This document shows positions 1-64,000 of a stretch of DNA of 64,000 bases, piece after piece. The stretch comes from Alphaproteobacteria bacterium (lineage in GTDB: Bacteria; Pseudomonadota; Alphaproteobacteria; CALKHQ01). The position numbers and the translations under genes were made by a program. How positions within the stretch are numbered: position 1 is the stretch's first letter; each line of letters opens with the position of its first letter. The stretch covers positions 1,673,600 to 1,737,599 of the forward strand of contig CBDDFZ010000001.1 of assembly GCA_965227515.1 (NCBI GenBank). Direction: 5' to 3'. A model generated the notes under the pieces. It saw only the letters and a program-made list of their open reading frames with translations, searched no databases and had not been told where the DNA came from.

Positions 1-1
1 G

Positions 2-946
2 ACCTACACCCAGGGCTGGGAAGGCTATGCCGCCGTCGCGTCCCACGACATGCAGACCTACCACCGGGTGCCGACGCGCTATGCCGACGGGGTGCTGGAG
101 ATCCAGCACACGCCGCTGAGCGACTGTGTGACCTACAGCTATTTCGCGCCATACAACCTGGTGCGCCATGCCGCCCTGGTCGCCGGTGCGGCGGCGGACG
201 AGGAGACGTCGCTCAGTGTGCTGGGCCAGACCGTCGACGGCCGCGACATCGACCTGCTGACCCTCGGCGCGCCGGCGGCGGGCAAGCGCGCGGTCTGGGC
301 CATCGCCCGCCAGCACCCCGGCGAGACCATGGCCGAATGGTGGATGGAGGGTTTTCTCGACCGGCTGATCAACCCCGCCGATCCGCTCGCCCGTGCGCTG
401 CGCCAGAAGGCGGTGTTCTATGTCGTGCCGAACATGAACCCGGACGGCAGCTTTCGCGGCCACCTGCGCACCAACGCCGCCGGGGTCAATCTGAACCGCG
501 CCTGGGCCGAGCCGAGCCCGGACACCAGCCCCGAGGTCTACTACGTGCGCGAGCACATGCGCCGCACCGGCGTCGACTTCTGCATCGATGTCCACGGCGA
601 CGAGGCGATCCCCTACAACTTCATCGCCGGCTCACATGGCATTCCGTCGTTGAAGGAGAAGCAGATCGACCTGCACGACCGGTTCTGCGCCGCGCTGGTG
701 CGCGCCAACCCGGACTTCCAGATCGAGCACGGCTATCCCAAGGCGCCGCCGGGCCGCGCCAACATGACCATGTCGACCAACCACATCGCCGAGGCGTTCG
801 ACTGCCTGGCGATGACCTTGGAGATGCCGTTCAAGGACGTGGCGGACGCGCCCAACCAGATGACGGGCTGGTCGCCGGAGCGCAGCGGCGTGCTCGGCCG
901 CGCCTGCCTGGACGCGCTGGCGGAGGTTATCGACGACCTGCGTTGA
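2..946 (+). CDS. M14-family zinc carboxypeptidase-like protein; 5' end lies outside the window
   Basis: Frame 2 is open from the window edge into ORF 50..946. Motifs HPGETMAEWW (HxxE zinc ligands), VVPNMNPDG, NLNRAW and DVHGDE fit M14 metallocarboxypeptidases. Confidence 0.75.
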   Translation, partial: TYTQGWEGYAAVASHDMQTYHRVPTRYADGVLEIQHTPLSDCVTYSYFAPYNLVRHAALVAGAAADEETSLSVLGQTVDGRDIDLLTLGAPAAGKRAVWAIARQHPGETMAEWWMEGFLDRLINPADPLARALRQKAVFYVVPNMNPDGSFRGHLRTNAAGVNLNRAWAEPSPDTSPEVYYVREHMRRTGVDFCIDVHGDEAIPYNFIAGSHGIPSLKEKQIDLHDRFCAALVRANPDFQIEHGYPKAPPGRANMTMSTNHIAEAFDCLAMTLEMPFKDVADAPNQMTGWSPERSGVLGRACLDALAEVIDDLR

Positions 947-974
947 TCGTGACCAGCTTGCGCTGACTTGGCAA

Positions 975-2756
975 TCAAACGCTAATACGCTTCGTCTCAC
1001 CGGACCCGATATCGGGCGTGCTGACCGGCGAGCCGTCGCCGACCGGGGCCAGCGTGCGCATCGCCTCGTACTGGGACAGGAACACCTGGCCGGTCATCTC
1101 GTCCAGGAAGTGGGTGCGCTTCAGCCGGTCCATCACCGGGCCCTTCACCTCCGACAGGTGGAGCTTGATCTCCATGTCCTTCAGCCGGTGGTTGATGGCC
1201 TCCAGCGATTCCAGCGCGCTCAAGTCGATCTCGTTGATCGCCGAGCACATCAGCACGATGTGGCGGGTCTCCGGCGCGGCCAGCACCCGGTCGTAGAGAT
1301 AGTCCTCCAGGAAGCGCGCGTTGGCGAAGTTCAGGCTCTCGTCGATGCGAAAGCTCAGCATGGCCGGGTCGGTCAGCACCCGGTGGCGCCGGATGTTGCG
1401 GAAGTGCTCGGTGTGCGGCACCAGCCCGACCTCGGCGATGTGCGGGCGAGAGGTGCGGTAGAGCGCGAGAAGGATCGAGATGATCACGCCGCCGGAGACG
1501 CCGACCTCGACCCCGAAGCCGAGGGTGAGCAGGATGGTGCCGGCGACCGCGGCGAAGTCGGGCTTGGAGTACCGCCAGGCCTGCTTCAGCACGCCGAAGT
1601 CGATCAGCGACAGCACGGCGACGATGATGGTGGCGGCCAGCGTCGCCTTCGGCAGGAAGAAGATCAGCGGCGTCAGCGCCACCGCGGCAATCGCGAGCCC
1701 AATTGCGGTGAAGGCGCCGGCGGCCGGAGTCTCGGCCCCGGCATCGAAATTGACCACCGAGCGCGCGAAGCCGCCGGTGACCGGATAGCCGCCGGTGAAG
1801 GCCGCGCCCAGATTGGCGGCACCCAGCCCGATCAGCTCCTGGTCCGGGTCAATGCGCTGGCGCTTGCGCGCGGCCAGCGTCTGCGCGACCGAGATCGATT
1901 CCACGAAGCCGATGATCGAGATCAGCAGGGCCGGCACGATCAGCGCCTCGATCAGGTCCAGCGAAACATCGGGCAGGGTGAAGGGCGGCAGGCTCTGCGG
2001 CACCGCGCCGACGATCTGCACGCCCTGGTCCGCGAGGTCGAAGGTGCCGACCGCAAGCGTGGTGACGACGACGGCGGCGACCGGGCCGGCCTTCGCCGCC
2101 ACGTCGGCCAGGCGCGGGCCGACGCCCAGGCGCCGCAGCAGCGGCTTCAGCCCCTTGCGCACCCAGAACAGGAACGCCGCCGAGACGATGCCGATGACCG
2201 CCGTGATCGGGTTGGTGTCGGCGATGTGCTCCACCAGCGACACCACCATCTCCCACAACGTGTGGCCGGACGCGTCGACGCCGAGCACGTGGCGGAGCTG
2301 GCTGGTCGCGATCAGCACGCCGGACGCGGTGATGAACCCGGCGATCACCGGGTGGGACAGGAAATTGGCCAGGAAACCCAGCCGCAGCACGCCCATCAGC
2401 ACCAGCATGGCGCCCGACAGCCCGGCGAGCGTCAGCGCGGCGACCGCATAGCCGGCGGTGCCGGCCGCCGCCACATTGCCGATGGCGGCCGCCGTCATCA
2501 GCGACACCACCGCCACCGGCCCCACCGCCAGCACGCGGCTGGTGCCGAACACCGCATAGAGCATGATCGGCAGGATCGAGGCGTAGATGCCCGCTTCCGG
2601 CGGCAGGCCGGCCAGCAGCGCATAGGCCAGCGACTGCGGGATCAGCATGATCGTCACGATCACGGCCGCGATCAGGTCGTTGCCCAGGGCCTGGCCGTTG
2701 TAGGTGCGGCCCCATTGCAGGATCGGCAGATATCGCGTCCAGCCGCGCGCGGTCAT
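975..2756 (-). CDS. SulP-family anion transporter with C-terminal STAS domain
   Basis: ORF 975..2771. SulP N-terminal signature (YLPILQWGRTY...IPQSLAYALLAGLPPEAGIYAS), many hydrophobic segments, and a STAS-like tail. ATG at 2756 is preferred over TTG at 2771; no clear SD, so the start is uncertain. Confidence 0.85.
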   Translation of the reverse strand: MTARGWTRYLPILQWGRTYNGQALGNDLIAAVIVTIMLIPQSLAYALLAGLPPEAGIYASILPIMLYAVFGTSRVLAVGPVAVVSLMTAAAIGNVAAAGTAGYAVAALTLAGLSGAMLVLMGVLRLGFLANFLSHPVIAGFITASGVLIATSQLRHVLGVDASGHTLWEMVVSLVEHIADTNPITAVIGIVSAAFLFWVRKGLKPLLRRLGVGPRLADVAAKAGPVAAVVVTTLAVGTFDLADQGVQIVGAVPQSLPPFTLPDVSLDLIEALIVPALLISIIGFVESISVAQTLAARKRQRIDPDQELIGLGAANLGAAFTGGYPVTGGFARSVVNFDAGAETPAAGAFTAIGLAIAAVALTPLIFFLPKATLAATIIVAVLSLIDFGVLKQAWRYSKPDFAAVAGTILLTLGFGVEVGVSGGVIISILLALYRTSRPHIAEVGLVPHTEHFRNIRRHRVLTDPAMLSFRIDESLNFANARFLEDYLYDRVLAAPETRHIVLMCSAINEIDLSALESLEAINHRLKDMEIKLHLSEVKGPVMDRLKRTHFLDEMTGQVFLSQYEAMRTLAPVGDGSPVSTPDIGSGETKRISV

Positions 2757-2790
2757 TGTGGCGTGGTCCAATGCTGTCGAGCCAAGGAGG

Positions 2791-4455
2791 TCAAATCCGC
2801 TCGGGCTTGGCCAGCCACTCGCGCCCGCGCAGCATCGCCTTCCAATAGATCGGCGGCAGCAGCTTCTCCTTCAGGAACCACGCCAGGCGGCTGGGCTTGG
2901 TGCCGTTGATCAGCCAACGCGGGAAGCTTGGCAGCAGCGTGCCGCCATAGCCGAACTCGGCCAGCACGATCTTGCCGCGCTCCACCGTCAGCGGGCAGGA
3001 GCCATAGCCGTCGTACTGCGCCACCGGCGAGCGGCCGTCGACATCGGCGATCAGGTTCTCCGCCACCGTCGGCGCCTGCTTGCGTGCGGCAGCCGCCGTC
3101 TTGGCATTGGGAGCATTCATCACGTCGCCCAGCGCCCAGATGTTCTCGAACGACTTGTGGCGCAGGGTCGCCTGGTCGACATCGACCCAGCCGGCAGCGT
3201 CCGCCAGCGGCGACACCCGGATGAAGTCCGGCGCGGTCTGCGGCGGGCAGACGTGCATCATGTCGAACTCGACCTCGACGCGCTCCACCGGCGTGTCCGG
3301 CTTGGCGACGTCGAACCATGCCTTGCCGGCCGGGCCGTCCACCGCCACCAGGTTGTTGAAGAATTCCAGCTTGGCGCCGTAGCGGTCGATATAGCTCTGT
3401 AGCGCCGGCACGTAGTCTTTCACGCCGAACAGCACGCCGCCGGCATTGTGGAAGTGGATGTCGATGTTGTTGAGCACGCCGTTGCGCCGCCAGTGGTCGG
3501 CCGAGAGGTAGAGCGCCTTCTGCGGCGCGCCGGCGCACTTGATCGGCATCGGCGGCTGGGTGAACAGCGCGCGCCCCTTCTTCAGCCCCTGCACCAGTTG
3601 CCAGGTATAGGGCGCCAGATCGTAGCGGTAGTTGGAGGTGACGCCGTTGCGGCCCAGGGTCTCGACCAGGCCTTCCACCTTGTGCCAGTCGAGCTTCAGG
3701 CCGGGGCAGACCACCAGGCGCTGGTATTTCACCACCCGGCAGCCATCCAGGATGACGGCGTTGTTCTGCGGCTCGAAAGCGGCCACCGCCGCCTTCAGCC
3801 AATGCACGCCGTTGGGGATCAGCAAGGCCATGGTGCGGGCGGTGTCGCCGGCGTCGAAGATGCCGCCGCCGACCATGGTCCAGCCCGGCTGGTAGTAGTG
3901 CACGTCGGCGGGGTCGATGATGGCGATATCGAGCGAGGGCCGGCGCGCGCGCAGGCTGGCGGCGACGGAGATGCCCGCGGCACCGCCGCCGACCACCACA
4001 ACGTCGAACGACGCATCCGGCCGGTCGGTCGGTGTCTTGCCGCCATTGGAGATGCGCCGCGCCACGCCGCTCATGTCGTAGCCGGCGCGCTTGGCGGCGG
4101 CCAGGATGTCGGCCAGCGCCATCCGGTCGGCCTGGGCCAGCGACCACAGGGTTGTCGAGCGGGTGCCGGACCGGCAATAGGCCAGCACCGGCTTCGGCAA
4201 TGACTGCAGCGCATCGCCGAACGCCTGGGCGTCGTCGTCGCCTACCTTGCCGGAGACTATGGGGATGTAGCGTGCCTCCATCCCCGCCTTTTTCGCTGCC
4301 TCTTCGATTTCCTCGAAATTGGGCTGGTCCGGCCCCTCGCCATCGGGCCGGTTGCAGATGACCGCCCGGAAGCCCTGTTCGGCGAGTGCTGCCACGTCGT
4401 CGACGGCGATCTGGCCGCTGACCGACAGCTCGTTCGAGATCTTCTTCACGTCCAT
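2791..4455 (-). CDS. sqr: DUF442 (sulfurtransferase/phosphatase-fold) domain fused to a type II (mitochondrial-type) sulfide:quinone oxidoreductase
   Basis: ORF 2791..4590 trimmed to ATG 4455, which is preceded by GGGAGGAA. The N-terminus (MDVKKISNELSVSGQI...ICNRPDGE) is DUF442-like. The remainder has a VVVGGGAAG FAD motif and the PIKCAGAPQK and YDGYGSCPL cysteine motifs seen in SQOR-type enzymes. Confidence 0.85.
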   Translation of the reverse strand: MDVKKISNELSVSGQIAVDDVAALAEQGFRAVICNRPDGEGPDQPNFEEIEEAAKKAGMEARYIPIVSGKVGDDDAQAFGDALQSLPKPVLAYCRSGTRSTTLWSLAQADRMALADILAAAKRAGYDMSGVARRISNGGKTPTDRPDASFDVVVVGGGAAGISVAASLRARRPSLDIAIIDPADVHYYQPGWTMVGGGIFDAGDTARTMALLIPNGVHWLKAAVAAFEPQNNAVILDGCRVVKYQRLVVCPGLKLDWHKVEGLVETLGRNGVTSNYRYDLAPYTWQLVQGLKKGRALFTQPPMPIKCAGAPQKALYLSADHWRRNGVLNNIDIHFHNAGGVLFGVKDYVPALQSYIDRYGAKLEFFNNLVAVDGPAGKAWFDVAKPDTPVERVEVEFDMMHVCPPQTAPDFIRVSPLADAAGWVDVDQATLRHKSFENIWALGDVMNAPNAKTAAAARKQAPTVAENLIADVDGRSPVAQYDGYGSCPLTVERGKIVLAEFGYGGTLLPSFPRWLINGTKPSRLAWFLKEKLLPPIYWKAMLRGREWLAKPERI

Positions 4456-4465
4456 GACGATTCCT

Positions 4466-4521
4466 CCCGTATCCAACTGCCCGTATCCAACTGCCCGTAT
4501 CCAACTGCCTGTGTCCGACGG
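4466..4521. repeat. 14-bp tandem repeat CCCGTATCCAACTG: three perfect copies plus one degenerate copy
   Basis: Read directly: 4466-4479, 4480-4493 and 4494-4507 are identical. 4508-4521 (CCTGTGTCCGACGG) has 4 mismatches. The array fills the gap between the upstream gene's stop (4523) and the sqr SD (4461-4468). Confidence 0.9.
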
Positions 4522-4522
4522 C

Positions 4523-5407
4523 TCAGAGGCCGTTGATCGGCAGCTTGAGCATCTGCCGGCCGCTGGGATCGGTGGGGATATCGCCGGCACGCATGTTGAC
4601 CTGCAGCGACGGCAGGATCAGGCGCGGCATGTCCAGGGTGGCGTCACGCGCGGTACGGAACTTGACGAACTCCTCGCGTGTCTTGCCGCCACCGACATGG
4701 ATGTTCTTGGCCTTCTCGGCGCCGACCGTGGTCTCCCATTCGATGTCGCGGCCGTCGGCGCCGTAGTCGTGGCACATGAACAGGCGGGTCTCGTCCGGCA
4801 GCGCCAGCACCTTCTGGATCGAATCGTAGAGGGTGCCGGCATCGCCGCCCGGAAAGTCGGCGCGTGCGGAGCCCGCATCGGGCATGAACAGGGTGTCGCC
4901 GACGAACGCGGCATCGCCGATCACGTGGACCATGCATGCCGGGGTGTGGCCGGGGGTGTGCATGGCGAACCCGGTCATGCCGCCGATGGTGTAGGTGTCG
5001 CCGTCCTTGAACAGGGCGTCGAATTGGCTGCCGTCGCGCTTGAACTCGGTCCCTTCGTTGAAGAACTTGCCGAAGGTCTCCTGCACCACGACGATCTTGT
5101 CGCCGATGCCGATCTTGCCGCCCAGCTTGGCCTGGATGTACGGCGCGGCGGACAGGTGGTCGGCGTGGACGTGGGTCTCGATGATCCACTCCAGCTTCAG
5201 GCCACGGTCGGTGATGTCGGCGATGATCTCGTCGGCGTGCTCGAAGCTGATGCGGCCGGCGGCATAGTCCAGGTCCATCACCGAATCGACGACCGCGCAG
5301 GACGACGAGCCGGGGTCCTTGACCACATAGCTGATGGTGTTGGTGTCCGGCTCGAAGAACGCCTTGACGTCCGGCTTCACGGAAATGTCGACGGGATATT
5401 GTGTCAT
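4523..5407 (-). CDS. MBL-fold persulfide dioxygenase-like hydrolase (Blh/ETHE1-type)
   Basis: ORF 4523..5455 trimmed to ATG 5407 with a GGAGGAAG SD. THVHADH metal motif. Sits immediately upstream of sqr on the same strand. Confidence 0.8.
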   Translation of the reverse strand: MTQYPVDISVKPDVKAFFEPDTNTISYVVKDPGSSSCAVVDSVMDLDYAAGRISFEHADEIIADITDRGLKLEWIIETHVHADHLSAAPYIQAKLGGKIGIGDKIVVVQETFGKFFNEGTEFKRDGSQFDALFKDGDTYTIGGMTGFAMHTPGHTPACMVHVIGDAAFVGDTLFMPDAGSARADFPGGDAGTLYDSIQKVLALPDETRLFMCHDYGADGRDIEWETTVGAEKAKNIHVGGGKTREEFVKFRTARDATLDMPRLILPSLQVNMRAGDIPTDPSGRQMLKLPINGL

Positions 5408-5467
5408 TGCTTCCTCCGGTTGGCGGGATTTGCGCCAACCGTAGAGCAATGTCACGCACCGATCAGT

Positions 5468-5505
5468 GATCTAGTCACGGAAGGTGGAACGTCGGTGACT
5501 AGATC
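5468..5505. promoter_or_regulatory. Perfect 11-bp inverted repeat GATCTAGTCAC-N16-GTGACTAGATC, 60-100 bp upstream of the dioxygenase gene
   Basis: Arms at 5468-5478 and 5495-5505 read directly; the flanks extend the symmetry imperfectly. Could be an operator or an RNA stem-loop. Confidence 0.35.
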
Positions 5506-5526
5506 GGGATCAGCTTACGCTGAATC

Positions 5527-5608
5527 TGCGCCGGCCCTCTCCCCCACCCGGCCACCCAGCAGGATACTGTCGTTGGGCGGCCGGGTGGGGGAGAGGGCCG
5601 GTGCCGAC
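5527..5608. repeat. REP-like palindromic intergenic element (family 'CCCTCTCCCCCACCCGGCC'), copy 1
   Basis: Arms 5527-5557 and 5575-5608 are reverse complements. Nearly identical to 18608..18703. Confidence 0.8.
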
Positions 5609-5623
5609 TTAAATGATCATGCT

Positions 5624-6286
5624 CTAGTGTCCCGCGTGGGCCAGTTCGCCGAGCGACGTCTCGTCGGTGATGGTGACCATACCGCGGGTCTGGTTCAGCC
5701 AGCCGCGGCGATGGAACTCCTGCAACTGGCGCGACACCACCTCGCGCGCGGTGCCGAGTTCGGAGGCGAGCTGCTGGTGGGTCGCCGCCACCTGGTGCGC
5801 CGGCGTCTGCAACTCCAACAGCTTCTGGGCCAGGCGGATGTCCATGCGCCGGAACGCCACTTCCTCGATCACCAGAAACAGGTCGGTGATGCGCTTGGAG
5901 TAGGCGGAGAAGACGAAGCGGCGGAACACCTCCGACGACGCGACCAACTGGTCGAACACCCGGCGCGGAATGGCGACCGCCTCGACATCGGTCTCGGTGA
6001 TGCCTTCGGCCAGATAGTCCTCATAGGCCAGCAGGCAGGCCGTGGTCAGCACGCAGCTTTCGCCCGCATGCACCCGGTAGAGCACGATCTCGCGCCCGCT
6101 CTCCGACACCTGCTGCACCCGCACCGTGCCGTCGAGCAGCAGCAGCATGTTTTCCGGCGCCTTGCCGGGCCCGAAGATGACGGTGCCTTTCGGCACCGAT
6201 ACCACGGCGCTCTCGCCCACCAGCAGGTCGCGGATCTCCGGCTTCAGGCTGGCCAGTCCGGGGAAGTTGGCGATCCACTCCGTCAT
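5624..6286 (-). CDS. Crp/Fnr-family transcriptional regulator
   Basis: 220 aa with an N-terminal cNMP-binding-like beta-roll and a C-terminal HTH (ASELGTAREVVSRQLQEF). Confidence 0.85.
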   Translation of the reverse strand: MTEWIANFPGLASLKPEIRDLLVGESAVVSVPKGTVIFGPGKAPENMLLLLDGTVRVQQVSESGREIVLYRVHAGESCVLTTACLLAYEDYLAEGITETDVEAVAIPRRVFDQLVASSEVFRRFVFSAYSKRITDLFLVIEEVAFRRMDIRLAQKLLELQTPAHQVAATHQQLASELGTAREVVSRQLQEFHRRGWLNQTRGMVTITDETSLGELAHAGH

Positions 6287-6295
6287 GGCGGCATC

Positions 6296-7753
6296 CTACG
6301 CCGAATTGCCGCCGCGCGTATCGCCTGTGATGTCCCTGTACAGCGCGTCGTAGGCGAGGGCGGATTGGTCCCAGCCCACCGGATGCGCCATCGCGCGGCG
6401 CTGCATGGTGCGCCACGCCTTGGCATCGGCGAAGACGTCGCAGGCGGTGGCCAGCGCCTGGGCCAGCGCATCGGCCGTCACCGGTGCGAACTGGAAGCCG
6501 GTGGCGACACCAGCCCGCATGGCGGCGTCGTTGGCGTCGATCACGGTGTCGGCCAGCCCGCCGGTGCGCGCCACGACCGGCAACGTGCCATAGCGCAGCC
6601 CATAGAGCTGGGTCAGGCCGCACGGCTCGAAACGGGACGGCACGACGATGGCGTCGGCGCCCGCCTGCATCAGGTGCGACAGCGCCTCGTCATAGCCGAT
6701 GCGCACGCCCAGCCGCTCCGGCATGCGGCGGCGTGCGCCCATGAAGGCATCCTCCAGGGCGGTGTCGCCGGCCCCCAGCAGCACCAGGCTGGCGCGCTCC
6801 AACAGCGCGGGCAGGGCCTCCAGCAGCAGGTCCAGGCCCTTCTGCGCGGTCATCCGGCTGACCACGCAGAACAGCGGGCGGTCGGGGCAGGGCGCGATCT
6901 CGAACGCGCTGGCCAGGGCGGCCTTGTTCTTCGCCTTGCCTGATATCGCCCGCGCGGAATAGCTGGCGGCGATGTGCGGGTCGGCGGCCGGGTTCCACAC
7001 GTCCAGGTCGATGCCGTTCAGGATGCCGCTGAGGTCGCCGGCCCGCCCGCGCAGCACCCCGTCCATCCCCATGCCGAACGCGGGCGTCATCAGCTCGCGC
7101 GCGTAGGTGGGGCTCACGGTCGTCAGCCGGTCGGCATAAACCAGACCCGCCTTCAGCATGCTGACCTGGCCGTAGTATTCCAGGCCCTCCGGCGTGAACA
7201 TGGCGGCCGGAATGTCCAGGGCGGACAGCGTCTCGGCCGGAAACAGCCCCTGGAAGGCGACGTTGTGGATGGAGATCACGGACGGGATCGCCGGACCCTT
7301 GGCGCCGCGCAGATAGGCCGGCACCAGGCCCGCCTGCCAGTCGTGGCAGTGGACAAGGTCGGGCCGCCAGCCGTCCGCCCCCTTTGTCGCGATGTCCGTC
7401 GCCACCCGGCAGAGCGCGCCATAGCGCAAATGGTTGTCCGGCCAGTCGCGCCCGTCCGGCCCCAGATAGGGGTTGCCCGGCCGGTCGAACAGGTGCGGCG
7501 CATCCAGCAGCAGCAGGTCCAGTCCGGCCGTCTTGCCCGCCAGCACGTTCGCCTTGCCGCCAAAAAGGGCCTTGTAGCTGGCCGCCGGCGTTGCGTCCGA
7601 CAGCTTGCCGGCGAGCCCCCGATAGGCCGGCAGCAGCACCCGCACCTCGTGGCCCAGGGTGGCGAGCGCCTGTGGCAGCGCGCCGACGACATCGGCCAGC
7701 CCGCCGGTCTTGACCAGCGGCGCGCACTCCGACGCCACGAACAGGATGCGCAT
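6296..7753 (-). CDS. glgA: Glycogen synthase
   Basis: MRILFVASECAPLVKTGGLADVVGALP N-terminus. 485 aa with collinear GT5 family features. Confidence 0.95.
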   Translation of the reverse strand: MRILFVASECAPLVKTGGLADVVGALPQALATLGHEVRVLLPAYRGLAGKLSDATPAASYKALFGGKANVLAGKTAGLDLLLLDAPHLFDRPGNPYLGPDGRDWPDNHLRYGALCRVATDIATKGADGWRPDLVHCHDWQAGLVPAYLRGAKGPAIPSVISIHNVAFQGLFPAETLSALDIPAAMFTPEGLEYYGQVSMLKAGLVYADRLTTVSPTYARELMTPAFGMGMDGVLRGRAGDLSGILNGIDLDVWNPAADPHIAASYSARAISGKAKNKAALASAFEIAPCPDRPLFCVVSRMTAQKGLDLLLEALPALLERASLVLLGAGDTALEDAFMGARRRMPERLGVRIGYDEALSHLMQAGADAIVVPSRFEPCGLTQLYGLRYGTLPVVARTGGLADTVIDANDAAMRAGVATGFQFAPVTADALAQALATACDVFADAKAWRTMQRRAMAHPVGWDQSALAYDALYRDITGDTRGGNSA

Positions 7754-7756
7754 CGT

Positions 7757-9025
7757 CTACAGGCTGAGCTTGTCGATCATCGGCTGGGTGATCAGGCAGA
7801 TGCCGCCCTCGCTGATCCGGAACCGCTTGCCGTCGAGTTCAGGATCCTCGCCGACCACCAGCCCCTCCGGGATCTCCACGCCGCGGTCGAGGATGACGTT
7901 GGTCAGCCGCGCGTTGCGGTTCACCACGCAGTCCGGCAGCGCGACGACGCCGTTCAGCTCGCTGTAGGAATGGCAGCGCACATTGGTGAACAGCAGGCAC
8001 TCGCGCAGCGACGAGCCGGAGATGACGCACCCGCCGGAGACCATGGAACTGACCGCCATGCCGCGCCGATCCTCCTCGTCGTGGATGAACTTGGCCGGCG
8101 GCGTGATCTCGGCATAGGTCCAGATCGGCCAGTCCTTGTCGTAGAGGTCGAGCTCCGGCGTAAAGTCGGTCAGGTCCTTGTTCGCCTGCCAGAAATTGTC
8201 CAGCGTGCCGACATCGCGCCAGTACGGTTCCGACTCGTCATCGCTGGTGACGCAGGACTGGGAGAAGCGGTGGGCGACGGCGCCGCCGCTCTCGACCAGC
8301 TTCGGGATGATGTTGCGGCCGAAATCGTGGGCGGATGCGGCATCGTCCATGTCTTCCAGCAGAACCTGGATCAACAGCTTGGTCTCGAACACGTAGATGC
8401 CCATGCTGGCCAGCGCCATGTCGGGCTTGTCCGGCATGCCGGGCGGATCGGCCGGCTTCTCCACGAAGTCGACGATGCGATCGGTCGTGTCGATCTTCAT
8501 GACGCCGAAGCCGGTCGCCTCCATGCGCGGCACTTCCAGGCAGCCCACGGTGACGGCCGCGCCGGAGTCGACGTGCTGCTGCAGCATCACCTCGTAGTCC
8601 ATCTTGTAGACGTGGTCGCCGGCCAGCACGACGATGTACTTCGGCTCGTAGCTCTCGATGATGTCGATGTTCTGGGTCACCGCGTCGGCAGTGCCCAGAT
8701 ACCAGCGGTTCTCGTCGACGCGCTGCGAGGCGGGCAGGATGTCCAGCATCTCGTTGCGCTCGGCCCGGAAGAAGCTCCAGCCCCGCTGCAGATGGCGGAC
8801 CAGGCTGTGCGCCTTGTACTGGGTGGCGACACAGATGCGGCGGATGCCCGAATTGACCGCGTTCGACAGGGCGAAATCGATGATGCGGCTCTTGCCGCCG
8901 AAATAGACGGCCGGTTTCGCGCGCTTGTCGGTGAGTTCCAGCAGCCGGCTGCCGCGCCCGCCGGCCAGGACAAACGCCATGGTATCGCGCGCCAGAATGC
9001 GCGGGGTGGACAGTTGTCTGGGCAT
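7757..9025 (-). CDS. glgC: Glucose-1-phosphate adenylyltransferase
   Basis: ORF 7757..9238 trimmed to ATG 9025 with a [39 protein letters not shown] motif. The stop lies 3 nt before the glgA start. Confidence 0.95.
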
Positions 9026-9268
9026 GGTCCCGATCTCCTCCCGTTCGCCTCCGTGTCGCACCCATTGTAGGGCGTGTGCCGTGGCGCGCCAGCCGTGTCT
9101 CCGCCGCCTTGCGTTTTTCGTGGCTGCCATTCGATGGCGACGCATGGTCGCTTGCAATGGCCGGCTCCGCGGGCCTGCGTTATTGTTGCGCCGAACCGGG
9201 CCGCGCCACCACCATGGACTGGCACAAGGCCCCGGCACAAATCAGCTATTACAGGGATTTTTCGGGAC

Positions 9269-10375
9269 ATGAATGGACCATTTCGAGCCGACCACGTTGG
9301 CAGCTTCCTGCGGCCGCCCCGCCTGATCGAGGCGCGCAAGCGGTTTGCCGACGGCGAGTGCACGGCTGAAGACTTGCGCGAGGTGGAGGACGACTGCATC
9401 CGCGAGGTCGTGGGCAAGCAGCAGGATGTGGGCCTGCGCGGCATCACCGACGGCGAGTTCCGCCGCACCTTCTTCCACGTCGATTTCCTGGAGCACCTGG
9501 ACGGCGTGACCGTGACCGAGGGCAAGTTCGTGGCCAGGTTCCGCAAGTCCGACGGCACCGACCTCGGCTTCAACCCGCCGACCATGAAGGTGACCGGCAA
9601 GCTCGGCCACACCCATTCCATCCAGGGCGCCGACTTCGACTATCTGAAGTCGGTCGTGTCGGCGACGCCGAAAGTCACCATTCCGGCACCGTCCATGCTG
9701 CACTTCCGCGGCGGCCGCGAGGGCATCTCCAGCGAGGCCTACCCGGACCTGGACCAGTTCTATGACGACCTGACCGCGGCGTACCGCGACGAGCTTGCTG
9801 ACCTGGCCGACCGCGGCTGCCGCTATTTGCAGATGGACGACACCAACCTGGCCTATCTGTGCGACCCGGCGATCCGCGCCAAGACCAAGGAGCGCGGCGA
9901 CGACCCGGATGCACTGACCCGGCTCTATTGCCGGCTGGTCAATGATTCGATCCGGGACCGGCCCGACGACATGGTGATCGGCGTCCACCTGTGCCGCGGC
10001 AACTTCAAGAGCGCGTGGGTGGCGGAAGGCGGTTACGAGCCGGTGGCGGAGACGCTGTTCAACGAGATGGACATCGACGCCTTCTTCCTGGAGTACGACG
10101 ACGAGCGCTCGGGCGACTTCGCGCCGTTGCGCTTCATGCCCAAGGGCAAGACCGTCGTCCTCGGCCTGATGAGCTCCAAGCTGGCCGCGGTGGAAAGCGC
10201 CGACGACATCAAGAAGCGCATCGACGAGGCGGCGCAGTACGTGCCGCTGGACCAGTGCGCGCTGAGCCACCAGTGCGGCTTCTCATCCACCGCCCACGGC
10301 AACGAGCTGACCGACGAGGACCAGTGGCGCAAGCTGGAGCGGTGCGTGGAGGTGGCGCGCGACGTTTGGGGCTGA
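9269..10375 (+). CDS. Cobalamin-independent methionine synthase II (MetE C-terminal-like) family protein
   Basis: ORF 9074..10375 trimmed to ATG 9269. FRADHVGSFLRPPRL...ITDGEFRR N-terminus and CGFSS near the C-terminus are typical of this family. Confidence 0.85.
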   Translation: MNGPFRADHVGSFLRPPRLIEARKRFADGECTAEDLREVEDDCIREVVGKQQDVGLRGITDGEFRRTFFHVDFLEHLDGVTVTEGKFVARFRKSDGTDLGFNPPTMKVTGKLGHTHSIQGADFDYLKSVVSATPKVTIPAPSMLHFRGGREGISSEAYPDLDQFYDDLTAAYRDELADLADRGCRYLQMDDTNLAYLCDPAIRAKTKERGDDPDALTRLYCRLVNDSIRDRPDDMVIGVHLCRGNFKSAWVAEGGYEPVAETLFNEMDIDAFFLEYDDERSGDFAPLRFMPKGKTVVLGLMSSKLAAVESADDIKKRIDEAAQYVPLDQCALSHQCGFSSTAHGNELTDEDQWRKLERCVEVARDVWG

Positions 10376-10377
10376 TG

Positions 10378-10404
10378 CCGGCGCCACCGAGCGACGGCGC
10401 CGGT
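10378..10404 (+). terminator. Weak hairpin after the MetE-like gene
   Basis: CCGGCGCC (10378-10385), a 10-nt loop, then GGCGCCGG (10396-10403). Only TT follows, so this is not a classic intrinsic terminator. Confidence 0.25.
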
Positions 10405-10515
10405 TGCCGCTCAGGGGAACGTGCGTTGACGCTCGGGTCCTGAGACGCCACAGTAGATGCATTCTAAATAAGGTCCGGATCGCGAACCCGGTCCACGTTG
10501 GGGAGGATCAATCGC

Positions 10516-11559
10516 ATGTCACTGAACAAAGCCAAGCTGCTCGGCATTCTGGGGACGGCCACGGCCCTGGCCGCGCTGTCCAATGCCGCCAGCGCGCAGG
10601 AGTACACGCTGACCCTGCATCACCTGTTGGGGCCGCAATCGCCGGCGCACACCAACATGCTGCAGCCGTGGGCGGACCGGGTGAACGAGGCGACCGACGG
10701 CCGGGTGCTGATCGAAATCTACCCGGCCATGTCGCTCGGCGGGGCGCCGCCGGAGCTGATCAATCAGGTGCGCGACGGCGTCGTCGACCTGATCTGGACG
10801 GTCAACGGCTACACCGCCGGCCTGTTCCCGCGCTCAGAGGTGTTCGAACTGCCGTTCGTGCACACCAACGATACGGTCGCGACCAACCTGGCGATGGCCG
10901 AGTTGTTCGACGAGTTTCTGGCCGAGGAGTACCAGGGCACCAAGGTGATGTGGACCCACGTCCACGCCGGACAGGCGATCCACATGGTGGATCAGGAGGT
11001 CCGCTCGCCGGCCGACCTGGACGGCCTGGAAATGCGCATTCCGACCCGCACGGGCGCCTGGGTGCTGGAGGCGTTGGGCGCGATCCCGACCAGCATGCCG
11101 GTGCCCGACCTGCCGCAGGCGCTCTCGCAGAAGGTGGTGGACGGGGCGTTGATCCCGTTCGAGATCATCCCGCCGCTGGGCTTGCAGGACCTGACCCAGT
11201 ACCAGATCGAGGGCCACGACTCGATCCGCTTCGGGACCACGACGTTCCAGGTCTCCATGAACATCGACACCTGGGAGAGCCTGCCCGAGGACATTCAGCA
11301 GGCGATCGAGGAGGTCAACAGCGAGGCGTGGCTGCGCGAGGTTGGCGAGATGTGGACGGCGGCGGAGACCGGTGGCCTGAACATGGCGATCGAGGCCGGC
11401 AACACGCACATCCAGCTCAGCGAGGAAGAGATTCAGGCTTTCCGCGACGCGTTGGAGCCTGTGGTCGAGCGCTGGATCGAGGATGTCGAGTCGCAGGGCA
11501 TCGACGGCCGCGCGCTGGTGGAAGCGGCCCGCGAGGCGATTGCGCGCCACGCGCAATAG
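10516..11559 (+). CDS. TRAP transporter substrate-binding protein (DctP family)
   Basis: ATG 10516 follows GGGGAGGA. Signal peptide ending AASAQE; DctP-like sequence; followed by Q and M subunit genes. Confidence 0.85.
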   Translation: MSLNKAKLLGILGTATALAALSNAASAQEYTLTLHHLLGPQSPAHTNMLQPWADRVNEATDGRVLIEIYPAMSLGGAPPELINQVRDGVVDLIWTVNGYTAGLFPRSEVFELPFVHTNDTVATNLAMAELFDEFLAEEYQGTKVMWTHVHAGQAIHMVDQEVRSPADLDGLEMRIPTRTGAWVLEALGAIPTSMPVPDLPQALSQKVVDGALIPFEIIPPLGLQDLTQYQIEGHDSIRFGTTTFQVSMNIDTWESLPEDIQQAIEEVNSEAWLREVGEMWTAAETGGLNMAIEAGNTHIQLSEEEIQAFRDALEPVVERWIEDVESQGIDGRALVEAAREAIARHAQ

Positions 11560-11568
11560 CGCCGTCTC

Positions 11569-12087
11569 GTGACAGATCAGACGTTGACGCGGGCGGGGCC
11601 TCTGGGTCTCGCCCGCTGGGTCATTATGGCCTGGGCGGTGGCCGGCGGGGTGGTGCTGCTCGCCCTGGTGCTGTTCACCGCCATCAGTCTGGTCTCCAAC
11701 AAGTTCCTCGGTGAGTCGCTGCCCGGCGAGTACGAGATGGCCGAAGTCGGCGTGGCCATCGCCGCGTTCGCGTTCCTGCCCTACTGCCAGCTTATCGGCG
11801 GCAATGTCAGCGCCGATATCTTCACCCAGCGGGCAGGCCGGCGGACGGTCGCCATCCTGACCATGATCGGTGCCGTGGTGGCGTTCCTGTTTGCAGCACT
11901 GCTGCTGTGGCGGATGAGCCTGGGCATGATCGACACCAAGGGCTATGGCCTGAAGACGGCGATCCTGGGCTTCCCGATCTGGATCGCCTTCATCCCCATA
12001 CTGGTGTCGCTGTTCCTGCTGGTCGTCGCGTCCTTCATTTCGATCCTGGAAGCCGGGCGCGACACCAAGCGTTCCGCGCAGACCTGA
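11569..12087 (+). CDS. TRAP transporter small permease (DctQ family)
   Basis: 172 aa with four hydrophobic segments, positioned between the P and M subunit genes. GTG start. Confidence 0.75.
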   Translation: MTDQTLTRAGPLGLARWVIMAWAVAGGVVLLALVLFTAISLVSNKFLGESLPGEYEMAEVGVAIAAFAFLPYCQLIGGNVSADIFTQRAGRRTVAILTMIGAVVAFLFAALLLWRMSLGMIDTKGYGLKTAILGFPIWIAFIPILVSLFLLVVASFISILEAGRDTKRSAQT

Positions 12088-12112
12088 GCGCATATCGGGG
12101 CGGACGCGGCGG

Positions 12113-13435
12113 GTGGAATACAACCTTCTCATAGGCCTTGCCGGCCTCGTCTGCCTGATCGGGCTGATCGCCCTGCGCATGCCGATCGCCTACAGCATGA
12201 TCCTGATCGGCGCGGTGGGGACGGTCATTCTCAGCGGGCCCAACGCACTGTTGGGCCAGCTCAAGAGCCTGGGCTACAGCGTCTTCTCCAACTACGGGCT
12301 GTCGGTGGTGCCGATGTTCGTGCTGATGGGCGCGATCGCCACCAAGTCCGGGCTGAGCCGCGACCTGTTTCGTGCCGCCAACGCCTGGCTGGGCTGGATG
12401 CGCGGCGGCGTGGCGATCTCCGCCATTGCCGCCTGCGCCGGCTTCGGCTCGGTCTGCGGCTCGTCGCTGGCCACCGCATCGACCATGGGCAAGGTCGCCC
12501 TGCCGGAGCTCAGGCGCTACAACTACGCGCCGTCACTGGCCACCGGCACGCTCGCTGCCGGCGGTGTGCTCGGCATCCTGATCCCGCCATCTGTGGTGCT
12601 GGTGGTCTACGCCATCATTGTCGAGGCCAACATCGTGGCCATGTTCATGGCCGCGTTCCTGCCCGGCCTGATCGCGGTCATCCTGTTCTGCATCACCATC
12701 GGCATCTATGTGCGCTTGCGGCCCAATGCCGGCCCGCCGGGCGAGCGGGTGTCGCGCGCCGAACTGGGGGCGGCGACCGTGCGCGTGTTGCCGGTGCTGG
12801 TGATCTTCGGCCTGGTCATCGGCGGCATCTATTTCGGGTTCTTCAACCCGACGCCGGCCGCCGCGATTGGCGTGTTCCTGGTCGCGGTCTACGGCATCGG
12901 CCGCGGCTTGGTGCGGCTGCCGGAAATGCGCGACGCGCTGCTGGAGACCGCCAAGACCACGGGCATGATCTATCTGATCCTGCTGGGGGCGGAACTGCTG
13001 AAGATCTTCATGGCGCGCGGGCGCGTGCCGCAGGCCGCCGCCGACATGATCGTCAATTCCGGCCTGTCGCCCTACATGGTGCTGGTTCTGATCCTGCTGG
13101 CGCTGATCCTGCTTGGCTGCCTGATGGACAGCCTGTCGATGATCCTGCTGGTGATCCCGTTCTTCTGGCCGGCGATCTCGGCGCTCGACTTCGGCATGCA
13201 TCCGGACGAGTTGAAGATCTGGTTCGGCATCCTGGCCCTGATCGTGGTCGAGCTGGGCCTGATCACACCACCGGTGGGCCTGAACGTGTTCGTCATATCG
13301 GAAATGGCCAAGGACGTGCCGATGCGCGACACATTCCTTGGCGTGATGCCGTTCTTTGCGGCGGAGATCGTGCGGGTCTCGATCATTATCGCATTCCCGA
13401 CGCTGGCGCTGATCGGACCGCAGCTCCTGCTTTGA
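12113..13435 (+). CDS. TRAP transporter large permease (DctM family)
   Basis: 440 aa polytopic membrane protein with a DctM-like sequence. GTG start. Confidence 0.9.
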   Translation: MEYNLLIGLAGLVCLIGLIALRMPIAYSMILIGAVGTVILSGPNALLGQLKSLGYSVFSNYGLSVVPMFVLMGAIATKSGLSRDLFRAANAWLGWMRGGVAISAIAACAGFGSVCGSSLATASTMGKVALPELRRYNYAPSLATGTLAAGGVLGILIPPSVVLVVYAIIVEANIVAMFMAAFLPGLIAVILFCITIGIYVRLRPNAGPPGERVSRAELGAATVRVLPVLVIFGLVIGGIYFGFFNPTPAAAIGVFLVAVYGIGRGLVRLPEMRDALLETAKTTGMIYLILLGAELLKIFMARGRVPQAAADMIVNSGLSPYMVLVLILLALILLGCLMDSLSMILLVIPFFWPAISALDFGMHPDELKIWFGILALIVVELGLITPPVGLNVFVISEMAKDVPMRDTFLGVMPFFAAEIVRVSIIIAFPTLALIGPQLLL

Positions 13436-13495
13436 GCGGACTTTGATGCGAATGCGCTGAAGCGCAGATACTGCGTGAGCGACAAACACCTGGCA

Positions 13496-13676
13496 TCGTC
13501 GCCCTCGCCCTTGTGGCGAGGGCCCATGCAAGTGCGGGACTCCTACTGTCCGGGGTTTGTTCGAAGTCGATGCAGCAATGCCCGCGGGGCAATTGCCACG
13601 CCGTTCGGCGTCAGCCACCTAATACGTTGGCGTATTGGACGAGAATGGGTCCTCGCCACAAGGGCGAGGACGACGA
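13496..13676. mobile_element. MITE-like ~181-bp element with hairpin-forming terminal inverted repeats, copy A
   Basis: Left end is TCGTCGCCCTCGCCCTTGTGGCGAGGGCCCAT; right end is ATGGGTCCTCGCCACAAGGGCGAGGACGACGA. The internal core is homologous to 20159..20339 and, in inverted orientation, to 38957..39134. Confidence 0.65.
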
Positions 13677-13714
13677 GAGGGAACGTCGGCGGCTCGGCCT
13701 ACGCGAAGAACGAG

Positions 13715-14440
13715 CTAATCGAACAACTGGTCGATGTCGTCCTGCGAGATGCCCTCGGCGCCGGTCGACGGGCCGCTGAGCGCGACATCGTCGTCCATCG
13801 AGCCGTCGTCCAGCGTCACCGGCATCGCCTCCAGCTCGCCGGTGCCCCAAACGTCGGCCATCCGGTTCAGCCGCTCTTCGATGTACTTGATGACCTCGAC
13901 GACCTTGCGGGTCCGCTGCCCGGTGATGTCCTGGAAGTTCGACGCTTCGTAGATCGAGGTGATCGCGTCGCTCATCTTGTCGGTGCAGTTCGCGATGAAC
14001 TGGTCGTCGGAGTTGGCGTCCCGCACCTGACCGATCAGGTCTTCCAGCGTCTCCGCCATCGCCAGGATGGAGGACGTCGCGTCCTCGGTCTGCTCGACGA
14101 TCAGGTCCATCTGCCGGCTGGCCCGCGCAAATTCGTCGTTGGGCGAGTTCGGGTGGCGCAGGGCGGCGATCTCTTCCTTCGTGGTCTTGATGCGATCCTG
14201 CATGTCGAAGACGTCGCGCACCAGCCGGTCTTCGATCTCTTCCAGCTTCGGCAGCGCATTGACCTTCACGTCCAGGGCCTTCAGCGACTCCTGGATTTCG
14301 GCGATCGCCTTCGCGGCGTCCTCGCTCAAGCCAGCGGGGCCATCCTGGTTGGCGGGCGGGCCCAATAGACCGCCCGGCCGCCCGTTCTGTGGCTTCCTGC
14401 GCTCGATGGTGAAAACCTTGCGGCCGGCGGCTGCGTTCAT
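13715..14440 (-). CDS. cheZ: CheZ-like CheY-P phosphatase
   Basis: ORF 13715..14458 trimmed to ATG 14440 (AAGGA SD). SNFQDITGQ matches the CheZ catalytic DFQDLTGQ motif. Acidic C-terminal peptide QDDIDQLFD. Confidence 0.7.
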   Translation of the reverse strand: MNAAAGRKVFTIERRKPQNGRPGGLLGPPANQDGPAGLSEDAAKAIAEIQESLKALDVKVNALPKLEEIEDRLVRDVFDMQDRIKTTKEEIAALRHPNSPNDEFARASRQMDLIVEQTEDATSSILAMAETLEDLIGQVRDANSDDQFIANCTDKMSDAITSIYEASNFQDITGQRTRKVVEVIKYIEERLNRMADVWGTGELEAMPVTLDDGSMDDDVALSGPSTGAEGISQDDIDQLFD

Positions 14441-14564
14441 CGCGTATGTCCTTGCCAAATACGAACGTCGGTGCGCGCGCTACATGCGGGCGCACAAGTC
14501 AGCTCGTAGAATGCCAGAGCGCGGTGAAGCTTCCGTAAATTGAACGTTCCGGGCAGGACACAGC

Positions 14565-16382
14565 TTAACGCCCGGCGGCGTATCCCTGGGAAAACCTGGG
14601 GTTTGCGCCGGCGCGCAGCACGCCGTCGTCGCAGGCCACCGCGCTGATCCGGCCCAGCGACCAGTCCTCTTCCACGGTCACGCCGTGGCCGCGCCGTCTG
14701 AGATCGGCCACGGTCGCGGCATCGAACCGGCCCTCGACGGAGAGCTGATTGACCATCGGCTGGCGCGGATAGAACGACGACGAGAAGTGCTTCACGTCGA
14801 ACATCGGGGTGTCGATGGAGGCCTGGATGCCCATGCCATGGTGCAGCCAGCGCAGAAAGAAGGTCAGCGACCACTGGTCCTGCTGGTCGCCGCCGGGGGT
14901 GCCGAAGGCCAGGTGACCCTTGCCATCGCGCAGCGCCATGCTGGGCGTCAGCGTGGTGCGCGGGCGGCGGCCCGGCGCCAGCACGGTAGTGGCTCGCTCA
15001 TCGAGCCAGAACATCTGTGCGCGCGTGCCCAGGCAGAAGCCGAGCTCCGGAATGGTGGGCGAGCTTTGCAGCCAGCCGCCGCTGGGGGTGGCCGAGACCA
15101 TGTTGCCGTCGCGGTCGACGACATCCAGGTGGCAGGTGTCGCCCATCGCGCGGTCCCTGACCGCGTCGCGCGCCGCATCGTTGTTCGCGACGTTGGCGAA
15201 GGCGCGGGTCGGCTCGTTGGCGGCGGCCATCATGTCGCCGGTCAGCGCCGCCGGGTCCAGCATCGGCAGGTAGGGGGTCCGTCCGCCGGGCGCGCCGGGG
15301 CGATAGGCTTCCGACGCACTGTCCACCGCCACGTCGGCGCGCCGCGCCGCGGCGTAGCTGTCGCTCAACAGGTCATCCATGGGGACGTCGGCGAAATCCG
15401 GGTCGGCGTACCAGGCATCGCGGTCGGCGAAGGCGAGCTTGGCGCATTCCGCGACCGTGTGCACGAAGTCGGCGCCGACCGGGTCCATCGCCGCGAGGTC
15501 GTACTCCTTCAGCAGTGCCAGTTGCTGCAGGAACACCGGCCCCTGGCTCCAGGGACCGGGCTTGCAGATGGTGAGCCCGCCATAGTCGTAGGTCAGCGGC
15601 GCCTCGACAGGCGCCGACCATTTCGCCATGTCGTCGCCGGTCAGCACCCCGGCGTTGCGCTGGCCGGAACCGTCCATGTAGGCGTCGCGGCAGAAGCGGT
15701 CGATCGCATCGGCGACGAAGCCGCGATAGAACGCGTCGCGCGCGGCCGAAATATGCGCATGGCGGTCGCCGCCGGCCGCCTCGGCGGTCTCGACGATGCG
15801 GGTGTAGGTGGCCGCCAGCTGCGGATTGCGGAACAGCCGGACCAGCGAGGGCGGATTGCCGCCGGGCAGGTAGAGTTCCGCCGACCCCGGCCATTCGTCG
15901 CGGAACAGGTCGGCCACCGACGCGATGGCGCCCAGAATGCCCGGCACCAGCGGATAGCCGTCGGCGGCGTAACCGATGGCCGGCGCCATCACCTCGCGCG
16001 GCGTCATGGTGCCGTATTCGGCCAGCATGGTCATCCAGGCGTCGAACGCGCCCGGCACGCAGGCGGCCAGCAGGCCGTCGCCGGGGATGATGCCGATCCC
16101 CTGGGCGCGGTAGTGTTCCAGTGTGGCGCCGGCCGGGGTGACCCCCTGGCCGCAGATCACGTCGGTCTCGCCCGACACGGCGCGGTGCGCGATGATCGGC
16201 AGGTCGCCGCCGGGGCCGTTCAGGTGCGGCTCCACCACTTGCAGCACGAAGCCGGCTGCCACCGCCGCATCGAACGCGTTGCCGCCCTTCTCAAGCGTCG
16301 CCATGCCGACCGCGGTGGCGAGCCAGTGGGTGGACGCCACCATGCCGAAGGTGCCGGTCAGTTCCGGTCGAGTGGTGAACAT
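14565..16382 (-). CDS. ggt: Gamma-glutamyltransferase family protein
   Basis: ORF 14565..16820 trimmed to ATG 16382 (GGAGG SD). GMVASTHWLAT...GGNAFDAAVA N-terminus. GDTCHL nucleophile region. Confidence 0.9.
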   Translation of the reverse strand: MFTTRPELTGTFGMVASTHWLATAVGMATLEKGGNAFDAAVAAGFVLQVVEPHLNGPGGDLPIIAHRAVSGETDVICGQGVTPAGATLEHYRAQGIGIIPGDGLLAACVPGAFDAWMTMLAEYGTMTPREVMAPAIGYAADGYPLVPGILGAIASVADLFRDEWPGSAELYLPGGNPPSLVRLFRNPQLAATYTRIVETAEAAGGDRHAHISAARDAFYRGFVADAIDRFCRDAYMDGSGQRNAGVLTGDDMAKWSAPVEAPLTYDYGGLTICKPGPWSQGPVFLQQLALLKEYDLAAMDPVGADFVHTVAECAKLAFADRDAWYADPDFADVPMDDLLSDSYAAARRADVAVDSASEAYRPGAPGGRTPYLPMLDPAALTGDMMAAANEPTRAFANVANNDAARDAVRDRAMGDTCHLDVVDRDGNMVSATPSGGWLQSSPTIPELGFCLGTRAQMFWLDERATTVLAPGRRPRTTLTPSMALRDGKGHLAFGTPGGDQQDQWSLTFFLRWLHHGMGIQASIDTPMFDVKHFSSSFYPRQPMVNQLSVEGRFDAATVADLRRRGHGVTVEEDWSLGRISAVACDDGVLRAGANPRFSQGYAAGR

Positions 16383-16641
16383 GGGCGGGCCTCCGGTTGC
16401 GATGCCCCCATCGCGATATCGGTGGGAGGCGGGTTGGGGGTTGCAGCATACAGCAACCCGGGCCCCTTGCGGACCTTGCGGCAGGCAGATATCACAGGCG
16501 CCCGAAGGAACATATGCGTGAAGCACATGCGCACCGAAAAGCACGCCGACACCTGCCTGTGTTCCGCGCGATGACGCGGCTCCATTACGCGACAACGCGA
16601 CCAGCCACCCAGACAACGCCCACGCGACTGCGACGCTGACC

Positions 16642-17514
16642 ATGAAATCGTTCGACTTCGGCAAGGTCCTGACGGCCAGCCTGAAATTCACCTTCGTCGA
16701 GTGGCGCGCCCTGATCGCCTTTGCGCTGATCCCGTACATTCTGCAGATCGCGGCCCTGGTCGGCCTCAGCCTGGTCACCAGCAGCGCGACGCAGGAATTC
16801 ATGGTGCAGCCGGGCGCCACCTACGAGATGAGCGGCTTCGTCATCACCAACACCGATACCGGCGAGCAGTTCGACTTCGGGCCCCTGGTCACCGATATGC
16901 TGCTGTTCGGGCTGACCATGCTGCTGGTGCTGCCGGTGCTGGCGGTGCCGTTCAAGACCGCCTGGATACGTTATGTCGTGCTCGGCCCGACCGAACAGCC
17001 GGTGCGGCTGACGTTCCTGTTCGGCCCGCGCGAGTTCCGCATGCTCGGCTACACGATCCTGATGTGGCTGGCCACCATCGGCATCATGCTGGGCAGCAGC
17101 ATCGCCGGGGCCGTCGTCGGCATGGTGGCCGGGCCGTTCGGCGCCATGCTGGGCATGTTCGGCGTCGGCTTCCTGGGGATCTGGGTGCTGGCCAGGCTCT
17201 ATTTCGTGTTCCCCGCGATCGCGCTCGATCGACCGACCAACCTCAGCGTGGCCTGGGCGCAGTCGGCAAAACAGGGCATGAAGATCATCGGCATCACTGC
17301 GGTGGTCAGCCTGATCTTCATTCCGGTCGCCTTCCTGCTGGTCACCATTGTCCCGTCCGATTTCATCCTGGTGGGGCAAACGACACAGACGCTGGTGGTC
17401 ATGTTCATGGACGGCGCGCTGTGGGCCTGCCTGGGGCTCGCCTACCGCGACACCACGGCCGGCGGCCCGGCTATCGCTGCATCACCGCCGCCGACCGGCA
17501 ACCCGTTCCGCTAG
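16642..17514 (+). CDS. Polytopic membrane protein, function unknown
   Basis: 290 aa with 5-6 hydrophobic segments and codon bias like its neighbours. No family recognised. Confidence 0.55.
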   Translation: MKSFDFGKVLTASLKFTFVEWRALIAFALIPYILQIAALVGLSLVTSSATQEFMVQPGATYEMSGFVITNTDTGEQFDFGPLVTDMLLFGLTMLLVLPVLAVPFKTAWIRYVVLGPTEQPVRLTFLFGPREFRMLGYTILMWLATIGIMLGSSIAGAVVGMVAGPFGAMLGMFGVGFLGIWVLARLYFVFPAIALDRPTNLSVAWAQSAKQGMKIIGITAVVSLIFIPVAFLLVTIVPSDFILVGQTTQTLVVMFMDGALWACLGLAYRDTTAGGPAIAASPPPTGNPFR

Positions 17515-17520
17515 GCCGCC

Positions 17521-18591
17521 GTGACCGTTTTGCCGGCGGACGAGGCCGCGCGGCTGCTGGCGGCGATTGCGCCCCATCTGCCCGACACGGCATCCAGTTC
17601 CGGCGCGCTCGATGCCGAGGGATTGGTGGCGGTGCCGGACTACGGCGCCGGGCATCGCCATGTGGTGCTCGGCGAGACGGGGCTGCTGGCACGGATTCCG
17701 CGCCGGGTGCCGGAGGGGTCCGACCCGGCAGCACACCTGGCCTACGAGGCAGCTTGTTTCGCCCGCGCGCAGGCGAGCGGTGCGACCCCGCGCTGTCATG
17801 GCGTGGTGCCGCCGGGCCCGGACCTGCCCATGGGCGCGTTGCTGGTGCAGCGGATCGAGGGCGCGGTGCCGCGATTGCCGGGCGACCTGCCGGCGATTGC
17901 GCGCGCGCTGGCCGCGCTGCACGGGCTCGCCCTGCCGCGGCCGGACGACCGCCCGCCGCTGCCGGAGAAGACCGACCCGGTTGCCGGCACCGTCGCCCTG
18001 ATCGCCCGCCAGGCCGGTGCGCTGGAGGCGGCCGGCATCGACCCGGCGAGCGTGGCGCTGATCCGCGAGGAATGCGCCGCCGCCGCGCGGCTGCCGGAAG
18101 CCTTCGCGGGCCGGGCACCGCCCATCGTCCTCGCAGGGGTCGACACCCATCCGGGCAATTTCCTGATCGACGGTGCGGGCCATGCCTGGTTCGTCGACCT
18201 GGAGCGCGTCGCCTACGACGCCGGTGCCATAGACATCTGTCACGTGACCTTGCCGACCTCCACCGGCTGGGACATGCGGGTCGCCACCACGGTCGATGCC
18301 GACGCGGTCGGCGTGTTCGAGGCAGCGTACCTCGCGGCGCTGCCAGCCGACCTGGCGGCGGCGACCCGGCCGTGGCTGGGCCGGCTGCGCCGGCTGACCT
18401 GGCTGCGCTCGCTGACGTGGTTCGCCCAGTGGCGGTCACGATGGCGGTCACGCCAGCGTTCCAGCGGCAACGCAACGGCTGCCCAGGCTCCGGACGAAAA
18501 AATTGTTGCCCACATGGCTGCACACGTGGACGCGATGCTGAGCGCTTCCCATATAGAGCGCATGCGCGACGCCCTGCCGACGTTCGCTTGA
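17521..18591 (+). CDS. Phosphotransferase (APH/choline-kinase fold) family protein
   Basis: THPGNFLIDGAGHAWFVDLE matches the kinase catalytic loop and DxE/DFE motifs. GTG start 7 nt after the preceding gene. Confidence 0.7.
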   Translation: MTVLPADEAARLLAAIAPHLPDTASSSGALDAEGLVAVPDYGAGHRHVVLGETGLLARIPRRVPEGSDPAAHLAYEAACFARAQASGATPRCHGVVPPGPDLPMGALLVQRIEGAVPRLPGDLPAIARALAALHGLALPRPDDRPPLPEKTDPVAGTVALIARQAGALEAAGIDPASVALIREECAAAARLPEAFAGRAPPIVLAGVDTHPGNFLIDGAGHAWFVDLERVAYDAGAIDICHVTLPTSTGWDMRVATTVDADAVGVFEAAYLAALPADLAAATRPWLGRLRRLTWLRSLTWFAQWRSRWRSRQRSSGNATAAQAPDEKIVAHMAAHVDAMLSASHIERMRDALPTFA

Positions 18592-18607
18592 CGCTCAGGC
18601 TTTAATT

Positions 18608-18703
18608 CTGCGCCGGCCCTCTCCCCCACCCGGCCACCCGCTAAGCATACTGTCCCAGGGGACCATTGGGGGTGGCCGGGTGGGGGAGAGGGCTGGTGCC
18701 GAC
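18608..18703. repeat. REP-like palindromic element, copy 2
   Basis: Arms at 18608-18639 and 18668-18703. Near-identical to 5527..5608. Confidence 0.8.
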
Positions 18704-18934
18704 TTTGGCGACTGCGCCCAAAGATCAAGGGCGCAGTCTGCTCGATTGGGCCGCGAATCGGGGCGCACTTCTCCAACACAAACGAATCGGCCAATTCGCG
18801 GAACGTTCCGCGATTATGGCCAGATATTGTGAAATATGGCGCGATTTGGGCAGCGACTCGACACGCGAATCGGACACCCTCCGAGTCGCCTCGAGTCGCG
18901 AATCGGCGGCCGATACAACACTGTGTCTATATTC

Positions 18935-18963
18935 TTGAAACGTTCGCAGAACAAGGCTATATC
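18935..18963 (+). promoter_or_regulatory. Near-consensus sigma70-type promoter TTGAAA-N17-TATATC
   Basis: -35 at 18935-18940 and -10 at 18958-18963. The predicted start site falls at about the ATG at 18970. AT-rich against a 68% G+C background. Confidence 0.4.
18938..18952 (+). promoter_or_regulatory. Candidate alphaproteobacterial LexA box (AAAC-N7-GAAC; one mismatch to GAAC-N7-GAAC)
   Basis: Read directly. It lies inside the promoter spacer. Confidence 0.25.
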
Positions 18964-18969
18964 TGGGCC

Positions 18970-20106
18970 ATGGTTCGGACACACGCAGCGGGGGCATTGA
19001 GGGCGGACAAGGGCCCGGCCATGCGCAAGGGCCGGGGCGCGCTGAGCAACCGCGACGGGAGGTTCGAGGCCTATCGCAGCGAGGCGTTCCACGATGGCTG
19101 GGACCGCGCGCCGCCGGGCGACGGCGAACCCGACCTGGACGATCCGGCGCTGCGCACCGAGGTGCTGTCCGATGCGTCGCGCAGCATCATCGCCACCAAC
19201 CAGTCGCCGGACGTGCCGTTCGATCGCTCGATCAATCCCTATCGCGGCTGCGAGCATGGCTGCGTCTATTGTTTCGCGCGGCCGACCCATGCCTATCTCG
19301 GCCTGTCGCCGGGGCTCGATTTCGAGACCCGCATTTTCGCCAAGCACGACGCGGCGGGGCTGTTGCGTGCCGCACTGGCCAAGCGCGGCTATCGCCCGGC
19401 ACCGATCGCCATCGGCGCCAACACCGATCCCTACCAGCCGGTGGAGCGGCAGCTCGAGATCACCCGCTCGGTGATCCAGGTGCTGGCTGAAACCCGGCAT
19501 CCGTTCGGCATCGTTACTAAGTCGAACCTGGTACTGCGCGACCTGGACCTTCTGGCGCCGGCGGCGGAGCAACGCCTGGTCTCGGTCGCGGTGTCGGTGA
19601 CCACGCTCGACCGCGATCTCGCCCGTCGCATGGAGCCGCGCGCACCGACGCCGGGCCGCCGGCTGGCCGCCATAGAGGGATTGGCCAAGGCCGGGGTGCC
19701 GGTCTCCGTGCTGGCGGCGCCGATGATCCCGACCCTCAACGACCAGGAACTGGAAGCCATCGTCACCGCGGCGCGCGATGCCGGGGCGACCGACGCGGGC
19801 TATGTGCTGTTGCGGGTGCCGCTGGAGATCAAGGACCTGGTCGCCGAGTGGCTGGACCACCACGCGCCCGGCCGCGCCAAGCGGGTGTTCAGCCACCTGC
19901 AACAGGCGCATGACGGCAAGTCCTATGACGCGCGCTACTTCCACCGCATGCGCGGCAGCGGCGCCTACGCTGAACTCCTGAAGTCGCGGATGGAACGCCT
20001 GCGCCGGTCGCTCGGCCTGGGCGAGCGCCGCTGGACCCTGGAGACGAAACACTTCGTCAAGCCGGCCGCACCGCCTGCCGACGACCGCCAGCTCTCGCTG
20101 TTCTAG
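18970..20106 (+). CDS. PA0069-family radical SAM protein (COG1533 'DNA repair photolyase'-like)
   Basis: ORF 18829..20106 trimmed to ATG 18970 (alternative ATG at 19021, MRKGRGALSN). KGRGALSNRDGRF N-terminal motif. CEHGCVYC radical-SAM cluster. Confidence 0.85.
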   Translation: MVRTHAAGALRADKGPAMRKGRGALSNRDGRFEAYRSEAFHDGWDRAPPGDGEPDLDDPALRTEVLSDASRSIIATNQSPDVPFDRSINPYRGCEHGCVYCFARPTHAYLGLSPGLDFETRIFAKHDAAGLLRAALAKRGYRPAPIAIGANTDPYQPVERQLEITRSVIQVLAETRHPFGIVTKSNLVLRDLDLLAPAAEQRLVSVAVSVTTLDRDLARRMEPRAPTPGRRLAAIEGLAKAGVPVSVLAAPMIPTLNDQELEAIVTAARDAGATDAGYVLLRVPLEIKDLVAEWLDHHAPGRAKRVFSHLQQAHDGKSYDARYFHRMRGSGAYAELLKSRMERLRRSLGLGERRWTLETKHFVKPAAPPADDRQLSLF

Positions 20107-20158
20107 CGGGTGTCGCGCACGCGCTGGGCGCGTGGACCCCACCGCAACTAGCAATTAT

Positions 20159-20339
20159 TCGTCGCTCTCGCCCTTGTGGCGAGGGTCCATGCGAATGCAA
20201 TGCTCTATACTTGGGATGTTTGCTGTTTGCTGGAGCGGCAAGGGCTGAGGGACCGCCGCCATGCCGTTCAGCGCAAACCACTTAACCTACTGGAACATAG
20301 GACAAAAATGGATCCTCGGGACAAGCCCGAGGATGACGG
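20159..20339. mobile_element. MITE-like element, copy B
   Basis: Left hairpin is CTCGCCCTTGTGGCGAG; right hairpin is CCTCGGGACAAGCCCGAGG. The core aligns with copy A. Confidence 0.65.
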
Positions 20340-20505
20340 TGGGGTGATGGTGATTATGCACAGCCGCGTGCCGCGATCATTCAAAGAGGGCGGTATCCAA
20401 CCGAAACCTGGGGGGGGAATCTACCCCATATGGGCAATCCGGCAGGCTGCTTACGTCATCGGGCAACGAACCGCCGCACGGTGCGGGGTTCGCTTGCCAA
20501 AGGAG

Positions 20506-20964
20506 ATGACGACGATGTTGACCGCCTCGATTTCGAAGATTGCCGGTGCCGCCGCCCTTGCCATGACCGTGGCCCTTGGGGGCTGCATCACCCCGGCGGC
20601 CGGTGCCGGCAACCCGCTGGCTTACGGCCCGGTGCAGCCGCAGCTTCCCACCTTCACCGTGACCACCCACACCGGCAGCGCGGAGCAGGTGCAGACCAGC
20701 TTCACCCCCGGACTCGCCCAGCCCGGTGCGGTGCGGGTGTGCCTGAACAACCAGCGCCCCGGCCAGAGGTCCATCGACCTCAACCTGTCGGGCGTGAACC
20801 CGTTGAACGCCAACGGCCGCAACCAGCAGTCGTGCGCCAGCGTCGGCGCGCATGAAGTGGTCAACCTGCTGGCCATGGCTGGCAACCAGCCGGCCCACAT
20901 CTCGCCGGGCACCGTCAACCTGGCGCAGTACGACGGCGGCCTGCTGACCTTTATCTGGAGATAA
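20506..20964 (+). CDS. Lipoprotein, function unknown
   Basis: ORF 20176..20964 trimmed to ATG 20506 after AAAGGAGA. Lipobox ALGGC. Confidence 0.6.
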   Translation: MTTMLTASISKIAGAAALAMTVALGGCITPAAGAGNPLAYGPVQPQLPTFTVTTHTGSAEQVQTSFTPGLAQPGAVRVCLNNQRPGQRSIDLNLSGVNPLNANGRNQQSCASVGAHEVVNLLAMAGNQPAHISPGTVNLAQYDGGLLTFIWR

Positions 20965-21129
20965 CGGCATCTTGCGCAGCGGCCCGGCCCCGGATCTCCT
21001 GGGCGCCGGGGCGCCGCGGGAATTTGAACCGCGGCGCGGTTGGGTTATGGAGGGAGGGTCATGCGCCGCACCCCGATCGATCTGGACTTAGAGCGTGTTC
21101 AGTGTGATCGCGATTACATTGAACACGCT

Positions 21130-21792
21130 CTAAAGCTCCCGTGCCGGGTCGATCAGCCCTTCCTTCATCGCGCGGGCCAGCAGTTGCGGCACCGAGTTCA
21201 CCTGCAGCTTCTGCATCATGCTGGTCCGGTACTTGTCGACGGTCTTCGGGCTGATGCCGAGGACGAGCGCGATCTCCTTGGTCGACCGGCCGCCGATGAT
21301 CAGGTTCAGGGTCTGGCGCTCGCGATCGGTCAGCACCGGCCGGTCCGGCCGCGCTTGCAGCCGGTCGACGAACATCTGGGCGATGTGGCGCCCGCCGTTC
21401 ATGATCAACGGCAGCTTGGCATAGAGCTCGGCGTTGTCGGCGGACTTGGAGAACAGGCCGTCGACGCCGGCCTCGATCAGGTCGCCGATCAGCCCGATTG
21501 CGGTGATGCCGGTGAACACCACCACCTTGGTGTCGGGGCTGGAGCGTTTCACTTCCAGAAACACCTCCACCCCGCCGGCGTGCGGCATCGAAACATCGAG
21601 CAGCAGCAGGTCGGGTGCGTGCTTCTCCACCGCCGCGATTGCCGCCAGCCCGTCCGATACCTGCGCGACCACCTTGTACGGGGTACGGCTGACCAGCCCC
21701 GGCGTTTCCAGCGCGCCCTTCAGCCCGTCGCGCACGATGGCGTGGTCGTCGGCGATCACGACGCGGACCGTGAACGGATCGTCGCCTGTCAT
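21130..21792 (-). CDS. Response regulator, NarL/FixJ (LuxR HTH) family
   Basis: ORF 21130..22185 trimmed to ATG 21792. REC domain (VVIADDH...LLLLDVSMP) plus a LuxR-type HTH (LTDRERQTLNLIIGGRSTKEIA). Confidence 0.9.
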   Translation of the reverse strand: MTGDDPFTVRVVIADDHAIVRDGLKGALETPGLVSRTPYKVVAQVSDGLAAIAAVEKHAPDLLLLDVSMPHAGGVEVFLEVKRSSPDTKVVVFTGITAIGLIGDLIEAGVDGLFSKSADNAELYAKLPLIMNGGRHIAQMFVDRLQARPDRPVLTDRERQTLNLIIGGRSTKEIALVLGISPKTVDKYRTSMMQKLQVNSVPQLLARAMKEGLIDPAREL

Positions 21793-21842
21793 CGGGTCCC
21801 CGCGAGTGTGCCTGCCGCCCGGGCGCCGGCGCGCCGCCGCCC

Positions 21843-23843
21843 ATGAGCCAGTCTTGCGCATTCGCCACGTCTTGGCGAGCCCGGGGAAGGCGAGCGTTGG
21901 CGGCCCTGTTGGTGCTGTTCGCCTTTGCCGGATCGCCGGCTTGGGCGGTCGACCTGCGGCCGGGCGAACCCGCGACCGTGCCGGGCGGGGAGATCGCCTA
22001 TCTTGCCGACCCCGATCACACGCTTGATCCGGCGGGGGCGCTTGCGGGGTTCGATGCAGGCGAAGGCCGGCTCGTCGGCAGCGATATCGCCGACTTCGGC
22101 GCGGTGTTCGCCACATACTGGCTGCTCGTCCCGCTCGAGAACGCGGGCGAGCGCGCCGGCACATGGACCGTTGCCACCCGCGCACCGTTCTTTCCGGCCG
22201 TTACCATCCATCTGCGCCGCGCCGATGGCACCTTGGACGAGGTGCTCGACAACACCGTCGACGATCCGTTCGATGCGCGGCCGCAGCGCTTCCGCACTGT
22301 CCTCAGCGCGCCGTTCTCGTTGCAGCCGGGCGAGCGCGCCGACCTTGTGGTCGGGTTCGAGGCTGCCGGGGTCGCGAACTTCGCCTTCACCCTGGAGTCG
22401 GAACAGAGCCTGAGTGCGCTGCGGGAAGAGGACGCCGCGATCTCCGGCATCTTCCATGCCTTCAGCATCGCCGCCATCCTGTTCTTCGCCGTGTTCAGCA
22501 TCGCGGTGCGGTTCGGCAACGGCCTGCTCTATGCGGCCCTGTTCGCCATCGCCTTGCTGCTGAACGCGCAGTTGGATGGGCTCGCCTTCCAGTTGCTGTG
22601 GCCGGACTGGCCCGGCTGGAACGGTATCGCTGCCCTGGTGCTGATGAACCTGCTGTGCGGGTTCGGGTTCTATGTCGCGGCCCGGCAGCGCGAACGCGAG
22701 CGACCGAGCCCGCGATTTCGCCGCGCCGCCTATGCTCTCGCGGTCGTCAGCCTGGCGGTCAATGGCTTGATCCCGCTGATCGGCCCCGGCGCGGTGGTCA
22801 TGATCGGCAATCTCTTGTTCGTGGCCATGCTCGCGGCCCAGGCCGCGGCGCTGCTGCCGTGGCTGCGCCGGCCTGATGGCGGCGTCGGCCGCCCCGCGCT
22901 GGTGGGCACCGTGCTGGTGGCCGGCGCGAGCCTGGGGCTGGCCATCCTCTATCTGTCGGGCGTCACCCTGCCGCCGCTGGTCGGCTACAATCTGCACCGC
23001 ATCTACTATCTGGTGATCACCCTGACGACGATGGCGACCCTGGTCGGCATTGTGGTTCAGTTGCGGCGCGACCACGAATCCGCGCTGTCGCGCGAAGTGG
23101 AGGCGGCCCGCCGCGACGCCGCCCTCAACCGCGAGCTGTTCGAGGCGGAGAAGAACTACGCCCAGGCCCGCGAGCTTGCCGCCCAGCGCCAGCGCCGCCT
23201 GGCCACGGCAAGCCATGACATCAAGCAGCCGCTCGCCGCGCTGCGCCTGTCGATGGACGCGCTGACCGCTGGCGACGATCCCGAGACCCGCCGAAGGCTG
23301 AAGGACGCCTTCGACTATCTGGAGGGGCTGACCGGCAGCTATCTGGTCGAGGCCCGGCCGGAGGAGGCGGGCGAAGGAGAAATTGATGCGGCGGTCAAGG
23401 ATGCCGGGGCGCCCGCCGAACCCTATCCGTTGTCGCTGATCACCGGTACCGTCGAGCAGGTGTTCCGCGAGGAGGCGGTGTCGAAGGGCTTGCGCTTCAC
23501 GTGCACCGGCGACGACCGCGAGATCGCGGTGCCGGTGCTGCCGCTGTTGCGGCTGGTCAGCAACCTGACCTCGAACGCAGTGAAGTACACGGTCGAAGGC
23601 GGAGTCTCGGTGAGCGCCGGCGCGGCTGGCGAGGGGGCGTTCATCGCGGTCGAGGACACCGGTCCCGGCATGTCCGCCGACGCGCTCGCCCTGTACCGGC
23701 GTTCGGGCGAGAAGGGCGAGACCTCGCAGGGGGAGGGCCTGGGCATGGCCATCGCCGACGAGATCGCGGCCTCTCTCGGCCTGACCCTGGAGGTCGAGAG
23801 CACGCTGGGCGAGGGCACCCGGTTCCGCGTGCTAATTCCGTAG
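21843..23843 (+). CDS. Sensor histidine kinase with 7TMR-DISM-type periplasmic and 7-TM input
   Basis: Signal peptide, a periplasmic domain, seven hydrophobic segments, an H-box (ASHDIKQPLAAL) and an HATPase region (EDTGPGM...GEGLGMAI). Divergent from the regulator gene. Confidence 0.85.
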   Translation: MSQSCAFATSWRARGRRALAALLVLFAFAGSPAWAVDLRPGEPATVPGGEIAYLADPDHTLDPAGALAGFDAGEGRLVGSDIADFGAVFATYWLLVPLENAGERAGTWTVATRAPFFPAVTIHLRRADGTLDEVLDNTVDDPFDARPQRFRTVLSAPFSLQPGERADLVVGFEAAGVANFAFTLESEQSLSALREEDAAISGIFHAFSIAAILFFAVFSIAVRFGNGLLYAALFAIALLLNAQLDGLAFQLLWPDWPGWNGIAALVLMNLLCGFGFYVAARQRERERPSPRFRRAAYALAVVSLAVNGLIPLIGPGAVVMIGNLLFVAMLAAQAAALLPWLRRPDGGVGRPALVGTVLVAGASLGLAILYLSGVTLPPLVGYNLHRIYYLVITLTTMATLVGIVVQLRRDHESALSREVEAARRDAALNRELFEAEKNYAQARELAAQRQRRLATASHDIKQPLAALRLSMDALTAGDDPETRRRLKDAFDYLEGLTGSYLVEARPEEAGEGEIDAAVKDAGAPAEPYPLSLITGTVEQVFREEAVSKGLRFTCTGDDREIAVPVLPLLRLVSNLTSNAVKYTVEGGVSVSAGAAGEGAFIAVEDTGPGMSADALALYRRSGEKGETSQGEGLGMAIADEIAASLGLTLEVESTLGEGTRFRVLIP

Positions 23844-23917
23844 GGGCTACGGAGGTCGTGATTGCCATTCCAAGACTCATGGCGTCGTCAACACGTTCGG
23901 TTGAGCCCCGACCACCA

Positions 23918-23952
23918 CCGTCATGCCCGCACTTGTTGCGGGCATCCACGTC
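23918..23952. repeat. Solo MITE-end-like hairpin (ATGCCCGC-ACTTGTT-GCGGGCAT)
   Basis: Same flanks (CCGTCAT...ATCCACGTC) and CTTGT loop as the MITE termini, but with a third stem sequence. Confidence 0.5.
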
Positions 23953-24095
23953 TTGTTGGCCGCTTACGCGGCCATATCGTGATTTAGTAAACTGTCACCG
24001 AATTGAGATCTGAATTGCCCATTGGTGATCGGCGCGGTACCCGGCGCTCGTCGCAATGACAGTGAGAATGGGGAAATTGGCGTCACTCGAATTGG

Positions 24096-24962
24096 CTACG
24101 ACCCGAAGTATTTCAGGAACGGGCCGATCACCTGGCGGAAGCCGGCCTCGAAGTCGTCATTGCCGGGGTGGTAGACCTGTTCCAGCGAGACCACGCCGTC
24201 ATAGCCATCGGCCACCAATGCCTGGGCCATCGGCGTGAACTGGTCGGCGAGCTGGCCTTCGCCCATCGGGCGCACCTCCAGCGTTGCCTTCGGCGTGTCG
24301 GCGTAGACATCCTTCACGTGCAAGTGGCCGACATAGCCGCCCTTCACGGACTCCCAGCCGTCCGGCCAGGCCTTCTCGTGCGCCCAGCAGTTGTTCGCCG
24401 GGTCCCACAGCACCCGCAGCACGTCGCGGGCGTCCAGGTCGTCGATCAGCTTGCGCGCGGTCCAGCACGAATTGACCATGGTGCCGTTGCCGGTCTCCAC
24501 CACGAGCTGGATGTCCTCGCGGCGGGCGAGCTCGATGGCCGGCGCGACCAGTTCCAGCATGCTGTCCCACGCGCCCTTGGCGACGTTCCAGTGCTCCGCG
24601 CCATGGCGGCCCCACAGGATCATCTCCTTCTTGCCGGACATGATGCGGACCAGCGGCGCGTCGAGCTTGCGCGACACGTCGATGCAGCGCTTCAGCGTGT
24701 CCATGTGGCGGGTGTGAAGTTCGTCGCCGACCTTGGTCGACATCGGCATGCCGGCGAACACGTGGTGGCAGATGTTGGAGACCTTCTTGCCGTGACGGTC
24801 CAGCAGGTCGCGGGCGCGCGCCACCTCCTGCGCGTCGAGGTTGCCGATCTCCTTGTCCCAGACGAACTGCAGCTCGGCATAGTCCAGGCCGAACTCGTCC
24901 ATGACCGAGAGCGCATGCTCCAGGTCGCGGCTGATGCCGTCGGTGATGACGCCCAGTTTCAT
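24096..24962 (-). CDS. Sugar phosphate isomerase/epimerase (xylose-isomerase-like TIM barrel)
   Basis: 288 aa; MKLGVITDGISRDLEHAL...YAELQ pattern typical of the family. Confidence 0.8.
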   Translation of the reverse strand: MKLGVITDGISRDLEHALSVMDEFGLDYAELQFVWDKEIGNLDAQEVARARDLLDRHGKKVSNICHHVFAGMPMSTKVGDELHTRHMDTLKRCIDVSRKLDAPLVRIMSGKKEMILWGRHGAEHWNVAKGAWDSMLELVAPAIELARREDIQLVVETGNGTMVNSCWTARKLIDDLDARDVLRVLWDPANNCWAHEKAWPDGWESVKGGYVGHLHVKDVYADTPKATLEVRPMGEGQLADQFTPMAQALVADGYDGVVSLEQVYHPGNDDFEAGFRQVIGPFLKYFGS

Positions 24963-24977
24963 GTTCTTGCTGTCCTG

Positions 24978-25877
24978 CTAACGGTGGAGCTCGGCGCCGA
25001 CGATATCCTCGACGACGCGGGTCACCACCCAGTTGTCGCCATCGGGGTGCCTGGTCTTGCCGGCGTGGAAGAGCTGCATGGCGGTGGACGCGGTGAACAG
25101 CGGCACGCCCAGGTCGCGGGCCATGTCGAGCACGATGGTCAGGTCCTTGTGCATGGTGGCGATGTGGCTGCCGGTGCCCTCGAACCTGCGGTCGATGATG
25201 TTTTCCAGCGCCGTGTTGGCGACGCCGCAACCGGCGCCGGACGTGCTGATGACGTCGTAGAGCACCTGGCCGGATACGCCGGCCTTCGCGGCCAGCACCG
25301 ACGCCTCGAACGTCGCGGAGAAGACGGAGCCGATCAGCGACTGCAGGCAGGCCTTCACGGTCTGGCCCATGCCGGGCTCGGTGCCGACCCGATGAATGGT
25401 CTTCGACACCGCTTCCATCGCCGGGCGGGCGCGGTCGAGCGCGGCATCCTCGCCGGCCGCCATCATGGTCAGAGTGCCGCCCTGGGCACCCGGAAAGCCG
25501 CCACTGACGGGTGAGTCGATCAGGTCGATGCCGGTGCCGGCCAGCCCCTCGCCAATCGCGCGCGCCTCGGCCGGCCTGATGGTGGCGGTGAGGATGACCG
25601 CGGCACCGGGCTGGAGCGTCGATGTCAGGCCGTCCCGGCCCTCGGCGCCCAGGATCACCGCCTTGGCCTGGTCGCCGTTCATCACCATCACATAGACCGC
25701 ATCGGCGCCGTCGCCGACCGCCGCGGCACTGCCGGCGGCATGTCCGCCCATGGCCGTGAACGCCGCCATCCGATCTGTGCTGAGGTCGAAGCCAGCGGTC
25801 TCGAACCCCGCGGCAATCAGGTTCTTGGCCAGGCCCGAGCCCATGTCGCCCAGCCCGATGACGCCTACGCGTGCCAT
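24978..25877 (-). CDS. NAD(P)-dependent oxidoreductase, 3-hydroxyisobutyrate dehydrogenase family
   Basis: VGVIGLGDMGSGLAKNL Rossmann motif. 299 aa. Confidence 0.85.
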   Translation of the reverse strand: MARVGVIGLGDMGSGLAKNLIAAGFETAGFDLSTDRMAAFTAMGGHAAGSAAAVGDGADAVYVMVMNGDQAKAVILGAEGRDGLTSTLQPGAAVILTATIRPAEARAIGEGLAGTGIDLIDSPVSGGFPGAQGGTLTMMAAGEDAALDRARPAMEAVSKTIHRVGTEPGMGQTVKACLQSLIGSVFSATFEASVLAAKAGVSGQVLYDVISTSGAGCGVANTALENIIDRRFEGTGSHIATMHKDLTIVLDMARDLGVPLFTASTAMQLFHAGKTRHPDGDNWVVTRVVEDIVGAELHR

Positions 25878-25988
25878 ACGTCCTCCCCTCCGGTTGCTGC
25901 GGCTTGTCGCGCCGCATTCGCCGGCATCATGGCTCGGATCGGGCGACGGGGCGAGGGGAGAGATACGATGCCGTCAGCGGCGGCGCGC

Positions 25989-26540
25989 CTATTGGTCCTC
26001 GTACGACAGGATGCGATCGCGCAGTGCGGTGAACCGTGCCTCGACCTCGGTGCCGAACAGCGGGTCCTGGCGCGCGAGCAGCGGGTGGTCGGACATCGTG
26101 CCGTCACCCGCCGAAAGCGCCTTCTCGGCCTGCGGGAAGAAGCCGTCCTCTTCCATCTGCATGTGATGGCGCTGCGCGGACACGAACTCGCGCGCAGCTC
26201 TGAGAAACTCGTCCCTGGGGACGGCGGCCTCGATGACCACCCGGTCGAGCAAGTCGGCGAAAGCGTGGGTCAGCCGGCCCAGATCCTCGTGCAAGGCGGC
26301 GAGCTTCTTGGCCGACGGACCGGTGCTGCCGATCGTCTGCTCCAGCTCTCTGGCAACCAGATCCTCCTTCGGGTGATGGCAGCTGTCGGGATAGTCGCCG
26401 AAGTACTCCATGATCGACTGCAGCACTTCATAGTCGGGGAGCTCGCCCTGCTCGAACAGGTCGAGCTGGCTGTCCAGCAAACTCAACAGGCGTTCCATGT
26501 CGCGGTGTTCCGCGCGCAGACTCGCAATGATGTCGGACAT
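25989..26540 (-). CDS. Hemerythrin-like domain protein
   Basis: LRAEHRDMERLL and CHHPKED motifs. 183 aa. Confidence 0.75.
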   Translation of the reverse strand: MSDIIASLRAEHRDMERLLSLLDSQLDLFEQGELPDYEVLQSIMEYFGDYPDSCHHPKEDLVARELEQTIGSTGPSAKKLAALHEDLGRLTHAFADLLDRVVIEAAVPRDEFLRAAREFVSAQRHHMQMEEDGFFPQAEKALSAGDGTMSDHPLLARQDPLFGTEVEARFTALRDRILSYEDQ

Positions 26541-26724
26541 GACTGGCCTCCGATGATCTTCGTGGCGCCATACGATCCTTTCTTAAAGGATGGTACGACC
26601 GGTGGCGGTCCCGCAAGCCCACGGGCGCAGATGTCGCAATCTGGCGTCGGCGCTTGCGCGGTAGGACGATCCGGCCGTCCGGCCCTATAATCGGCGGGGG
26701 CGTCCGCGATATCGGAGACGGCAT

Positions 26725-28482
26725 ATGGAAATGGAAGTGGCACTGGGGTTGGACCGCGACGCGCTGCGCGCCGACCTGTCGGTCGCCTATCCGCCGGACG
26801 TTGTCGACCGCCTGGTCACGCGCATCGAAGACGTGGTCGCGCACTACCGCGAACAAATAACGCAGCCGCGCCCCTCCTGGGTCGACGAGGGCGATGCGAT
26901 GCTCATCACCTATGGCGATTCCATCGGCGACGGCGCGCGCGCGCCATTGGCCGTGCTCGCGGCGTTCCTGGCCGCCCACGTGGGCGACGCGATCTCCAGC
27001 GTCCACATCCTGCCGTTCTATCCCTACACCTCCGACGACGGGTTCTCGGTGGTCGACTACCGCGCGGTCGACACCGGCCTCGGCGACTGGGACGACGTCG
27101 CGCGCCTGGCGGATCGCTATGCGCTGATGTTCGATGCCGTCATCAACCACGTCTCGCGCCACAGCGTGTGGTTCCAGAAGTTCCTGGCCGACGACCCGGC
27201 CTATGCCGACTACTTCATCGCCTGCGCGCCCGATGCCGACACCAGCCAGGTGACGCGGCCGCGCGCGCTGCCGCTGCTGACGCCGGTGGACTGCGCGTCC
27301 GGGACGAAGCATGTCTGGACGACGTTCAGCGACGACCAGATCGACCTCAACTACGCAAACCCCGACGTGCTGGTCGAGATCGTCGATCTGCTGTTGTTCT
27401 ACGCCGCGCAGGGCGCGCGTTACATCAGGCTCGATGCCATTGGCTTCATGTGGAAGGAGCTCGGCACCACGTGCATGCACCTGCCGCAGGCCCACGCGCT
27501 GATCCGCGCCATGCGTCAGGCGGTGGACGCCGCATCACCCGGCACGCTCGTGATCACCGAGACCAACGTGCCGCACGCCGACAATGTCAGCTACTTCGGC
27601 AATGGCGGTGACGAAGCCCACATGGTCTACCAGTTTCCGCTGCCGCCGCTGACCCTGCACGCGTTCCAAACGGGCGACGCCAGCCGGCTGTCGGACTGGG
27701 CAGCTTCGTTGCCGCCGACGACGCCCCAGACCACGTTCTTCAATTTCCTGGCGTCCCATGACGGCATCGGCGTGCGCCCTGTCGAGGGCATCCTGTCGCC
27801 CGCGGAAGTAAAGGCCATGGCGGCGGGCGTGGAGGCGCGCGGCGGGCTGATTTCGGTCCGCAACATGCCCGACGGCACGACCGCGCCCTATGAACTCAAT
27901 ATCGCCTATGTCGATGCCATTGCCGAGCCGGATGACGACGATGAGACCCGTGCCGCGCGGTTCCTGGCCGCTCAGACCGTCCTGCTGTCGATGGCCGGGG
28001 TGCCGGGCATCTACATCCACAGCCTGCTCGGCTCGCGCAACGACCTGGCCGGTGTCGCGCGTACCGGCCGCAACCGGTCGATCAATCGGGCGAAGCTTGG
28101 TCTGGGCGACCTGGAGGCCGAGCTTGCACGGCCCGACAGCCTGCGGGCGCGGATTTTGGCGGGGACGCTCAAGCTGCTCGGTCTGCGCCGACAACGGCCG
28201 GCGTTCCACCCCAATGCCGGCCAGCGCATCGTGCCGGTCGACCCGCGGGTGTTCAGCCTGGTGCGCGAGAACCCGCAGGACCGGGTCTGGGTGGCGGTCA
28301 ACGTGTCGGCAGACACCGTCTCGCTGCGGGTGCGATGCGCGACCATCGGGTTCGCGGCGGGCGCGGCGCTGGCAGATGTGATCGGCGGGGCTGAGGTTGG
28401 CGGGGCTGAGGTGGGCGGGGACGCCGAGCACATCGCCCTCACGCTGGCGCCGTTCCAGTCCGCATGGGTGGCGGCCGGCTGA
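26725..28482 (+). CDS. GH13_18 sucrose-phosphorylase-family sugar phosphorylase
   Basis: SVHILPFYPYTSDDGFSVVDY, YIRLDAIGFMWKE (nucleophile Asp), VITETN (acid/base) and LASHDGIG motifs. Confidence 0.8.
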   Translation: MEMEVALGLDRDALRADLSVAYPPDVVDRLVTRIEDVVAHYREQITQPRPSWVDEGDAMLITYGDSIGDGARAPLAVLAAFLAAHVGDAISSVHILPFYPYTSDDGFSVVDYRAVDTGLGDWDDVARLADRYALMFDAVINHVSRHSVWFQKFLADDPAYADYFIACAPDADTSQVTRPRALPLLTPVDCASGTKHVWTTFSDDQIDLNYANPDVLVEIVDLLLFYAAQGARYIRLDAIGFMWKELGTTCMHLPQAHALIRAMRQAVDAASPGTLVITETNVPHADNVSYFGNGGDEAHMVYQFPLPPLTLHAFQTGDASRLSDWAASLPPTTPQTTFFNFLASHDGIGVRPVEGILSPAEVKAMAAGVEARGGLISVRNMPDGTTAPYELNIAYVDAIAEPDDDDETRAARFLAAQTVLLSMAGVPGIYIHSLLGSRNDLAGVARTGRNRSINRAKLGLGDLEAELARPDSLRARILAGTLKLLGLRRQRPAFHPNAGQRIVPVDPRVFSLVRENPQDRVWVAVNVSADTVSLRVRCATIGFAAGAALADVIGGAEVGGAEVGGDAEHIALTLAPFQSAWVAAG

Positions 28483-28488
28483 GCCGTT

Positions 28489-29274
28489 TCACCGCCCTGC
28501 CGCGGTCTCGAGAAACGCTTCGAGCTTGGCCAGGAATTCGCGCGGTTTCTCGGCGTGGACCCAGTGGCCTGCGCCGTCGACGGTCTCCAGCGTTGCATGC
28601 GGGAACAGGCGGTCGATCGTTGGCCGGTGTCTCGGGCGGATGTAGTCGGACTGTCCGCCGCCGAGAAATAGCGTCGGCCCGTCGTAGGTCAGGTCCAGCA
28701 GGTGCTCGGGAAAGCCGCTCAGGGTGGGCAGGCCGGCGTCGAGCGCCGCCAGGTTGATGCGCCACGCGGTATTGCCGTCGTTGAAGACCAGGTTCTGCAG
28801 CAGGAAGGCGCGGATGGCCGGTTCGGGAATGGCTGCGCTCAGTTCGGCGTCCGCTTCCGACCGGCGGGTCACGCCGCTCAGGTCGATCCCCAGCATGGCC
28901 CGGGTGTAGGCCTGTAGCTTCGGCGCATAGGCGGTCGGCGCGATGTCGACCACCACCAGCGCCGCGACCCGCTCCGGATGCGCCAGCGCCAGGGCCATCG
29001 CGGTCTTGCCGCCGATGCTGTGTCCCACGACCACGGCCCGGTCGATCTGTTGCCGGTCAAGGAAGGCGCGCACGTCTTTGGCCATGGCGATATAGGCCAC
29101 GTCGTCGTCCCAGGGCGAGTCGCCGTGATTGCGCAGGTCGAGGGCATGGACGTGCCAGGCTTCGCCCAGGCGCTTGGCGATGCTGGTCCAGTTCCGTCCC
29201 GAGCCGAACAGGCCGTGCAGAAGGATCAGCGGCGGACCGTCTCCGTAGGACTGATGTGCGAGCGCGATTTCCAT
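28489..29274 (-). CDS. Alpha/beta hydrolase
   Basis: LILLHGLFGS and GHSIGG nucleophile-elbow motifs. 261 aa. Confidence 0.85.
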   Translation of the reverse strand: MEIALAHQSYGDGPPLILLHGLFGSGRNWTSIAKRLGEAWHVHALDLRNHGDSPWDDDVAYIAMAKDVRAFLDRQQIDRAVVVGHSIGGKTAMALALAHPERVAALVVVDIAPTAYAPKLQAYTRAMLGIDLSGVTRRSEADAELSAAIPEPAIRAFLLQNLVFNDGNTAWRINLAALDAGLPTLSGFPEHLLDLTYDGPTLFLGGGQSDYIRPRHRPTIDRLFPHATLETVDGAGHWVHAEKPREFLAKLEAFLETAAGR

Positions 29275-29310
29275 GGCCTCAACTGTGCGATGCGGCGGCG
29301 ATGTGCCAGC

Positions 29311-30402
29311 TTACTGCCGTGCGGCAGTGTCGAGCTGGACGTAGTCCGACCCATCGGGTGGGCCGTCGGTGAGGTAGGCGGTGCCCGCGCTCAGGTCCAT
29401 GATCACCGAGAACACGGTCTGCAGGCGCTTGCCCTCCGGGTCCCGCGGGTCCTCCCGGCGGCTGATGGCATCCGGCCCATTCGACTTGTCGCGCAGCACC
29501 TCCATGCACGCCTCGACGTCGATGCGGCCGTGCCGCTCAGCCAATAGGCGCCTGACCCGCGCCAGCCGCGGATAGCTGTCGGGCAGCACCTGCTTGCCCA
29601 GGTCGCGGACTTGCCCCAGGCGCAGGCTGCATACGTGGTTGGTATGGCAGAGCAGATCCTGCTCGGGCAGCAGGACGTCGAAGTCGCCGGGGGTGGCTTC
29701 GATATCGACCGCCTCGGCACCGGCCTGGGCGACCAGATAGTTGGCGGCCGAGGCGACCGGCCCGCCCGCGACCTGCTCGATGGCGTCGCCCAGGTTCCGC
29801 GCCTCCAGGATGCGCCGCAGCACGACATGCAGCGGCACGCCGTCGGCGCGCATCTGGTCGGTGACCAGCGCATTCAGGCACACGCCCAGTCCGGCCGCAT
29901 TGAACCCGATCTTGCCGATGATGCCGCCCTCGGTGAGCATGGTGAGCGACGGGCCGTCCTCCCGCTCGATCGCCACCACCACGAAGGCGTCGCGCTGTGA
30001 GGCGCGCCAGTCCCAGTTCTGGCACAGCAGCACGTTGCCGTTGGCGGTCGCGGCGCCGAACGCGGCAAACGCCGTGCAGCCGTCGACCAGCCGCGCGGAC
30101 AGCGCGATCTCCGAGCGCGCGTTGAGCGCCAGGATATCCTCCAGCGCCACCCCGCTGCCCTCCGCCATCCCCTTGATCTCGGCCATCAGGTCCGGCGCAT
30201 AGCGCTCGATCGAGGCGGCATAGGCTGCCCCCATGCGTTGCGCTTCCGGCCAGTCGATGCCGACGAAGTCGCGAAACAGGCGCTCATAGGTCCGCAGGGA
30301 CGCCGCAACCTGTTCGGCGGCCGCGGTACCGATGGCGGCACCGCGCGCGGCCGGATCGGTTTCGCTGCAGCGCACGACGGGAAACGGGAAGTTGGTGGAC
30401 AT
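29311..30402 (-). CDS. C45-family peptidase / acyl-CoA:6-APA acyltransferase-like protein
   Basis: ORF 29311..30459 trimmed to ATG 30402 (GAGGA SD). VDGCTAFAA self-processing Cys motif. Confidence 0.75.
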   Translation of the reverse strand: MSTNFPFPVVRCSETDPAARGAAIGTAAAEQVAASLRTYERLFRDFVGIDWPEAQRMGAAYAASIERYAPDLMAEIKGMAEGSGVALEDILALNARSEIALSARLVDGCTAFAAFGAATANGNVLLCQNWDWRASQRDAFVVVAIEREDGPSLTMLTEGGIIGKIGFNAAGLGVCLNALVTDQMRADGVPLHVVLRRILEARNLGDAIEQVAGGPVASAANYLVAQAGAEAVDIEATPGDFDVLLPEQDLLCHTNHVCSLRLGQVRDLGKQVLPDSYPRLARVRRLLAERHGRIDVEACMEVLRDKSNGPDAISRREDPRDPEGKRLQTVFSVIMDLSAGTAYLTDGPPDGSDYVQLDTAARQ

Positions 30403-30683
30403 CGAACCCATCCTCGGCTGTCGTTGGCTGCAACCTATGCGGTGGACACGGTGGCCCATGTATTGGCACAGGCATTCTGCCCGGGCGCGAGGAGGTTAGC
30501 GCATTTTTGCTGGCTTTGGGTTGCCGTCACGCGCGACCGGCCTGGTGCCCCTGCAGCAAAACCTCTGACCCGGGTCTGGTCGTGCGTTGGCCATGCCGGG
30601 CGGCATGGCCATGGGTCCTGGGTTCTGGATCGGGATCAGCCTGCGCCAGCGTGCGCCCGTTTTCCCGCGTGCCTTTACGGCAT

Positions 30684-30744
30684 CCGGCCGCCCAGCGACT
30701 TTGACGTTGCGGGGCGGCCGGGCAGGGGAGGGGCCGGTGCGGAC
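30684..30744. repeat. Degenerate REP-like element (truncated left arm)
   Basis: CCGGCCGCCC ... GGGGCGGCCGGGCAGGGGAGGGGCCGGTGCGGAC resembles the right arm of the 5527 and 18608 elements. Confidence 0.5.
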
Positions 30745-30760
30745 TTAGCCGGCCATGCGG

Positions 30761-31750
30761 TTAGCGGTTATCGAACAACTGCTCGACCAGGTATTCGTAG
30801 TTCTGCGCATTGTCGAGCGCGTCGTCCGGGTTGGTGCGGGCCAGCATCTCCATCTCGGAGATCGCATAGACCTCTTCGCCATGGTGGTTGGTGTAGCAAG
30901 CCTCAAGGCGCGGGGTCATGTGCGCCAGCTCGTGCACCACGGTGCCCATCTGGCTGTCCCACCCGCCGACCAGGGCGGCCTGGAAGAAGGCGGCGCCGAA
31001 CGTCAGCTCGCCGCGGCCCTGCATGCCGCACCAGGTGTAGGCGAACAGCGGGTTGTTGGGCTCGCACTTCGCGACGATCGGGTCGGCACCGGCCGACAGG
31101 CGATCCTCGATGTACTTCAGGTTCTGCGCCACCTCGAACCGGCTGGTCTCGTCGCCGAACCAGCGCTCGACCACATCGTCCTCGTAGGTGCCGATGGTCA
31201 GGCCCGACAGGCGGTCGCCGGTCTCGGCCAGCGCTTGCAGCGCCATCGCGACGGCCTGCTCGATGTCCTTGCGTTCCTCGGCGGAGCAGCCTTCGAACTC
31301 CAGCGCCACGTGCTCGTAGTCGAACGCGGCCGACACGGCCGCCGGGCCGGTCGCGACCGGAACGACGTCACCCTGGCCGAAGCCACCGCCATTGCCCTGG
31401 CCGTCCGAGCCACCGACTGCGACGAAGCCGTCGTCGCCGTTCTCGGCCACCACCGGCTGGTTGTTGCCCACCGGGGTGAAGCCAACGATCTCGGGCGCGC
31501 CGCCGCCATTGCCGACTGGCACGAACGCGTCGTTGCCGAAACCCGGCTGGCCGGCGTTCTCGACGGCCGGGCCAACGGTGTTGATCACGTTGCCATTGCC
31601 GTCGATCACGTTGACGATGTTCTGCGCCATCGCCGGCACGACGCCGGCCAGGATGGTGCCTGCGATCACGGCCGCACCGATGGAGGTGCGCTTGGCGCGG
31701 CCCATGGCCGGCGCGCGATGCTCGGTTGCATTCTTGGTCTGGTTGGTCAT
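30761..31750 (-). CDS. Secreted M35-like (Asp-zincin, peptidyl-Lys type) metallopeptidase
   Basis: ORF 30761..31759 trimmed to ATG 31750 (AAGGTGG SD). Signal/TM segment, a Gly/Asn-rich spacer, a VVHELAHM zinc motif and NAQNYEYLV near the C-terminus. Confidence 0.65.
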   Translation of the reverse strand: MTNQTKNATEHRAPAMGRAKRTSIGAAVIAGTILAGVVPAMAQNIVNVIDGNGNVINTVGPAVENAGQPGFGNDAFVPVGNGGGAPEIVGFTPVGNNQPVVAENGDDGFVAVGGSDGQGNGGGFGQGDVVPVATGPAAVSAAFDYEHVALEFEGCSAEERKDIEQAVAMALQALAETGDRLSGLTIGTYEDDVVERWFGDETSRFEVAQNLKYIEDRLSAGADPIVAKCEPNNPLFAYTWCGMQGRGELTFGAAFFQAALVGGWDSQMGTVVHELAHMTPRLEACYTNHHGEEVYAISEMEMLARTNPDDALDNAQNYEYLVEQLFDNR

Positions 31751-31903
31751 GGTTGCCACCTTGCGCTTGAGTGTTGGTGCAGCGCCCTTTGGCGCCGCTG
31801 TTGAGACCGAGATGGCGACGGTCGCGGGCCGGACCTGTGAACTGGGTCACCGGTGCGGGTGGAAATGCGTTAGGGTGCCGCAAAACGGCGTGCGGGTTTG
31901 GCG

Positions 31904-33409
31904 ATGAGTCGGATATTTGCGTGGGGTGCCCGGACGGCGCGGGCCAGAGTGGGCGTGCCAGTGGCGACGCTCGCGATGGCGATGCTCGCTTTGGCGGCGG
32001 TCTCGTGGTCGGGCCAGGCGAACGGCGACTGGATGCCGGAAGCTCGGCCGGAGCTGCGCGTGCCGCAGAGTGCGGCCGAGATGCAGCTCTCGTTCGCGCC
32101 GCTGGTGCAGTACGCCGCGCCGGCGGTGGTCAACATCCTGACCATCGTCAATGTGGCGGGCAGCGACCTGGGGCCGTCGCGGCTGTTCAACGACCCGTTC
32201 TTCCGGGAGTTCTTCCAGGGCTTCCCAGGCGGCCCGCCGGGCCCGTCCATGCCGCGTCAGGAGCTGTCGTCGCTGGGCTCCGGCGTCATTCTCACGCCCG
32301 ACGGTGTGATGGTGACCAACTATCACGTCATCGAGCGGGCGGACGCCATCCGGGTCGTGCTGGCGGACCGCCGCGAATTCGAGGCCGAGATTCTGGGCGT
32401 CGACCGGGCAACCGATCTGGCGGTGCTGAGGATCGGCATCGAGGCGGAGTCGCTGCAGTATCTGGAGCTGGGCGACAGCGATGAGATTCTGGTCGGCGAC
32501 CTGGTGCTTGCCATCGGCAACCCGTTCGGCGTCGGCCAGACCGTCACCAGCGGCATCGTCTCCGCGCTGGCCCGCACCGAGATCGGCGTCTCCGACTACA
32601 GCTTCTTCATCCAGACCGATGCCCCCATCAACCCCGGCAACTCCGGCGGCGCGCTGGTCGGCATGGATGGGCGGGTGATCGGCATCAACACCGCCATCTA
32701 TTCCGAAAGCGGCGGCTCCCACGGCATCGGGTTCGCGGTGCCGGCCAACATGGTGCGCACTGTCGTCGGCGCGGTGCTGGAGCATGGGCGCGTGGTGCGG
32801 CCGTGGCTGGGTGCGGAAATGGAGGAAGTCACGACGGAGCTCGCCGTCGTGCTCGGCCTCGCGCGGCCCTATGGCGCGCTGCTGGTGGACATCGCGCCCA
32901 ACGGTCCGGCGATCGACGCCGGCCTACGGCCGGGCGACGTGGTGCTGGCGATCGAGGGCCACGACCTGGAGAACACCAATGCGCTCAGGTTCCGCGTCGG
33001 CACCTATCCGGCCGGCACCGAGGTGGAACTGACCGTGCTGCGCGACCAGGAGGTGATCGCGGTCCCGGTCACGCTGCAGGACCCGCCCAGCGTGGCGGCG
33101 ATGGCCCAGGCACTGCGCCTGGCCGGCCCGCATCCGCTGAACGGTGCCTCGGTGACCGATATGACCGCCGACCTGGCGGCGGAGTTCGCGCTGGGCGACC
33201 TGCGCATCGGCGCCTTCGTCACGGCGGTGGCGGACGGCACCGCCAGCCGGCAGATCGGCCTGCGTCCGGGCGACATCGTGGTCGGCATCAATGGCGTCGA
33301 GGTGGCCAATGTCGAGGCGCTGGAAGCGATGCTGGCCCGCCCGCAGCCGCTGTGGCGGGTCTCGGTGCTGCGCAATGGCGTGATCCTCAGCGTCACCGTG
33401 CGCGGCTAG
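31904..33409 (+). CDS. Do/DegQ-family periplasmic serine endoprotease with two PDZ domains
   Basis: GSGVILTPDGVMVTNYHV, TDLAVLRI and NPGNSGGALV catalytic-triad contexts. ATG 31904 (TTG at 31898 is possible). Confidence 0.9.
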   Translation: MSRIFAWGARTARARVGVPVATLAMAMLALAAVSWSGQANGDWMPEARPELRVPQSAAEMQLSFAPLVQYAAPAVVNILTIVNVAGSDLGPSRLFNDPFFREFFQGFPGGPPGPSMPRQELSSLGSGVILTPDGVMVTNYHVIERADAIRVVLADRREFEAEILGVDRATDLAVLRIGIEAESLQYLELGDSDEILVGDLVLAIGNPFGVGQTVTSGIVSALARTEIGVSDYSFFIQTDAPINPGNSGGALVGMDGRVIGINTAIYSESGGSHGIGFAVPANMVRTVVGAVLEHGRVVRPWLGAEMEEVTTELAVVLGLARPYGALLVDIAPNGPAIDAGLRPGDVVLAIEGHDLENTNALRFRVGTYPAGTEVELTVLRDQEVIAVPVTLQDPPSVAAMAQALRLAGPHPLNGASVTDMTADLAAEFALGDLRIGAFVTAVADGTASRQIGLRPGDIVVGINGVEVANVEALEAMLARPQPLWRVSVLRNGVILSVTVRG

Positions 33410-33427
33410 GGCGCTCGGACCCACGCA

Positions 33428-34804
33428 ATGGCGACGCTGTTCGAAGCCCAGGCGCCACGGCCGCTGGCCGACCGGCTGCGGCCGGAGACCCTGGCCGAGG
33501 TAGTCGGCCAGGAGCATGTGCTGGGGCCGGAGTCGCCGCTGGGCCGCATGGTGGCGGGCAAGCGCCTCAGCTCGCTGGTGCTGTGGGGGCCGCCGGGCTG
33601 TGGCAAGACCACGATCGCGCGCCTGCTGGCCGATGCCATCGGCATCGCGTTCGAGCCGTTGTCGGCCGTGTTCTCCGGCGTCGCCGACCTGCGCAAGGTG
33701 TTCGAGCGCGCCCGCGCCCGGCGCGACGGCGGCGAGGGCACGCTGCTGTTCGTCGACGAGATCCACCGCTTCAACCGCGCCCAGCAGGACGGGTTCCTGC
33801 CCTATGTGGAGGACGGCACCGTCACCCTGGTTGGCGCCACCACGGAAAACCCGTCGTTCGAGCTGAACGCGGCGCTGTTGTCGCGGCTGCAGGTGTTCGT
33901 GCTGCGCCGGCTGGACGATGCGGCGCTGGAAACCCTGCTCGCCCGCGCCGAGGAGATCGAGGGCCGACCGCTGCCGGTGGCCGACGAGGCGCGCCCGGCG
34001 CTGCGCGCGATGGCCGACGGCGACGGCCGCACCCTCCTCAACATGGCGGAGGAGCTGTTTGCGCTGCCGCCCGGCCAGAAGCCATTGACCGCCGCCGACC
34101 TGCCGAGCGTGGTGCAGCGCCGCGCGCCGGTCTACGACAAGGCGCAGGAGAGCCACTACAACCTGATCTCCGCCCTGCACAAGAGCCTGCGCGGCTCCGA
34201 CGTCGATGCCGCGCTCTACTGGTGCGCGCGGATGCTGGATGGCGGCGAGGACCCGCGCTACATCGCCCGCCGGCTGCTGCGCTTCGCCTATGAGGACATC
34301 GGCATGGCCGACCCGCAGGCCGCGGTGCAGGCGCTGAACGCCTGGGAGACCTATGAGCGCCTGGGCACGCCAGAGGGCGAGCTCGCCATCGCGCAGTCGG
34401 TGATCTATCTGGCGACGGCGCCGAAATCGAACGCGGCCTACAAGGCGGAGAAGGCGGCGCGGGCCAGCGCGCGCGAAACCGGCTCGCTGATGCCGCCGAT
34501 GCACATTCTGAACGCGCCGACCCGGCTGATGAAGGACATCGGCTACGGCAAGGGCTATGCCTACGACCACGACCAGGAGGATGCATTCTCCGGCCAGAAC
34601 TACTTCCCCGACGGCATGGCGCGGCGGGAGCTCTACCGGCCGGTATCGCGCGGGTTCGAGCGCGAGATCGAGAAACGGCTGGCCTATTGGGCGCGCAAGC
34701 GGGCGGAACGCGCCGCCGCCGAGGGCGATGGCCCCTCCGGTGCCTCTGCCGATGCCCCTGGCGCCGCACCTGCTGGCAGCCCCGACCAGGACGCCGCAGA
34801 GTGA
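33428..34804 (+). CDS. rarA: Replication-associated recombination protein A
   Basis: LWGPPGCGKTT Walker A, LLFVDEIHRFN, and the MgsA C-terminal YDKAQESHYNLISALHKSLRGSD. Confidence 0.95.
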   Translation: MATLFEAQAPRPLADRLRPETLAEVVGQEHVLGPESPLGRMVAGKRLSSLVLWGPPGCGKTTIARLLADAIGIAFEPLSAVFSGVADLRKVFERARARRDGGEGTLLFVDEIHRFNRAQQDGFLPYVEDGTVTLVGATTENPSFELNAALLSRLQVFVLRRLDDAALETLLARAEEIEGRPLPVADEARPALRAMADGDGRTLLNMAEELFALPPGQKPLTAADLPSVVQRRAPVYDKAQESHYNLISALHKSLRGSDVDAALYWCARMLDGGEDPRYIARRLLRFAYEDIGMADPQAAVQALNAWETYERLGTPEGELAIAQSVIYLATAPKSNAAYKAEKAARASARETGSLMPPMHILNAPTRLMKDIGYGKGYAYDHDQEDAFSGQNYFPDGMARRELYRPVSRGFEREIEKRLAYWARKRAERAAAEGDGPSGASADAPGAAPAGSPDQDAAE

Positions 34805-34821
34805 GAGCGGCGGGCTCAGCC

Positions 34822-35050
34822 GCCTTGCCCCTCTCCCATTTCGGGAGAGGGAGGGGCCCGCGAGCCGAAGGCTCGTGGGAGGGTGAGGGCCGGCACGATC
34901 GATCGCGATCACTCAGCATTTCGGCGCGCGCCAAAGATATCGACTGGCGTCAAGGCGACTGCGCCGGCTCCGCGGCTTCGCCACGGCCCTCACCCTCCCG
35001 GCGCTGGACGCGCCGGGTCCCTCCCTCTCCCGAAATGGGAGAGGGGATCA
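34822..35050. repeat. 229-bp element with ~70-nt inverted arms, each containing nested hairpins
   Basis: 34822-34893 is nearly the reverse complement of 34979-35050 (CCCCTCTCCCATTTCGGGAGAGGGAGGG...GGGAGGGTGAGGGCCG). Confidence 0.75.
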
Positions 35051-35087
35051 AAGCGCGCCGCATTGATGCGCGGGCGAGTGAACTCGT

Positions 35088-35474
35088 ATGTCCGGACTGA
35101 CCATCCTGGCGGTGGCGGCGGGGGGGGCGGTCGGCGCGGTGGCGCGCTATCTGGTGGCGACCGGGGCGACCCACCTGTTCGGCCTTGGCTTCCCGTACGG
35201 CACCCTGATCGTCAATGTCGTCGGCTCGTTCGTCCTCGGCTGCCTTGCCGAGGCGATGGCGCTGGTCTGGACGCCGTCGCGCGAGCTGCGCGCTTTCCTG
35301 GTGGTCGGCATGCTGGGCGCGTTCACCACCTTCTCGACCTTCTCGCTGGACAGCGTCGCCCTGTTCGAGCGCCGCGAATACGTGTCGGCGGGCCTCTACG
35401 TGGTGATCTCGGTGGTGGTGTCCATCGCTGCCCTGGTCGCCGGCATGCGGCTGATGCGCGTGGTGCTGCCATGA
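35088..35474 (+). CDS. crcB: Fluoride channel CrcB
   Basis: 128 aa with four TM segments. GAVARY...FPYGTLIVNVVGSF motif. Confidence 0.9.
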   Translation: MSGLTILAVAAGGAVGAVARYLVATGATHLFGLGFPYGTLIVNVVGSFVLGCLAEAMALVWTPSRELRAFLVVGMLGAFTTFSTFSLDSVALFERREYVSAGLYVVISVVVSIAALVAGMRLMRVVLP

Positions 35475-36436
35475 GCGGCGTGGAACTCTTGGACGTTGCG
35501 GCCGACGACGACGACGTGCGGCTGGACCGGTGGTGCAAGCGCCACCTTCCCGGTGTGCCCCATGGCCGGCTGGAGAAGCTGTTGCGCACCGGCCAGATCA
35601 GGGTCGACGGCAAGCGCGCCAAGGGCAACCTGCGCCTACGCGCCGGCCAGCAGGTGCGCCTGCCGCCCGTACCCACGGCCAAGACGGACGGGGCGCCTGC
35701 GCCGCAACGCCAGGAGGTGACGCCCGATATGGTCCGCGAGGTGCGCGCGATGGTGCGCCATCGCGACGACGCCATCATCGTGATCGACAAGCCGGCCGGG
35801 TTGGCGGTGCAGGGCGGCAGCGGCACCCACCGGCACCTGGACGGCATGTTGGACGCGCTGAAGTTCGACGCGCCCGAGCGGCCGCGGCTGGTCCACCGGC
35901 TGGACAAGGACACCAGCGGCGTTCTGGTGCTGGCGCGCTCGGCCAGCGTCGCCCGCGCGCTCGCGCGCACCTTCCAGACCCGCGATGTCGACAAGACCTA
36001 TTGGGCGCTGGTCGCCGGCATGCCCCCGTCGGATGAAGGCACCATCAACATGGCGTTGGGAAAGCAGCCGGGCAGCGGCGGCGAGAAGATGGGGCCGGAC
36101 GCGCCGGACGCCAAGCCGGCGGTCACGGAGTTCCGGGTGATCGACCGGGCCGGCGCGCGGGTTGCCTGGCTGGAGCTGAAGCCGGTGACCGGCCGCACCC
36201 ACCAGCTGCGCGCGCACTGCGCCTTCACCGGCATGCCAATCCTGGGCGACGGCAAGTATGGTGGCGCGGACGCATTTGTCGGTCCGGAACAGGTGGCGCG
36301 CCGGCTGCACCTGCACGCGCGCGCCATTGCGCTGCCGCACCCCGCCGGCCACCGGTTGCGTGTGACCGCGCCGCTGCCCGCGCACATGAAGGCCAGCTTC
36401 GACTTTTTCGAATTCGACCCGAAGGACGCCGAATGA
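35471..36436 (+). CDS. RluA/RluC-family 23S rRNA pseudouridine synthase with S4 domain
   Basis: The ATG overlaps the crcB stop (ATGA). HRLDKDTSGVLVLA catalytic motif. Confidence 0.9.
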   Translation: MSGVELLDVAADDDDVRLDRWCKRHLPGVPHGRLEKLLRTGQIRVDGKRAKGNLRLRAGQQVRLPPVPTAKTDGAPAPQRQEVTPDMVREVRAMVRHRDDAIIVIDKPAGLAVQGGSGTHRHLDGMLDALKFDAPERPRLVHRLDKDTSGVLVLARSASVARALARTFQTRDVDKTYWALVAGMPPSDEGTINMALGKQPGSGGEKMGPDAPDAKPAVTEFRVIDRAGARVAWLELKPVTGRTHQLRAHCAFTGMPILGDGKYGGADAFVGPEQVARRLHLHARAIALPHPAGHRLRVTAPLPAHMKASFDFFEFDPKDAE

Positions 36437-36445
36437 CCGAGAACA

Positions 36446-37123
36446 ATGAGCGATAGACTGCGCCTGGCGCTGTTCGACTGCGACGGCACGCTGATCGACA
36501 GCCAGCGGACCATCCTGACGTCGATGGCGGCAGCTTTCGACAGTGTCGGCCATCCACCGCCGGACCTCGCCGCGATCAGGACCGTCATCGGGCTGTCGCT
36601 GGCCGAGGCCATCGTGCAACTGCTGGGCGATGCCGCCGCGCCGGGCACGGTTTCGGCGGCCGAAGACGCCTATTACGCGGCGTTCGACCGTTGTCACGCC
36701 GACCCCAACATGATCGAGCCGATGTACGACGGCATGGCCGACGTGCTGGACTGGCTGGATGATGGCGGGTGGTTGCTGGGGGTCGCGACAGGCAAGACCC
36801 ACGCCGGTTTGCTGGCGACCCTGCGGCGGCATGGGCTGGTCGAGCGGTTCCAAACCTTGCAGACCGCCGACCGGGCGGCGGGCAAGCCGAGCCCCGATAT
36901 GGTCTATCGCGCGACCCGCGATTGCGGCGTCGATCCCGCCGACACCGTGGTCATCGGCGACACCACATTCGACATGATGATGGCGCGTAATGCCGGCGCC
37001 CGGCGCATCGGCGTAAGTTGGGGCTATCACGACGTCGACGACCTGCACGCGGCCGGCGCCGATACCGTCGTGACCTCTTGTGCCGAACTGCCGGAGGCCT
37101 TGGCCGCAGTGCTGGATCGGTAG
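36446..37123 (+). CDS. HAD-family hydrolase (phosphoglycolate phosphatase-like)
   Basis: LFDCDGTLIDS DxDxT motif and VVIGDTTFDMMMA motif IV. Confidence 0.85.
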   Translation: MSDRLRLALFDCDGTLIDSQRTILTSMAAAFDSVGHPPPDLAAIRTVIGLSLAEAIVQLLGDAAAPGTVSAAEDAYYAAFDRCHADPNMIEPMYDGMADVLDWLDDGGWLLGVATGKTHAGLLATLRRHGLVERFQTLQTADRAAGKPSPDMVYRATRDCGVDPADTVVIGDTTFDMMMARNAGARRIGVSWGYHDVDDLHAAGADTVVTSCAELPEALAAVLDR

Positions 37124-37127
37124 GGCA

Positions 37128-37829
37128 ATGAAGCGGTTCTACAAGCAGGCCGCCTACGAGACGCGCGACGACGGCCTGGTCATCGCGCTCGACGGCCGCC
37201 CGATCCGCACGCCGGCAGCACGTCCCTTGACGGTGCCGACGCCCGAGATGGCCGATGCCATCGTGGCCGAATGGAACGGCCAGGGCGATGAGGTCGACCT
37301 GAATGCGATGCCGATCACCCGGCTCGCCGGCACCGGCATCGATCTCGTCGCGTCGCGCCGCGACGAAATTCGAGCCGAACTGGTGCGCTACGCAACCACC
37401 GATCTGCTGTGCTATCGCGCCGACACGCCGGAGGCACTGGCCATGCGCCAGGCCGCGCTGTGGCAGCCGGTGCTGGACTGGCTGGACGAACGCCACGGCA
37501 TCGTGCTGTCGATCACCTTCGGGGTGGCGCCCATCGAGCAGGCCCCGGCGGCGCTGGAGGCGCTGGACCGGCTGCTGGTGCCGTGCGGGCCGATGCAGCT
37601 CACCGGGATGCGCACGCTGACCGGCGGTCTTGGCTCGCTGGTGCTGGCGCTGGCGGTCTGGCAGCGTCATGTGGATATCGAGGCGGCCTGGACCGCGTGC
37701 CAGATCGACGAGACGTTCCAGGCCGAGCAATGGGGCGAGGATGCGGAGGCGACGGCGCGCCGCGAAGCTTTGCGCGAGGACGTGCTGACATCGGCGCGGT
37801 TCCTGGAGCTTGCCGGCGATGACGGCTGA
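37128..37829 (+). CDS. ATP12-family F1-ATPase assembly chaperone
   Basis: ORF 37080..37829 trimmed to ATG 37128. MKRFYKQAAY...LDGRPIRTPA...AEWNGQ pattern. Confidence 0.8.
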   Translation: MKRFYKQAAYETRDDGLVIALDGRPIRTPAARPLTVPTPEMADAIVAEWNGQGDEVDLNAMPITRLAGTGIDLVASRRDEIRAELVRYATTDLLCYRADTPEALAMRQAALWQPVLDWLDERHGIVLSITFGVAPIEQAPAALEALDRLLVPCGPMQLTGMRTLTGGLGSLVLALAVWQRHVDIEAAWTACQIDETFQAEQWGEDAEATARREALREDVLTSARFLELAGDDG

Positions 37830-38139
37830 GACCGATGCCAGCGGCGGGACAATCGCCCGCCATGTGGTGATCTCCGGGCGGGTGCAGGGTGTCTGGTATC
37901 GCGGCTGGACCGTGGGCGAGGCCACCCGCGCCGGGCTGAAGGGCTGGGTGCGCAACCGACGCGACGGCGCGGTGGAAGCCGTGTTCGTCGGCCCGGCGAC
38001 AGCCGTCGACGCGATGATAGCCGCGTGCCGGAACGGCCCTCCTTCGGCGCGGGTCGACGATGTGGCGGTCAGCGATGCGACGCCGGACATGACCGCCGGC
38101 CTGGCGCCGGATTTCGAGCAGCGGCCCACGGTTAGGTAG
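37819..38139 (+). CDS. acyP: Acylphosphatase
   Basis: VISGRVQGVWYRGWT and GWVRNRRDGAVEAV signatures. ATG 37819 overlaps the preceding gene by 11 nt. Confidence 0.85.
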   Translation: MTAETDASGGTIARHVVISGRVQGVWYRGWTVGEATRAGLKGWVRNRRDGAVEAVFVGPATAVDAMIAACRNGPPSARVDDVAVSDATPDMTAGLAPDFEQRPTVR

Positions 38140-38159
38140 TTTCGGCTTGGAGGCATGAG

Positions 38160-38906
38160 ATGAAGAGCATGATGGTTGCGATGCTGCTTGTCGTCGCGGG
38201 CTCCTCGGCGGCGCTCGCCCAGCAGGACCCGCCACCGCCGCCACCGCCGCCGCCGCCGCCAGGCAGCAACGGGCCGGGCGGCGCGCCGCAGGTCCAGACG
38301 GTCGAGACCGCCGGCAGCGTGCAGATCATGGCCGAGGTCTGGGCCGACAACTGGTTCGCCCTCTACGTCAATGGCGCTCACATCGCCACCGACAGCGTGC
38401 CGATCACCACCGAGCGCTCGTTCAATGCCGAGCGCATCGTGTTCCGCGCCGACTATCCGCTGACGCTGGCGTTCCAGGTCATGGACTACCGCGAGAACGA
38501 CACCGGGCTGGAATACATCGGCACCAACCGCCAGCAGATGGGCGACGGCGGCTTCATCGCCCAGTTCACCGACATGGCGACCGGCCGGGCGATCGCGGTG
38601 ACCGACAGCAACTGGCGCTGCCTGGTGACCCATGAGGCGCCGTTGGACACCTCATGCGTCCGCCAGCTCAATCCGGCGCCCGGTGTCGGTGCGTGCACCT
38701 TCTCGGTCACGCCGGAGCCGCCGGGCTGGCAGCAGGCGGGGTTCTACGACAGCGCGTGGCCCCATGCGCGCGAGTACAGCGCCGGCCAGGTCCGCCCGAA
38801 GGACGGCTATGATCACATCGACTGGGCGCCGCAGGCGGCCCTGATCTGGGGCCCGAACCTGGAGACCGACAACACGCTGCTATGCCGGTTGCAGATCGGC
38901 GGTTGA
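38160..38906 (+). CDS. Secreted protein with an 11-residue polyproline tract and a beta-rich domain, function unknown
   Basis: GGAGG SD. Signal peptide ending ALAQQ. P11 tract at nt 38229-38261. Confidence 0.6.
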   Translation: MKSMMVAMLLVVAGSSAALAQQDPPPPPPPPPPPGSNGPGGAPQVQTVETAGSVQIMAEVWADNWFALYVNGAHIATDSVPITTERSFNAERIVFRADYPLTLAFQVMDYRENDTGLEYIGTNRQQMGDGGFIAQFTDMATGRAIAVTDSNWRCLVTHEAPLDTSCVRQLNPAPGVGACTFSVTPEPPGWQQAGFYDSAWPHAREYSAGQVRPKDGYDHIDWAPQAALIWGPNLETDNTLLCRLQIGG

Positions 38907-38956
38907 TGCCGCCGTCTGTCGGTATGCGGGTGTCTGACCTATCATTCCACCATCCC

Positions 38957-39134
38957 TCGTCATCCTCGGGCTTGTCCCGAGGATCCATTTATGTCCGTTG
39001 TTCAATGGGTTGAAGGCGATACGCGGTGCAGTAGGCGGTCGATCGTTGCGCTTTGCCCCGCGAGAACCGACCATTTCAGGCCCGTCTCGCGCCCCGCGAT
39101 ACCATGGGTCCTCGCCACAAGGGCGAGGACGACA
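38957..39134. mobile_element. MITE-like element, copy C (inverted relative to A and B)
   Basis: The ends are CCTCGGGCTTGTCCCGAGG and CCTCGCCACAAGGGCGAGG. The reverse complement of its core aligns with copies A and B. Confidence 0.65.
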
Positions 39135-39340
39135 AGACTTTTCTTGGAGAATTCGGGCAACCCGCGCCAAGACTTGTGAATGCCACCGGCTTCGAACCGT
39201 GTGCTTTCAAGGAACCGTGCCGCGCCCAGCACGTTGTTGATTCCGGGGCGCTGTGTTGCACGATACCGGTGCGGGCCGTTATCGGCTAACATGCCGGCCA
39301 GGAGGACGTGCTGAGTCACGAACCAGGAGAGTTTCCCAAC

Positions 39341-39847
39341 ATGCTTAGATTTGCATTCGCCCCCAAGCTCGCGCTCGCCGCGGTCGGTCTGTTCCTTGGC
39401 CTGCTGGCGACAACGTCCAGCGCCCAGGCGGCCTGCGACCGCTGGGACACCGTCAACAACGTTGCCGGTTTCGGCACCGGCGCGGTTATCTGCGCCCAAA
39501 CGTCGCCGGACACGCAGTTCCAACTGCTGTGCGGGCAGCTTGGCAACTACACCGTGCGCGTTTCGGAGACCGTGTTCTCGTCCGCCGGCGCACCGAGCAA
39601 CACCACTGGCCGGCCGCAGCAGTTCACCATGACCACCGACGGCGGTGGGCGCTATGACATCACGCTGTTTCTCGACGACTCGACGCGGATGTTCGTGGGC
39701 TCGATCCCCGCGTCGGACCCGTTCGTCACCTCGATCAAGCGGCACTACTGGCTGACCGTCACCCATACGTCCGGAGTGCAGAACGGGCGCTTCTCGCTGA
39801 TCGGCTCGTCGCGCGCGATCGACTTCATGCGTCGTACCTGCTCGTAG
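39341..39847 (+). CDS. Secreted protein, function unknown
   Basis: ORF 39308..39847 trimmed to ATG 39341 after AGGAGA. Signal peptide ending SSAQAA. Confidence 0.55.
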   Translation: MLRFAFAPKLALAAVGLFLGLLATTSSAQAACDRWDTVNNVAGFGTGAVICAQTSPDTQFQLLCGQLGNYTVRVSETVFSSAGAPSNTTGRPQQFTMTTDGGGRYDITLFLDDSTRMFVGSIPASDPFVTSIKRHYWLTVTHTSGVQNGRFSLIGSSRAIDFMRRTCS

Positions 39848-39880
39848 CCGCGCCAGGCAGCACAAGCCTCGGCATGTTCG

Positions 39881-39920
39881 GCCCGGGTGGAGCGGTTGCG
39901 CTGCCCGGGCTTCAATTTCG
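39881..39920 (+). terminator. Candidate intrinsic terminator
   Basis: GCCCGGG (39881-39887) pairs with CCCGGGC (39904-39910), with an inner AGCG/CGCT pairing, followed by TTCAATTTC. Confidence 0.4.
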
Positions 39921-39977
39921 GCCTATCGCCCGGCGTGTCCGCAGTTCGGACCCACCTTCATACCCAAGGGGATATCC

Positions 39978-40394
39978 ATGAAAGCCATGTTGAAGCTCGC
40001 TTGCGCGGTCGCGTTGCCGATGTCGGTGCTTGGTGCCTGCAATTCCAGCGGCGGCGGCGACGGTGCGCAGCCCGCCTTCAATCCGCCCGCCGCCACGCCT
40101 GCCGCCACCGGCGGCGCGTCTGCCGGGGTCAGCGGGTTCGACCTGCTGGATGGCCATGGCGATGTCACGGCGACATGGACCGCGATCGGCAACGGGCAGT
40201 GGCAGATCCAGAATTTCGGTAACGGCGAGTCCGGCACCGTTCAGGAGATCGGGCGCTCGGATTGCTGCATCACGTTCCAGGTCACGCCGGAAGCCGTGTG
40301 GAGCGTGGATTTCAACGGCATGGAACTGAACATGGCCCCTGGCGAAAGCGATTCGCGCTTCACCATGGACGTCAGCGGCGTTACCCGGGGCTGA
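39978..40394 (+). CDS. Lipoprotein, function unknown
   Basis: Lipobox VLGAC. 138 aa. Confidence 0.6.
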
Positions 40395-41118
40395 TCGCCG
40401 TCTGCGTTCGGCGGTCGAAAACCTCTTCGAAGGCCTGGAGCAGCGCGATATCGGCGTCTTCCATCGTGACCGGTAGGCCTAGGTCGACCAGTGAGGTGAC
40501 GCCGTAGCGCTGCTCCGCGGTCTCCGCGATGCCGCACGGCACGATGCCGGCGAAGTGCTCCAGGTCCGGCTCCACGTTGAAGGCGATGCCGTGGAAGGTC
40601 ACCCATCGGCGCACGCGCACGCCGATGGCCGCGATCTTGTCCTCGCGCCCGCCGCCCCGGTCGACCCAGATGCCGACCCGGCCCTCGCGCCGCTCGCCGC
40701 GCACGTTGAACGCGCGCAGGGTGACGATCATCCATTCCTCCAGCAGGTGGACGAAGCGGCGCAGGTCCCTGTCGTGGTGGGTCAGGTCCAGCATCACATA
40801 GCCGACCCGCTGGCCGGGGCCGTGATAGGTGTACTGCCCGCCGCGCCCGGTGCGGTAGACCGGGAACCGGTCCGGCTCCAGCAGGTCCTGGGGCTTGGCG
40901 CTGGTGCCGGCGGTGTAGAGCGGCGGGTGCTGCAGCAGCCAGACCTGCTCGGCCGCCGTGCCCTCATGAATGGCGGCGGCCCGCGCCTCCATCGCGGCGA
41001 CGGCACCGGGATAGTCGACGACCGGTCGGTCGCTGATCTGCCACTCGACCGGCGGCGGCATTTCGGCTGCGACCGAACCGACTTTTTGCTGGGTGATCGT
41101 GCTGGGATCGGCGTGCAT
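40381..41118 (-). CDS. lipB: Lipoyl(octanoyl) transferase
   Basis: ORF 40381..41271 trimmed to ATG 41118; the extension is the antisense of a t[15 protein letters not shown] and KIAAIGVRV motifs. Confidence 0.9.
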
Positions 41119-41183
41119 AGCTTGAAGATATGTAGGCGATTTGCTATTTCCCCACCACTGAATTGAGCGCGAAAGCGCCGTTT

Positions 41184-41270
41184 GCGGTCGTGGCGGAATT
41201 GGTAGACGCGCAGCGTTGAGGTCGCTGTGGGGTAAAACCCGTGGAAGTTCGAGTCTTCTCGACCGCACCA
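41184..41270 (+). tRNA. tRNA-Leu (anticodon GAG), 87 nt with encoded CCA
   Basis: Folded by hand. Acceptor GCGGTCG/CGACCGC. Anticodon stem CAGCG/CGCTG with loop TTGAGGT. Long variable arm. T-arm GGAAG-TTCGAGT-CTTCT. Confidence 0.9.
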
Positions 41271-41322
41271 TTCCTCAAAATAGCCGCCCACCCTTAGCGG
41301 CCAACGGACCGGGACCTCGCCG

Positions 41323-42717
41323 ATGGCTGATTCCGCCACCGCCCGTGACGATGAGGCCGTGGACGAGGCCGCCAGCCACTTCGGACTGGGCGACGCCGAC
41401 ATCCGTGAAGTCGTCGAGGCGATCGACCAGAAGCGCTTCGACCAGGTGGCCGAAAAGGCGGCCTCACTGCATGGCGCCGACCTTGCCGACCTGATCGAAC
41501 AGGTCGGTGGCGAGCGCCGCGCGCTGCTGGTCAAAACGCTTCGCTCCCCGATCGATCCCGACCTGCTGTCGCACCTGGACGGCGACATCCGCGAGACCGT
41601 GATGGGCCTGCTGCGGCCGGCGGACCTTGCCGCGGCCCTCAGCGAGATGGAGAGCGACGACGCTCTCGAACTGATCGAGGACCTGGACGACGAGCAGCAG
41701 GCCGCCATCCTGGAAAAGCTGCCGGCGCCGGACCGCGCCATCGTCGAGCAGGGGCTGGCCTACCCCGAGGACAGCGCCGGGCGCCTGATGCAGCGCGAGT
41801 TCGTGATGGTGCCGATGTACTGGACCGTCGGCGAGACCATCGACCATCTGCGCGCCACCAAGGACCTGCCCGACGACTTCTTCGACATTTTCGTCGTCGA
41901 CCCGCGCCTGAAGCTGGTGGGCATCGCGCCGCTCAGCCGCCTGATGCGCAACCGCCGCCCGACCAAGGTCGCCGACCTGATGACCGAGGAGGTGCGCCGC
42001 ATCCCGGCCGAGATGGATCGCGAGGACGTGGCCTACATCTTCCGCCAATACGGGTTGGTCGACGCCCCGGTGGTGGACGACGACGGCCGGCTGCTGGGCG
42101 TGGTGACGGTGGACGACGTGGTCCACGTGCTGGGCGAGGAAACCGAAGAGGACATGCTGAAGCTGGCCGGCGTGCAGGAGTCCGACCTGTTCAACGCCGC
42201 GCTGAAGACGGCGCGCACCCGCTTCACCTGGCTGTTCATCAATCTGATCACCGCGATCCTGGCGTCCGCGGTCATTGCGCTGTTCGAGGCGACCATCCAG
42301 CAAATCGTGGCGCTGGCGGTGCTGATGCCAATCGTGGCGTCGATGGGCGGCAACGCCGGCACCCAGACGCTGACGGTCGCGGTGCGCGCGTTGGCGACCA
42401 AGGACCTGTCGTCCGCCAATGCGGCGCGTGTCATCGGCAAGGAACTACTGGTCGGCCTGCTGAACGGCATCGTGTTCGCCGTGCTGACGGGCGTTGCCGC
42501 CTATCTGTGGCTGTCGTCATGGGAAATCGGCACCATCATCGCCTGTGCCATGGTCTTCAACCTGGTGGTGGCGGCATTCTTCGGCGCGTTCATTCCGATT
42601 ATCCTGGAGCGCGTCGGCGTGGATCCGGCGGTGGCGTCCAGCGTGCTGCTGACCACGGTGACCGACATCGTGGGCTTCCTGGCCTTCCTGGGTCTGGCCG
42701 CGGTCTTCCTGCTCTAG
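41323..42717 (+). CDS. mgtE: Magnesium transporter MgtE
   Basis: N-domain, tandem CBS domains and a C-terminal 5-TM domain with GGNAGTQ and TDIVGF motifs. Confidence 0.95.
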   Translation: MADSATARDDEAVDEAASHFGLGDADIREVVEAIDQKRFDQVAEKAASLHGADLADLIEQVGGERRALLVKTLRSPIDPDLLSHLDGDIRETVMGLLRPADLAAALSEMESDDALELIEDLDDEQQAAILEKLPAPDRAIVEQGLAYPEDSAGRLMQREFVMVPMYWTVGETIDHLRATKDLPDDFFDIFVVDPRLKLVGIAPLSRLMRNRRPTKVADLMTEEVRRIPAEMDREDVAYIFRQYGLVDAPVVDDDGRLLGVVTVDDVVHVLGEETEEDMLKLAGVQESDLFNAALKTARTRFTWLFINLITAILASAVIALFEATIQQIVALAVLMPIVASMGGNAGTQTLTVAVRALATKDLSSANAARVIGKELLVGLLNGIVFAVLTGVAAYLWLSSWEIGTIIACAMVFNLVVAAFFGAFIPIILERVGVDPAVASSVLLTTVTDIVGFLAFLGLAAVFLL

Positions 42718-42751
42718 CCACCCACCCGTCGCCGCTTCCGGTCGGGCATTT

Positions 42752-42833
42752 GCATTTTGCAAAAGCCGTTTTCATGACAGATCGTTAATTTTCGCATTTT
42801 GCAATCGAACCGGCGGTTCGTCGTGCAAAGTGC
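42752..42833. promoter_or_regulatory. Three copies of GCAYTTTGCA (two direct, one inverted); one copy includes the perfect palindrome TTTTGCAAAA
   Basis: GCATTTTGCAA at 42752-42762 and 42794-42804 (42-bp spacing). TGCAAAGTGC (the reverse complement of GCACTTTGCA) at 42824-42833. Palindrome at 42755-42764. Confidence 0.3.
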
Positions 42834-43224
42834 GATGATACGCCGGCTGCCGAAGCCGCGCCGACGATGTGCCGATCTCGGCTATCCTACGGAAATTTCA
42901 CATTTTTTTCGGCGGACGTCGGGACGTTCGCCGGGGTCGCCGCCGTTCCAGTGTCAATGGCACGCGCCTTGCGCATGTCCCTGCAATCGTTGTCATCGCC
43001 GCATTAGGCTCGATGCAACGATCAACGGAGGCAGCATTGGCAAATCGTACGAACGTTTCGTCGCATGCCCTGTCGGCTGTTCGCCCTCGGCGATCCACGA
43101 GGGCGCTTCGGCCGTATGACAACACACGGCAGCGACCAACGATCCGCGATGACGCGTACTCATCCGTTGGCGGCATGACCGCATCCCCCCGAACGCAGGT
43201 GCAGCCGGAAGGAATTTTCCAACC

Positions 43225-43755
43225 ATGCGACAGGTAGCTTCGAGCAATGATGCTCCCCACACACCGCAAGTCATACGTTTTCCCGAGAAGCCGGGCGCCC
43301 ATGTTTCCGAAAGGGTTATGTTGGTCGTTTATGCATTCGACTGTTACGGGCGCGTGATCTGTACCCAGCGGATCGGCACCGGCGACCAGGGGCCGCGCTT
43401 CGCGCTGCCGCACACCGTGGTCGGCGGTCATGAGACGCTGACCCTTGCCGCGCGGCGGCTGTTGCTGGACAGCACCGGTTTCGCGGCACCCGACTGGACC
43501 AGCCTTGGCGCGGTCGCGCTGTCGGGGCGCGAACAGCCGGACCGGGCCCACATCATGGTGGCATCGAACGCCGGCACGCTGCGGGAGCGTAGCGACGACG
43601 ATGACAATGGCGACGTGGCCCTGATGACGCCGAACGAACTGCGCGCGGAATCGCTCAGCGGACGGGTGACCGCGGAGGCCGATATCGTCGCGGTGGAACT
43701 GGTGGAGGCGATGCTGTCGCTGTCGCGCTCGCTGGACAGCGACCTGGACGACTAG
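43225..43755 (+). CDS. Nudix-fold-like protein with a degenerate Nudix box
   Basis: GGHETLTLAARRLLLDSTGF aligns to GX5EX7REUXEEXGU, but REL is replaced by RLL and EE by DS. 176 aa. Confidence 0.45.
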   Translation: MRQVASSNDAPHTPQVIRFPEKPGAHVSERVMLVVYAFDCYGRVICTQRIGTGDQGPRFALPHTVVGGHETLTLAARRLLLDSTGFAAPDWTSLGAVALSGREQPDRAHIMVASNAGTLRERSDDDDNGDVALMTPNELRAESLSGRVTAEADIVAVELVEAMLSLSRSLDSDLDD

Positions 43756-43816
43756 TGGTAGGGCAACACCGCCTGTCCCCAACCCAGCGCTTGGCTCGAA
43801 CTGCTAATCCCTTGCC

Positions 43817-43941
43817 GTCATTGCGAGGAGCGCCGTCCATCGCTTGGATGGGAGGCGCGACGCGGCAATCCAGATGGACATGCGGCAACCTCACGCCCAG
43901 CGCCTGGATCGCCACGCCGGCGTGCGCCGGCTCGCGATGAC
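43817..43941. repeat. ~125-bp palindromic-ended intergenic repeat (GTCATTGCGAGG ... CTCGCGATGAC)
   Basis: Terminal inverted repeat read directly. The internal GCAATCCAG / CTGGATCGCC motifs resemble a repeat class common in alphaproteobacterial intergenic DNA (from memory). Confidence 0.5.
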
Positions 43942-43980
43942 GCCAGAATATTGTGGTAGTTGGGCGCGTGTGCCCCCAGC

Positions 43981-45624
43981 TCAATCCAACGTGCGGGCGC
44001 GCTCGCGCAGGACGAACTTCTGGATCTTGCCGGTCGAGGTCTTCGGCAACGGGCCGAACACCACGTGCCTGGGCACCTTGAATCCAGCCAACCCGGCACG
44101 GCAGTGCGCGATGACGTCGTCGGCGCCCAGCGCGCCCTCCGCCGTCAGGGTCACGAACGCGCACGGCACTTCGCCCCATTTCTCGTCGGGCCGCGCGACC
44201 ACGGCTGCCTCCATGATGGCGGGGTGGCGGTAGAGCACGTCCTCCACCTCCAGGGTCGAGATGTTCTCGCCGCCCGAGATGATGATGTCCTTCAGCCGAT
44301 CCTTCACCTCGACATAGCCGTCGGTGTGCCACACCGCGAGATCGCCGGAGCGGTACCAGCCGCTGCCCATGGCGGCCGCGGTGGCCGTGGGGTTGTCCAG
44401 ATAGCCCTTCATCACGGTGTTGCCCCGGTACATGACCTCGCCGATGGTCTCGCCGTCGCGGGGCACGGCCAGGCCGGTGGCGGGGTCGGCGACGGTCAGG
44501 TCCTCCAGCATCGGATAGGGCACGCCCTGCTGCGCCATGCGCGCGTGACGCGCCTCCGCCGGGCCATCTTTCCATGCCTTCTGTGGCACGCACACCGTGG
44601 TCGGGCCATAGGCTTCGGTGGTGCCATAGAGATGCAGCACCTCGAAGCCGAGCCTCTCCATGGCCGCGATGATCGCCGAGGGCGGGGCCGCACCGCCGGT
44701 GGCGCACAACACGCGGCCGGGCAGAGCGAGCCGCGCCTCTTCCGGCGCGTGAACCAGCAGGTTGAGCACGATGGGCGCCCCGCACATATGGGTGACGCCA
44801 TGGGCGGCGATCTGCCGGAACACGGCCGCCGGCTCCACCTTGCGCAGGCAGACGTGGGTGCCGCCGACCACGGTGACCGCCCAGGTGAAGGTCCAGCCGC
44901 TGCAATGGAACATCGGCAGCGTCCACAGATAGACGCTGTCCTGGTTCAGCCCGAGGGTCAGCGCGTTGCCCATCGCCGCGAGATAGGCGCCGCGATGGCT
45001 GTAGACCACGCCCTTCGGGTCGCCGGTGGTGCCCGAGGTGTAGAGCAGGCAGAGCGAGTCCCACTCGTCCGCCGGGCCGGGCGGCGCGAAGGCCGGGTCG
45101 CCCCCGTCCAGCAGCTCCTCGTAGTCGAGCGCGCCGGCACTTGGCGGCAGCTCGACGTCAGGGTCCGCGATGCCGACGATGGGAATCGGCGTGGTCATGT
45201 CGGCGGTTGCCGCGCGCACGGTATCGGCGAATTCGTCGTCGGCCAGCAACAGCTTGGCCCGCCCGTGGCCCAGGATGAAGCCGACGGTGGCGGCGTCCAG
45301 CCGGGTGTTGATCGGGTTCAGCACCGCGCCCAGCATCGGCACCGCGTAGTGCGCCTCCAGCATCGCCGGCACGTTGGCGGCCATGATCGCGACCGTGTCG
45401 CCACGGCCGATGCCGCGCTTGGCGAGCGCCGAGGCCAGCCGCACGCAGCGCTGGTGGAAGGTGCGGTAGTCGAAGCGCCGGCTGCCGTGGATCACCGCCG
45501 TGCGGTCGCCGAAGAAGCGGGCCGCGCGCACCAGATACGACACCGGCGTCATCGGCACGAAGTTGGCGGCCGAGCGCACCAGCCCGTCGGGTGGCACCTC
45601 GAATGTGGGGTCGGGGGTGGTCAT
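43981..45624 (-). CDS. AMP-forming acyl-CoA synthetase
   Basis: ORF 43981..45795 trimmed to ATG 45624, which overlaps the upstream stop (ATGA). LYTSGTTGDPKGV AMP-binding motif. Confidence 0.9.
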   Translation of the reverse strand: MTTPDPTFEVPPDGLVRSAANFVPMTPVSYLVRAARFFGDRTAVIHGSRRFDYRTFHQRCVRLASALAKRGIGRGDTVAIMAANVPAMLEAHYAVPMLGAVLNPINTRLDAATVGFILGHGRAKLLLADDEFADTVRAATADMTTPIPIVGIADPDVELPPSAGALDYEELLDGGDPAFAPPGPADEWDSLCLLYTSGTTGDPKGVVYSHRGAYLAAMGNALTLGLNQDSVYLWTLPMFHCSGWTFTWAVTVVGGTHVCLRKVEPAAVFRQIAAHGVTHMCGAPIVLNLLVHAPEEARLALPGRVLCATGGAAPPSAIIAAMERLGFEVLHLYGTTEAYGPTTVCVPQKAWKDGPAEARHARMAQQGVPYPMLEDLTVADPATGLAVPRDGETIGEVMYRGNTVMKGYLDNPTATAAAMGSGWYRSGDLAVWHTDGYVEVKDRLKDIIISGGENISTLEVEDVLYRHPAIMEAAVVARPDEKWGEVPCAFVTLTAEGALGADDVIAHCRAGLAGFKVPRHVVFGPLPKTSTGKIQKFVLRERARTLD

Positions 45625-45980
45625 GGCTTTGTCGGGCCGCGCCGCGCCAGATAGCGCGGGTTGGTCACCGACAGGGTTGCCTCCAGGTGCGCGCGCAGCG
45701 CCTTGCCGAGGCCGGGCGTCGTGGTTTCGGTGAGCGTGCCGTCGCGCAGCGCTGCCGCCAGCCCGTCGATGTCGGGCGGCGCATCGCTTCCGCAAGCGGC
45801 CAGGAGCGTGCGGTCGGCGGCCGCGGCGTCATGCTGCATCGCCCGCGCGGCGATGCCGAGCGCGTTGCCGATCATCGCGCCGGTGTAGCGCTGGTCCTTG
45901 GCCAGCGCCGGCTGGACGGAGTCCGCGAACGCGGCCCGCGCGCCCTCCAGCAGGTCGATCAGGTCGGTGTTACTGGCCAT
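45621..45980 (-). CDS. Small helical protein of the kind paired with ACAD-associated phosphotransferases (LvaB/DUF6285-like)
   Basis: ATG 45980 overlaps the upstream gene by 11 nt. 119 aa. Positioned between the kinase and ligase genes. Confidence 0.55.
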   Translation of the reverse strand: MASNTDLIDLLEGARAAFADSVQPALAKDQRYTGAMIGNALGIAARAMQHDAAAADRTLLAACGSDAPPDIDGLAAALRDGTLTETTTPGLGKALRAHLEATLSVTNPRYLARRGPTKP

Positions 45981-47049
45981 GACCCCAGGATGCCACATAG
46001 TCCTCGATGCCCACGAGCGCTTCGTGGGTCAGTTCCGGCGCCATCATGCCGGTCAGCGCCAGCTCCAGCCGGTTGGCCGGATCGCCGGCGGCACGCGCTC
46101 CCTGTTGCAGCGCAATCACCGCCCAGCGCACCGCGGCCATGATCTCCCAATAGGCGATGGCGCGGTCGTCGATAGGGCGCGGGTCGACCGACTGGTAGCC
46201 GTCGTAGAACGCCTGGCGGGGGGCGATGCCGCCGGCCTCGCGCTCGACCGCGCCGAAGCGCCAGCACGCGGCGCAGAACCAGGCGATGTCCTCGTGGCGG
46301 TCGCTCCAGCCGGCGAATTCCCAATCCAGCACGGCGGTCAGGCGGCCGTCCCCTTCTACGTCCACCATGTAGTTGCCGGTGCGGTAGTCGCAGTGGCAAA
46401 GCACCAGCGCCTGGTCGGCGGGAGCGTGCGCCGCCAGCCACGTCAGCGCGTATTCCAGTGCGGGCTCGGTGGCGCCGATCTCGTCGAGATAGCGGCGGTA
46501 CTGCGCCACGCGATGGTCGCTCGGCCGCTGGTCGGGCACCGGCAGGAAGTCCAGGTCGCGCGTGTCGCCCGGCAAAATCCTGTGCAGCAGGGCCAGTTCG
46601 CGGCCGAGCTGATGGGCCACCGCCGGGCCGAAGGACTCGACCGCCGGATCGCGCACCACGCGGCGCGCCTGGGCGACGCCGGCCACATGCTGCATGACGA
46701 AGAACGGCGCGCCGATGGGGCCGTTGTCCTCGCACAGCGCGATCGGCTCGGCGACGGTCATGCCGACACGCTGCCCGGTGCGCAGCAGGGCGAACTCCTG
46801 CGCGCGCCCGTGGCTGGTGGCCACACCACTGGCGGAGTCGGTGCGCAGCACCCAGCGGTGGGTGCCGGCGCGCGGCCCGCCCGCGACCTCGGCCTCGACC
46901 GACCAGTTCTCCTGGATCGCGCCGCCGCTCAGCAATTGCGGGTTCGACAGCGTGACACTGTCGGCGCCGATCAGCGGCGCCAGTGCCGCGCCGGCCCGCG
47001 CCAGCCGCTCGCCCCGCAGCCGGCCCCCGTCGGCGGTCTCAGGCGCCAT
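45970..47049 (-). CDS. Phosphotransferase-family (APH-fold) protein, LvaA/ACAD10-kinase-like
   Basis: LCHCDYRTGNYMVD catalytic loop and VLDWEFAGW motif. Overlaps the ACAD stop by 11 nt. Confidence 0.85.
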   Translation of the reverse strand: MAPETADGGRLRGERLARAGAALAPLIGADSVTLSNPQLLSGGAIQENWSVEAEVAGGPRAGTHRWVLRTDSASGVATSHGRAQEFALLRTGQRVGMTVAEPIALCEDNGPIGAPFFVMQHVAGVAQARRVVRDPAVESFGPAVAHQLGRELALLHRILPGDTRDLDFLPVPDQRPSDHRVAQYRRYLDEIGATEPALEYALTWLAAHAPADQALVLCHCDYRTGNYMVDVEGDGRLTAVLDWEFAGWSDRHEDIAWFCAACWRFGAVEREAGGIAPRQAFYDGYQSVDPRPIDDRAIAYWEIMAAVRWAVIALQQGARAAGDPANRLELALTGMMAPELTHEALVGIEDYVASWGHGQ

Positions 47050-48247
47050 CGGCGCCCCAGCGCCAGAACCCGTCGCCGGCCTCGGCGTAGCGCTTTGCCA
47101 ACACCATGCGGTGGACCTCGTCGGCGCCGTCGACCAGCCGCGCCTGGCGGGCGTAGCGGTAGATCCATTCCAGCACCGTGTCCTTGGAATAGCCGCGCGC
47201 GCCGTTGAGCTGGATCGCGGTATCCGCCGCCCGGTGCAGGGTGTTGGCGACGTGCACCTTGGCCATGGAGACTTCGGCGCGCGCCCGGTCGCCCTGGTCC
47301 AGCAGCCAGGCCGCGTGCATCACCGACAACCGCCCGATCTGGATGTCGTGGGCGACCGCGCCCATCAGCAGTTGCACCGACTCCCGGTCGGCGAGCTTGA
47401 CCCCGAACCCCTCGCGCTCGGACGTGTACGCGGCGGCGATCTCCATGCAGCGCTTGGCGAGCCCCAGCCAGCGCATACAGTGGGTGAGGCGGGCGGTGCC
47501 GAGCCGGATCTGGGTCAGCTTCAGACCGTCGCCGACCTCCATCAGCCGGTTCTCGTCGGGGATGACCAGGCCGTCGAAGCGCAGCTCGCAGTGGCCGCCA
47601 TGCTCCTCCGGCCCCATGATCGGGATGCGGCGCTCGATGCGCCAGCCCGGCTGGTCCTTGTCGAACAGGAACGCGGTCAGCCCGCGGCGCGGGTCGTCGC
47701 TGGTGCGCGCGATCAGGATGAAATGGCTGGCCACGCCGGCCCCGGTGATGAACCACTTGTGGCCGTTGACCACCCAATTGTCGCCGTCGCGGGTCGCGGT
47801 GGTGCGGATCATCGTCGGGTCCGAACCGCCGCCGGGGTGCGGCTCGGTCATCGCGAAGGCGGAGCGGACGGTGCCGTCGACGATGGGCTGCAGCCAGCGC
47901 GTCTTCTGGGCGTCGGTCGCCACCTTCTCCAGCACCGTCATGTTGCCGTCGTCGGGGGCGGCGCAATTGAAGCAGACCGGGCCGAAGATCGAGCGGTTGG
48001 CCTCCTCGTACATCACCGCGCGGCCGACCACGCCAAGCCCCATGCCACCGCGCGCGGGCGGCATCTGCGGCGACCACAGGCCGGCTTCCTTCACCTGGGC
48101 CTGCACGACGGCCAGCAGGTCGGGGCGGATGTTCTGGTGGTCGTCGTAGTTGGCCGCGTCGGCCTCTAGCGGCAGGATGTGCCGGTCGACGAAGGCACGG
48201 GTGCGCAGGCGCACGTCCTCTACTGCGGGGTCCAGCGCAAAGTCCAA
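47039..48247 (-). CDS. Acyl-CoA dehydrogenase family protein (LvaC/ACAD10-11-like)
   Basis: ORF 47039..48592 trimmed to TTG 48247, 9 nt after GGAGGA, giving MDFALDPAVEDVRLR. Has AFAMTEPHPGGGSDP and a C-terminal ARLVDGADEVH. Confidence 0.88.
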   Translation of the reverse strand: MDFALDPAVEDVRLRTRAFVDRHILPLEADAANYDDHQNIRPDLLAVVQAQVKEAGLWSPQMPPARGGMGLGVVGRAVMYEEANRSIFGPVCFNCAAPDDGNMTVLEKVATDAQKTRWLQPIVDGTVRSAFAMTEPHPGGGSDPTMIRTTATRDGDNWVVNGHKWFITGAGVASHFILIARTSDDPRRGLTAFLFDKDQPGWRIERRIPIMGPEEHGGHCELRFDGLVIPDENRLMEVGDGLKLTQIRLGTARLTHCMRWLGLAKRCMEIAAAYTSEREGFGVKLADRESVQLLMGAVAHDIQIGRLSVMHAAWLLDQGDRARAEVSMAKVHVANTLHRAADTAIQLNGARGYSKDTVLEWIYRYARQARLVDGADEVHRMVLAKRYAEAGDGFWRWGADGA

Positions 48248-48249
48248 GG

Positions 48250-49221
48250 CTAGTGATCCTCCACGAGGTTTTCGGTCGGCGCGGCGCCGGAGGCGATCAA
48301 CAGCCCACCGGTCAGGGCATCGGCGCGCGGCGTGATCATGCGCGGCTGGATGGTCTCGGGCAACCAGGGCTGCACCGCCGCCGCCATGCCGCCGTGCAGT
48401 GCCGCCGGCCACGCGCCGGCCGGGTCCAGGATCGCGATCAGCCGGCCGATCTCGCGCCCGGCCGCCGCCAGCAGCACCCGCGCGGCGGGATCGCTGTCCC
48501 CGGTCTCCGCGACCATGCGCGCGATGGCGGCGAAATCGGCGGGCTGGGCGCGGGTCAGCCACTCGATGATGGCGACGTGATCGTCGCCGCAATGGGCGCG
48601 CACCCGGCGCAGCAGGTCTGTATCGGGCGCATGGGCCATGCCGGCGGGCATGGCGTCGGCGTCCGCCGGTATCATCGGCGAGCCAGCGATGTCGTGGGCC
48701 AACCGGCCCTCATCCACGGCGCGGATTGCCAACGACAGCGCGCGATACCCTGTCCAGGCCCCACCGCCTTCGTCGCCGATGGGAAAGCCCCAGCCGCCGG
48801 CCTGGTGGCAGCCGCCGGCCTCGTCCAGCGCCATGGCATTGCTGCCGGTGCCGACGACCACCAGCACGCCGGGCTTGCCCTCGTGGGCGCCGATCAGCGC
48901 GATGTAGGCGTCTGAGACGATGTCGAGGCTGTGGGTGGGCGGCAGGGCGGCGATGAACTGCGCCCGCCGCTCCATGTTGCGATGGCCGGCCAGCGCGCAG
49001 ACGACGGCGGTGTCGGCCAGGGCGGTCTGGCCAAGCCCGGCGGTCGCGACAGCCTGCTCGGCCATCGATGTGACGGCGGCAATGGCGCCCTCGGCACTGA
49101 CGGTCAGGCTGGCCGGGCCGGCGGTCGCCTCGGCCAGCACGGTGCCGTCGCGATCGGCCAGCCGCGCGGTGGCGTGGCTCGCCCCGCCGTCCACCGCCAG
49201 CAGGAAGCGCGGTGCGCTCAT
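48250..49221 (-). CDS. BadF/BadG/BcrA/BcrD-type ATPase (N-acetylglucosamine-kinase-like)
   Basis: ORF 48250..50235 trimmed to ATG 49221, which overlaps the upstream stop (ATGA). LAVDGGASHATARL and VVVGTGSNA motifs. Confidence 0.75.
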   Translation of the reverse strand: MSAPRFLLAVDGGASHATARLADRDGTVLAEATAGPASLTVSAEGAIAAVTSMAEQAVATAGLGQTALADTAVVCALAGHRNMERRAQFIAALPPTHSLDIVSDAYIALIGAHEGKPGVLVVVGTGSNAMALDEAGGCHQAGGWGFPIGDEGGGAWTGYRALSLAIRAVDEGRLAHDIAGSPMIPADADAMPAGMAHAPDTDLLRRVRAHCGDDHVAIIEWLTRAQPADFAAIARMVAETGDSDPAARVLLAAAGREIGRLIAILDPAGAWPAALHGGMAAAVQPWLPETIQPRMITPRADALTGGLLIASGAAPTENLVEDH

Positions 49222-50147
49222 GCCCGGGCCTCGCCGTAGTAGAGCGTGACCGTGTGCTTGGCCTCGGCGAAGAACAGCCAGCGGCCGACCAGGGTGCCGG
49301 CCAGGGCGCTGGCGAATGCGAGCAGGCTGAGCACGGCACCGAGCCAGCGGTCGCCTGTCGCCAGCACGATCACGGCCAAGAGGGCGGGCACCGCCGCAGC
49401 GGCCAGTAAAGCGATGACGCGCAGGCGCGTGGCGTGCCGGCGCGCGATCCGGAAGCCCATCTCCTTCATCAGGTAGTTGGGCTCGGTGTGCGGCGGCTCC
49501 AGCATGCGGACCTTTCCGATGTAGCCAAGGCCGGTGGCGGTACCGCTGTCGCTGATCGACGCGGTGCGGTCCATCCGCCACCAATAGGCGATCTGGAGGC
49601 CGCTTGTCAGCGCGGCGGCCGCGAGTGCCTGCCATGCCATCCAGGGCAGGTACTGGCCGAACAGCAGGGCCAGCAGCAGATAGGCCTGCGCGCCGGTCAG
49701 CCAGGCATACGCGAGATACAGCGCCGGGGTGTAGGCGTTGTGCCAGTGCCGCACCGTCTTCAACGAGGCATAGATCATCGCCGTGCACAGCACGGTGACG
49801 ACCGCCAGAACGGCTGTGACCGTGCCCAGGGCGCCGCTGAACTCCTCGCGGAACACCCACAGCGCGCCCAGCACTACGGCCGGCAGGAACGTGACCAGGG
49901 CGGCCACGCCCTCGCGCGACAGCCACGACGACCGCCATTGGCTGAGCGCCCGCCAGGCCCGCTCCGGATGGCCGAGGTGAAAGGTGGAGGACACCAGCCC
50001 GGCTGCGGCCAGCCCCAACGCCAGCGTGAAGCCAACGAGCCCGCTGCCCCATTCCGGTGCCAGCAGCCCCAGCGACAGCAGGAACAACAGCCCGTAGCCG
50101 GCACCCGACAGCGTCGTGAACACGATGATGGAAAGGGCGGGGTGCAT
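49218..50147 (-). CDS. DmsC/YnfH-family membrane anchor subunit-like protein
   Basis: ORF 49218..50192 trimmed to ATG 50147. Eight hydrophobic segments. The MHPALSIIVFTTLSGAGYG...FHLGHPERAW pattern is typical of DMSO-reductase anchor proteins. Confidence 0.75.
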   Translation of the reverse strand: MHPALSIIVFTTLSGAGYGLLFLLSLGLLAPEWGSGLVGFTLALGLAAAGLVSSTFHLGHPERAWRALSQWRSSWLSREGVAALVTFLPAVVLGALWVFREEFSGALGTVTAVLAVVTVLCTAMIYASLKTVRHWHNAYTPALYLAYAWLTGAQAYLLLALLFGQYLPWMAWQALAAAALTSGLQIAYWWRMDRTASISDSGTATGLGYIGKVRMLEPPHTEPNYLMKEMGFRIARRHATRLRVIALLAAAAVPALLAVIVLATGDRWLGAVLSLLAFASALAGTLVGRWLFFAEAKHTVTLYYGEARA

Positions 50148-50296
50148 TCGGGCGGAACAGCCGGTCGGTGGATTGGATACCCTTCCTAGCAAATTGGCGG
50201 GCGTTGGCGCGACTGCCGTGTCGGGCCTGAGGCAATGCGCCTGTTTACGCCCATCAAGGTCTTCCCCGCAGGCGCGCCATCGTACATGTTCATGAT

Positions 50297-50749
50297 ATGT
50301 ACACTCTGAAGCCCGGCATCAAGCGCGATCCCATGCGGCGCTGGGCGTTGCCCGACCGTGTCTTCTTCGGCCATGGCGCCTGCCATATTCTGGCCGGTGC
50401 CTATCTGGCGAGGCCGCCATTGCCCGGCTTTCGTGCCGAGCGGATCGTTCCGCGCGACGACTTGGCGGGGAACCATATCTACCTCACCGACGGCGACATC
50501 GCCTTCGACTATCACGGCTATTCCGTGCGCCGGCGTCTGCTCGACCATCATCGCAAGGGCTGGTCGGGCCGATATCCCGGCTGGGATTGCGCGATCGAGG
50601 AGGTCGATTTCGACCTGCTGTGCACCGCGGCGCTGAACGGCCGCAAGATGCTGGGACCGGATCAGTACCTGTTCGATCCGGTGCCGCGCGCCCACCGCTT
50701 CATCGCCAGGATCGATCACACTCGCGCATCGAGTTGTGCGCAACGGTGA
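50297..50749 (+). CDS. Hypothetical protein
   Basis: 150-aa ORF with host-like codon bias. No family recognised. Confidence 0.45.
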   Translation: MYTLKPGIKRDPMRRWALPDRVFFGHGACHILAGAYLARPPLPGFRAERIVPRDDLAGNHIYLTDGDIAFDYHGYSVRRRLLDHHRKGWSGRYPGWDCAIEEVDFDLLCTAALNGRKMLGPDQYLFDPVPRAHRFIARIDHTRASSCAQR

Positions 50750-50760
50750 GCGCTCTCCAA

Positions 50761-51384
50761 CTAATCCTCTTGGGGCAGGAAGAACGCCTCGTCCGCCATT
50801 TCCGGCCGGGCGACGATGCTGTCCACCCGCCAGCGTCCGGCGGGCGATTCCCGGAGCAGGAAGGCAACCGGGCCCTCGTTGGTGTCGACCGCATGGACAA
50901 CAACCTGCCTGGCGCCGTCGCCCTGGGTGATCTCGTCGACCGACTGCACCTCAACCGGACCTGCAAAATCGATGGCGTGAATGCCGAGCTGATCGGCCGA
51001 CCACAGGATGACCTGAAAACTGTGGAACACGTCGATGCCAAGGAACGGCCTTTCATAGTCCATCGGGTGCTCATAGGGGCCGAACTGAGCGTCGAAGGCT
51101 TGCCTCTTCAGGTCCTGGTCGGCATCCGGGTCGAGGTAGTCGTCGAACTGGAACCGCTGAACGTGCATCATGAACCGCATCCTGGCCGTCGGGTCGAGCG
51201 CGAAGTAGGCAGCGATGAAATCGTCCTCGGCGAAGACTTCCGAGTAGGTCTGGACCGCCGCTTCGGGGGTCGAGAGGTCCAATACCTGCTCGACCCGCGA
51301 CATGGGAGGGCTCGCCATGGCGGCTGCCGCATATCCCGTGGCGGTCGCAGCGGCGATGGCAAGACTGAACGTTCGCAGGATCAT
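50761..51384 (-). CDS. Secreted protein, function unknown
   Basis: ORF 50761..51501 trimmed to ATG 51384 (GGAGA SD). Signal peptide. Lies 22 nt downstream of the Fe-S subunit gene. Confidence 0.55.
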   Translation of the reverse strand: MILRTFSLAIAAATATGYAAAAMASPPMSRVEQVLDLSTPEAAVQTYSEVFAEDDFIAAYFALDPTARMRFMMHVQRFQFDDYLDPDADQDLKRQAFDAQFGPYEHPMDYERPFLGIDVFHSFQVILWSADQLGIHAIDFAGPVEVQSVDEITQGDGARQVVVHAVDTNEGPVAFLLRESPAGRWRVDSIVARPEMADEAFFLPQED

Positions 51385-51406
51385 AGCGATCTCCGTTGAT
51401 CGGGGT

Positions 51407-52150
51407 TCAGGGCAGCGCCGACAGCGCGCGGTCGAGCCAGGCGAGGAAGCCCGTGGGCTTGGCGCCGCCATCCTCGGGCACTGGCGCGGGATCGCTGGCA
51501 TCGCGCGACACCTTCGGGCGCGGCGGCAGGTATTTGTTTGTTGGCCGGCAGCCCATTTCCGGCATCAGGTCATAGCCTTGGCGCTCGCGCACCAGTGACG
51601 AAACCGCCGAGTCCGGGTCGGCAAGGTCGCCGAAGTGCCGCGCGCCGGTCGGGCAGGCATTGACGCAGGCGGGCTGGCGCTGCGCCTCCGGGATCGTCTC
51701 GTTCTCGATGCGGTCGACGCAGAGCGTACATTTCTTCATCACCCCGCCCAGCGTGTCCATCTCGCGCGCGCCATAGGGGCAGGCCCAGGCACACAGCCCG
51801 CAACCGATGCACAAATCCTCCTCCACCAGCACGATGCCGTCGTCGGCGCGCCTGTAAGAGGCGCCGGTCGGGCACACGGTCACGCACGGCGCGTTGTCGC
51901 AATGCAGGCAGGAGCGCGGGAAATAGACCGTGCGGGCATGCGGGCCCTCGCCAACCTCGAACCCGTGCACCCGGTTCAGCCAGGCGCCGGCGACATCCTT
52001 GCCGTAGGCGTTCTCGTCGGACAGCGGCGCGACATGGCCGCCGGTGTTCCACTCCTTGCAACTGGTCACACAGGCCTGGCAGCCGACGCAGGTGTCGAGG
52101 TCGATGACCAGGCCCAGCTTGCGCGGTGGGGAGGGCGGCAGCGAGGTCAC
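51407..52150 (-). CDS. 4Fe-4S dicluster (DmsB/PsrB-like) electron-transfer subunit
   Basis: Four Cys clusters (CVGCQACVTSC, CLHCDNAPC, CIGCGLCAWAC, CTLC...). The GTG start overlaps the catalytic subunit stop. Confidence 0.9.
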   Translation of the reverse strand: MTSLPPSPPRKLGLVIDLDTCVGCQACVTSCKEWNTGGHVAPLSDENAYGKDVAGAWLNRVHGFEVGEGPHARTVYFPRSCLHCDNAPCVTVCPTGASYRRADDGIVLVEEDLCIGCGLCAWACPYGAREMDTLGGVMKKCTLCVDRIENETIPEAQRQPACVNACPTGARHFGDLADPDSAVSSLVRERQGYDLMPEMGCRPTNKYLPPRPKVSRDASDPAPVPEDGGAKPTGFLAWLDRALSALP

Positions 52151-55050
52151 TTGCCGCCTCCCAGGACTGGGACATCCAGGTAACGCGCGGTCTGGGCGTG
52201 GCGGCTGAAGTCGGCGCCATAGCGCACGTCCTCAGGCGACGGCGGCAGGCCGGGCGGCAGCGGCAGGGCGTCGAAGCGCGGCTCGGTCGCCTCGGCACCC
52301 TCCGCCTTCTCGATCGAGACCCGCAGGTCGAACCATGCCGCCTGGCCGGTGATCGGGTCGGCGACCGGGCGCCGGTGGCCGTAGCCGTCGGCCGGGAGCC
52401 GCTCGTCGATCAGGTGGTTGAGCAGGAAGCCCTTCGTTGCCTCCGGCGCGTCCGGCTTCAGGTTCCAGGCCCCGGCTCGCTTGCCGATGGCGTTCCAGGT
52501 CCACACCGTCTGCTCGTTGACGCCGGCCATCCGCCTGACCTCAACCTTTATGCGGCCGTTGCGGCTGGAAAGCCACGCCCAGTCGCCGTCCTGCAGGTCG
52601 TGCCGGTCGGCCAGTGCGTGGGAGATGTAGAGCACGTTGCGCGCCATGATCTGGCGCAGCCACGCGTTCTGCGATCCCCAGGAGTGGTACATCGCCATCG
52701 GCCGCTGGGTGATGGCGTGGAGCGGATAGGCGGCCTCGTCGGTGGCCTGGTCCTCGTGCGGCGGGTGCCAGAACGGCAGCGGATCGAAATGGCGGGCGAT
52801 CCAGTCGCGCTGGTCATCCGGTGGCTGCACCGGGCCGTGGCCCTCGGCGGCGCGGCGGAAGCGCTGCAGCGGCTCGGCATAGAGCTGCAGGATCACCGGA
52901 TCGGGCGTGGCGACGAAGCCCATGCGCTCTGCATATTTCAGGTAGGCGGCGTTGCCGTGCTTGTAGAAGCGCTGGTCGTCGGCCAGCCGGTCGTGCCAGA
53001 AGCAGCCGTTCTCGATGTAGCGGTCGAGCTGGTCCGGATTGGGCGCGCCCTCGCCGTGCTGGGTGCCGCCTTCGCCGCGCCATCCGGCCAGGCTGCCGAT
53101 GCCGGGCCGGCGCTCGTGATTGACCAGATAGTCCGGGTAGCCGCCCGGATAGCGCGGGCCGCCGTCCGGCTCGGTCATGCCGGGCAGGCCTAGCCGCGCG
53201 CCCAGGTCCAGCAGCACGGACTGGAACGGCCGCACGTCGCGGTCGGGCTCGACGACCGGCTGCCGGATCGCGTCGGCGGGGCCGTCGGCCTCCGAAATCG
53301 GCCGGTCGAGCAGCGAGACGCAGTCCCATCGCTCCAGATAGGTGGTGTCCGGCAGCACGATGTCGGCGTAGGCCACCGTCTCCGAATAGTAGGCGTCGGA
53401 ATAGACGATGTGCGGGATCTTGTAGTCGCCGGTGGCCTCGTCCTTCGCCGCCAGCCGCTGCATGGTCTCGGCCGTGTTCATGGCCGAGTTCCAGGCCATG
53501 TTGGCCATGTACATGAACAGGGTGTCGATGGGGTAGGGGTCGCCGTCCACCGCGTTGCGGATCACCAGGTGCATCATGCCGTGGGCGGCAATCGGCGCCT
53601 CCCACGAATAGGCGCCGTCGATGCGCATCGGCCGGCCGTCGGCGTCGAGCAGCAGGTCCTCCGGCGCTTGGGGGAAGCCCAGCGGCGGACCCGGCAATGG
53701 CTGGCCGGCGCGGACCTGGTCGGGCTTGCCGGCGGGCAGCGGGCCGGGCGGGGCCGGGCGCGGGAACGGCGCCTTGTAGCGGAAGCCGCCGGGCGCATCG
53801 ATGCTGCCGAGCAGGACCTGCAACAAATGCAGCGCGCGGCAGGTGTGGAAACCGTTTGAGTGGGCGGAGATGCCGCGCATGGCGTGCATGGAGACCGGGC
53901 GGCCGACCATGCGCGAGTGGTGCTCGCCGGTCCAGTCGGTCCACGGCTGGTCGATGGCGATCTCATGGTCGAAGGCGGCCGCGATCAGCTCGTCGCCGAT
54001 GCGCCGGATGGTGGCTGCCGGCACGCCGCACTGGTCCGCCACCGCCTCCGGCGCATAGGCCGGGTCGAGATAGCGCTCGGCCAGCAGCTCCAGCACGGGC
54101 CGGGCCTGGCGGCCGTCCTCCAGCGTCACCGCGCCATGCAGGGCGGCCGCCATCGGCGCCTCGCGATGGGGCAGGGCGCGCTGGCGCAGGCGATGCCAGA
54201 CCTGCGGCTGGCCCTCGCCGTCGCGCGCGAACAGGCCATGGTCGGCGGCCTCGGGGTCCTCCACTACCAGCCAGCCGGCATTGGTGAACCTGAGCAGGTA
54301 GTCCAGGTCGATGCGGTGCTTCGACAGCACGTGATGGATCAGCGCCATCACGAACAGGCCGTCGCGGCCGGGCCGGATGCCGATCCATTCGTCGGCGATG
54401 GCGGAATAGCCGGTGCGCACCGGGTTGACCGAGACCACCTTGGCACCGCGCGCCTTCAGCTTGCCGAGCCCCATTTTGATCGGGTTGGAGTCGTGGTCCT
54501 CGGCAACCCCGAACATCAGCAGGTACTGGGTGCGCTCCCAGTCCGGCTCGCCGAACTCCCAGAACGAGCCGCCGATGGTGTAGATGCCAGCGGCCGCCAT
54601 GTTGACCGAGCAGAACCCGCCATGGGCGGCGTAGTTCGGGGTGCCGAACTGGCTCGCCCACCAGCCGGTCAGCGCCTGGCTCTGGTCACGCCCGGTGAAG
54701 AACGCGAGCTTCTTCGGGTCGTCATCGCGTATCGCGCCCAGCCAGCCGGCGACGGTGTCCAGCGCCTCGTCCCACTCGATTTCCTGGAACTCGCCCTTGC
54801 CGCGCTCGCCGACCCGCTTCAGCGGCTTGGTCAGCCGCGCCGGCGAGTTGTGCTGCATGATGCCGGCCGAGCCCTTGGCGCACAGTACGCCCCGGTTCAC
54901 CGGGTGGTCGGGGTTGCCCTCAATGTAGCGGACGCGCCCGTCCTTCAGGTGCACTTTGATGCCGCAGCGGCAGGCGCACATATAGCAGGTGCTGGTCTTG
55001 ACCTCGTCACCGATCGGCTGGTTGACCGGGATGGGGCGCCTACTCGTCAT
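52147..55050 (-). CDS. Molybdopterin (bis-MGD) oxidoreductase catalytic subunit; no signal peptide
   Basis: 967 aa. N-terminal CYMCACRCG...C Fe-S motif at residues 22-58. No hydrophobic Tat h-region. Confidence 0.9.
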   Translation of the reverse strand: MTSRRPIPVNQPIGDEVKTSTCYMCACRCGIKVHLKDGRVRYIEGNPDHPVNRGVLCAKGSAGIMQHNSPARLTKPLKRVGERGKGEFQEIEWDEALDTVAGWLGAIRDDDPKKLAFFTGRDQSQALTGWWASQFGTPNYAAHGGFCSVNMAAAGIYTIGGSFWEFGEPDWERTQYLLMFGVAEDHDSNPIKMGLGKLKARGAKVVSVNPVRTGYSAIADEWIGIRPGRDGLFVMALIHHVLSKHRIDLDYLLRFTNAGWLVVEDPEAADHGLFARDGEGQPQVWHRLRQRALPHREAPMAAALHGAVTLEDGRQARPVLELLAERYLDPAYAPEAVADQCGVPAATIRRIGDELIAAAFDHEIAIDQPWTDWTGEHHSRMVGRPVSMHAMRGISAHSNGFHTCRALHLLQVLLGSIDAPGGFRYKAPFPRPAPPGPLPAGKPDQVRAGQPLPGPPLGFPQAPEDLLLDADGRPMRIDGAYSWEAPIAAHGMMHLVIRNAVDGDPYPIDTLFMYMANMAWNSAMNTAETMQRLAAKDEATGDYKIPHIVYSDAYYSETVAYADIVLPDTTYLERWDCVSLLDRPISEADGPADAIRQPVVEPDRDVRPFQSVLLDLGARLGLPGMTEPDGGPRYPGGYPDYLVNHERRPGIGSLAGWRGEGGTQHGEGAPNPDQLDRYIENGCFWHDRLADDQRFYKHGNAAYLKYAERMGFVATPDPVILQLYAEPLQRFRRAAEGHGPVQPPDDQRDWIARHFDPLPFWHPPHEDQATDEAAYPLHAITQRPMAMYHSWGSQNAWLRQIMARNVLYISHALADRHDLQDGDWAWLSSRNGRIKVEVRRMAGVNEQTVWTWNAIGKRAGAWNLKPDAPEATKGFLLNHLIDERLPADGYGHRRPVADPITGQAAWFDLRVSIEKAEGAEATEPRFDALPLPPGLPPSPEDVRYGADFSRHAQTARYLDVPVLGGGK

Positions 55051-55059
55051 CGGGAGAGG

Positions 55060-55386
55060 TCACGCGCGACCGGTCTTCTCGCCGTTGGCGAACAGGCGGT
55101 TGCCCTGTTCGTCGATGATCTGCTTGCCCTTCGAGATGGCGAAGCTCTCCGCCTCGTCCTTGGACGAGAAGGTGTCTGCGCGCTGGTACTCGCGTTCCAG
55201 GTTTCCGTCATCGCCGCCGGTCTTGACGATGACCCCGGCAAGCCGCCACTGGCTGCCTGCCTTGATCGGGGCGGGGTAGATCGTCAGCCCGGCGTGCTCC
55301 ACCGGATCGCCGCGCCCGGCCGGGCCGCCGTCACCGGATTTCTCGCCACCGCCGCCGCCGAACAGTTTGGATAGGATGCCTGCCAT
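55060..55386 (-). CDS. HlyU-type small conserved protein (nominal 'transcriptional activator HlyU' family; function unverified)
   Basis: SKLFGGGGG N-terminus, QWRLAGVIVK, and SKGKQIIDEQGNRLF C-terminal motif as remembered for that family. Sits 9 nt upstream of the Mo-enzyme gene. Confidence 0.65.
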   Translation of the reverse strand: MAGILSKLFGGGGGEKSGDGGPAGRGDPVEHAGLTIYPAPIKAGSQWRLAGVIVKTGGDDGNLEREYQRADTFSSKDEAESFAISKGKQIIDEQGNRLFANGEKTGRA

Positions 55387-55556
55387 GCACGCAGTCTAGC
55401 CCGTGCGGCCGGCGCGCGCCAAGACCTGCTTGGAACCCTGGATCGCACCAACCATGATTTGGCCATTTCCGTGCGGCAAAGTGGTTGCTGGCGTGGGCAG
55501 TGTGGCCCATCGTTCTGCCCCATCGTCCGGCCCAAAATGACATAGGCGAGTTTCGC

Positions 55557-56063
55557 ATGGGTACTTTCATCAAGTTCGGTGTCTTCGCAGCCATCGCGTT
55601 CGGCGTGCCGATCGGGCTGGTCGTGTGGGCCATCTATGGCGACGGGCAGTTCGCGCTGTATGCCGGGCTCGGCGGCGGCATCGCGTTCGGCGTCATCATG
55701 GTGGTTGTCATGGCGGCGGTCAGCGCGCGCACCGCGAAGAACCGCCCCGCGCTCGACGACGGCGAGGTGCTGATCAAGGAGGACGCCGCCAACCATTTCG
55801 TCGGCATGGTTGCGGTCGGCGGCTGGCTGTTCCTGACCAACCGCCGGCTGCACTTCAAGTCGCACGCGGCCAACACCCGCAACCACGAGACATCCTATCC
55901 ACTGGCGGAGATTACGGGCCTGGCGGCGACGCGGACCATGGGCCTTGTCCCCAACAGCTTCGTGGCGACCATGGCCTCCGGCGCGGACGAGAAATTCGTG
56001 GTGCGGGGCCGCGCCAAGTGGGTCGCCGCCGTGGAAAACGCGCGGTCAGCCGCTGCCGGCTAG
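55557..56063 (+). CDS. Membrane protein with C-terminal GRAM/bacterial-PH-like domain
   Basis: ORF 55485..56063 trimmed to ATG 55557. Two TM segments followed by GWLFLTNRRLHFKSH. Confidence 0.55.
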   Translation: MGTFIKFGVFAAIAFGVPIGLVVWAIYGDGQFALYAGLGGGIAFGVIMVVVMAAVSARTAKNRPALDDGEVLIKEDAANHFVGMVAVGGWLFLTNRRLHFKSHAANTRNHETSYPLAEITGLAATRTMGLVPNSFVATMASGADEKFVVRGRAKWVAAVENARSAAAG

Positions 56064-56435
56064 GACGCGCTCGGGCTGCGGCATGGGGTTGCGGCGGTCC
56101 TCCGTCGCCTGGGCGGCGAAATCGCGCAATTCCTCGATGGAGAAGTGCGGTTGGAACACGCGCTGGCCGTCGAACCGGAAATGCTCGCGCAGCCGATGCT
56201 CGTGGCTGGTCTTCAGGGCCAGGAACATGGTCTGCACCACCTCGCTGTTGGTGGCGTGGCGGCTGATGTACCACTTGCGGCCGGCCTGCTCGGCCGGGGC
56301 GCCGGTGTGGATGTCGGGCTCGTCGTAGCGGGCCTGGATGAAGTGGCCGTCGCCCATCGGCTCGACCCGCCAACGGTATTCGGGGTAGTCGACGCGCCGG
56401 GTCAGATCGACCAGGTGCTCAAGTCTGTGGTCCAT
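56046..56435 (-). CDS. Hypothetical protein
   Basis: ORF 56046..56495 trimmed to ATG 56435. 129 aa. No family recognised. Confidence 0.45.
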   Translation of the reverse strand: MDHRLEHLVDLTRRVDYPEYRWRVEPMGDGHFIQARYDEPDIHTGAPAEQAGRKWYISRHATNSEVVQTMFLALKTSHEHRLREHFRFDGQRVFQPHFSIEELRDFAAQATEDRRNPMPQPERVLAGSG

Positions 56436-56525
56436 ATGCGTGTGCCTTCTGCGTTGCCGCTCTTCACACATAGGCACACACGGTCGTGGCAACAATTGGG
56501 TCGGGTTTCGGTGAGACGTCCAACC

Positions 56526-57464
56526 TCACACCGGGATCAGCGTGATGCCGTCGTTGGTCGCATGGTACTCCGGCAGGATGAACACCATCACGTCGCTGCT
56601 GTTGTAGACGTATGTGTAGGACTCGGTGCCGTTGCCGCCGGTGATGAAATAGCTGCCCTGGATGGAGTCGCCATCCAGGAACGCGTAGTTTTCGATGATA
56701 TCGGGCACGCCGTCGGTGCCGGCGATGAAATAGTCAGCGCCTGCGCCGCCCACCAGCATGTCGGTGCCGTTGCCGCCGTCATAGGTGTCGTCGCCGTCGC
56801 CGCCGTGCAGGTAGTCGGTGCCGTCGCCGCCGAACATCATGTCATTGCCGCCGCCGCCCCACAGGCGATCGTCGCCGGCGTCGCCGTACAGAATGTCGTT
56901 ACCCACCGCGTCGTAGCCGTCGCCGAACAGGCGGTCGTTGGCCTCGCCGCCGTGGATCGTGTCGTGGCCGTACATGCCGTAGATCCAGTCCTCGCCGCCG
57001 CCGCCGTCGATGGTGTCGTTCCAATAGCCGCGGGTGTAGGCCAGTTCATGGTGGTCGCCGTTGATCCAGTCGTGGTCGTCGCCGCCGAATATCCGGTCGG
57101 CGCCGGCGCCGCCATAGAGCTTGTCCTCGCCATCGCCGCCGTCGATCAGGTCGTTCCCGGCGCCACCGAACACCGTGTCGTCGCCGTTTCCGCCATAGAG
57201 CGAGTCGTTGCCGGCCATGCCGTCGATGGTGTCGTGCCCGTCCTCGCCATGGAGCGTGTCGTCGTCCTGCAGGAACGGGTTGGGCGTGCCGTTGCCGATG
57301 ATGATGTCGTTGAACGGCCCGCCATGGATTTCATCGTCCCCGGCGCCGCCGATGAACGTGCCGCCGATCTGGTCGTATTGCGGCTCGGGCGGCGCCTCGC
57401 GCGTATCGGGCGTCCACCGGAGATCGGTCTGGAGGGAACTGGGCGGGGTGCTGCTGCGGGCCAT
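56526..57464 (-). CDS. RTX (hemolysin-type calcium-binding repeat) protein
   Basis: At least 12 GGxGxDxxx nonapeptides (GGAGDDEIHG, GGNGDDTVFGGAGNDLIDGGDGEDKLYGGAGADRIFGG...). GGAG SD. Confidence 0.85.
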   Translation of the reverse strand: MARSSTPPSSLQTDLRWTPDTREAPPEPQYDQIGGTFIGGAGDDEIHGGPFNDIIIGNGTPNPFLQDDDTLHGEDGHDTIDGMAGNDSLYGGNGDDTVFGGAGNDLIDGGDGEDKLYGGAGADRIFGGDDHDWINGDHHELAYTRGYWNDTIDGGGGEDWIYGMYGHDTIHGGEANDRLFGDGYDAVGNDILYGDAGDDRLWGGGGNDMMFGGDGTDYLHGGDGDDTYDGGNGTDMLVGGAGADYFIAGTDGVPDIIENYAFLDGDSIQGSYFITGGNGTESYTYVYNSSDVMVFILPEYHATNDGITLIPV

Positions 57465-57921
57465 GATATCGCTCCGGAGTCGTGCGTTGCCGGTAGGTCG
57501 CAGCCGGCGTGGGCCCGGTTCATTGCCTCTTGCGGGCGCGCACGCGTGCCTTCGATGTTGGACACATCGCGCTCTGGGACCATATTGTCGGATGCGATTA
57601 GCGGCGATTCCGCCGTTCGCGGGCGCTTGACCGTGAAAATCGGGCCCTCGGCCGTTAAGATTCAGGCTCGACCCGACGCTGGTCTGTTTGTATCAAATGG
57701 GGATGTGTCCGGCAGGTAGGCCGGATGGCATCATCAAGCCCGGTGGGGAAGAAAAGGGGAGTCATGCCGGCTCTGAAAAACCAGCCACCTCGTGGATTGA
57801 CCGGTGCGCCTCTTGTCAGCTTCGCTGCGCCGGCATGTGCGGCTCTTGGGTCCGCGCATGTGCCTGCATGCCATCGCCCATACCATCGCCACGTGGGTTT
57901 GCGAGGCGCCTGGATAGACGC

Positions 57922-60900
57922 ATGAACAAGCAGGTCACCACCAAGCGCGGCCGCCTGAACATCGCCGAAGGCAGCGCCCCCACACAGCCCGACGCGCAGG
58001 AGCTTTCGCACCTGTACCGCGCGATGCTGACGGCGCGCGAGATCGACCGGGTCGAGGATGTGGCGACCCGGCGCGGCGAGGCGTTCTTCCACGTCTCCGG
58101 CAAGGGGCACGAGGGCTCGGCGGCGCTGGCGCTGCACCTGACCAACGACGACTGGCTGCACTGCCACTATCGTGACAAGGCGCTGATGGTGGCACGCGGC
58201 ATCACCGCGCGCGCGTTCTTCGACGGCTTCTATTGCAAGGACGCCTCGCATTCGCGCGGGCGCCAGATGTCGGCCCATATGTGCGATGCCTCGCTGCGCG
58301 TTGCCAGCGTGTCCGGCCCGGTCGGCAATGGCGCGTTGCATGCTGTGGGCATGGCGCTGGCCGGCAAGGACATGGAGACCCGGCCCATCGTGCTGTTCTC
58401 CTGCGGCGACGGCACCACGCAGGAGGGCGAGTTCCTGGAGTCGTGCGCCGAGGCGGCGCGCGCGGAAGCCCCGGTGCTGTTCTTTGTCGAGGACAATGGC
58501 TGGGCGATCTCCACGCCGACCGCCGGCAAGACGTTCTATGCCCTGCATGCGCAGCGGCCGGACGCCTTCCACGGTATCCCGATCCACCGCATCGACGGGC
58601 GCGACGCGATCCAGGCGTGGCGCGAGCTCGGGCCCATCGTTGCGCGCATGCGGCGCACCCGCCAGCCCGCGATCGTCGTGTTCCAGGTCGCGCGCATCGC
58701 CAACCACACCAACGCCGACGACCAGTCGATCTACCGCGACGCGGCCGACATCAAGCTGGCCGAGGAAACCTGCGACCCGATCCCGATCCTGGAAGACCAG
58801 CTCCTGGACATGGGGTGGAGTGCCGCCGATCTGGCGGCGGCCAAGGACGAGATCGCGCGCCAGGTGGCGGAGGCCGATGAGGCGGCGGCCTTCGGGCCCG
58901 ACCCCGAGCCGATGCTGACGGCCGACGTGGCGCCGTCGGCTGCGGTCGCGGAGGCGTTGCAGCCCGGTCGTGCGCGCAAGCCCGCCGCGGCGCCGGCGCC
59001 CGCCGCGGTGCCGAACACGCCGCAGACCATGGGCGAGGCGATCCGTGCCGTGCTGCGCGGCCGGCTGGCCGACGACCCGCGCGTCTATCTGTGGGGCGAG
59101 GACATCGAGGACCCGAAGGGCGACGTATTCGGCGTAACCAAGGGCCTCAGCACCCAGTTCCCGAAGCGCGTGGTCAACGCGCCGCTGACCGAGTCCACCA
59201 TCGTCGGCGTCGCCATCGGCCGGGCGATGGCCGGCGAGCGCCCGGTGGCGTTCCTGCAGTTCGCCGATTTCCTGCCACTTGCCTACAACCAGATCGTCAG
59301 CGAGCTGGGCAGCATGGCGTGGCGCACCGACGGCGCCTTGACCGCGCCTGTTATCATCATGGTGCCGTGCGGCGGCTATCGCCCCGGTCTGGGGCCGTTC
59401 CACGCCAGTTCGTTCGAATCGCTGATGACCCACACGCCGGGCATCGACGTGGTGATGCCGTCGACAGCGGAGGATGCGGCCGGCCTGCTGAACGCCGCCT
59501 TCGAGTCAACCCGGCCGACGGTGTTCTTCTATCCCAAGAGCTGCCTCAACGACCCGCGCGGCGCGATGACCGGCGATGCCGGCCAGGTCAGGCTGACGCC
59601 CGGATCGGCGCGCAAGGTGCTGTCGGGCCGCGACCTGACAATGGTCGGCTGGGGCAACACCGTGCGGCTGTGCGAGCAGGCTGCCGAGGCGCTGGAGAAA
59701 GCCGGTGTCGAGGCCGAGGTGTTGGACCTGCGCAGCCTGGGGCCCTGGGACAAGCGGGCGGTGCTGTCGTCGGCGGAGACCAGCGGCCGGCTGCTGGTGG
59801 TGCACGAGGACAACCACACCAACGGCTTCGGCGCCGAGATTCTGGCGACGGTCGGCGAGCAGTGCCGCACCCATGTGGCCATGCGCCGGGTGACCCGGCC
59901 CGACACCTATGTGCCGTGCAATTTCGCCAACCAGATCGAGGTGTTGCCGTCGTTCAAGCGGGTGCTGGAAACGGCGGCCGACATGCTGGACATCGACGTC
60001 GAATGGACGCCGCCGCCGGCCGCCGAGGAAGGCATCGTGCTGGTCGAGGCCATCGGGTCCGGCCCGACCGACGAGACCGTCGACGTGGTCGAGCTGATGG
60101 TCGAGGTCGGCCAGACTGTCGAGCGCGGCGAGGAGATCGCGGCCCTTGAGGCGATCAAGAGCGTGTTCGAGCTGACCTCGCCCGCCTCCGGCGTGATTGA
60201 GGAGATCGTCGTCGGGATCGGCGAGACGGTGCCGGTCGGTGCGCCGCTGATGAAGATCCGCACCGACGACACCACCCAGCGCGCCAAGCCCTTGACCCAC
60301 GAGGCGCCCGGCACGCCCACCCTGACCCGGCGCGCCAAGCCGGCGGCACCGGCTGTTGCCGGCAGGGGCGAGGGCGCCGCGGCCCAGCCGGCCGGCACGC
60401 TCAGGGTCGGGCTGTCGCAGGTCGCCACCGTCACCGGCAGCCGGGTGGTGCCGAACGAGGAACTGGTACAGGGCCGCACCGACGACACCTACCGCGATGC
60501 GGAGAAGCTGACCGGCATCCGCGCCCGCCATTGGGCGGCGGAGGGCGAGACGGTGCTGTCGCTCGGCGTGCGCGCGGTGCGTGCGGCGCTGGAGGCGAAC
60601 GGGCTCACCGCCGACGACCTCGACCTCGTGATCTGCAGCACGACCACGCCAGATCAGGTGACGCCCTCCGTGGCCTATCGCATCCTGCGCGATGTTGCCG
60701 GCGAGCGCGGCAACCCGGCGGTGGCCGCCTATGACATCAATGCGGCATGCTCGGGCTATCTCTACGCGCTGCAGGCCGCGCACGACTTCCTGCAGAACCA
60801 GCCGCAAGGCCGTGTGCTGGTGGTGACGGCCGAGGTGCTGTCGCGGCTGCTGGACCGCGACGACCCGTCGACCGTGCTGGTGTTCGGCGACGCGGCGTCG

Positions 60901-61353
60901 GCCACCGTGGTCTATGGCGACGCGCATTTCGATGGCGCTGCCGCGCGCCTGTTCCGCCCTGATATCTCCGGAAAGAGCGACGACCGCAACGCGCTGACCG
61001 TGCCGGTGCCAGGCCAGGGCTATGTGCGGATGGACGGCCAGCGGGTGTTCCGCGAGGCGGTGCGCGCCATGGTCGGCAGCCTGAACCGGGTCTGCGCCGG
61101 CCAGGGGCTGGGGCTCGGCGACCTGGACATGGTGGTGCCGCACCAGGCCAACCAGCGCATCATCGACGCCATCGCGCAGCGCACCGGCGCCAACGCCTAT
61201 TCCAACATCAAGCATTTCGGCAACACGTCGTCGACCAGCATTCCGTTGTGCCTGGCCGAGGTGCTGCCCGACGCGCCGGCCGGCCAGCGGCTGGGCCTGT
61301 GCGCCTTCGGCGGCGGCTATACCTACGCGGCCGCGGTGCTGGAAACCGTCTAG
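57922..61353 (+). CDS. Fusion protein: TPP-dependent 2-oxoacid dehydrogenase E1-alpha + E1-beta + lipoyl-type domain + FabH-like KAS III
   Basis: ORF 57688..61353 trimmed to ATG 57922 (1143 aa). Has the TPP motif GDGTTQEGEF...EDNGWAIS, E1-beta NAPLTESTIVGVAIG, lipoyl-like LEAIKSVFEL, and a KAS III triad (C943 NAACSGY, H1074 VPHQANQ, N1101 GNTSSTS). Confidence 0.85.
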   Translation: MNKQVTTKRGRLNIAEGSAPTQPDAQELSHLYRAMLTAREIDRVEDVATRRGEAFFHVSGKGHEGSAALALHLTNDDWLHCHYRDKALMVARGITARAFFDGFYCKDASHSRGRQMSAHMCDASLRVASVSGPVGNGALHAVGMALAGKDMETRPIVLFSCGDGTTQEGEFLESCAEAARAEAPVLFFVEDNGWAISTPTAGKTFYALHAQRPDAFHGIPIHRIDGRDAIQAWRELGPIVARMRRTRQPAIVVFQVARIANHTNADDQSIYRDAADIKLAEETCDPIPILEDQLLDMGWSAADLAAAKDEIARQVAEADEAAAFGPDPEPMLTADVAPSAAVAEALQPGRARKPAAAPAPAAVPNTPQTMGEAIRAVLRGRLADDPRVYLWGEDIEDPKGDVFGVTKGLSTQFPKRVVNAPLTESTIVGVAIGRAMAGERPVAFLQFADFLPLAYNQIVSELGSMAWRTDGALTAPVIIMVPCGGYRPGLGPFHASSFESLMTHTPGIDVVMPSTAEDAAGLLNAAFESTRPTVFFYPKSCLNDPRGAMTGDAGQVRLTPGSARKVLSGRDLTMVGWGNTVRLCEQAAEALEKAGVEAEVLDLRSLGPWDKRAVLSSAETSGRLLVVHEDNHTNGFGAEILATVGEQCRTHVAMRRVTRPDTYVPCNFANQIEVLPSFKRVLETAADMLDIDVEWTPPPAAEEGIVLVEAIGSGPTDETVDVVELMVEVGQTVERGEEIAALEAIKSVFELTSPASGVIEEIVVGIGETVPVGAPLMKIRTDDTTQRAKPLTHEAPGTPTLTRRAKPAAPAVAGRGEGAAAQPAGTLRVGLSQVATVTGSRVVPNEELVQGRTDDTYRDAEKLTGIRARHWAAEGETVLSLGVRAVRAALEANGLTADDLDLVICSTTTPDQVTPSVAYRILRDVAGERGNPAVAAYDINAACSGYLYALQAAHDFLQNQPQGRVLVVTAEVLSRLLDRDDPSTVLVFGDAASATVVYGDAHFDGAAARLFRPDISGKSDDRNALTVPVPGQGYVRMDGQRVFREAVRAMVGSLNRVCAGQGLGLGDLDMVVPHQANQRIIDAIAQRTGANAYSNIKHFGNTSSTSIPLCLAEVLPDAPAGQRLGLCAFGGGYTYAAAVLETV

Positions 61354-61372
61354 CCGGCATGGTGGCGGCAGG

Positions 61373-61828
61373 ATGACGGTCCGACGCCGGTCTCTTGCAC
61401 TCACCGCTCTGATCGTCGGCGTGCTCGGCGGTCCGTCGTTGAGCGCGGCCGGCGACATTCAAGGGTCCTACTGCGGGCACATTTTCTCGGCCGGCGCCAA
61501 CGAGGCCGGCTACACCCGTTTCGTCACCGACAAGGGCGTGATCACGGGGGCCTATTCGTTTGTCGACAGCGTCCAGGGTGGCGTCATCGAGCGCGGCAGC
61601 CTTACCGATTGCGCGCTCGATCCCGACGATCCATCCATGATTGCGTGCACGTGGGCCGATGCCTTCGGCGAGGGGCGGTTCGAGGCGCAGTTTTCCCCTG
61701 ATGGCGCACGTTTTCGCGGCCATTGGTCCCCGGAAGCCGAACCGGCGCTGATCTTTCCCTGGACGGGCGAGCGCCTTGGTGCGGACGTGTCCGAGGAAAG
61801 CTGCATCGGCTCGGACGCCTATTCCTGA
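61373..61828 (+). CDS. Secreted protein, function unknown
   Basis: Signal peptide MTVRRRSLALTALIVGVLGGPSLSAAG. Starts 19 nt after the fusion gene's stop. Confidence 0.55.
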   Translation: MTVRRRSLALTALIVGVLGGPSLSAAGDIQGSYCGHIFSAGANEAGYTRFVTDKGVITGAYSFVDSVQGGVIERGSLTDCALDPDDPSMIACTWADAFGEGRFEAQFSPDGARFRGHWSPEAEPALIFPWTGERLGADVSEESCIGSDAYS

Positions 61829-61835
61829 CGGCGCG

Positions 61836-62639
61836 CTATTCCGATCCGCGGGCTGAGATGCCGCCGTCCACCGGCAGGCAGGCGCCGGTGATGTAGCTGG
61901 CCTCGTCGGACGCCAGGAACAGGATCGCGGCAGCAATCTCGCGCGGCCTTGCCTGCCGCTTCATCAGGCCCGGCCCGCCCTCGTACGGGCGTTCGGTGAC
62001 GGCAGGGTCGATGGGCGCGCCGCGTGCCGCCGCCCGCTTCAGGTGGAACTCTGTCAGGGTGGCGCCCGGCAGCACGGCGTTGACCCGGATGCCGGCTTCG
62101 GCATGGTCGCAGGCCAGCGAGCGGGTCATGCCGAGCATGCCGGCCTTCATGGTGTCGTATTGCAGCATGCCCGGGCGGCCCGACTGCGCGTGCACCGACG
62201 AGACGTTGACGATGGTGCCGCCGGCCGGCATCAGCGGAATGACGTGCTTCGCGGCCAGCGCGGCGCCGCGCAAGTTGACGGCGTAGATCGCATCCCAGCT
62301 TGCCTGGTCCGCCTCGGTCACCGGGCCATAGGCGCGGATGCCGGCGTTGTTGACCAGCACGTCGACCCGGCCGTGGCGCTCCGCGCATTGGTCGGCGAGC
62401 GCTTCGATCGCGGCCTCGTCCGCGACATCGACCTCCGCCGGCCAGACGCGCGCGCCAACGTCTTCGCCCACGGCCGCGCCGCACTCGTGGGCAATCGTCT
62501 CAGCCGTTTCTTGTGCGTCGCTGAAGTAACGATCGACCAGAACGACCGTCGCCCCCTCGGCCGCGAACATCATCGCTGTCGCCCGGCCAATCCCCGCGCC
62601 GGCGCCTGTTACAACCGCAATCCTGCCGTCCAGCTTCAT
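61836..62639 (-). CDS. SDR-family oxidoreductase
   Basis: ORF 61836..63086 trimmed to ATG 62639. TGAGAGIG, NNAG and YxxxK (YDTMKAG) motifs. Confidence 0.9.
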   Translation of the reverse strand: MKLDGRIAVVTGAGAGIGRATAMMFAAEGATVVLVDRYFSDAQETAETIAHECGAAVGEDVGARVWPAEVDVADEAAIEALADQCAERHGRVDVLVNNAGIRAYGPVTEADQASWDAIYAVNLRGAALAAKHVIPLMPAGGTIVNVSSVHAQSGRPGMLQYDTMKAGMLGMTRSLACDHAEAGIRVNAVLPGATLTEFHLKRAAARGAPIDPAVTERPYEGGPGLMKRQARPREIAAAILFLASDEASYITGACLPVDGGISARGSE

Positions 62640-62692
62640 CAATTGCCTCGCTCTTTCTGTCCTTCGATGGCGTTCGGATAACTTCCGATCAT

Positions 62693-62722
62693 TTGACATT
62701 CTTTCTTGGCCGTGCCTACGCT
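62693..62722 (+). promoter_or_regulatory. Candidate promoter TTGACA-N18-TACGCT
   Basis: -35 at 62693-62698 and -10 at 62717-62722. Lies 33 nt upstream of ATG 62755, in an AT-richer divergent region. Confidence 0.35.
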
Positions 62723-62754
62723 CGATCATCGGGTTTGCAGAAGGCGTTCCCCCA

Positions 62755-63327
62755 ATGGCCGACTTCCCGATTCCGATTGGCGTGGACCGCATGCTACGCG
62801 ACATCGCGGAGGGCATAGGCGGCGCCGCGCGCATACTCCCCACGGTATCCCGGTCCGAGGTCGGAGCGGTTGCCATGCGCCGCGCCACGGTCGCCATCGA
62901 CTTCGAGCTTAGCAGCGCCGCAAAGCGGACAGATGACAGCATCGGTCTGGGCGCAAAGACCTTCCTGTTCGGTTTCGGTGCGTCGACGGAAACGACCGAG
63001 ACGAAGGTGCTGAACCACGGCCGGATCGAGATGGAGATCGTCGCCATCGTCGAACCGGAGGAGGGTGAGCGACCGAAGACCGCCACGCCGGCTCAACCCG
63101 GCCCGCCCGTGAAGGCGCCAACTCCCCTGAGCGCAGATCAGATTCGCCAGGCCCTGGCGATAATCCAGGGGGAACTCCACAACCTTCCCCTGGACGAGGA
63201 GGCACGCGGGAAAATCGAGGCCAAGATCGCGGAAATACACGCTGCGATATCGGCTGGCGACCTGCACCTCGCCAATGAATTGCTGCAATATATCAAGGAC
63301 ATTGTGCAGGAAGTCCTGAACCCCTGA
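62755..63327 (+). CDS. Small protein with a beta-rich 'trypco2-like' core, a Pro-rich linker and a helical tail
   Basis: 190 aa. Core is RRATVAIDFELSS...KTFLFGFGAS...GRIEMEIVAIV. Lower G+C than the host. Confidence 0.5.
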   Translation: MADFPIPIGVDRMLRDIAEGIGGAARILPTVSRSEVGAVAMRRATVAIDFELSSAAKRTDDSIGLGAKTFLFGFGASTETTETKVLNHGRIEMEIVAIVEPEEGERPKTATPAQPGPPVKAPTPLSADQIRQALAIIQGELHNLPLDEEARGKIEAKIAEIHAAISAGDLHLANELLQYIKDIVQEVLNP

Positions 63328-63356
63328 GCCGCGCCCCCGCCATATGAGAGGCTGTC

Positions 63357-63785
63357 ATGCCTGACGTTGAAATGAGCCTGGAGGATTTGTTGGACGAATA
63401 TGTGGGCCCGATCATTGGGGACGGCGTCCTGGTGACGGTGAAGAACATGATCAACGAAAATCTGCTGGACACAAAGGTCAAGATCCCCATTCCCAGCGAT
63501 ATCATCGACAGCCTGACGGGTGGCGGAGGCGATGACAGTGGGGGCGACGACGGTGGATGGCAGTCGAACAACCTGCCGCCAATTCCGCCCCTGGTGCCGA
63601 TCGAGCCCAAGGCTGCGATGAACGCGATCGCGGCCGCCGTGCGCGATGCCGAGAAGATACTGAACATGGAGAACCTGGCCATCGGCGGGGCGGGCATCGA
63701 CGTGTCGCTGGTCGTTGATGTGGCCGGGGTCGCCGGCGCCAACGCCAACTTCAAGATCACCATCGGGCCGACCCCCAGGCCCTGA
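63357..63785 (+). CDS. Small protein with a Gly/Asp linker and a C-terminal 'trypco2-like' beta module
   Basis: GAGAGG SD. 142 aa. The C-terminus GIDVSLVVDVAGVAGANANFKITIGP parallels the core of the preceding protein. About 50-52% G+C by hand count. Confidence 0.5.
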   Translation: MPDVEMSLEDLLDEYVGPIIGDGVLVTVKNMINENLLDTKVKIPIPSDIIDSLTGGGGDDSGGDDGGWQSNNLPPIPPLVPIEPKAAMNAIAAAVRDAEKILNMENLAIGGAGIDVSLVVDVAGVAGANANFKITIGPTPRP

Positions 63786-63812
63786 ACCGGTTTTCAGTCA
63801 GGAGATAGCGAC

Positions 63813-64000
63813 ATGGCTTTCAGCACTGCGATTTCAGTTGGCGCGTTCTCGGTCGTCCTGGCGGAGACGTTCGCCGCGGTGGCCGCTTCGACCCTGGTGC
63901 CGGCCACCTTCCTGGCCGTCGTGCGCGCCGCCAAGAAGGCCAATGCCCCCGACGACGAGGTCAATGCCGCCGACATGCTGATCGACCGGATGTCCGGCGT
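63813..64000 (+). CDS. Unknown protein, 3' end outside the window (not in the ORF track because there is no stop codon)
   Basis: ATG 63813 lies 8 nt after AGGAGA. The frame is open to the window end. N-terminus MAFSTAISVGAFSVVLAETFAAVAAS... is hydrophobic. Confidence 0.45.
   Translation, partial: MAFSTAISVGAFSVVLAETFAAVAASTLVPATFLAVVRAAKKANAPDDEVNAADMLIDRMSG

Follow-up and report, generated by a model that had tools for sequence, protein, structure and literature searches.

Within a 64-kb window of DNA, the whole stretch analysed here, six minus-strand genes (43981-50147) follow one another almost without a gap. A sequence-only reading of this locus treated them as one translationally coupled operon, combining an lva-like 4-hydroxyacyl-CoA module with a BadF-type ATPase and an orphan DmsC-like membrane protein. 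This raises the question of whether such tight packing reflects a shared function. We consider it probable that the block is instead a composite of three parts, namely a dmsC-like gene, a nagK-like gene, and an lva-type module, with activities predicted by homology.

Structure of the six-gene block

The block comprises the following genes, in order of transcription:

49218..50147, minus strand: DmsC/NrfD-type membrane anchor, 309 aa (Pfam DmsC, 1.3e-17)
48250..49221, minus strand: NagK-like ASKHA sugar kinase, 323 aa, Pfam BcrAD_BadFG (assigned from NCBIfam, structure matches, and homologue contexts)
47039..48247, minus strand: LvaC/ACAD10-11-type acyl-CoA dehydrogenase (ACAD)-fold enzyme, 402 aa, TTG start (Pfam, structure matches, and motif alignment)
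45970..47049, minus strand: LvaA-like APH-fold kinase, 359 aa (Pfam APH, 2e-35; structure matches and motifs)
45621..45980, minus strand: DUF6285 protein, 119 aa, ~12.5 kDa (Pfam DUF6285; 11-nt overlap with the kinase gene)
43981..45624, minus strand: acyl-CoA synthetase, 547 aa, LvaE-like in role (Pfam AMP-binding and AMP-binding_C)

The six ORFs and five junctions described in the sequence-only reading proved exact, and every family call across the block was confirmed by Pfam (DmsC, BcrAD_BadFG, three ACAD domains, APH, DUF6285, and AMP-binding). All six genes show a GC3 of 0.90-0.94, a strong coding signature, in a genome of 70% GC. The successive junctions measure -4, +2, -11, -11, and -4 nt. 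The DmsC-like stop overlaps the NagK-like start in an ATGA (49218-49221), and the NagK-like stop codon, TAG, is separated by 2 nt from the TTG start of the ACAD gene at 48247. The ACAD and kinase genes share 11 nt (47039-47049), as do the kinase and DUF6285 genes (45970-45980), and the DUF6285 and synthetase genes meet in a second ATGA (45621-45624). The TTG start is closely preceded by a GGAGGA Shine-Dalgarno sequence and is supported by the predicted N-terminus, MDFALDP, which matches its counterpart MDFTLPP in ATG-started homologues.

Five successive junctions of ≤2 nt are unusually tight for this window, since a crude GC3-based map of the whole window placed most same-strand neighbours 3-70 nt apart, with about three other overlaps. 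Consensus scans for promoters and terminators inside the block gave background level only, making co-transcription of the six genes likely. Alternatively, promoters inside coding sequence could drive the lva-like module apart from the dmsC-like and nagK-like genes, an arrangement we regard as rather unlikely. It would suit three parts that differ in evolutionary origin and partners, and the null result of the promoter scan says little here, because high-GC alphaproteobacterial promoters escape the sigma-70 consensus used. However, there is no intergenic space among the six genes, the scan gave no terminator-like site exceeding background, and stop codons that overlap start codons are characteristic of operon genes translated together.

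An lva-type module of four genes

The ACAD protein carries three Pfam ACAD domains, covering the ACAD fold and the FAD-binding domains. Its top named solved match was mouse ACAD11 (8v3u, 6e-63, full length); an unnamed ACAD from M. abscessus (4hr3) scored marginally above it, and MCAD-type enzymes ranked behind (~1e-43). ACAD10, ACAD11, and LvaC are distinguished by an HCMR motif with an upstream Arg (R626, H634, and R637 in ACAD11) and by a catalytic Asp (ACAD11 D753) in place of the usual Glu, and these signature residues are required for 4-phosphoacyl-CoA turnover (PMC12440821). The window ACAD segment RLGTARLTHCMR aligned column for column with RLGPGRIHHCMR of ACAD11, revealing the R-x4-R-x2-HCMR motif, and its RLVDGADEVH stretch carries the catalytic Asp in register with ACAD11. 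The ACAD thus has a complete R/H/R cluster for phosphate binding as well as the catalytic Asp, and the HCMR motif was retained in 82 of 82 close homologues. We therefore predict from these residues that the enzyme eliminates phosphate from 4-phosphoacyl-CoA. No kinase gene lay directly downstream of the ACAD gene in 32 of 60 close homologues, indicating that this ACAD clade is not always locally coupled to a kinase.

The APH-fold kinase belongs to a large family (>3700 homologues), and its top solved matches were 3dxp and the ACAD11 kinase domain (E 1e-10 to 1e-12). It keeps the H-x-D-x4-N motif (CHCDYRTGN), aligned with ACAD11 D220/N225, and the DWE metal-binding motif (LDWEF), aligned with that of ACAD11. 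At the position of Arg86, which lies next to the alpha-C Glu and contacts CoA in an MD model of ACAD11 rather than in LvaA itself, the window kinase has Gln (AQEF vs DREF), and one homologue (P0053) has ADEY. The conserved motifs are consistent with a predicted action on 4-hydroxyacyl-CoA.

LvaB has been described as a hypothetical protein of 12 kDa that is recovered in pull-downs with LvaA (PMC6692424). The DUF6285 protein is likewise a ~12-kDa product encoded immediately 3' of the kinase gene. In all 29 related loci where space allowed, a DUF6285 ORF directly followed the kinase gene, and none occurred elsewhere in the related loci; kinase, DUF6285, and HCMR-bearing ACAD were linked in 29 loci. 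DUF6285 proteins also occur in Pseudomonas and Stutzerimonas, and we found no mention of DUF6285 in the literature searched. We predict that this protein is an LvaB-like kinase partner.

The LvaE role is filled within the cluster by the acyl-CoA synthetase, which is LvaE-like by role and context and matched NCBIfam PRK08162 at 824 bits (cutoff 677). Its orthologues (49-63% identity) cluster with ACAD, APH, and DUF6285 genes in eight related loci (L001, L125, L132, L140, L141, L151, L152, and L153). Together, the ACAD signature residues, the kinase motifs, the strict kinase-DUF6285 linkage, and the co-clustering synthetase orthologues bear out the earlier proposal of an lva-like 4-hydroxyacyl-CoA module.

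In this module, the synthetase would produce 4-hydroxyacyl-CoA, the APH-fold kinase and its small helical DUF6285 partner would phosphorylate the 4-hydroxyl, and the ACAD10/11/LvaC-type flavoenzyme would eliminate phosphate to give 2-enoyl-CoA or 3-hydroxyacyl-CoA, which could then enter beta-oxidation. These activities are assigned from homology to LvaA/LvaC, ACAD10/11, and a B. pseudomallei pair assayed in PMC11342911; the likeness to P. putida LvaA/B/C/E was drawn indirectly, through ACAD11 and the literature. The lva-type module is a known route for feeding 4-hydroxy fatty acids into beta-oxidation.

The trio of ACAD, kinase, and DUF6285 might instead take another substrate class, either through a different phospho-elimination or as an alkylglycerol-type lipid kinase beside an ordinary dehydrogenase. 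In vitro, prokaryotic homologues of the ACAD10 kinase are reported to use 1-O-alkylglycerols as phosphate acceptors (PMC13596139), which leaves the specificity of kinases in the superfamily uncertain, and the window kinase is distant from both ACAD11 and 3dxp and has no Arg86 equivalent. Against this alternative stand the complete phosphate-binding cluster and catalytic Asp of the ACAD, the linkage of the trio in 29 loci, and the conservation of the synthetase, together with an SDR in relatives, in a cluster that matches the lva gene set. We judge it unlikely.

The sequence-only reading also noted that an LvaD-type reductase is missing and took this as a sign that the substrate is a hydroxy acid and not a keto acid. 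The first point held, as no LvaD-type SDR orthologue was found in the 64-kb window, where the best SDR match was 31% identical and 14 kb away (61860-62645). The second point is unsafe: an SDR lies directly upstream of the ACAD gene in 42 of 60 relatives but is missing there in the other 18, and our view is limited to 64 kb. In the window, this slot is occupied by the NagK-like gene.

A NagK-like sugar kinase

The protein previously labelled a BadF-type ATPase is better described as a NagK-like sugar kinase. Its sole NCBIfam match was the GlcNAc kinase NagK_SO3507 (6e-33; 114.6 bits vs a cutoff of 370), and its solved matches were sugar kinases only: 1zc6 (5.8e-42), MurK, human NAGK, and a hexokinase. 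The nearest homologues, at 43%, 37%, and 33% identity, adjoin nagA, SIS plus nagA, and anmK plus murQ, respectively, whereas the copy here has no amino-sugar neighbours. We also considered a BadF/BadG/BcrA/BcrD activase; this identity was not supported, as no activase appeared among the solved matches and Pfam searches found no HgdAB/BcrBC-like neighbour of dehydratase or reductase type. The gene was found in none of 160 related loci (80 anchored on the ACAD and 80 on the molybdopterin subunit described below). It is probably unrelated to the lva-type module, and its most likely role, as an enzyme of the GlcNAc/GlcN-kinase type, is in the recycling of amino sugars or cell wall.

The DmsC-like anchor and its partners

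Contrary to the earlier proposal, the DmsC-like gene is no orphan. Genes for molybdopterin (Mo) and iron-sulfur partners lie 1.26 kb upstream of it in the window, with two further ORFs between:

52147-55050, minus strand: PhsA/PsrA-like molybdopterin subunit, 967 aa (Pfam Molybdop_Fe4S4, Molybdopterin, and Molydop_binding; NCBIfam PhsA)
51407-52150, minus strand: 4Fe-4S subunit, 247 aa (Pfam Fer4_11; NCBIfam NrfC/DsrO/DmsB)
50761-51384, minus strand: orfX, with a signal-peptide-like N-terminus (no Pfam or NCBIfam match)
50297-50749, plus strand: orfY, transcribed divergently from dmsC (no Pfam or NCBIfam match)

The two partner genes overlap by 4 nt (51407..55050), and the top solved match of the Mo subunit was the thiosulfate/polysulfide reductase 2vpw. 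Related Mo subunits were found at no fewer than 595 genome loci (at least 595), of which 80 were used for neighbourhood counts. The Mo-subunit, 4Fe-4S, and DmsC genes were contiguous in 73 of these 80, and in these 73 genomes the DmsC orthologues (41-55% identity) sit a median of 19 nt after the FeS gene. The window protein diverges as much as the orthologues do among themselves, indicating that the gene is intact. By this comparison, the DmsC-like protein is the membrane anchor of the upstream Mo-oxidoreductase, split from its partners.

The region separating them, 50297..51384, is a lineage-specific insertion of two low-GC3 ORFans between the FeS and DmsC genes. orfX and orfY have a GC3 of 0.79-0.80, vs 0.88-0.94 in their neighbours; neither gave a Pfam or NCBIfam match, nor a tblastn match in related loci. 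No flanking repeats of the mobile-element kind were seen around the region.

Does the block function as a unit?

Neighbourhood comparison did not support the six genes as one functional unit. Neither leading gene adjoins the module in any of the 80 ACAD-anchored loci, and BadF, APH, and DUF6285 genes are absent from all 80 Mo-anchored loci. The earlier remark that the known pathway assigns no role to the two leading genes agrees with this.

A single pathway would require a variant 4-hydroxy-acid catabolism in which the ASKHA kinase replaces the LvaD-type reductase step or uses a substrate in free or lactone form, and in which a membrane/quinone link for the flavoenzyme comes from the DmsC-like protein. 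The run of junctions tighter than the rest of the window would fit this, as would the placement of the nagK-like gene exactly in the relatives' SDR slot and its divergence, below the NagK equivalog cutoff. We nevertheless find it improbable, given the neighbourhood counts, the company that DmsC orthologues always keep with Mo and FeS genes, the amino-sugar contexts and sugar-kinase structures of the nagK-like relatives, and the finding that enzymes of the ACAD10/11 type work without an external electron acceptor (PMC12440821, PMC11342911). The NagK-like gene is translationally coupled on both sides, and its recruitment into the lva route, for example as the kinase for a precursor such as a sugar acid or a free hydroxy acid, would create a reductase-free variant expressed with a re-used membrane anchor; to this we give very little credence.

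In the composite reading, the block is probably one transcript with three functionally separate parts, and the dmsC-like gene is the third gene of a conserved Mo-oxidoreductase operon, cut off by a 1.26-kb ORFan insertion with one ORFan on the opposite strand. Four of the six genes represent the known 4-hydroxy-acid route in an ordinary bacterial version, and their gene neighbourhood is accidental. A lack of functional relation would, however, leave the very tight coupling of the dmsC-like and nagK-like genes to the module without explanation.

Comparison with known systems

The Mo-subunit/4Fe-4S/anchor trio is common to PsrABC, PhsABC, DmsABC, and the window. The window catalytic subunit is nearest PhsA and 2vpw and differs in having no Tat-type signal, its N-terminus being read by eye, and in an anchor gene that stands apart from its partners in this genome.

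In mammalian ACAD10/ACAD11 (8v3u, 8v3v; PMC12440821, PMC11342911), the R-x4-R-x2-HCMR and catalytic-Asp positions are identical to those of the window ACAD, and the HxDxxxxN and DWE motifs are common to the window kinase. In the window, however, kinase and ACAD are made as two polypeptides, no HAD domain is present, Gln stands in place of ACAD11 Arg86, and DUF6285 adds a subunit that ACAD11 lacks.

The Pseudomonas putida KT2440 lva operon, lvaRABCDEFG (Rand et al. 2017, as relayed in PMC6692424, PMC11342911, and PMC12440821), shares an APH-fold kinase, a ~12-kDa partner just downstream, a phosphate-eliminating ACAD-fold enzyme, and an acyl-CoA synthetase, matched here by gene set and published description. 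The predicted chemistry is alike, from 4-hydroxyacyl-CoA through 4-phosphoacyl-CoA to enoyl-CoA. As the operon is described in those accounts, the gene order differs (A-B-C-D-E vs C-A-B-E in the window), the window cluster has no LvaD-type SDR, LvaR-type regulator, or transporter, and its host is an alphaproteobacterium-like genome of ~70% GC.

The closest relatives are metagenomic and MAG clusters of ACS-SDR-ACAD-APH-DUF6285 type (L125, L132, L140, L152, L153, and L001), where ACS denotes the synthetase. Their SDR lies directly upstream of the ACAD gene, at the position that the nagK-like gene occupies in the window, and their synthetase gene stands at the cluster front or is divergently transcribed, unlike in the window. 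They nevertheless carry orthologues of the module (ACAD 68-77%, APH 46-55%, and ACS 56-63% identity, with DUF6285 present), and their gene set is that of lvaE/D/C/A/B.

Organization of the six-gene block

The six minus-strand open reading frames at 43981-50147 and their junctions, as described in the sequence-only reading, matched exactly when we re-read the sequence, and Pfam confirmed the family label of each protein: DmsC-like, BadF-like, ACAD, APH kinase, a small DUF6285 protein and an acyl-CoA synthetase (ACS). The junctions are as follows.

49218-49221, minus strand, DmsC-like/BadF-like junction, ATGA
48247, minus strand, ACAD TTG start, 2 nt after the BadF-like stop
47039-47049, minus strand, ACAD/kinase overlap, 11 nt
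45970-45980, minus strand, kinase/small protein overlap, 11 nt
45621-45624, minus strand, small protein/synthetase junction, ATGA

All six genes showed a third-position GC content (GC3) of 0.90-0.94, the signature of real genes in a sequence of ~70% GC. Since same-strand neighbours across the window mostly lie 3-70 nt apart on a crude map of its genes, five successive junctions with gaps of no more than 2 nt stand out, and this tight coupling suggests that the six genes probably share one transcript. The dmsC-like gene diverges from a neighbouring ORFan, orfY, and the 149-nt spacer between them is the sole non-coding site for a promoter driving the block; scans for consensus promoters and terminators over the block gave background levels and were uninformative. 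The TTG start of the ACAD is preceded by GGAGGA, and the resulting N-terminus (MDFALDP) agrees with the MDFTLPP of ATG-initiated close homologues.

The DmsC-like gene has molybdoenzyme partners

The DmsC-like gene had been described as an orphan. Its partners, however, lie on the same strand at 51407-55050, separated from it by two ORFans.

52147-55050, minus strand, molybdopterin subunit, PhsA/PsrA-like, 967 aa
51407-52150, minus strand, 4Fe-4S subunit, ending 1.26 kb 5' of the DmsC-like start
50761-51384, minus strand, orfX, signal-peptide-like N-terminus, GC3 0.79-0.80
50297-50749, plus strand (opposite to DmsC-like), orfY, GC3 0.79-0.80

Scanning genomes for the Mo subunit identified at least 595 related loci, mostly from Alphaproteobacteria, with the Mo-oxidoreductase trio conserved at 63-71% identity. 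Among the best 80 of these (L005-L084), a DmsC orthologue was present in 74; five of the six loci without one are contigs ending just past the FeS gene. Where both genes were present (73 loci), the DmsC orthologue started a median of 19 nt past the FeS gene. The DmsC of the window is intact, because its median similarity to the orthologues (49%) is close to that among the orthologues themselves (52%). None of these 80 loci carried BadF-like, APH or DUF6285 genes downstream.

In the window, orfX and orfY, both of lower GC3 than their neighbours, split an otherwise contiguous trio of molybdopterin subunit, 4Fe-4S subunit and membrane anchor. Neither ORFan has a Pfam or NCBIfam hit or a detectable relative in any fetched locus, and a repeat search around the 1.26-kb insertion revealed no mobile-element ends or flanking repeats. 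By tblastn, none of the HlyU-like, orfX, orfY, NUDIX and MgtE proteins was conserved as a neighbour in the related loci. The HlyU-family small protein (55060-55386, minus strand) lies 9 nt 5' of the Mo subunit, a position not conserved in relatives. The N-terminus of the Mo catalytic subunit, read by eye, contains no Tat-like signal.

The BadF-like protein resembles sugar kinases

The Pfam family name BadF covers electron-activating ATPases as well as sugar kinases. The sole NCBIfam match of the BadF-like protein was the GlcNAc kinase NagK_SO3507 (6e-33, under the equivalog cutoff), and its solved matches were 1zc6 (a probable GlcNAc kinase, 5.8e-42), MurK, human NAGK and hexokinase, with no activase among them. 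The protein is divergent, its top homologue sharing 43% identity; nagA (TIGR00221, 7.8e-62) comes after that homologue's gene, and two further homologues, 37% and 33% identical, belong to SIS+nagA and anmK+murQ clusters, respectively. Together, these matches and homologue contexts point to a NagK-like sugar kinase in place of the earlier label of BadF-type ATPase. We also considered an activase of 2-hydroxyacyl-CoA dehydratase or benzoyl-CoA reductase, and rejected it as all solved matches are sugar kinases.

The ACAD and kinase carry features of the ACAD10/11 family

The top named solved match of the ACAD was mouse ACAD11 (8v3u, 6e-63), marginally below 4hr3, an unnamed Mycobacterium abscessus ACAD, in score; both were far better than ordinary medium- and short-chain ACADs (~1e-43). 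ACAD10/11 and LvaC, the ACAD of the Pseudomonas putida levulinate (lva) operon, are set apart from other ACADs by an HCMR motif, by an extra Arg five residues N-terminal to the family-wide Arg (R626, R631, H634, R637), and by the catalytic residue, which is Asp (D753) instead of Glu (PMC12440821). At the columns aligned to these features, the window ACAD carries RLGTARLTHCMR and RLVDGADEVH. The HCMR motif was kept in all 82 close homologues collected. It was likewise kept in the 32 of 60 close homologues without a kinase directly downstream (L086, L096, L098, L122, L155, L160 and 26 others); these are mostly SDR-ACAD pairs in other contexts, adjoining nitrile-hydratase-like genes in L155 and L098.

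The APH-fold kinase (45970-47049, minus strand) had 3dxp and the kinase domain of ACAD11 as its top solved matches, and its catalytic H-x-D-x4-N and DWE motifs are conserved. In ACAD11 (Arg86), 3dxp and 9o56, a CoA-contacting Arg precedes the alpha-C Glu, whereas that site, at residues ~80-86, is Gln in the window kinase (AQEF) and Asp in the homologous P0053 (ADEY). The mode of CoA binding may therefore differ in DUF6285-associated kinases, possibly with DUF6285 assisting.

DUF6285 behaves as a constant partner of LvaA-type kinases

The small protein (119 aa), whose gene overlaps that of the kinase, is a confident small helical domain without a solved relative, and a word-indexed search with it matched only itself. 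We built an HMM from 111 family representatives identified by exhaustive search. By this profile, a DUF6285 ORF lay directly 3' of the kinase in all 29 related loci with room, and was absent from all ~130 fetched loci without a kinase. DUF6285 thus behaves, across these loci, as an obligate partner of LvaA-type kinases. LvaB is a 12-kDa hypothetical protein that was pulled down with LvaA, and both are needed to form 4-phosphovaleryl-CoA (PMC6692424). Given the obligate linkage, and by comparison with this description of LvaB, DUF6285 is very probably the LvaB family. Its named members come from Pseudomonas lopnurensis, Stutzerimonas, Marinobacter and Zoogloea; the literature searched contained no mention of DUF6285, PF19802 or PP_2792.

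P0053, on a 1.5-kb NCBI contig, is a 481-aa kinase-DUF6285 fusion with a Gly/Arg-rich linker. We gave this Rosetta-stone case little weight: the 111 representatives are essentially all stand-alone, so the fusion may be a frameshift artefact.

Other features of the window

57922-61353, plus strand, single ORF of 1143 aa with E1_dh, Transket_pyr, Transketolase_C and lipoyl/biotinyl domains and, at the C-terminus, KAS III (FabH-like)
56526-57464, minus strand, RTX calcium-binding repeat protein
41184-41267, plus strand, one tRNA gene

The 1143-aa ORF fuses E1 dehydrogenase alpha/beta parts with a condensing enzyme, an unusual domain combination.

The block as a composite

Scanning metagenomes with the ACAD as anchor yielded 80 loci at 68-77% identity. 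Relatives belong to Rhodospirillales and Hyphomicrobiales. Among the 60 loci with room, an SDR lay directly 5' of the ACAD in 42 and a kinase directly 3' in 28. The synthetase matched NCBIfam PRK08162 above cutoff, and its orthologues (49-63% identity) lay within the cluster in eight loci, typically in the order ACS-SDR-ACAD-APH-DUF6285. A BadF-like or DmsC-like gene occurred in none of the 80, suggesting that the proposed combination of lva module, BadF and orphan DmsC is a chance neighbourhood and no new pathway. The 64-kb window contained no SDR orthologue, the closest SDR match being 31% identical and 14 kb distant. Reading this absence as a sign of a hydroxy-acid rather than a keto-acid substrate is possible but unsupported, because 18 of the 60 relatives also lack an SDR at that position and the view is limited to 64 kb.

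The block is best read, from comparative sequence data, as a composite of three pieces that rearrangement in a compact genome would have brought together: the final gene of a Mo-enzyme operon that has been split, a sugar kinase of housekeeping type, and an ordinary 4-hydroxy-acid module of the lva/ACAD10-11 family that lacks the reductase. The same data give no sign of a shared function, and we consider genuine recruitment of the nagK-like and dmsC-like genes into the module highly improbable. The main effect of this result is to correct annotation; its most useful by-product is a strong case for DUF6285 as the LvaB family. In addition, environmental Alphaproteobacteria commonly carry HCMR-type ACADs, which mark the 4-hydroxy-acid route of Pseudomonas and mammals, and these usually lie in an ACS-SDR-ACAD-APH-DUF6285 arrangement.

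Related clusters occur elsewhere. Azoarcus sp. KH32C (L002, AP012304.1, 7597-12948) carries a variant cluster with, in order, 3HCDH, an ACAD (42% identity), an SDR fragment, APH, DUF6285, a histidine phosphatase and an enoyl-CoA hydratase; a histidine phosphatase adjoining an lvaA homologue is also reported from P. citronellolis (PMC6692424). The function suggested for a split bacterial kinase and ACAD has experimental precedent, since the separate Burkholderia pseudomallei polypeptides catalyse the same two reactions as ACAD10 (PMC11342911). The gene set of the eight relatives corresponds to lvaE/D/C/A/B of P. putida, whereas in the window the slot 5' of the ACAD, filled by an SDR in most relatives, is occupied by the nagK-like gene.

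Follow-up and report, generated by a model that had tools for sequence, protein, structure and literature searches.

The 64,000-nucleotide stretch of alphaproteobacterial DNA analyzed here (the window) carries, at 57922..61353 on the forward strand, a gene of 1143 codons plus a stop, with no internal stops in translation. Translation and Pfam domain assignment bear out the claim of an earlier note on this DNA that a single uninterrupted ORF joins four modules, a 2-oxoacid dehydrogenase E1-alpha, an E1-beta, a lipoyl domain, and a KAS III domain, and the motifs it had named (GDGTTQEGEF followed by EDNGWAIS, LEAIKSVFEL, and the residues C943, H1074, and N1101) are all found in the translated protein. 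A longer ORF beginning at a TTG codon at 57688 is possible, but alignments with homologues begin at approximately residue 1 of the ATG form. The gene appears to be monocistronic, as its upstream neighbor is divergent and its downstream neighbor convergent, and an identical protein (P0001) is encoded on a 4.07-Mb contig.

The four-domain architecture is not peculiar to the source genome, but instead defines a large, old, and conserved family. At 90% identity, more than 120 protein clusters have it in full length, with the six Pfam domains of the window protein, and clustering at 50% identity leaves 37 full-length representatives. Intact ORFs occur at 62 genome loci, in at least 62 species genomes and at least seven phyla, which excludes a fusion made by assembly. 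The hosts include Planctomycetota, Verrucomicrobiota/Kiritimatiellae, Spirochaetes, Sumerlaeota, Actinomycetota, and scattered Proteobacteria. When members are compared in pairs, identity in the E1, lipoyl, and KAS parts rises and falls together (r = 0.70–0.80), and the protein therefore evolves as one unit. Across the 62 loci, no neighboring gene of any kind is conserved across phyla. A search for prior characterization found no characterized family, solved structure in the PDB, NCBIfam model, or publication for the E1alpha-E1beta-lipoyl-KAS III architecture, in agreement with the earlier note.

The E1-alpha (ThDP-binding) module (aa 32–329; 58015..58908; Pfam E1_dh, 7e-39) has as its nearest solved structures the Thermus BCKDH E1alpha (1um9_A) and human BCKDHA. 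Within its ThDP/Mg motif, G162-D-G...N192 (58405..58497), residues G162, G164, and N192 are invariant in all 62 aligned members of the family, while residue 163 varies (53 D, 8 E, 1 G). A disordered, Ala/Pro-rich linker (aa 333–362; 58918..59007; pLDDT <50), variable in length and sequence across the family, leads to the E1-beta module (aa 368–690; 59023..59991), which comprises pyrimidine-binding and C-terminal domains (Transket_pyr, aa 368–542, 2e-25; Transketolase_C, aa 561–671, 1.5e-27) and matches 1um9_B at 1.6e-56, with a Foldseek TM-score of 0.90 normalized to the target. These three Pfam domains and the GDG(X)~26N ThDP motif are those of a heterotetrameric-type E1, and the protein shares the ThDP-dependent E1alpha/E1beta folds of the heterotetrameric-E1 complexes (Thermus E1b, 1um9; human BCKDH, 1dtw; Geobacillus PDH, 1w85), its E1-beta being 31–38% identical in Foldseek alignments to those of BCKDH and Gram-positive/mitochondrial PDH E1s, with a TM-score of about 0.9. 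H494, invariant in the family, is what we take to be the equivalent of human His146-beta', from its aligned offset and motif. H262, likewise invariant, aligns to human E1b His291-alpha, which the title of PDB entry 1ols names for reductive acylation. Judged by these alignments, both histidines for reductive acylation of a lipoyl arm appear to be kept. The E1 resembles branched-chain E1s slightly more than those for pyruvate, so the candidate substrates include both branched-chain 2-oxoacids, which would give iso/anteiso primers, and pyruvate, which would give an acetyl primer.

The lipoyl domain (aa 703–780; 60028..60261) is matched by Pfam Biotin_lipoyl (1.9e-13; aa 718–779). Its predicted lipoyl-lysine, K746 (codon aag, 60157..60159), is invariant in all 62 members, and an AF2 model places it in the hairpin turn between strands 738–743 and 748–752 of an all-beta domain, so that the lysine named in the earlier note is both conserved and set in a lipoyl-type fold. 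A lipoyl-site pattern matches the window protein at aa 730–759 and 54 of the 62 members, while the biotin pattern matches neither the window protein nor any other member, none of which has M-K. The canonical E-x-D-K-A is the majority form around this lysine across the family, and the clade of the window protein has T/I-K-S rather than D-K-A. The assignment of this middle domain as lipoyl-type is well supported by pattern and model alike. The linker that follows holds a motif conserved in the family alignment, KPxTxExPGxPxL (aa 791–803; 60292..60330), which is present in several phyla, with E794 and P799 each kept in 49 of 62; AF2 predicts a strand at 798–803 with low to moderate confidence.

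The C-terminal FabH-type KAS III domain (aa 829–1143; 60406..61350) contains the Pfam domains ACP_syn_III (aa 937–1000) and ACP_syn_III_C (aa 1061–1141), matches the Aquifex, Neisseria, and E. coli FabH proteins at 1e-41 to 1e-43, and scores 248.3 bits against NCBIfam PRK09352 (cutoff 249) and 214.2 against TIGR00747 (cutoff 292.1). In common with FabH (E. coli, 1hn9; Aquifex, 2ebd; Neisseria, 4ryb; about 30–32% identity in Foldseek structural alignments), it has a thiolase fold and a Cys-His-Asn triad, comprised of the predicted acyl-accepting Cys943 (60748..60750; aligned to E. coli FabH Cys112), His1074 (61141..61143; FabH His244), and Asn1101 (61222..61224; FabH Asn274), each invariant in 62 of 62 members, as the triad proposed earlier would predict. 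R1079, five residues past His1074, stands at the position of the ACP-docking Arg249 of FabH and is Arg in 59 of 62. At least 54 members retain a FabH-like GGG loop at aa 1130–1132. The domain differs from FabH in being covalently preceded by a lipoyl domain and in its donor site. In E. coli FabH, the adenine of CoA stacks between Trp32 and Arg151 and is hydrogen-bonded to Thr28 (PMC4606726). In the window protein these positions are D859, P982, and D855, respectively, and the three FabH residues are absent from all 14 fusion KAS III domains sampled, while T28/W32/R36/R151 are all present in six stand-alone FabHs that came out of the same scan. Among the 62 fusions, 46 have Asp and none has Trp at position 32; at position 151, 42 have Phe or Pro and a single one has Arg. 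The domain also has Thr, Ser, or Cys in place of Phe87 and GDAA(S/T) in place of GDGAGA. Arg36, which contacts pantetheine in FabH, is still present in 50 of the 62 fusions. With these substitutions, the KAS III of the fusions has lost the CoA-adenine clamp of FabH, and its donor site is remodeled.

The absence of an E2 acyltransferase core, also claimed earlier, is confirmed: the 1143-aa protein has no match to Pfam 2-oxoacid_dh (the E2 core) or E3_binding, and the tripeptide DHR is absent from its entire length. The accompanying claim that no lpd, ACP, or malonyl-transferase gene lies in the window holds for the window's GC3-biased ORFs of 100 aa or more (approximately 50, scanned with Pfam or NCBIfam), a size class above that expected of an ACP; none of them encodes an Lpd, ACP, or FabD. 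The only Pyr_redox_2 protein among them (2791–4590) resembles a sulfide:quinone reductase, at a score below the cutoff of that model. A lipB gene (octanoyl/lipoyl transferase) is present, as noted before, at 40381..41271 on the reverse strand (NF010921, 348.8 bits against a cutoff of 230), 16.6 kb upstream of the fusion gene. It is unlinked to that gene and is not conserved beside it in other genomes; LipB could modify K746 in trans.

Several natural variants of the architecture were found. One is a split form, present on three separate metagenome contigs, in which genes for a 661-aa E1alpha-beta and a 442-aa lipoyl-KAS III overlap by 4 nt; since the lipoyl domain and the KAS III stay together here, the former belongs with the latter, just as ordinary complexes have it with the E2 core. 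In another variant, an ACP gene lies 5 nt downstream of a lipoyl-KAS III gene, and in the 1942-aa protein P0134, a KR and a phosphopantetheine-binding (ACP) domain are appended after the KAS III, which implies a carrier-bound beta-keto product. The split-form KAS III protein P0214 keeps the Arg151 equivalent and GDGAGA, with Tyr at position 32, and loss of the CoA site is thus not universal among lipoyl-KAS III proteins. The split form, the ACP-followed gene, and the KR-ACP form support the mechanism proposed below.

We consider it fairly likely, from the conserved sequence features, that the E1 acylates the lipoyl arm and that the KAS III takes the acyl group directly and condenses it with malonyl-ACP; on the same grounds, the protein would probably be a self-contained "2-oxoacid to 3-ketoacyl-ACP" primer synthase. 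The fused E1alpha-beta, probably a homodimer that mimics an alpha2beta2 tetramer, would decarboxylate a 2-oxoacid with ThDP and reductively acylate lipoyl-K746, on a domain tethered approximately 12 residues past the E1beta. The S-acyl-dihydrolipoyl arm would then swing into the KAS III tunnel via a flexible linker of approximately 45 residues, and Cys943 would accept the acyl group by thioester exchange, with the KAS III in the role of the E2 core and no acyl-CoA formed. Malonyl-ACP docked on R1079 would be decarboxylated by His1074 and Asn1101, and Claisen condensation would yield a 3-ketoacyl-ACP for type II fatty-acid (or related) synthesis. As no E3-docking element was found in the protein, the dihydrolipoyl arm is assumed to be re-oxidized in trans, for which the cell's own dihydrolipoamide dehydrogenase (Lpd) would be the simplest agent. 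Every step has its required residues invariant, or almost so, across the family (the ThDP motif, H262, H494, K746, Cys943/His1074/Asn1101, and the Arg249 equivalent). The handover from E1 through the lipoyl arm to the KAS III cysteine in place of an E2 core, which the earlier note had put forward and which we still infer, is supported, and none of the checks described above (assembly, conservation of K746 and of the triad, and prior characterization) went against it; the lost CoA-adenine clamp, the pairing of lipoyl domain and KAS III in the split form, and the KR-ACP and ACP variants are evidence beyond the earlier reasoning. The lipoyl-lysine arm is approximately 14 Å long, shorter than phosphopantetheine, and its need to reach a cysteine at the bottom of a tunnel, as in FabH, counts against the mechanism. 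Also counted on that side were the lack of an E3-docking element, T/I-K-S in the clade of the window protein, the PRK09352 score below cutoff, the CoA-site residues of P0214, and the retention of Arg36.

A KAS III-like domain could instead serve solely as an E2 surrogate, passing the lipoyl-bound acyl group to holo-ACP (or another thiol or nucleophile) to give acyl-ACP with no condensation. KAS III-like acyltransferases such as CerJ, DpsC, and ChlB6 exist, and FabH itself has a minor acetyl-CoA:ACP transacylase activity. The ACP genes and domains that accompany some variants would suit such a transfer, although they fit condensation equally. However, homologues of the acyltransferase type usually have an altered Cys-His-Asn triad, which here is intact; the malonyl-decarboxylating His and Asn are invariant in 62 of 62 members, with the GGG loop in at least 54; and the KR directly after the KAS III of P0134 is sensible only with a beta-keto group. 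We regard simple acyl transfer as unlikely. The probability is lower again that the fusion is a matter of co-localization, in which a separate E2 makes acyl-CoA and the tethered KAS III uses it at a raised local concentration. The Arg36 pantetheine contact kept in 50 of 62 fusions, the Arg151 and GDGAGA of P0214, and the presence of E2 and E3 genes elsewhere in most bacteria, beyond the window, would all accord with use of CoA substrates. Against this, Thr28/Trp32/Arg151 are gone in the fusions and present in stand-alone relatives, no E2 gene is among the conserved neighbors at the 62 loci, the split gene has its lipoyl domain on the KAS III and not on an E2 core, and a lipoyl domain with neither E2 core nor PSBD has no obvious entry into a foreign E2 assembly.

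Least probable is a middle domain that is unlipoylated, a structural or biotinyl-type hybrid-motif domain, with the E1 acting simply to decarboxylate or carboligate and its product reaching the KAS III by another route. The I/T-K-S of the window clade in place of D-K-A would be compatible with this, as would the breadth of the Pfam Biotin_lipoyl family, which spans both cofactors, but the lysine is invariant, D-K-A predominates in the family, the biotin pattern (0 of 62) and M-K are missing, the E1 histidines specific to lipoyl reductive acylation are invariant, and the protein contains no carboxylase or carboxyltransferase domain.

With direct handover to a condensing KAS III as the preferred reading, the fusion departs from each of the known systems that it resembles. 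It shares with the 2-oxoacid dehydrogenase complexes the ThDP motif, the reductive-acylation histidines, and a lipoyl lysine at a hairpin tip, but it has alpha and beta in one chain, carries its lipoyl domain on a condensing enzyme, and lacks the E2 acyltransferase core, the peripheral-subunit-binding domain, and a dedicated E3. Actinobacterial OdhA/KGD (PDB 8p5v, among the Foldseek matches) is likewise a rearrangement of 2-oxoacid dehydrogenase modules into one polypeptide. OdhA, however, has E1o fused to the E2o catalytic domain, has no lipoyl domain of its own, makes succinyl-CoA, and has no condensing enzyme, whereas the fusion lacks an E2 catalytic domain and has both a lipoyl domain and a condensing enzyme. 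In the QncN/QncL/QncM-type system of tetrahydroisoquinoline antibiotic pathways, said to have been described by Peng et al. in PNAS in 2012, a fused E1alpha-beta reportedly charges a lipoyl arm with a two-carbon unit, and this arm, as in the fusion, would feed a carrier-protein assembly line and not CoA. There, an E2-type acyltransferase is said to move the unit to ACP, with a ketose phosphate as donor and no ketosynthase, while the acceptor proposed for the fusion is the KAS III cysteine, with no E2 domain. Fused genes annotated as "alpha-ketoacid dehydrogenase subunit alpha/beta" also occur beside NRPS genes on Streptomyces plasmids.

In the textbook account, initiation of fatty-acid synthesis requires an acyl-CoA primer, and 2-oxoacid dehydrogenases depend on an E2 core for the transfer from lipoyl arm to CoA; the known alternatives to acyl-CoA priming are FabY and malonyl-ACP decarboxylase. 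We tentatively suggest a previously unrecognized start of acyl chains, in which an acyl group derived from a 2-oxoacid goes from lipoyl arm to ketosynthase cysteine and fatty-acid (or polyketide-like) priming does without acyl-CoA. In Planctomycetota and other PVC bacteria, the gene resembles a core, stand-alone housekeeping gene, and on this view fatty-acid synthesis there may depend on it mainly or wholly for its start. In Proteobacteria, including the window organism, it would have come in as one gene by horizontal transfer and would bring new (e.g., branched) primers. If true, one polypeptide would break both textbook rules, and membrane-lipid synthesis would have a direct, channeled link to 2-oxoacids of amino-acid or glycolytic origin. 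The fusion would also be a new model for the evolutionary re-targeting of swinging-arm domains, with the split and KR-ACP variants as comparison points, and, for engineering, a compact one-gene means of making branched- or odd-chain fatty acids that needs neither a Bkd complex nor a CoA pool. Furthermore, it would explain lipid priming in a whole group of phyla, the PVC bacteria and many spirochaetes.

The gene at window positions 57922–61353 (forward strand) translates into 1143 residues with zero stops, and its third-position GC is high, as in the genuine genes of the window (window GC, 68%). Along this fusion protein, Pfam domains occur in the order E1_dh (aa 32–329), Transket_pyr (aa 368–542), Transketolase_C (aa 561–671), Biotin_lipoyl (aa 718–779), ACP_syn_III (aa 937–1000), and ACP_syn_III_C (aa 1061–1141); neither the E2 catalytic domain (2-oxoacid_dh) nor the E3-binding domain was found in the Pfam scan. 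The earlier note had described one uninterrupted reading frame of four modules (E1α, E1β, lipoyl, and KAS III) without an E2 core, and this description stands, as do its motifs and residue numbers upon re-translation and alignment, including the codon (aag, 60157–60159) for the predicted lipoyl-lysine, K746. Matches to NCBIfam are sub-threshold only, to separate E1α, E1β, E2-lipoyl, and FabH models (the FabH model, PRK09352, scores 248.3 with a cutoff of 249), and since they are also module-wise, no curated family covers the whole protein. Public annotations of the family read “transketolase,” “2-oxoisovalerate dehydrogenase subunit beta,” or “beta-ketoacyl-ACP synthase 3.”

The fusion gene stands alone in the window, flanked upstream by a divergent gene for an RTX protein with Ca-binding RTX repeats (56526–57464), and downstream by a convergent SDR-family oxidoreductase (61836–63086, reverse strand). 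The latter is FabG/BudC-like, with every NCBIfam score below cutoff, and is not conserved beside the fusion gene elsewhere; an additional stretch of ∼150 aa at its N terminus is unexplained. Window ORFs of at least 100 aa yielded no Lpd, FabD, or ACP, in agreement with the earlier note, which had listed no Lpd, ACP, or malonyl-transferase gene and had reported lipB, here located at 40381–41271 (reverse strand). The LipB protein scores clearly above the equivalog cutoff; the ORF as called carries ∼65 surplus N-terminal residues, and the actual start may be further downstream. Other window genes encode an ATP12 chaperone, a TRAP transporter, CheZ, HlyU, and RTX proteins, a set that probably points to a proteobacterial host. 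Three further clusters lie on the reverse strand. A likely sulfide/sulfur-handling cluster (975–5455) comprises a SulP/STAS transporter, a 599-aa fusion of a Blh-type sulfurtransferase domain with an SQR-like flavoprotein, and a metallo-β-lactamase-fold protein, and is followed by a Crp-family regulator (5624–6286). The cluster at 43981–48592, encoding an acyl-CoA dehydrogenase (517 aa), an APH-family kinase, DUF6285, and an AMP-dependent ligase, looks like a lipid/acyl-CoA catabolic module, and no linkage to the fusion gene was seen in the loci of other genomes. A DMSO-reductase-family molybdoenzyme operon (49218–55386; 967-aa catalytic subunit, 4Fe-4S subunit, and DmsC/NrfD anchor) has an HlyU-type regulator directly upstream.

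The fusion protein belongs to a real, old, and widespread family. By protein search, an identical sequence (P0001) was retrieved along with 119 further listed cluster representatives, which align over 96% or more of the query with 54–67% identity and without exception show the six Pfam domains given above; those with names belong mainly to Planctomycetota (Lignipirellula, Rosistilla, and Pirellulaceae MAGs). An exact-match look-up of genomic context gave no record for P0001 or for P0005. When one genome per species was scanned, at least 597 relatives were detected, and the best 80 of these loci include 62 with an intact, full-length ORF. The latter come from Pirellulaceae, Planctomycetaceae, Tautonia, and Phycisphaera, from Pontiella/Kiritimatiellales, Opitutaceae, and Lentisphaeria, from many Spirochaetales (including Alkalispirochaeta), from Sumerlaeota and Actinomycetota MAGs, and from Rhizobium spp., Devosia, Neisseriaceae and Methylococcaceae MAGs, and Cysteiniphilum litorale. 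When 1.84 billion representatives (50% identity) were searched exhaustively with the lipoyl-linker-KAS III part as query, the top 150 included at least 37 that are full-length (≥1087 aa). An assembly or frameshift artifact is ruled out by the recurrence of the architecture across clusters (at least 119 with the six domains) and the 62 genome loci, and the earlier reading of the fusion as genuine is upheld. In pairwise comparisons of the 62 sequences, identity in one part (E1, lipoyl, or KAS III) rises and falls with identity in the others (r = 0.80, 0.70, and 0.69), a pattern that would be expected of a single fusion inherited as a unit. A far more divergent full-length copy (29% identity) with the identical four-module order occurs in a Spirochaetales MAG (locus L066, 10001–13489), and its divergence indicates a putative second deep clade or paralogue.

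When every ORF of 80 aa or more lying up to 6 kb from the gene was clustered, for 62 related loci and the window locus, no neighbor proved to be conserved across phyla. Synteny is clade-level only and involves unrelated housekeeping genes (aconitase, SerRS, MsrB, PtsP), and operon partners for the fusion gene were rejected on this basis. The sole fatty-acid-related neighbor in any clade is a FabF/FabB-like KS (∼450 aa), upstream and divergent on the opposite strand in four Phycisphaera-type loci (L030, L044, L045, and L050). No full fusion gene was found on plasmids in PLSDB, where no record covers 80% or more of the protein.

Residues associated with E1 chemistry are retained across the members aligned: the ThDP motif (G162, G164, N192) and the histidines H262 and H494 are invariant in 27 close and 62 diverse members. 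From the aligned offset and the human motif, H494 probably corresponds to human BCKDH His146-β′. H262 aligns with His291-α of the human enzyme (IGHHSTSDD versus IANHTNADD), and the title of PDB entry 1ols names His291-α together with His146-β′ in reductive acylation. By similarity, the E1α module is slightly nearer to BCKDH (128 bits to 1um9_A, 121 to human BCKDHA), E1β scores alike against BCKDH and PDH, and the best NCBIfam names for the fusion protein are PDH models, each far below cutoff. Substrate assignment from similarity was set aside, as BCKDH is only marginally closer than PDH, which was judged insufficient. No report of anteiso fatty acids in Cysteiniphilum was found in the literature.

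The middle domain has the features of a lipoyl domain. K746 is invariant in the 27 close and 62 diverse members, as the proposal in the earlier note requires, and its context in the wider family is the canonical lipoyl E-x-D-K-A (T/I-K-S in the window clade). The PROSITE lipoyl-attachment pattern matches aa 730–759 of the fusion protein and is present in 54 of 62 members, against none for the biotin pattern. In an AF2 model of the fusion protein (mean pLDDT 80), aa 705–780 form an all-β domain with K746 in the turn joining strands 738–743 and 748–752, consistent with the lipoyl/biotinyl-type fold proposed earlier for aa ∼703–780. Between the lipoyl and KAS III modules lies a linker motif, KPxT(Q/R)ExPGxP(V/I)(L/I) (aa 791–803; window 60292–60330), which is present in Planctomycetota, Spirochaetes, Kiritimatiellae, Sumerlaeota, and Methylococcaceae copies and absent from those of Rhizobium, Devosia, Neisseriaceae, and Francisellaceae. 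In the model it forms a short β-strand, predicted with modest confidence; E3, E1, or KAS III could dock on it.

In the KAS III domain, the catalytic triad already pointed out in the earlier note (Cys943, His1074, Asn1101) is likewise invariant in 27 close and 62 diverse members. E. coli FabH binds CoA by sandwiching the adenine between Trp32 and Arg151, with a hydrogen bond to Thr28, and by holding pantetheine through Arg36, Asn209, and Asn246 (PMC4606726). The alignment reference was the E. coli FabH sequence, with key positions checked and residues 35–315 matching 1hn9 by eye. T28, W32, R36, and R151 are all present in six stand-alone FabHs that the genome scan also picked up (Terriglobia, Dehalococcoidia, Pseudomonadota); all 14 fusion domains sampled are without T28, W32, and R151. 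Position 32 is Asp in 46 of 62 fusions and Trp in none; at position 151, 30 fusions have Phe, 12 have Pro, and one has Arg. The primer pocket of E. coli FabH is closed off by Phe87, and the fusions have Thr, Ser, or Cys at this position. The fusions keep the triad, Phe157, and Gly209, and the equivalent of the ACP-docking Arg249 (R1079) is kept in 59 of 62. With triad and Arg249 kept and CoA-site residues lost, the extender side therefore looks like that of an ordinary FabH and the acyl-CoA side does not; judging by these substitutions, the primer-donor site is remodeled.

Natural variants separate or extend the modules. On three separate metagenome contigs (L081, 2662–5972; also L082 and L083), a 661-aa E1α-β gene and a 442-aa lipoyl-KAS III gene overlap by 4 nt; thus, the lipoyl domain stays with KAS III, just as it accompanies the E2 core in classical complexes. 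The KAS III of this split form retains GDGAGA and a counterpart of Arg151 and has a Tyr at position 32; it is more FabH-like than that of the fused proteins and may be nearer the ancestral state. At locus L084, a 450-aa lipoyl-KAS III gene is followed after 5 nt by a gene for an 81-aa phosphopantetheine-binding protein, an ACP neighbor. An extended variant, P0134 (1942 aa; L080, 10001–15829; NCBI GCA_029777335.1), reads E1α-E1β-lipoyl-KAS III-KR-ACP plus a 258-aa C-terminal tail without a Pfam match, and the KR directly after KAS III implies a carrier-bound β-keto product. Its neighbors are cell-envelope genes (Glycos_transf_4, Wzy_C), with no obvious biosynthetic cluster.

We consider it probable that the lipoyl arm hands a 2-oxoacid-derived acyl group to KAS III, followed by condensation with malonyl-ACP. 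E1 would decarboxylate the 2-oxoacid and reductively acylate lipoyl-K746, and the arm would bring the acyl group to Cys943; malonyl-ACP, docked at R1079, would be decarboxylated by His1074 and Asn1101, condensation would give 3-ketoacyl-ACP, and Lpd would re-oxidize the dihydrolipoyl arm in trans. As E1 (α2β2) and FabH are both two-fold symmetric, a homodimeric fusion protein could accommodate the two of them. A KAS III domain acting as a pure acyltransferase is unlikely, given the invariant His/Asn pair and the KR domain of P0134. Mere co-localization, with a trans E2 and an acyl-CoA intermediate, is quite unlikely: the adenine clamp is lost, no E2 is linked, and the split form keeps the lipoyl domain on the KAS III chain. 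That the middle domain is non-lipoylated is very improbable, considering its invariant lysine, the D-K-A context in the majority of members, and the conserved reductive-acylation histidines.

Sequence and fold searches of the PDB returned single-module matches only, and the four-module architecture was found in no PDB entry, NCBIfam model, or full-text-searchable publication (subscription-only literature was beyond reach), in keeping with the earlier note, to which this covalent four-domain order was not known. A single paper mentions FabH together with a lipoyl domain, and it deals with an unrelated matter. The QncN/L/M system, which delivers from lipoyl to carrier outside CoA metabolism, is the nearest precedent, although it still uses an E2-type transferase and the fusion protein has no E2 core. 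On Streptomyces plasmids (e.g., NZ_CP061282.1, 92457–94745), fused “alpha-ketoacid dehydrogenase subunit alpha/beta” genes adjoin NRPS genes; these resemble QncN-type lipoyl-dependent loading systems and share the E1α-β fusion with this family but not the KAS III. The fusion protein is not a member of an E1-E2-E3 complex, because the E2 core and PSBD are absent. Nor is it a canonical FabH, since it lacks the CoA site and scores below cutoff. It consists of known modules, newly wired, and is proposed to act as a 2-oxoacid dehydrogenase does until the lipoyl arm is acylated, and as FabH does once the acyl group is on the cysteine.

Follow-up and report, generated by a model that had tools for sequence, protein, structure and literature searches.

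A rare, conserved three-gene operon encoding small helix-hairpin proteins at the edge of an alphaproteobacterial sequence window

A self-contained operon of three genes, here termed g1, g2 and g3, crosses the edge of the window (the whole 64,000-nucleotide stretch of DNA analyzed here) and encodes small proteins of about 190, 140 and 146 amino acids across 11 related genomic contexts. We are highly confident in this anatomy, as the g1–g2–g3 order was invariant and the spacers short in 11/11 of these contexts, and in the orthologs g2 followed g1 at every locus, with tight spacing and Shine-Dalgarno sites. The operon is uncharacterized, unannotated, chromosomal and very rare yet conserved, and is best explained as a vertically and sporadically distributed cassette of small, non-enzymatic proteins. 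From the helix-hairpin architecture of its products we infer co-assembly, membrane association and a pore or barrel function, that is, that g1, g2 and g3 would form a hetero-oligomeric membrane barrel or ring, a reading to which we assign a probability of roughly 35%.

All three open reading frames named in the original prediction are present on the forward strand: g1 at 62755..63327 (190 aa), g2 at 63357..63785 (142 aa), and g3 from 63813 to the window end at 64000, where it runs off after its first 62 codons. The peptides that had been quoted for the first two proteins were likewise found in the translations. Both of these genes had been described as preceded by a Shine-Dalgarno sequence, which held for g2 (GAGAGG, 63346-63351, forward strand, 5 nt before the ATG) and less so for g1, where the site is a weak GAAGG 13 nt upstream. 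A third site, AGGAG, lies at 63800-63804 on the same strand, 8 nt before the ATG of g3; like that of g2, it was read directly from the sequence. A putative sigma-70-like promoter element occupies 62693..62722 on the forward strand, approximately 33 nt 5′ of the g1 start codon, and consists of TTGACA (62693-62698), an 18-nt spacer and TACGCT (62717-62722). In an alignment of the regions upstream of g1, the pattern TTGACA-N18-TA[CG][GA]CT was kept in 7/8 loci. Because this element is conserved amid flanking DNA that is itself unalignable, a sigma-70-type promoter seems to form part of the cassette itself; with a -10 hexamer that fits the consensus at just 3/6 positions, the element had escaped a generic promoter scan.

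The lower G+C content claimed for this region proved real and modest. The hand counts on which the claim rested were exact (51.7% for 63361-63420 and 50.0% for 63421-63480, compared with 68.3% for the core line), and windowed analysis gave 62.2% G+C for 62640-64000 against a window mean of 68.0%. This places the region, which includes the window minimum, in the lowest 0.4% of 1361-nt windows yet only about 2.4 SD under the mean, hence the modest signal. GC3 was 0.77-0.82 within the cassette versus 0.87-0.90 in neighboring genes, and the dip in G+C is due in part to amino-acid content and to an intergenic spacer of 52% G+C.

When 1.84 billion representative proteins were searched by profile, the g1 family comprised only 103 clusters at 50% identity. 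Close homologs numbered nine for g1 and four for g2, all of them unnamed or ‘hypothetical’, and a word-index homolog search with the 62-aa fragment of g3 returned nothing. Neither g1, g2 and partial g3 nor the full-length and divergent orthologs of the cassette proteins gave a significant match to a known family; for the window proteins, this covers Pfam, NCBIfam, PADLOC and PHROG, with nothing among the PADLOC-DB v2 defence-system HMMs at E <= 10. Searching the PDB by sequence with the g1, g2 and g3 profiles yielded generic helical noise alone.

The fold of g1 was modeled with AlphaFold2 from a 97-sequence alignment (pLDDT 84.6), replacing an earlier model from 9 sequences in which the N-domain was poor (pLDDT 59). 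The model comprises an amphipathic helix (aa 10-31; mu_alpha 2.0), a long amphipathic beta-hairpin (aa 43-58 and 81-96) with 16 residues per strand and a disordered tip, a Pro/charged linker (aa 97-126; 28% Pro and 24% charged), and a three-helix bundle (aa 127-188) that is very confidently predicted. Throughout the family, in which identity to g1 falls to about 17-35%, hydrophobic positions alternate with acidic or polar ones along both strands, and the junction between hairpin and linker reads ...EIVAIV-EPEEGERPKTATPAQPGPP.

To place g3, we aligned the fragment in the window to the full-length proteins of 7 loci (145-164 aa in these relatives), with 11 orthologs in a larger alignment. Its hydrophobic N-terminus, noted in the original prediction, is present and extremely conserved: the segment spans about 35 residues with a conserved Glu18 and Pro30, and reaches Kyte-Doolittle maxima of 1.6-2.0 over 19 residues. 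We considered and rejected a type IV/Flp prepilin, since the g3 orthologs do not consistently retain a Gly ahead of the hydrophobic stretch. Spirulina and alphaproteobacterial copies hardly differ in the N-terminal ~35 residues and the C-terminal domain, making g3 the most constrained of the three cassette proteins. In the orthologs, its C-terminal half, which lies beyond the window, bears a helix-hairpin domain like that of g1.

This likeness was evaluated by comparing a deep g1 profile with g2 and g3 alignments to which divergent orthologs had been added. The N-domain of g1 and the C-domain of g3 aligned by hhalign with E 1.3e-5 (probability 81%, 83 columns; reversed controls E >= 0.27) over the helix, strand 1, the loop and strand 2, and the HMM of the g1 N-domain matched 7/7 g3 orthologs, supporting homology between the two proteins. 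The relationship between g1 and g2 is suggestive only (E 0.003, probability 11%, 41 columns; reversed controls E 0.08-0.12), with an alignment that spans the helix and strand 1. The original prediction had called the first two proteins paralogous; the register it proposed was recovered here, and the homology that we find supported is instead that of the first protein with the third. For g2 against g3, nothing meaningful aligned (E 0.4, probability 0.15%; reversed controls E 0.18-0.23), and with shallow profiles the three families did not match one another at all (E 0.1-0.26, with g1–g2 at E 0.26). The module lies at the N-terminus of g1 and the C-terminus of g3, and probably at the C-terminus of g2 as well, where sequence pattern alone assigns a helix to aa 84-106 and a short beta-hairpin to aa 107-138. 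These follow an N-terminal region and a Gly/Asp/Pro-rich linker (aa 53-84), and the g2 C-terminus carries a conserved GPTPRP.

Next, we turned to the genes that surround the cassette. Loci were drawn from Alphaproteobacteria (Bauldia litoralis ATCC 35022 and MAGs), a Spirulina MAG and unclassified metagenome contigs, and comprised an ilvD-linked group (L001-L009 and L023), L013 from B. litoralis ATCC 35022, L011 and L014 from Bauldia and other alphaproteobacterial MAGs, a JGI contig (L022), a 1.07 Mb metagenome contig in which the cassette adjoins uvrA (L024), the Spirulina MAG (L025/L026), a 513 kb contig in which it lies by fmt and tsaE (L027), and a groundwater contig (L028). A variant form recurs in two distant lineages, at L025 and L027, where g1 reaches about 400 aa and is accompanied by two g2 paralogs. 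Upstream of g1, the locus-dependent neighbors were ilvD, an EVE-domain gene, uvrA or fmt; downstream of g3, they were an FAD/BBE oxidase, a TPR protein, a UbiE-type methyltransferase, SHMT, an amidase-like protein, Metallophos or PRC. The flanks are mostly housekeeping genes (ilvD, uvrA, fmt/tsaE, glyA, SDR). In the window itself, g1 is preceded by an opposite-strand SDR and, before that, an E1alpha-E1beta-KAS III fusion. These upstream genes were found at none of the fetched loci, and the cassette thus occupies a different chromosomal position in this genome, while three other lineages share synteny around it (ilvD ... MatE ... His_Phos ... CYTH).

The original prediction had placed the decisive partner genes just beyond position 64000. 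In the relatives, that position is followed only by the rest of g3 and then by mostly metabolic or housekeeping genes, and among the 11 related contexts no trypsin-like peptidase, STAND/NACHT or vWA-MoxR gene was conserved beside the cassette; with no such gene adjoining, the prediction fails. A Trypsin_2 gene does occur at the single locus L001, 2.5 kb from the cassette, on the opposite strand and beyond ilvD, and encodes a membrane-anchored, periplasmic-type protease. We rejected the pair that it forms with the 106-aa gene upstream of it as partners, the 106-aa product being a signal-peptide protein unrelated to the cassette. At L025 in Spirulina, the cassette lies among toxin-antitoxin and caspase-like genes; a Peptidase_C14-GUN4 gene at this locus and the 141-aa gene that precedes it were likewise dismissed, as the 141-aa product matches no cassette HMM and the arrangement is non-adjacent and occurs once.

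The original prediction also proposed a likeness to Trypco2. The names Trypco1 and Trypco2 were introduced for small proteins whose genes adjoin those of trypsin-like peptidases in vWA-MoxR systems (Kaur et al. 2020, PMC7159879), and have since been replaced by Pepco (Evans et al. 2025, bioRxiv 10.1101/2025.11.14.688446). Pepco proteins, which are pore-forming immune effectors, are reported to pre-assemble into SDS-resistant beta-barrels of 9 to 10 subunits, hydrophobic outside and charged in the lumen, with an amphipathic helix at the base, and to be activated, becoming toxic, when proteolysis removes the charged/Pro-rich C-terminal tail that follows a conserved Ile (10.1101/2025.11.14.688446). 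Like Pepco, g1 is small and non-enzymatic, and its residues 1-126 present the same succession of amphipathic helix, amphipathic strands, conserved aliphatic residue at the strand end and Pro/charged tail. As judged from the AlphaFold2 model, amphipathicity and composition, this is a likeness of layout and not proof of homology. Several features set the cassette apart: the module occurs in three proteins of one operon, whereas Pepco is a single protein of ~117 aa; g1 has an additional three-helix bundle after the tail and g3 a hydrophobic N-terminal segment; and none of the 11 related contexts has the gene neighborhood of Trypco2/Pepco, in which a trypsin-like or caspase-like peptidase, mostly joined by fusion or linkage to a STAND, vWA-MoxR or other sensor, lies alongside; no serine/cysteine protease, STAND or vWA-MoxR gene was adjacent to the cassette. 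The known hosts differ as well, Pepco being described as prevalent in Actinobacteria and cyanobacteria and the cassette occurring in Alphaproteobacteria and a Spirulina MAG.

Direct searches with the Pfam model of Trypco2 (PF19631; gathering score 24.2 bits) gave no match at E <= 10 for g1, g2 or partial g3. Nor was a match obtained for full-length g3 or the divergent g2 and g3 orthologs, or for consensus sequences of the g1 N-domain (the whole family and 3 subclusters) and of the g2 and g3 C-modules. NCBIfam and PADLOC likewise assigned none of the cassette proteins to Trypco2, and no Pepco structure in the PDB was matched by sequence or fold search. Within the g1 family, 2/97 members did match PF19631, one with E 0.002 and one with E 0.099 (13.3 bits, model positions 11-77 of 78); both apparently lie below the gathering score, the bit score being known for the E 0.099 match only. 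As Trypco2 had been named in advance, the two matches are unlikely to be pure chance: spreading E over 24,736 models and then allowing for 97 family members gives about 8e-6. Given that these matches are weak and sub-threshold and that the consensus and NCBIfam searches were empty, membership in Trypco2 is not established; a Trypco2-like resemblance is plausible, carried by the layout and by these two matches and without an HMM match for the window proteins themselves.

Because the anatomy parallels that of Pepco, we propose, with low confidence, a protease-less membrane beta-barrel assembly. In the common building block, an amphipathic alpha-helix would precede an amphipathic beta-hairpin that is hydrophobic on one face and acidic/polar on the other, and the hairpins of g1, g2 and g3 would combine at the cytoplasmic membrane to form a hetero-oligomeric beta-barrel or ring. 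Its core, the most conserved part, would be provided by g3 together with a hydrophobic anchor at the N-terminus of that protein. The longest hairpin would come from g1, whose three-helix bundle, held on a Pro/charged tether, could cap or regulate the whole, and g2 might serve as an adaptor, its copy number following the length of the g1 helical domain. The closest known mechanism would be that of the pre-assembled Pepco (Trypco1/2) beta-barrel pores, minus a dedicated protease or sensor gene, and the cassette may represent a variant of Pepco-like barrel formers that works without a protease. The stricter version, in which the cassette is a protease-independent relative of Pepco whose hetero-oligomeric membrane beta-barrel is gated by the g1 bundle and not by proteolysis, acting as a stand-alone permeabilizing (abortive-infection or stress) module or as a new kind of small inner-membrane barrel, we consider distinctly improbable.

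Foldseek searches with g1 returned a weak list (E >= 0.4, TM-score <= 0.2) that includes hairpins from assembled beta-pore-forming toxins and ring proteins. As in alpha-hemolysin, lysenin, aerolysin and the RBM3 beta-collar of FliF, the g1 hairpin is long, two-stranded and amphipathic, with ~16 residues per strand, a length that in such toxins and rings spans a membrane or builds a collar. Unlike the cassette proteins, the beta-pore-forming toxins and FliF are much larger, have unrelated cores, and are secreted or reside in large machines. A further parallel is offered by the gas-vesicle proteins GvpA/J/M, which are small alpha-beta-beta-alpha proteins with several paralogs per cluster; like them, the cassette proteins are small paralogs of helix and beta-hairpin encoded side by side and expected to co-assemble. 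We rejected a GvpA-like identity, since the cassette proteins gave no match to Pfam Gas_vesicle, no GvpN, GvpF or GvpL gene was nearby at any locus, and module lengths and motifs differ.

The assembly of helix-hairpin proteins could also be non-toxic and structural: a constitutive, non-immune ring at the membrane or envelope, a scaffold or a channel, whose resemblance to Pepco is convergent. This reading, which we regard as possible if on the unlikely side, is favored by the housekeeping flanks (ilvD, uvrA, fmt/tsaE, glyA, SDR) and by the partial synteny, from ilvD to MatE, of three lineages. It is also supported by the sigma-70-like element 5′ of g1, the very strong purifying conservation of g3, the lack of significant Trypco2 matches, and the absence of the cassette from plasmids, phages and viral contigs. 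However, a family of ~100 clusters among 1.84 billion proteins with a patchy distribution would be unusual for a housekeeping structure; the cassette locus differs among lineages, with the upstream genes of the window unshared, and G+C and GC3 are below those of the host neighbors. Together with the toxin-antitoxin and caspase-like surroundings in Spirulina, this rarity, patchiness, relocation and lower GC3 favor an effector role, in which the assembly would be a latent permeabilizing effector.

Two further explanations appear much weaker. According to the original prediction, the cassette would belong to an NTPase- or peptidase-based conflict system as its canonical Trypco2 module, the partner being encoded just past 64000. 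The module layout, the 2/97 sub-threshold family matches and the Trypsin_2 gene 2.5 kb away in the one relative L001 speak for it; in 11/11 related contexts, however, g2 is followed by g3 and then by unrelated, varying genes, the L001 protease is of periplasmic type, behind ilvD and on the opposite strand at a single locus, and PADLOC is blank. The two outcomes that had been named in advance as speaking against the prediction, no HMM match and ordinary downstream genes in relatives, are those that we obtained. Judged from the loci of relatives, the conflict-system reading is largely refuted and we give it very little credence; what survives of it, as a hypothesis, is just the resemblance in looks and perhaps in working. 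About equally improbable is that the genes are orphan cargo or the remnant of a mobile element (prophage, integrative element or plasmid) with no cellular role. The lower G+C, the reduced GC3 and a chromosomal site that varies by lineage would fit such an origin, as would weak PHROG matches to ‘virion structural protein’ (E 0.009-0.23). These matches are non-significant, and neither 72,556 plasmids and 50,697 phage genomes nor the IMG/VR contigs yielded a match to the cassette, on which grounds we rejected a plasmid or phage origin; no integrase, transposase or flanking repeat was present at any locus inspected, and the three genes and their promoter-like element are strongly conserved across phyla.

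The practical outcome of this analysis is a correction, namely that no Trypco–protease–NTPase conflict system is hidden at the window edge. A housekeeping scaffold would add one more uncharacterized, conserved small operon. If instead the hetero-oligomeric barrel is true, the cassette would represent a minimal relative of the recently described Pepco pores, lacking both sensor and protease, and a rare inner-membrane beta-barrel built from three different small subunits, and it would extend the Trypco/Pepco fold past protease-linked immune systems. A route to testing is available in Bauldia litoralis ATCC 35022, a cultured carrier of the cassette.

Across the loci of relatives that carry the three-gene cassette, the length of its first gene, g1, follows the copy number of the second, g2. 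A g1 protein of about 190 aa is accompanied by a single g2, whereas at a Spirulina locus (L025, 5783-8360) and on a 513 kb contig (L027, 8001-10567) g1 reaches about 400 aa, has a longer helical C-terminal region and is accompanied by two g2 paralogs. Because g1 length tracks g2 copy number in this way, these data hint at a stoichiometric interaction between the g1 helical domain and g2.

Upstream of g1, at window positions 62693-62722, lies a promoter-like element, TTGACA-N18-TA[CG][GA]CT, that is conserved across loci, being retained in seven of eight, while the DNA around it cannot be aligned. Equivalents of the element are found at L001, L005, L011, L013 (Bauldia litoralis ATCC 35022), L014 and L023, and it was not detected by a generic promoter scan. 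With regard to base composition, another low-G+C stretch at window positions 42000-43000 (G+C of 0.594-0.608 in 500-nt windows) shows a dip similar in depth to that of the cassette.

The neighborhoods of the cassette were also examined for partner genes. At L001, the reverse strand (4993-7255) encodes a 613-aa protein that is anchored in the membrane and carries a Trypsin_2 domain at its C-terminus, preceded by a 106-aa signal-peptide protein. The Trypsin_2 gene is located upstream of the cassette at a distance of 2.5 kb, with ilvD in between; it was observed at a single locus and is judged a coincidental neighbor. In the Spirulina sp. MAG GCA_044070495.1 (L025), which carries a four-gene version of the cassette, the flanking genes (176-5353 and 9156-13948) comprise an ORC/CDC6-like ATPase, a 141-aa gene together with a Peptidase_C14-GUN4 protein, and MazE/PIN, RelE and RelB-like genes, surroundings that look like a defence island. 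The 141-aa protein, which has no Pfam family, was ruled out as a cassette relative.

Further upstream in the window, an E1-KAS fusion gene is followed, ahead of the SDR gene, by a 151-aa ORF (61373-61828, forward strand) that begins with an apparent signal peptide, MTVRRRSLALTALIVGVLGG..., and lacks a counterpart in all related loci fetched. The fusion ORF itself (57688-61353, forward strand; 1221 aa as read, with a provisional start codon) combines 2-oxoacid dehydrogenase E1 alpha (aa 95-414) and E1 beta (aa 446-768) with a KAS III/FabH domain (aa 900-1218), and by eye a putative lipoyl/biotinyl-like stretch can be read between domains. Such a fusion is unusual, coupling the decarboxylation of keto acids with fatty-acid or polyketide priming.
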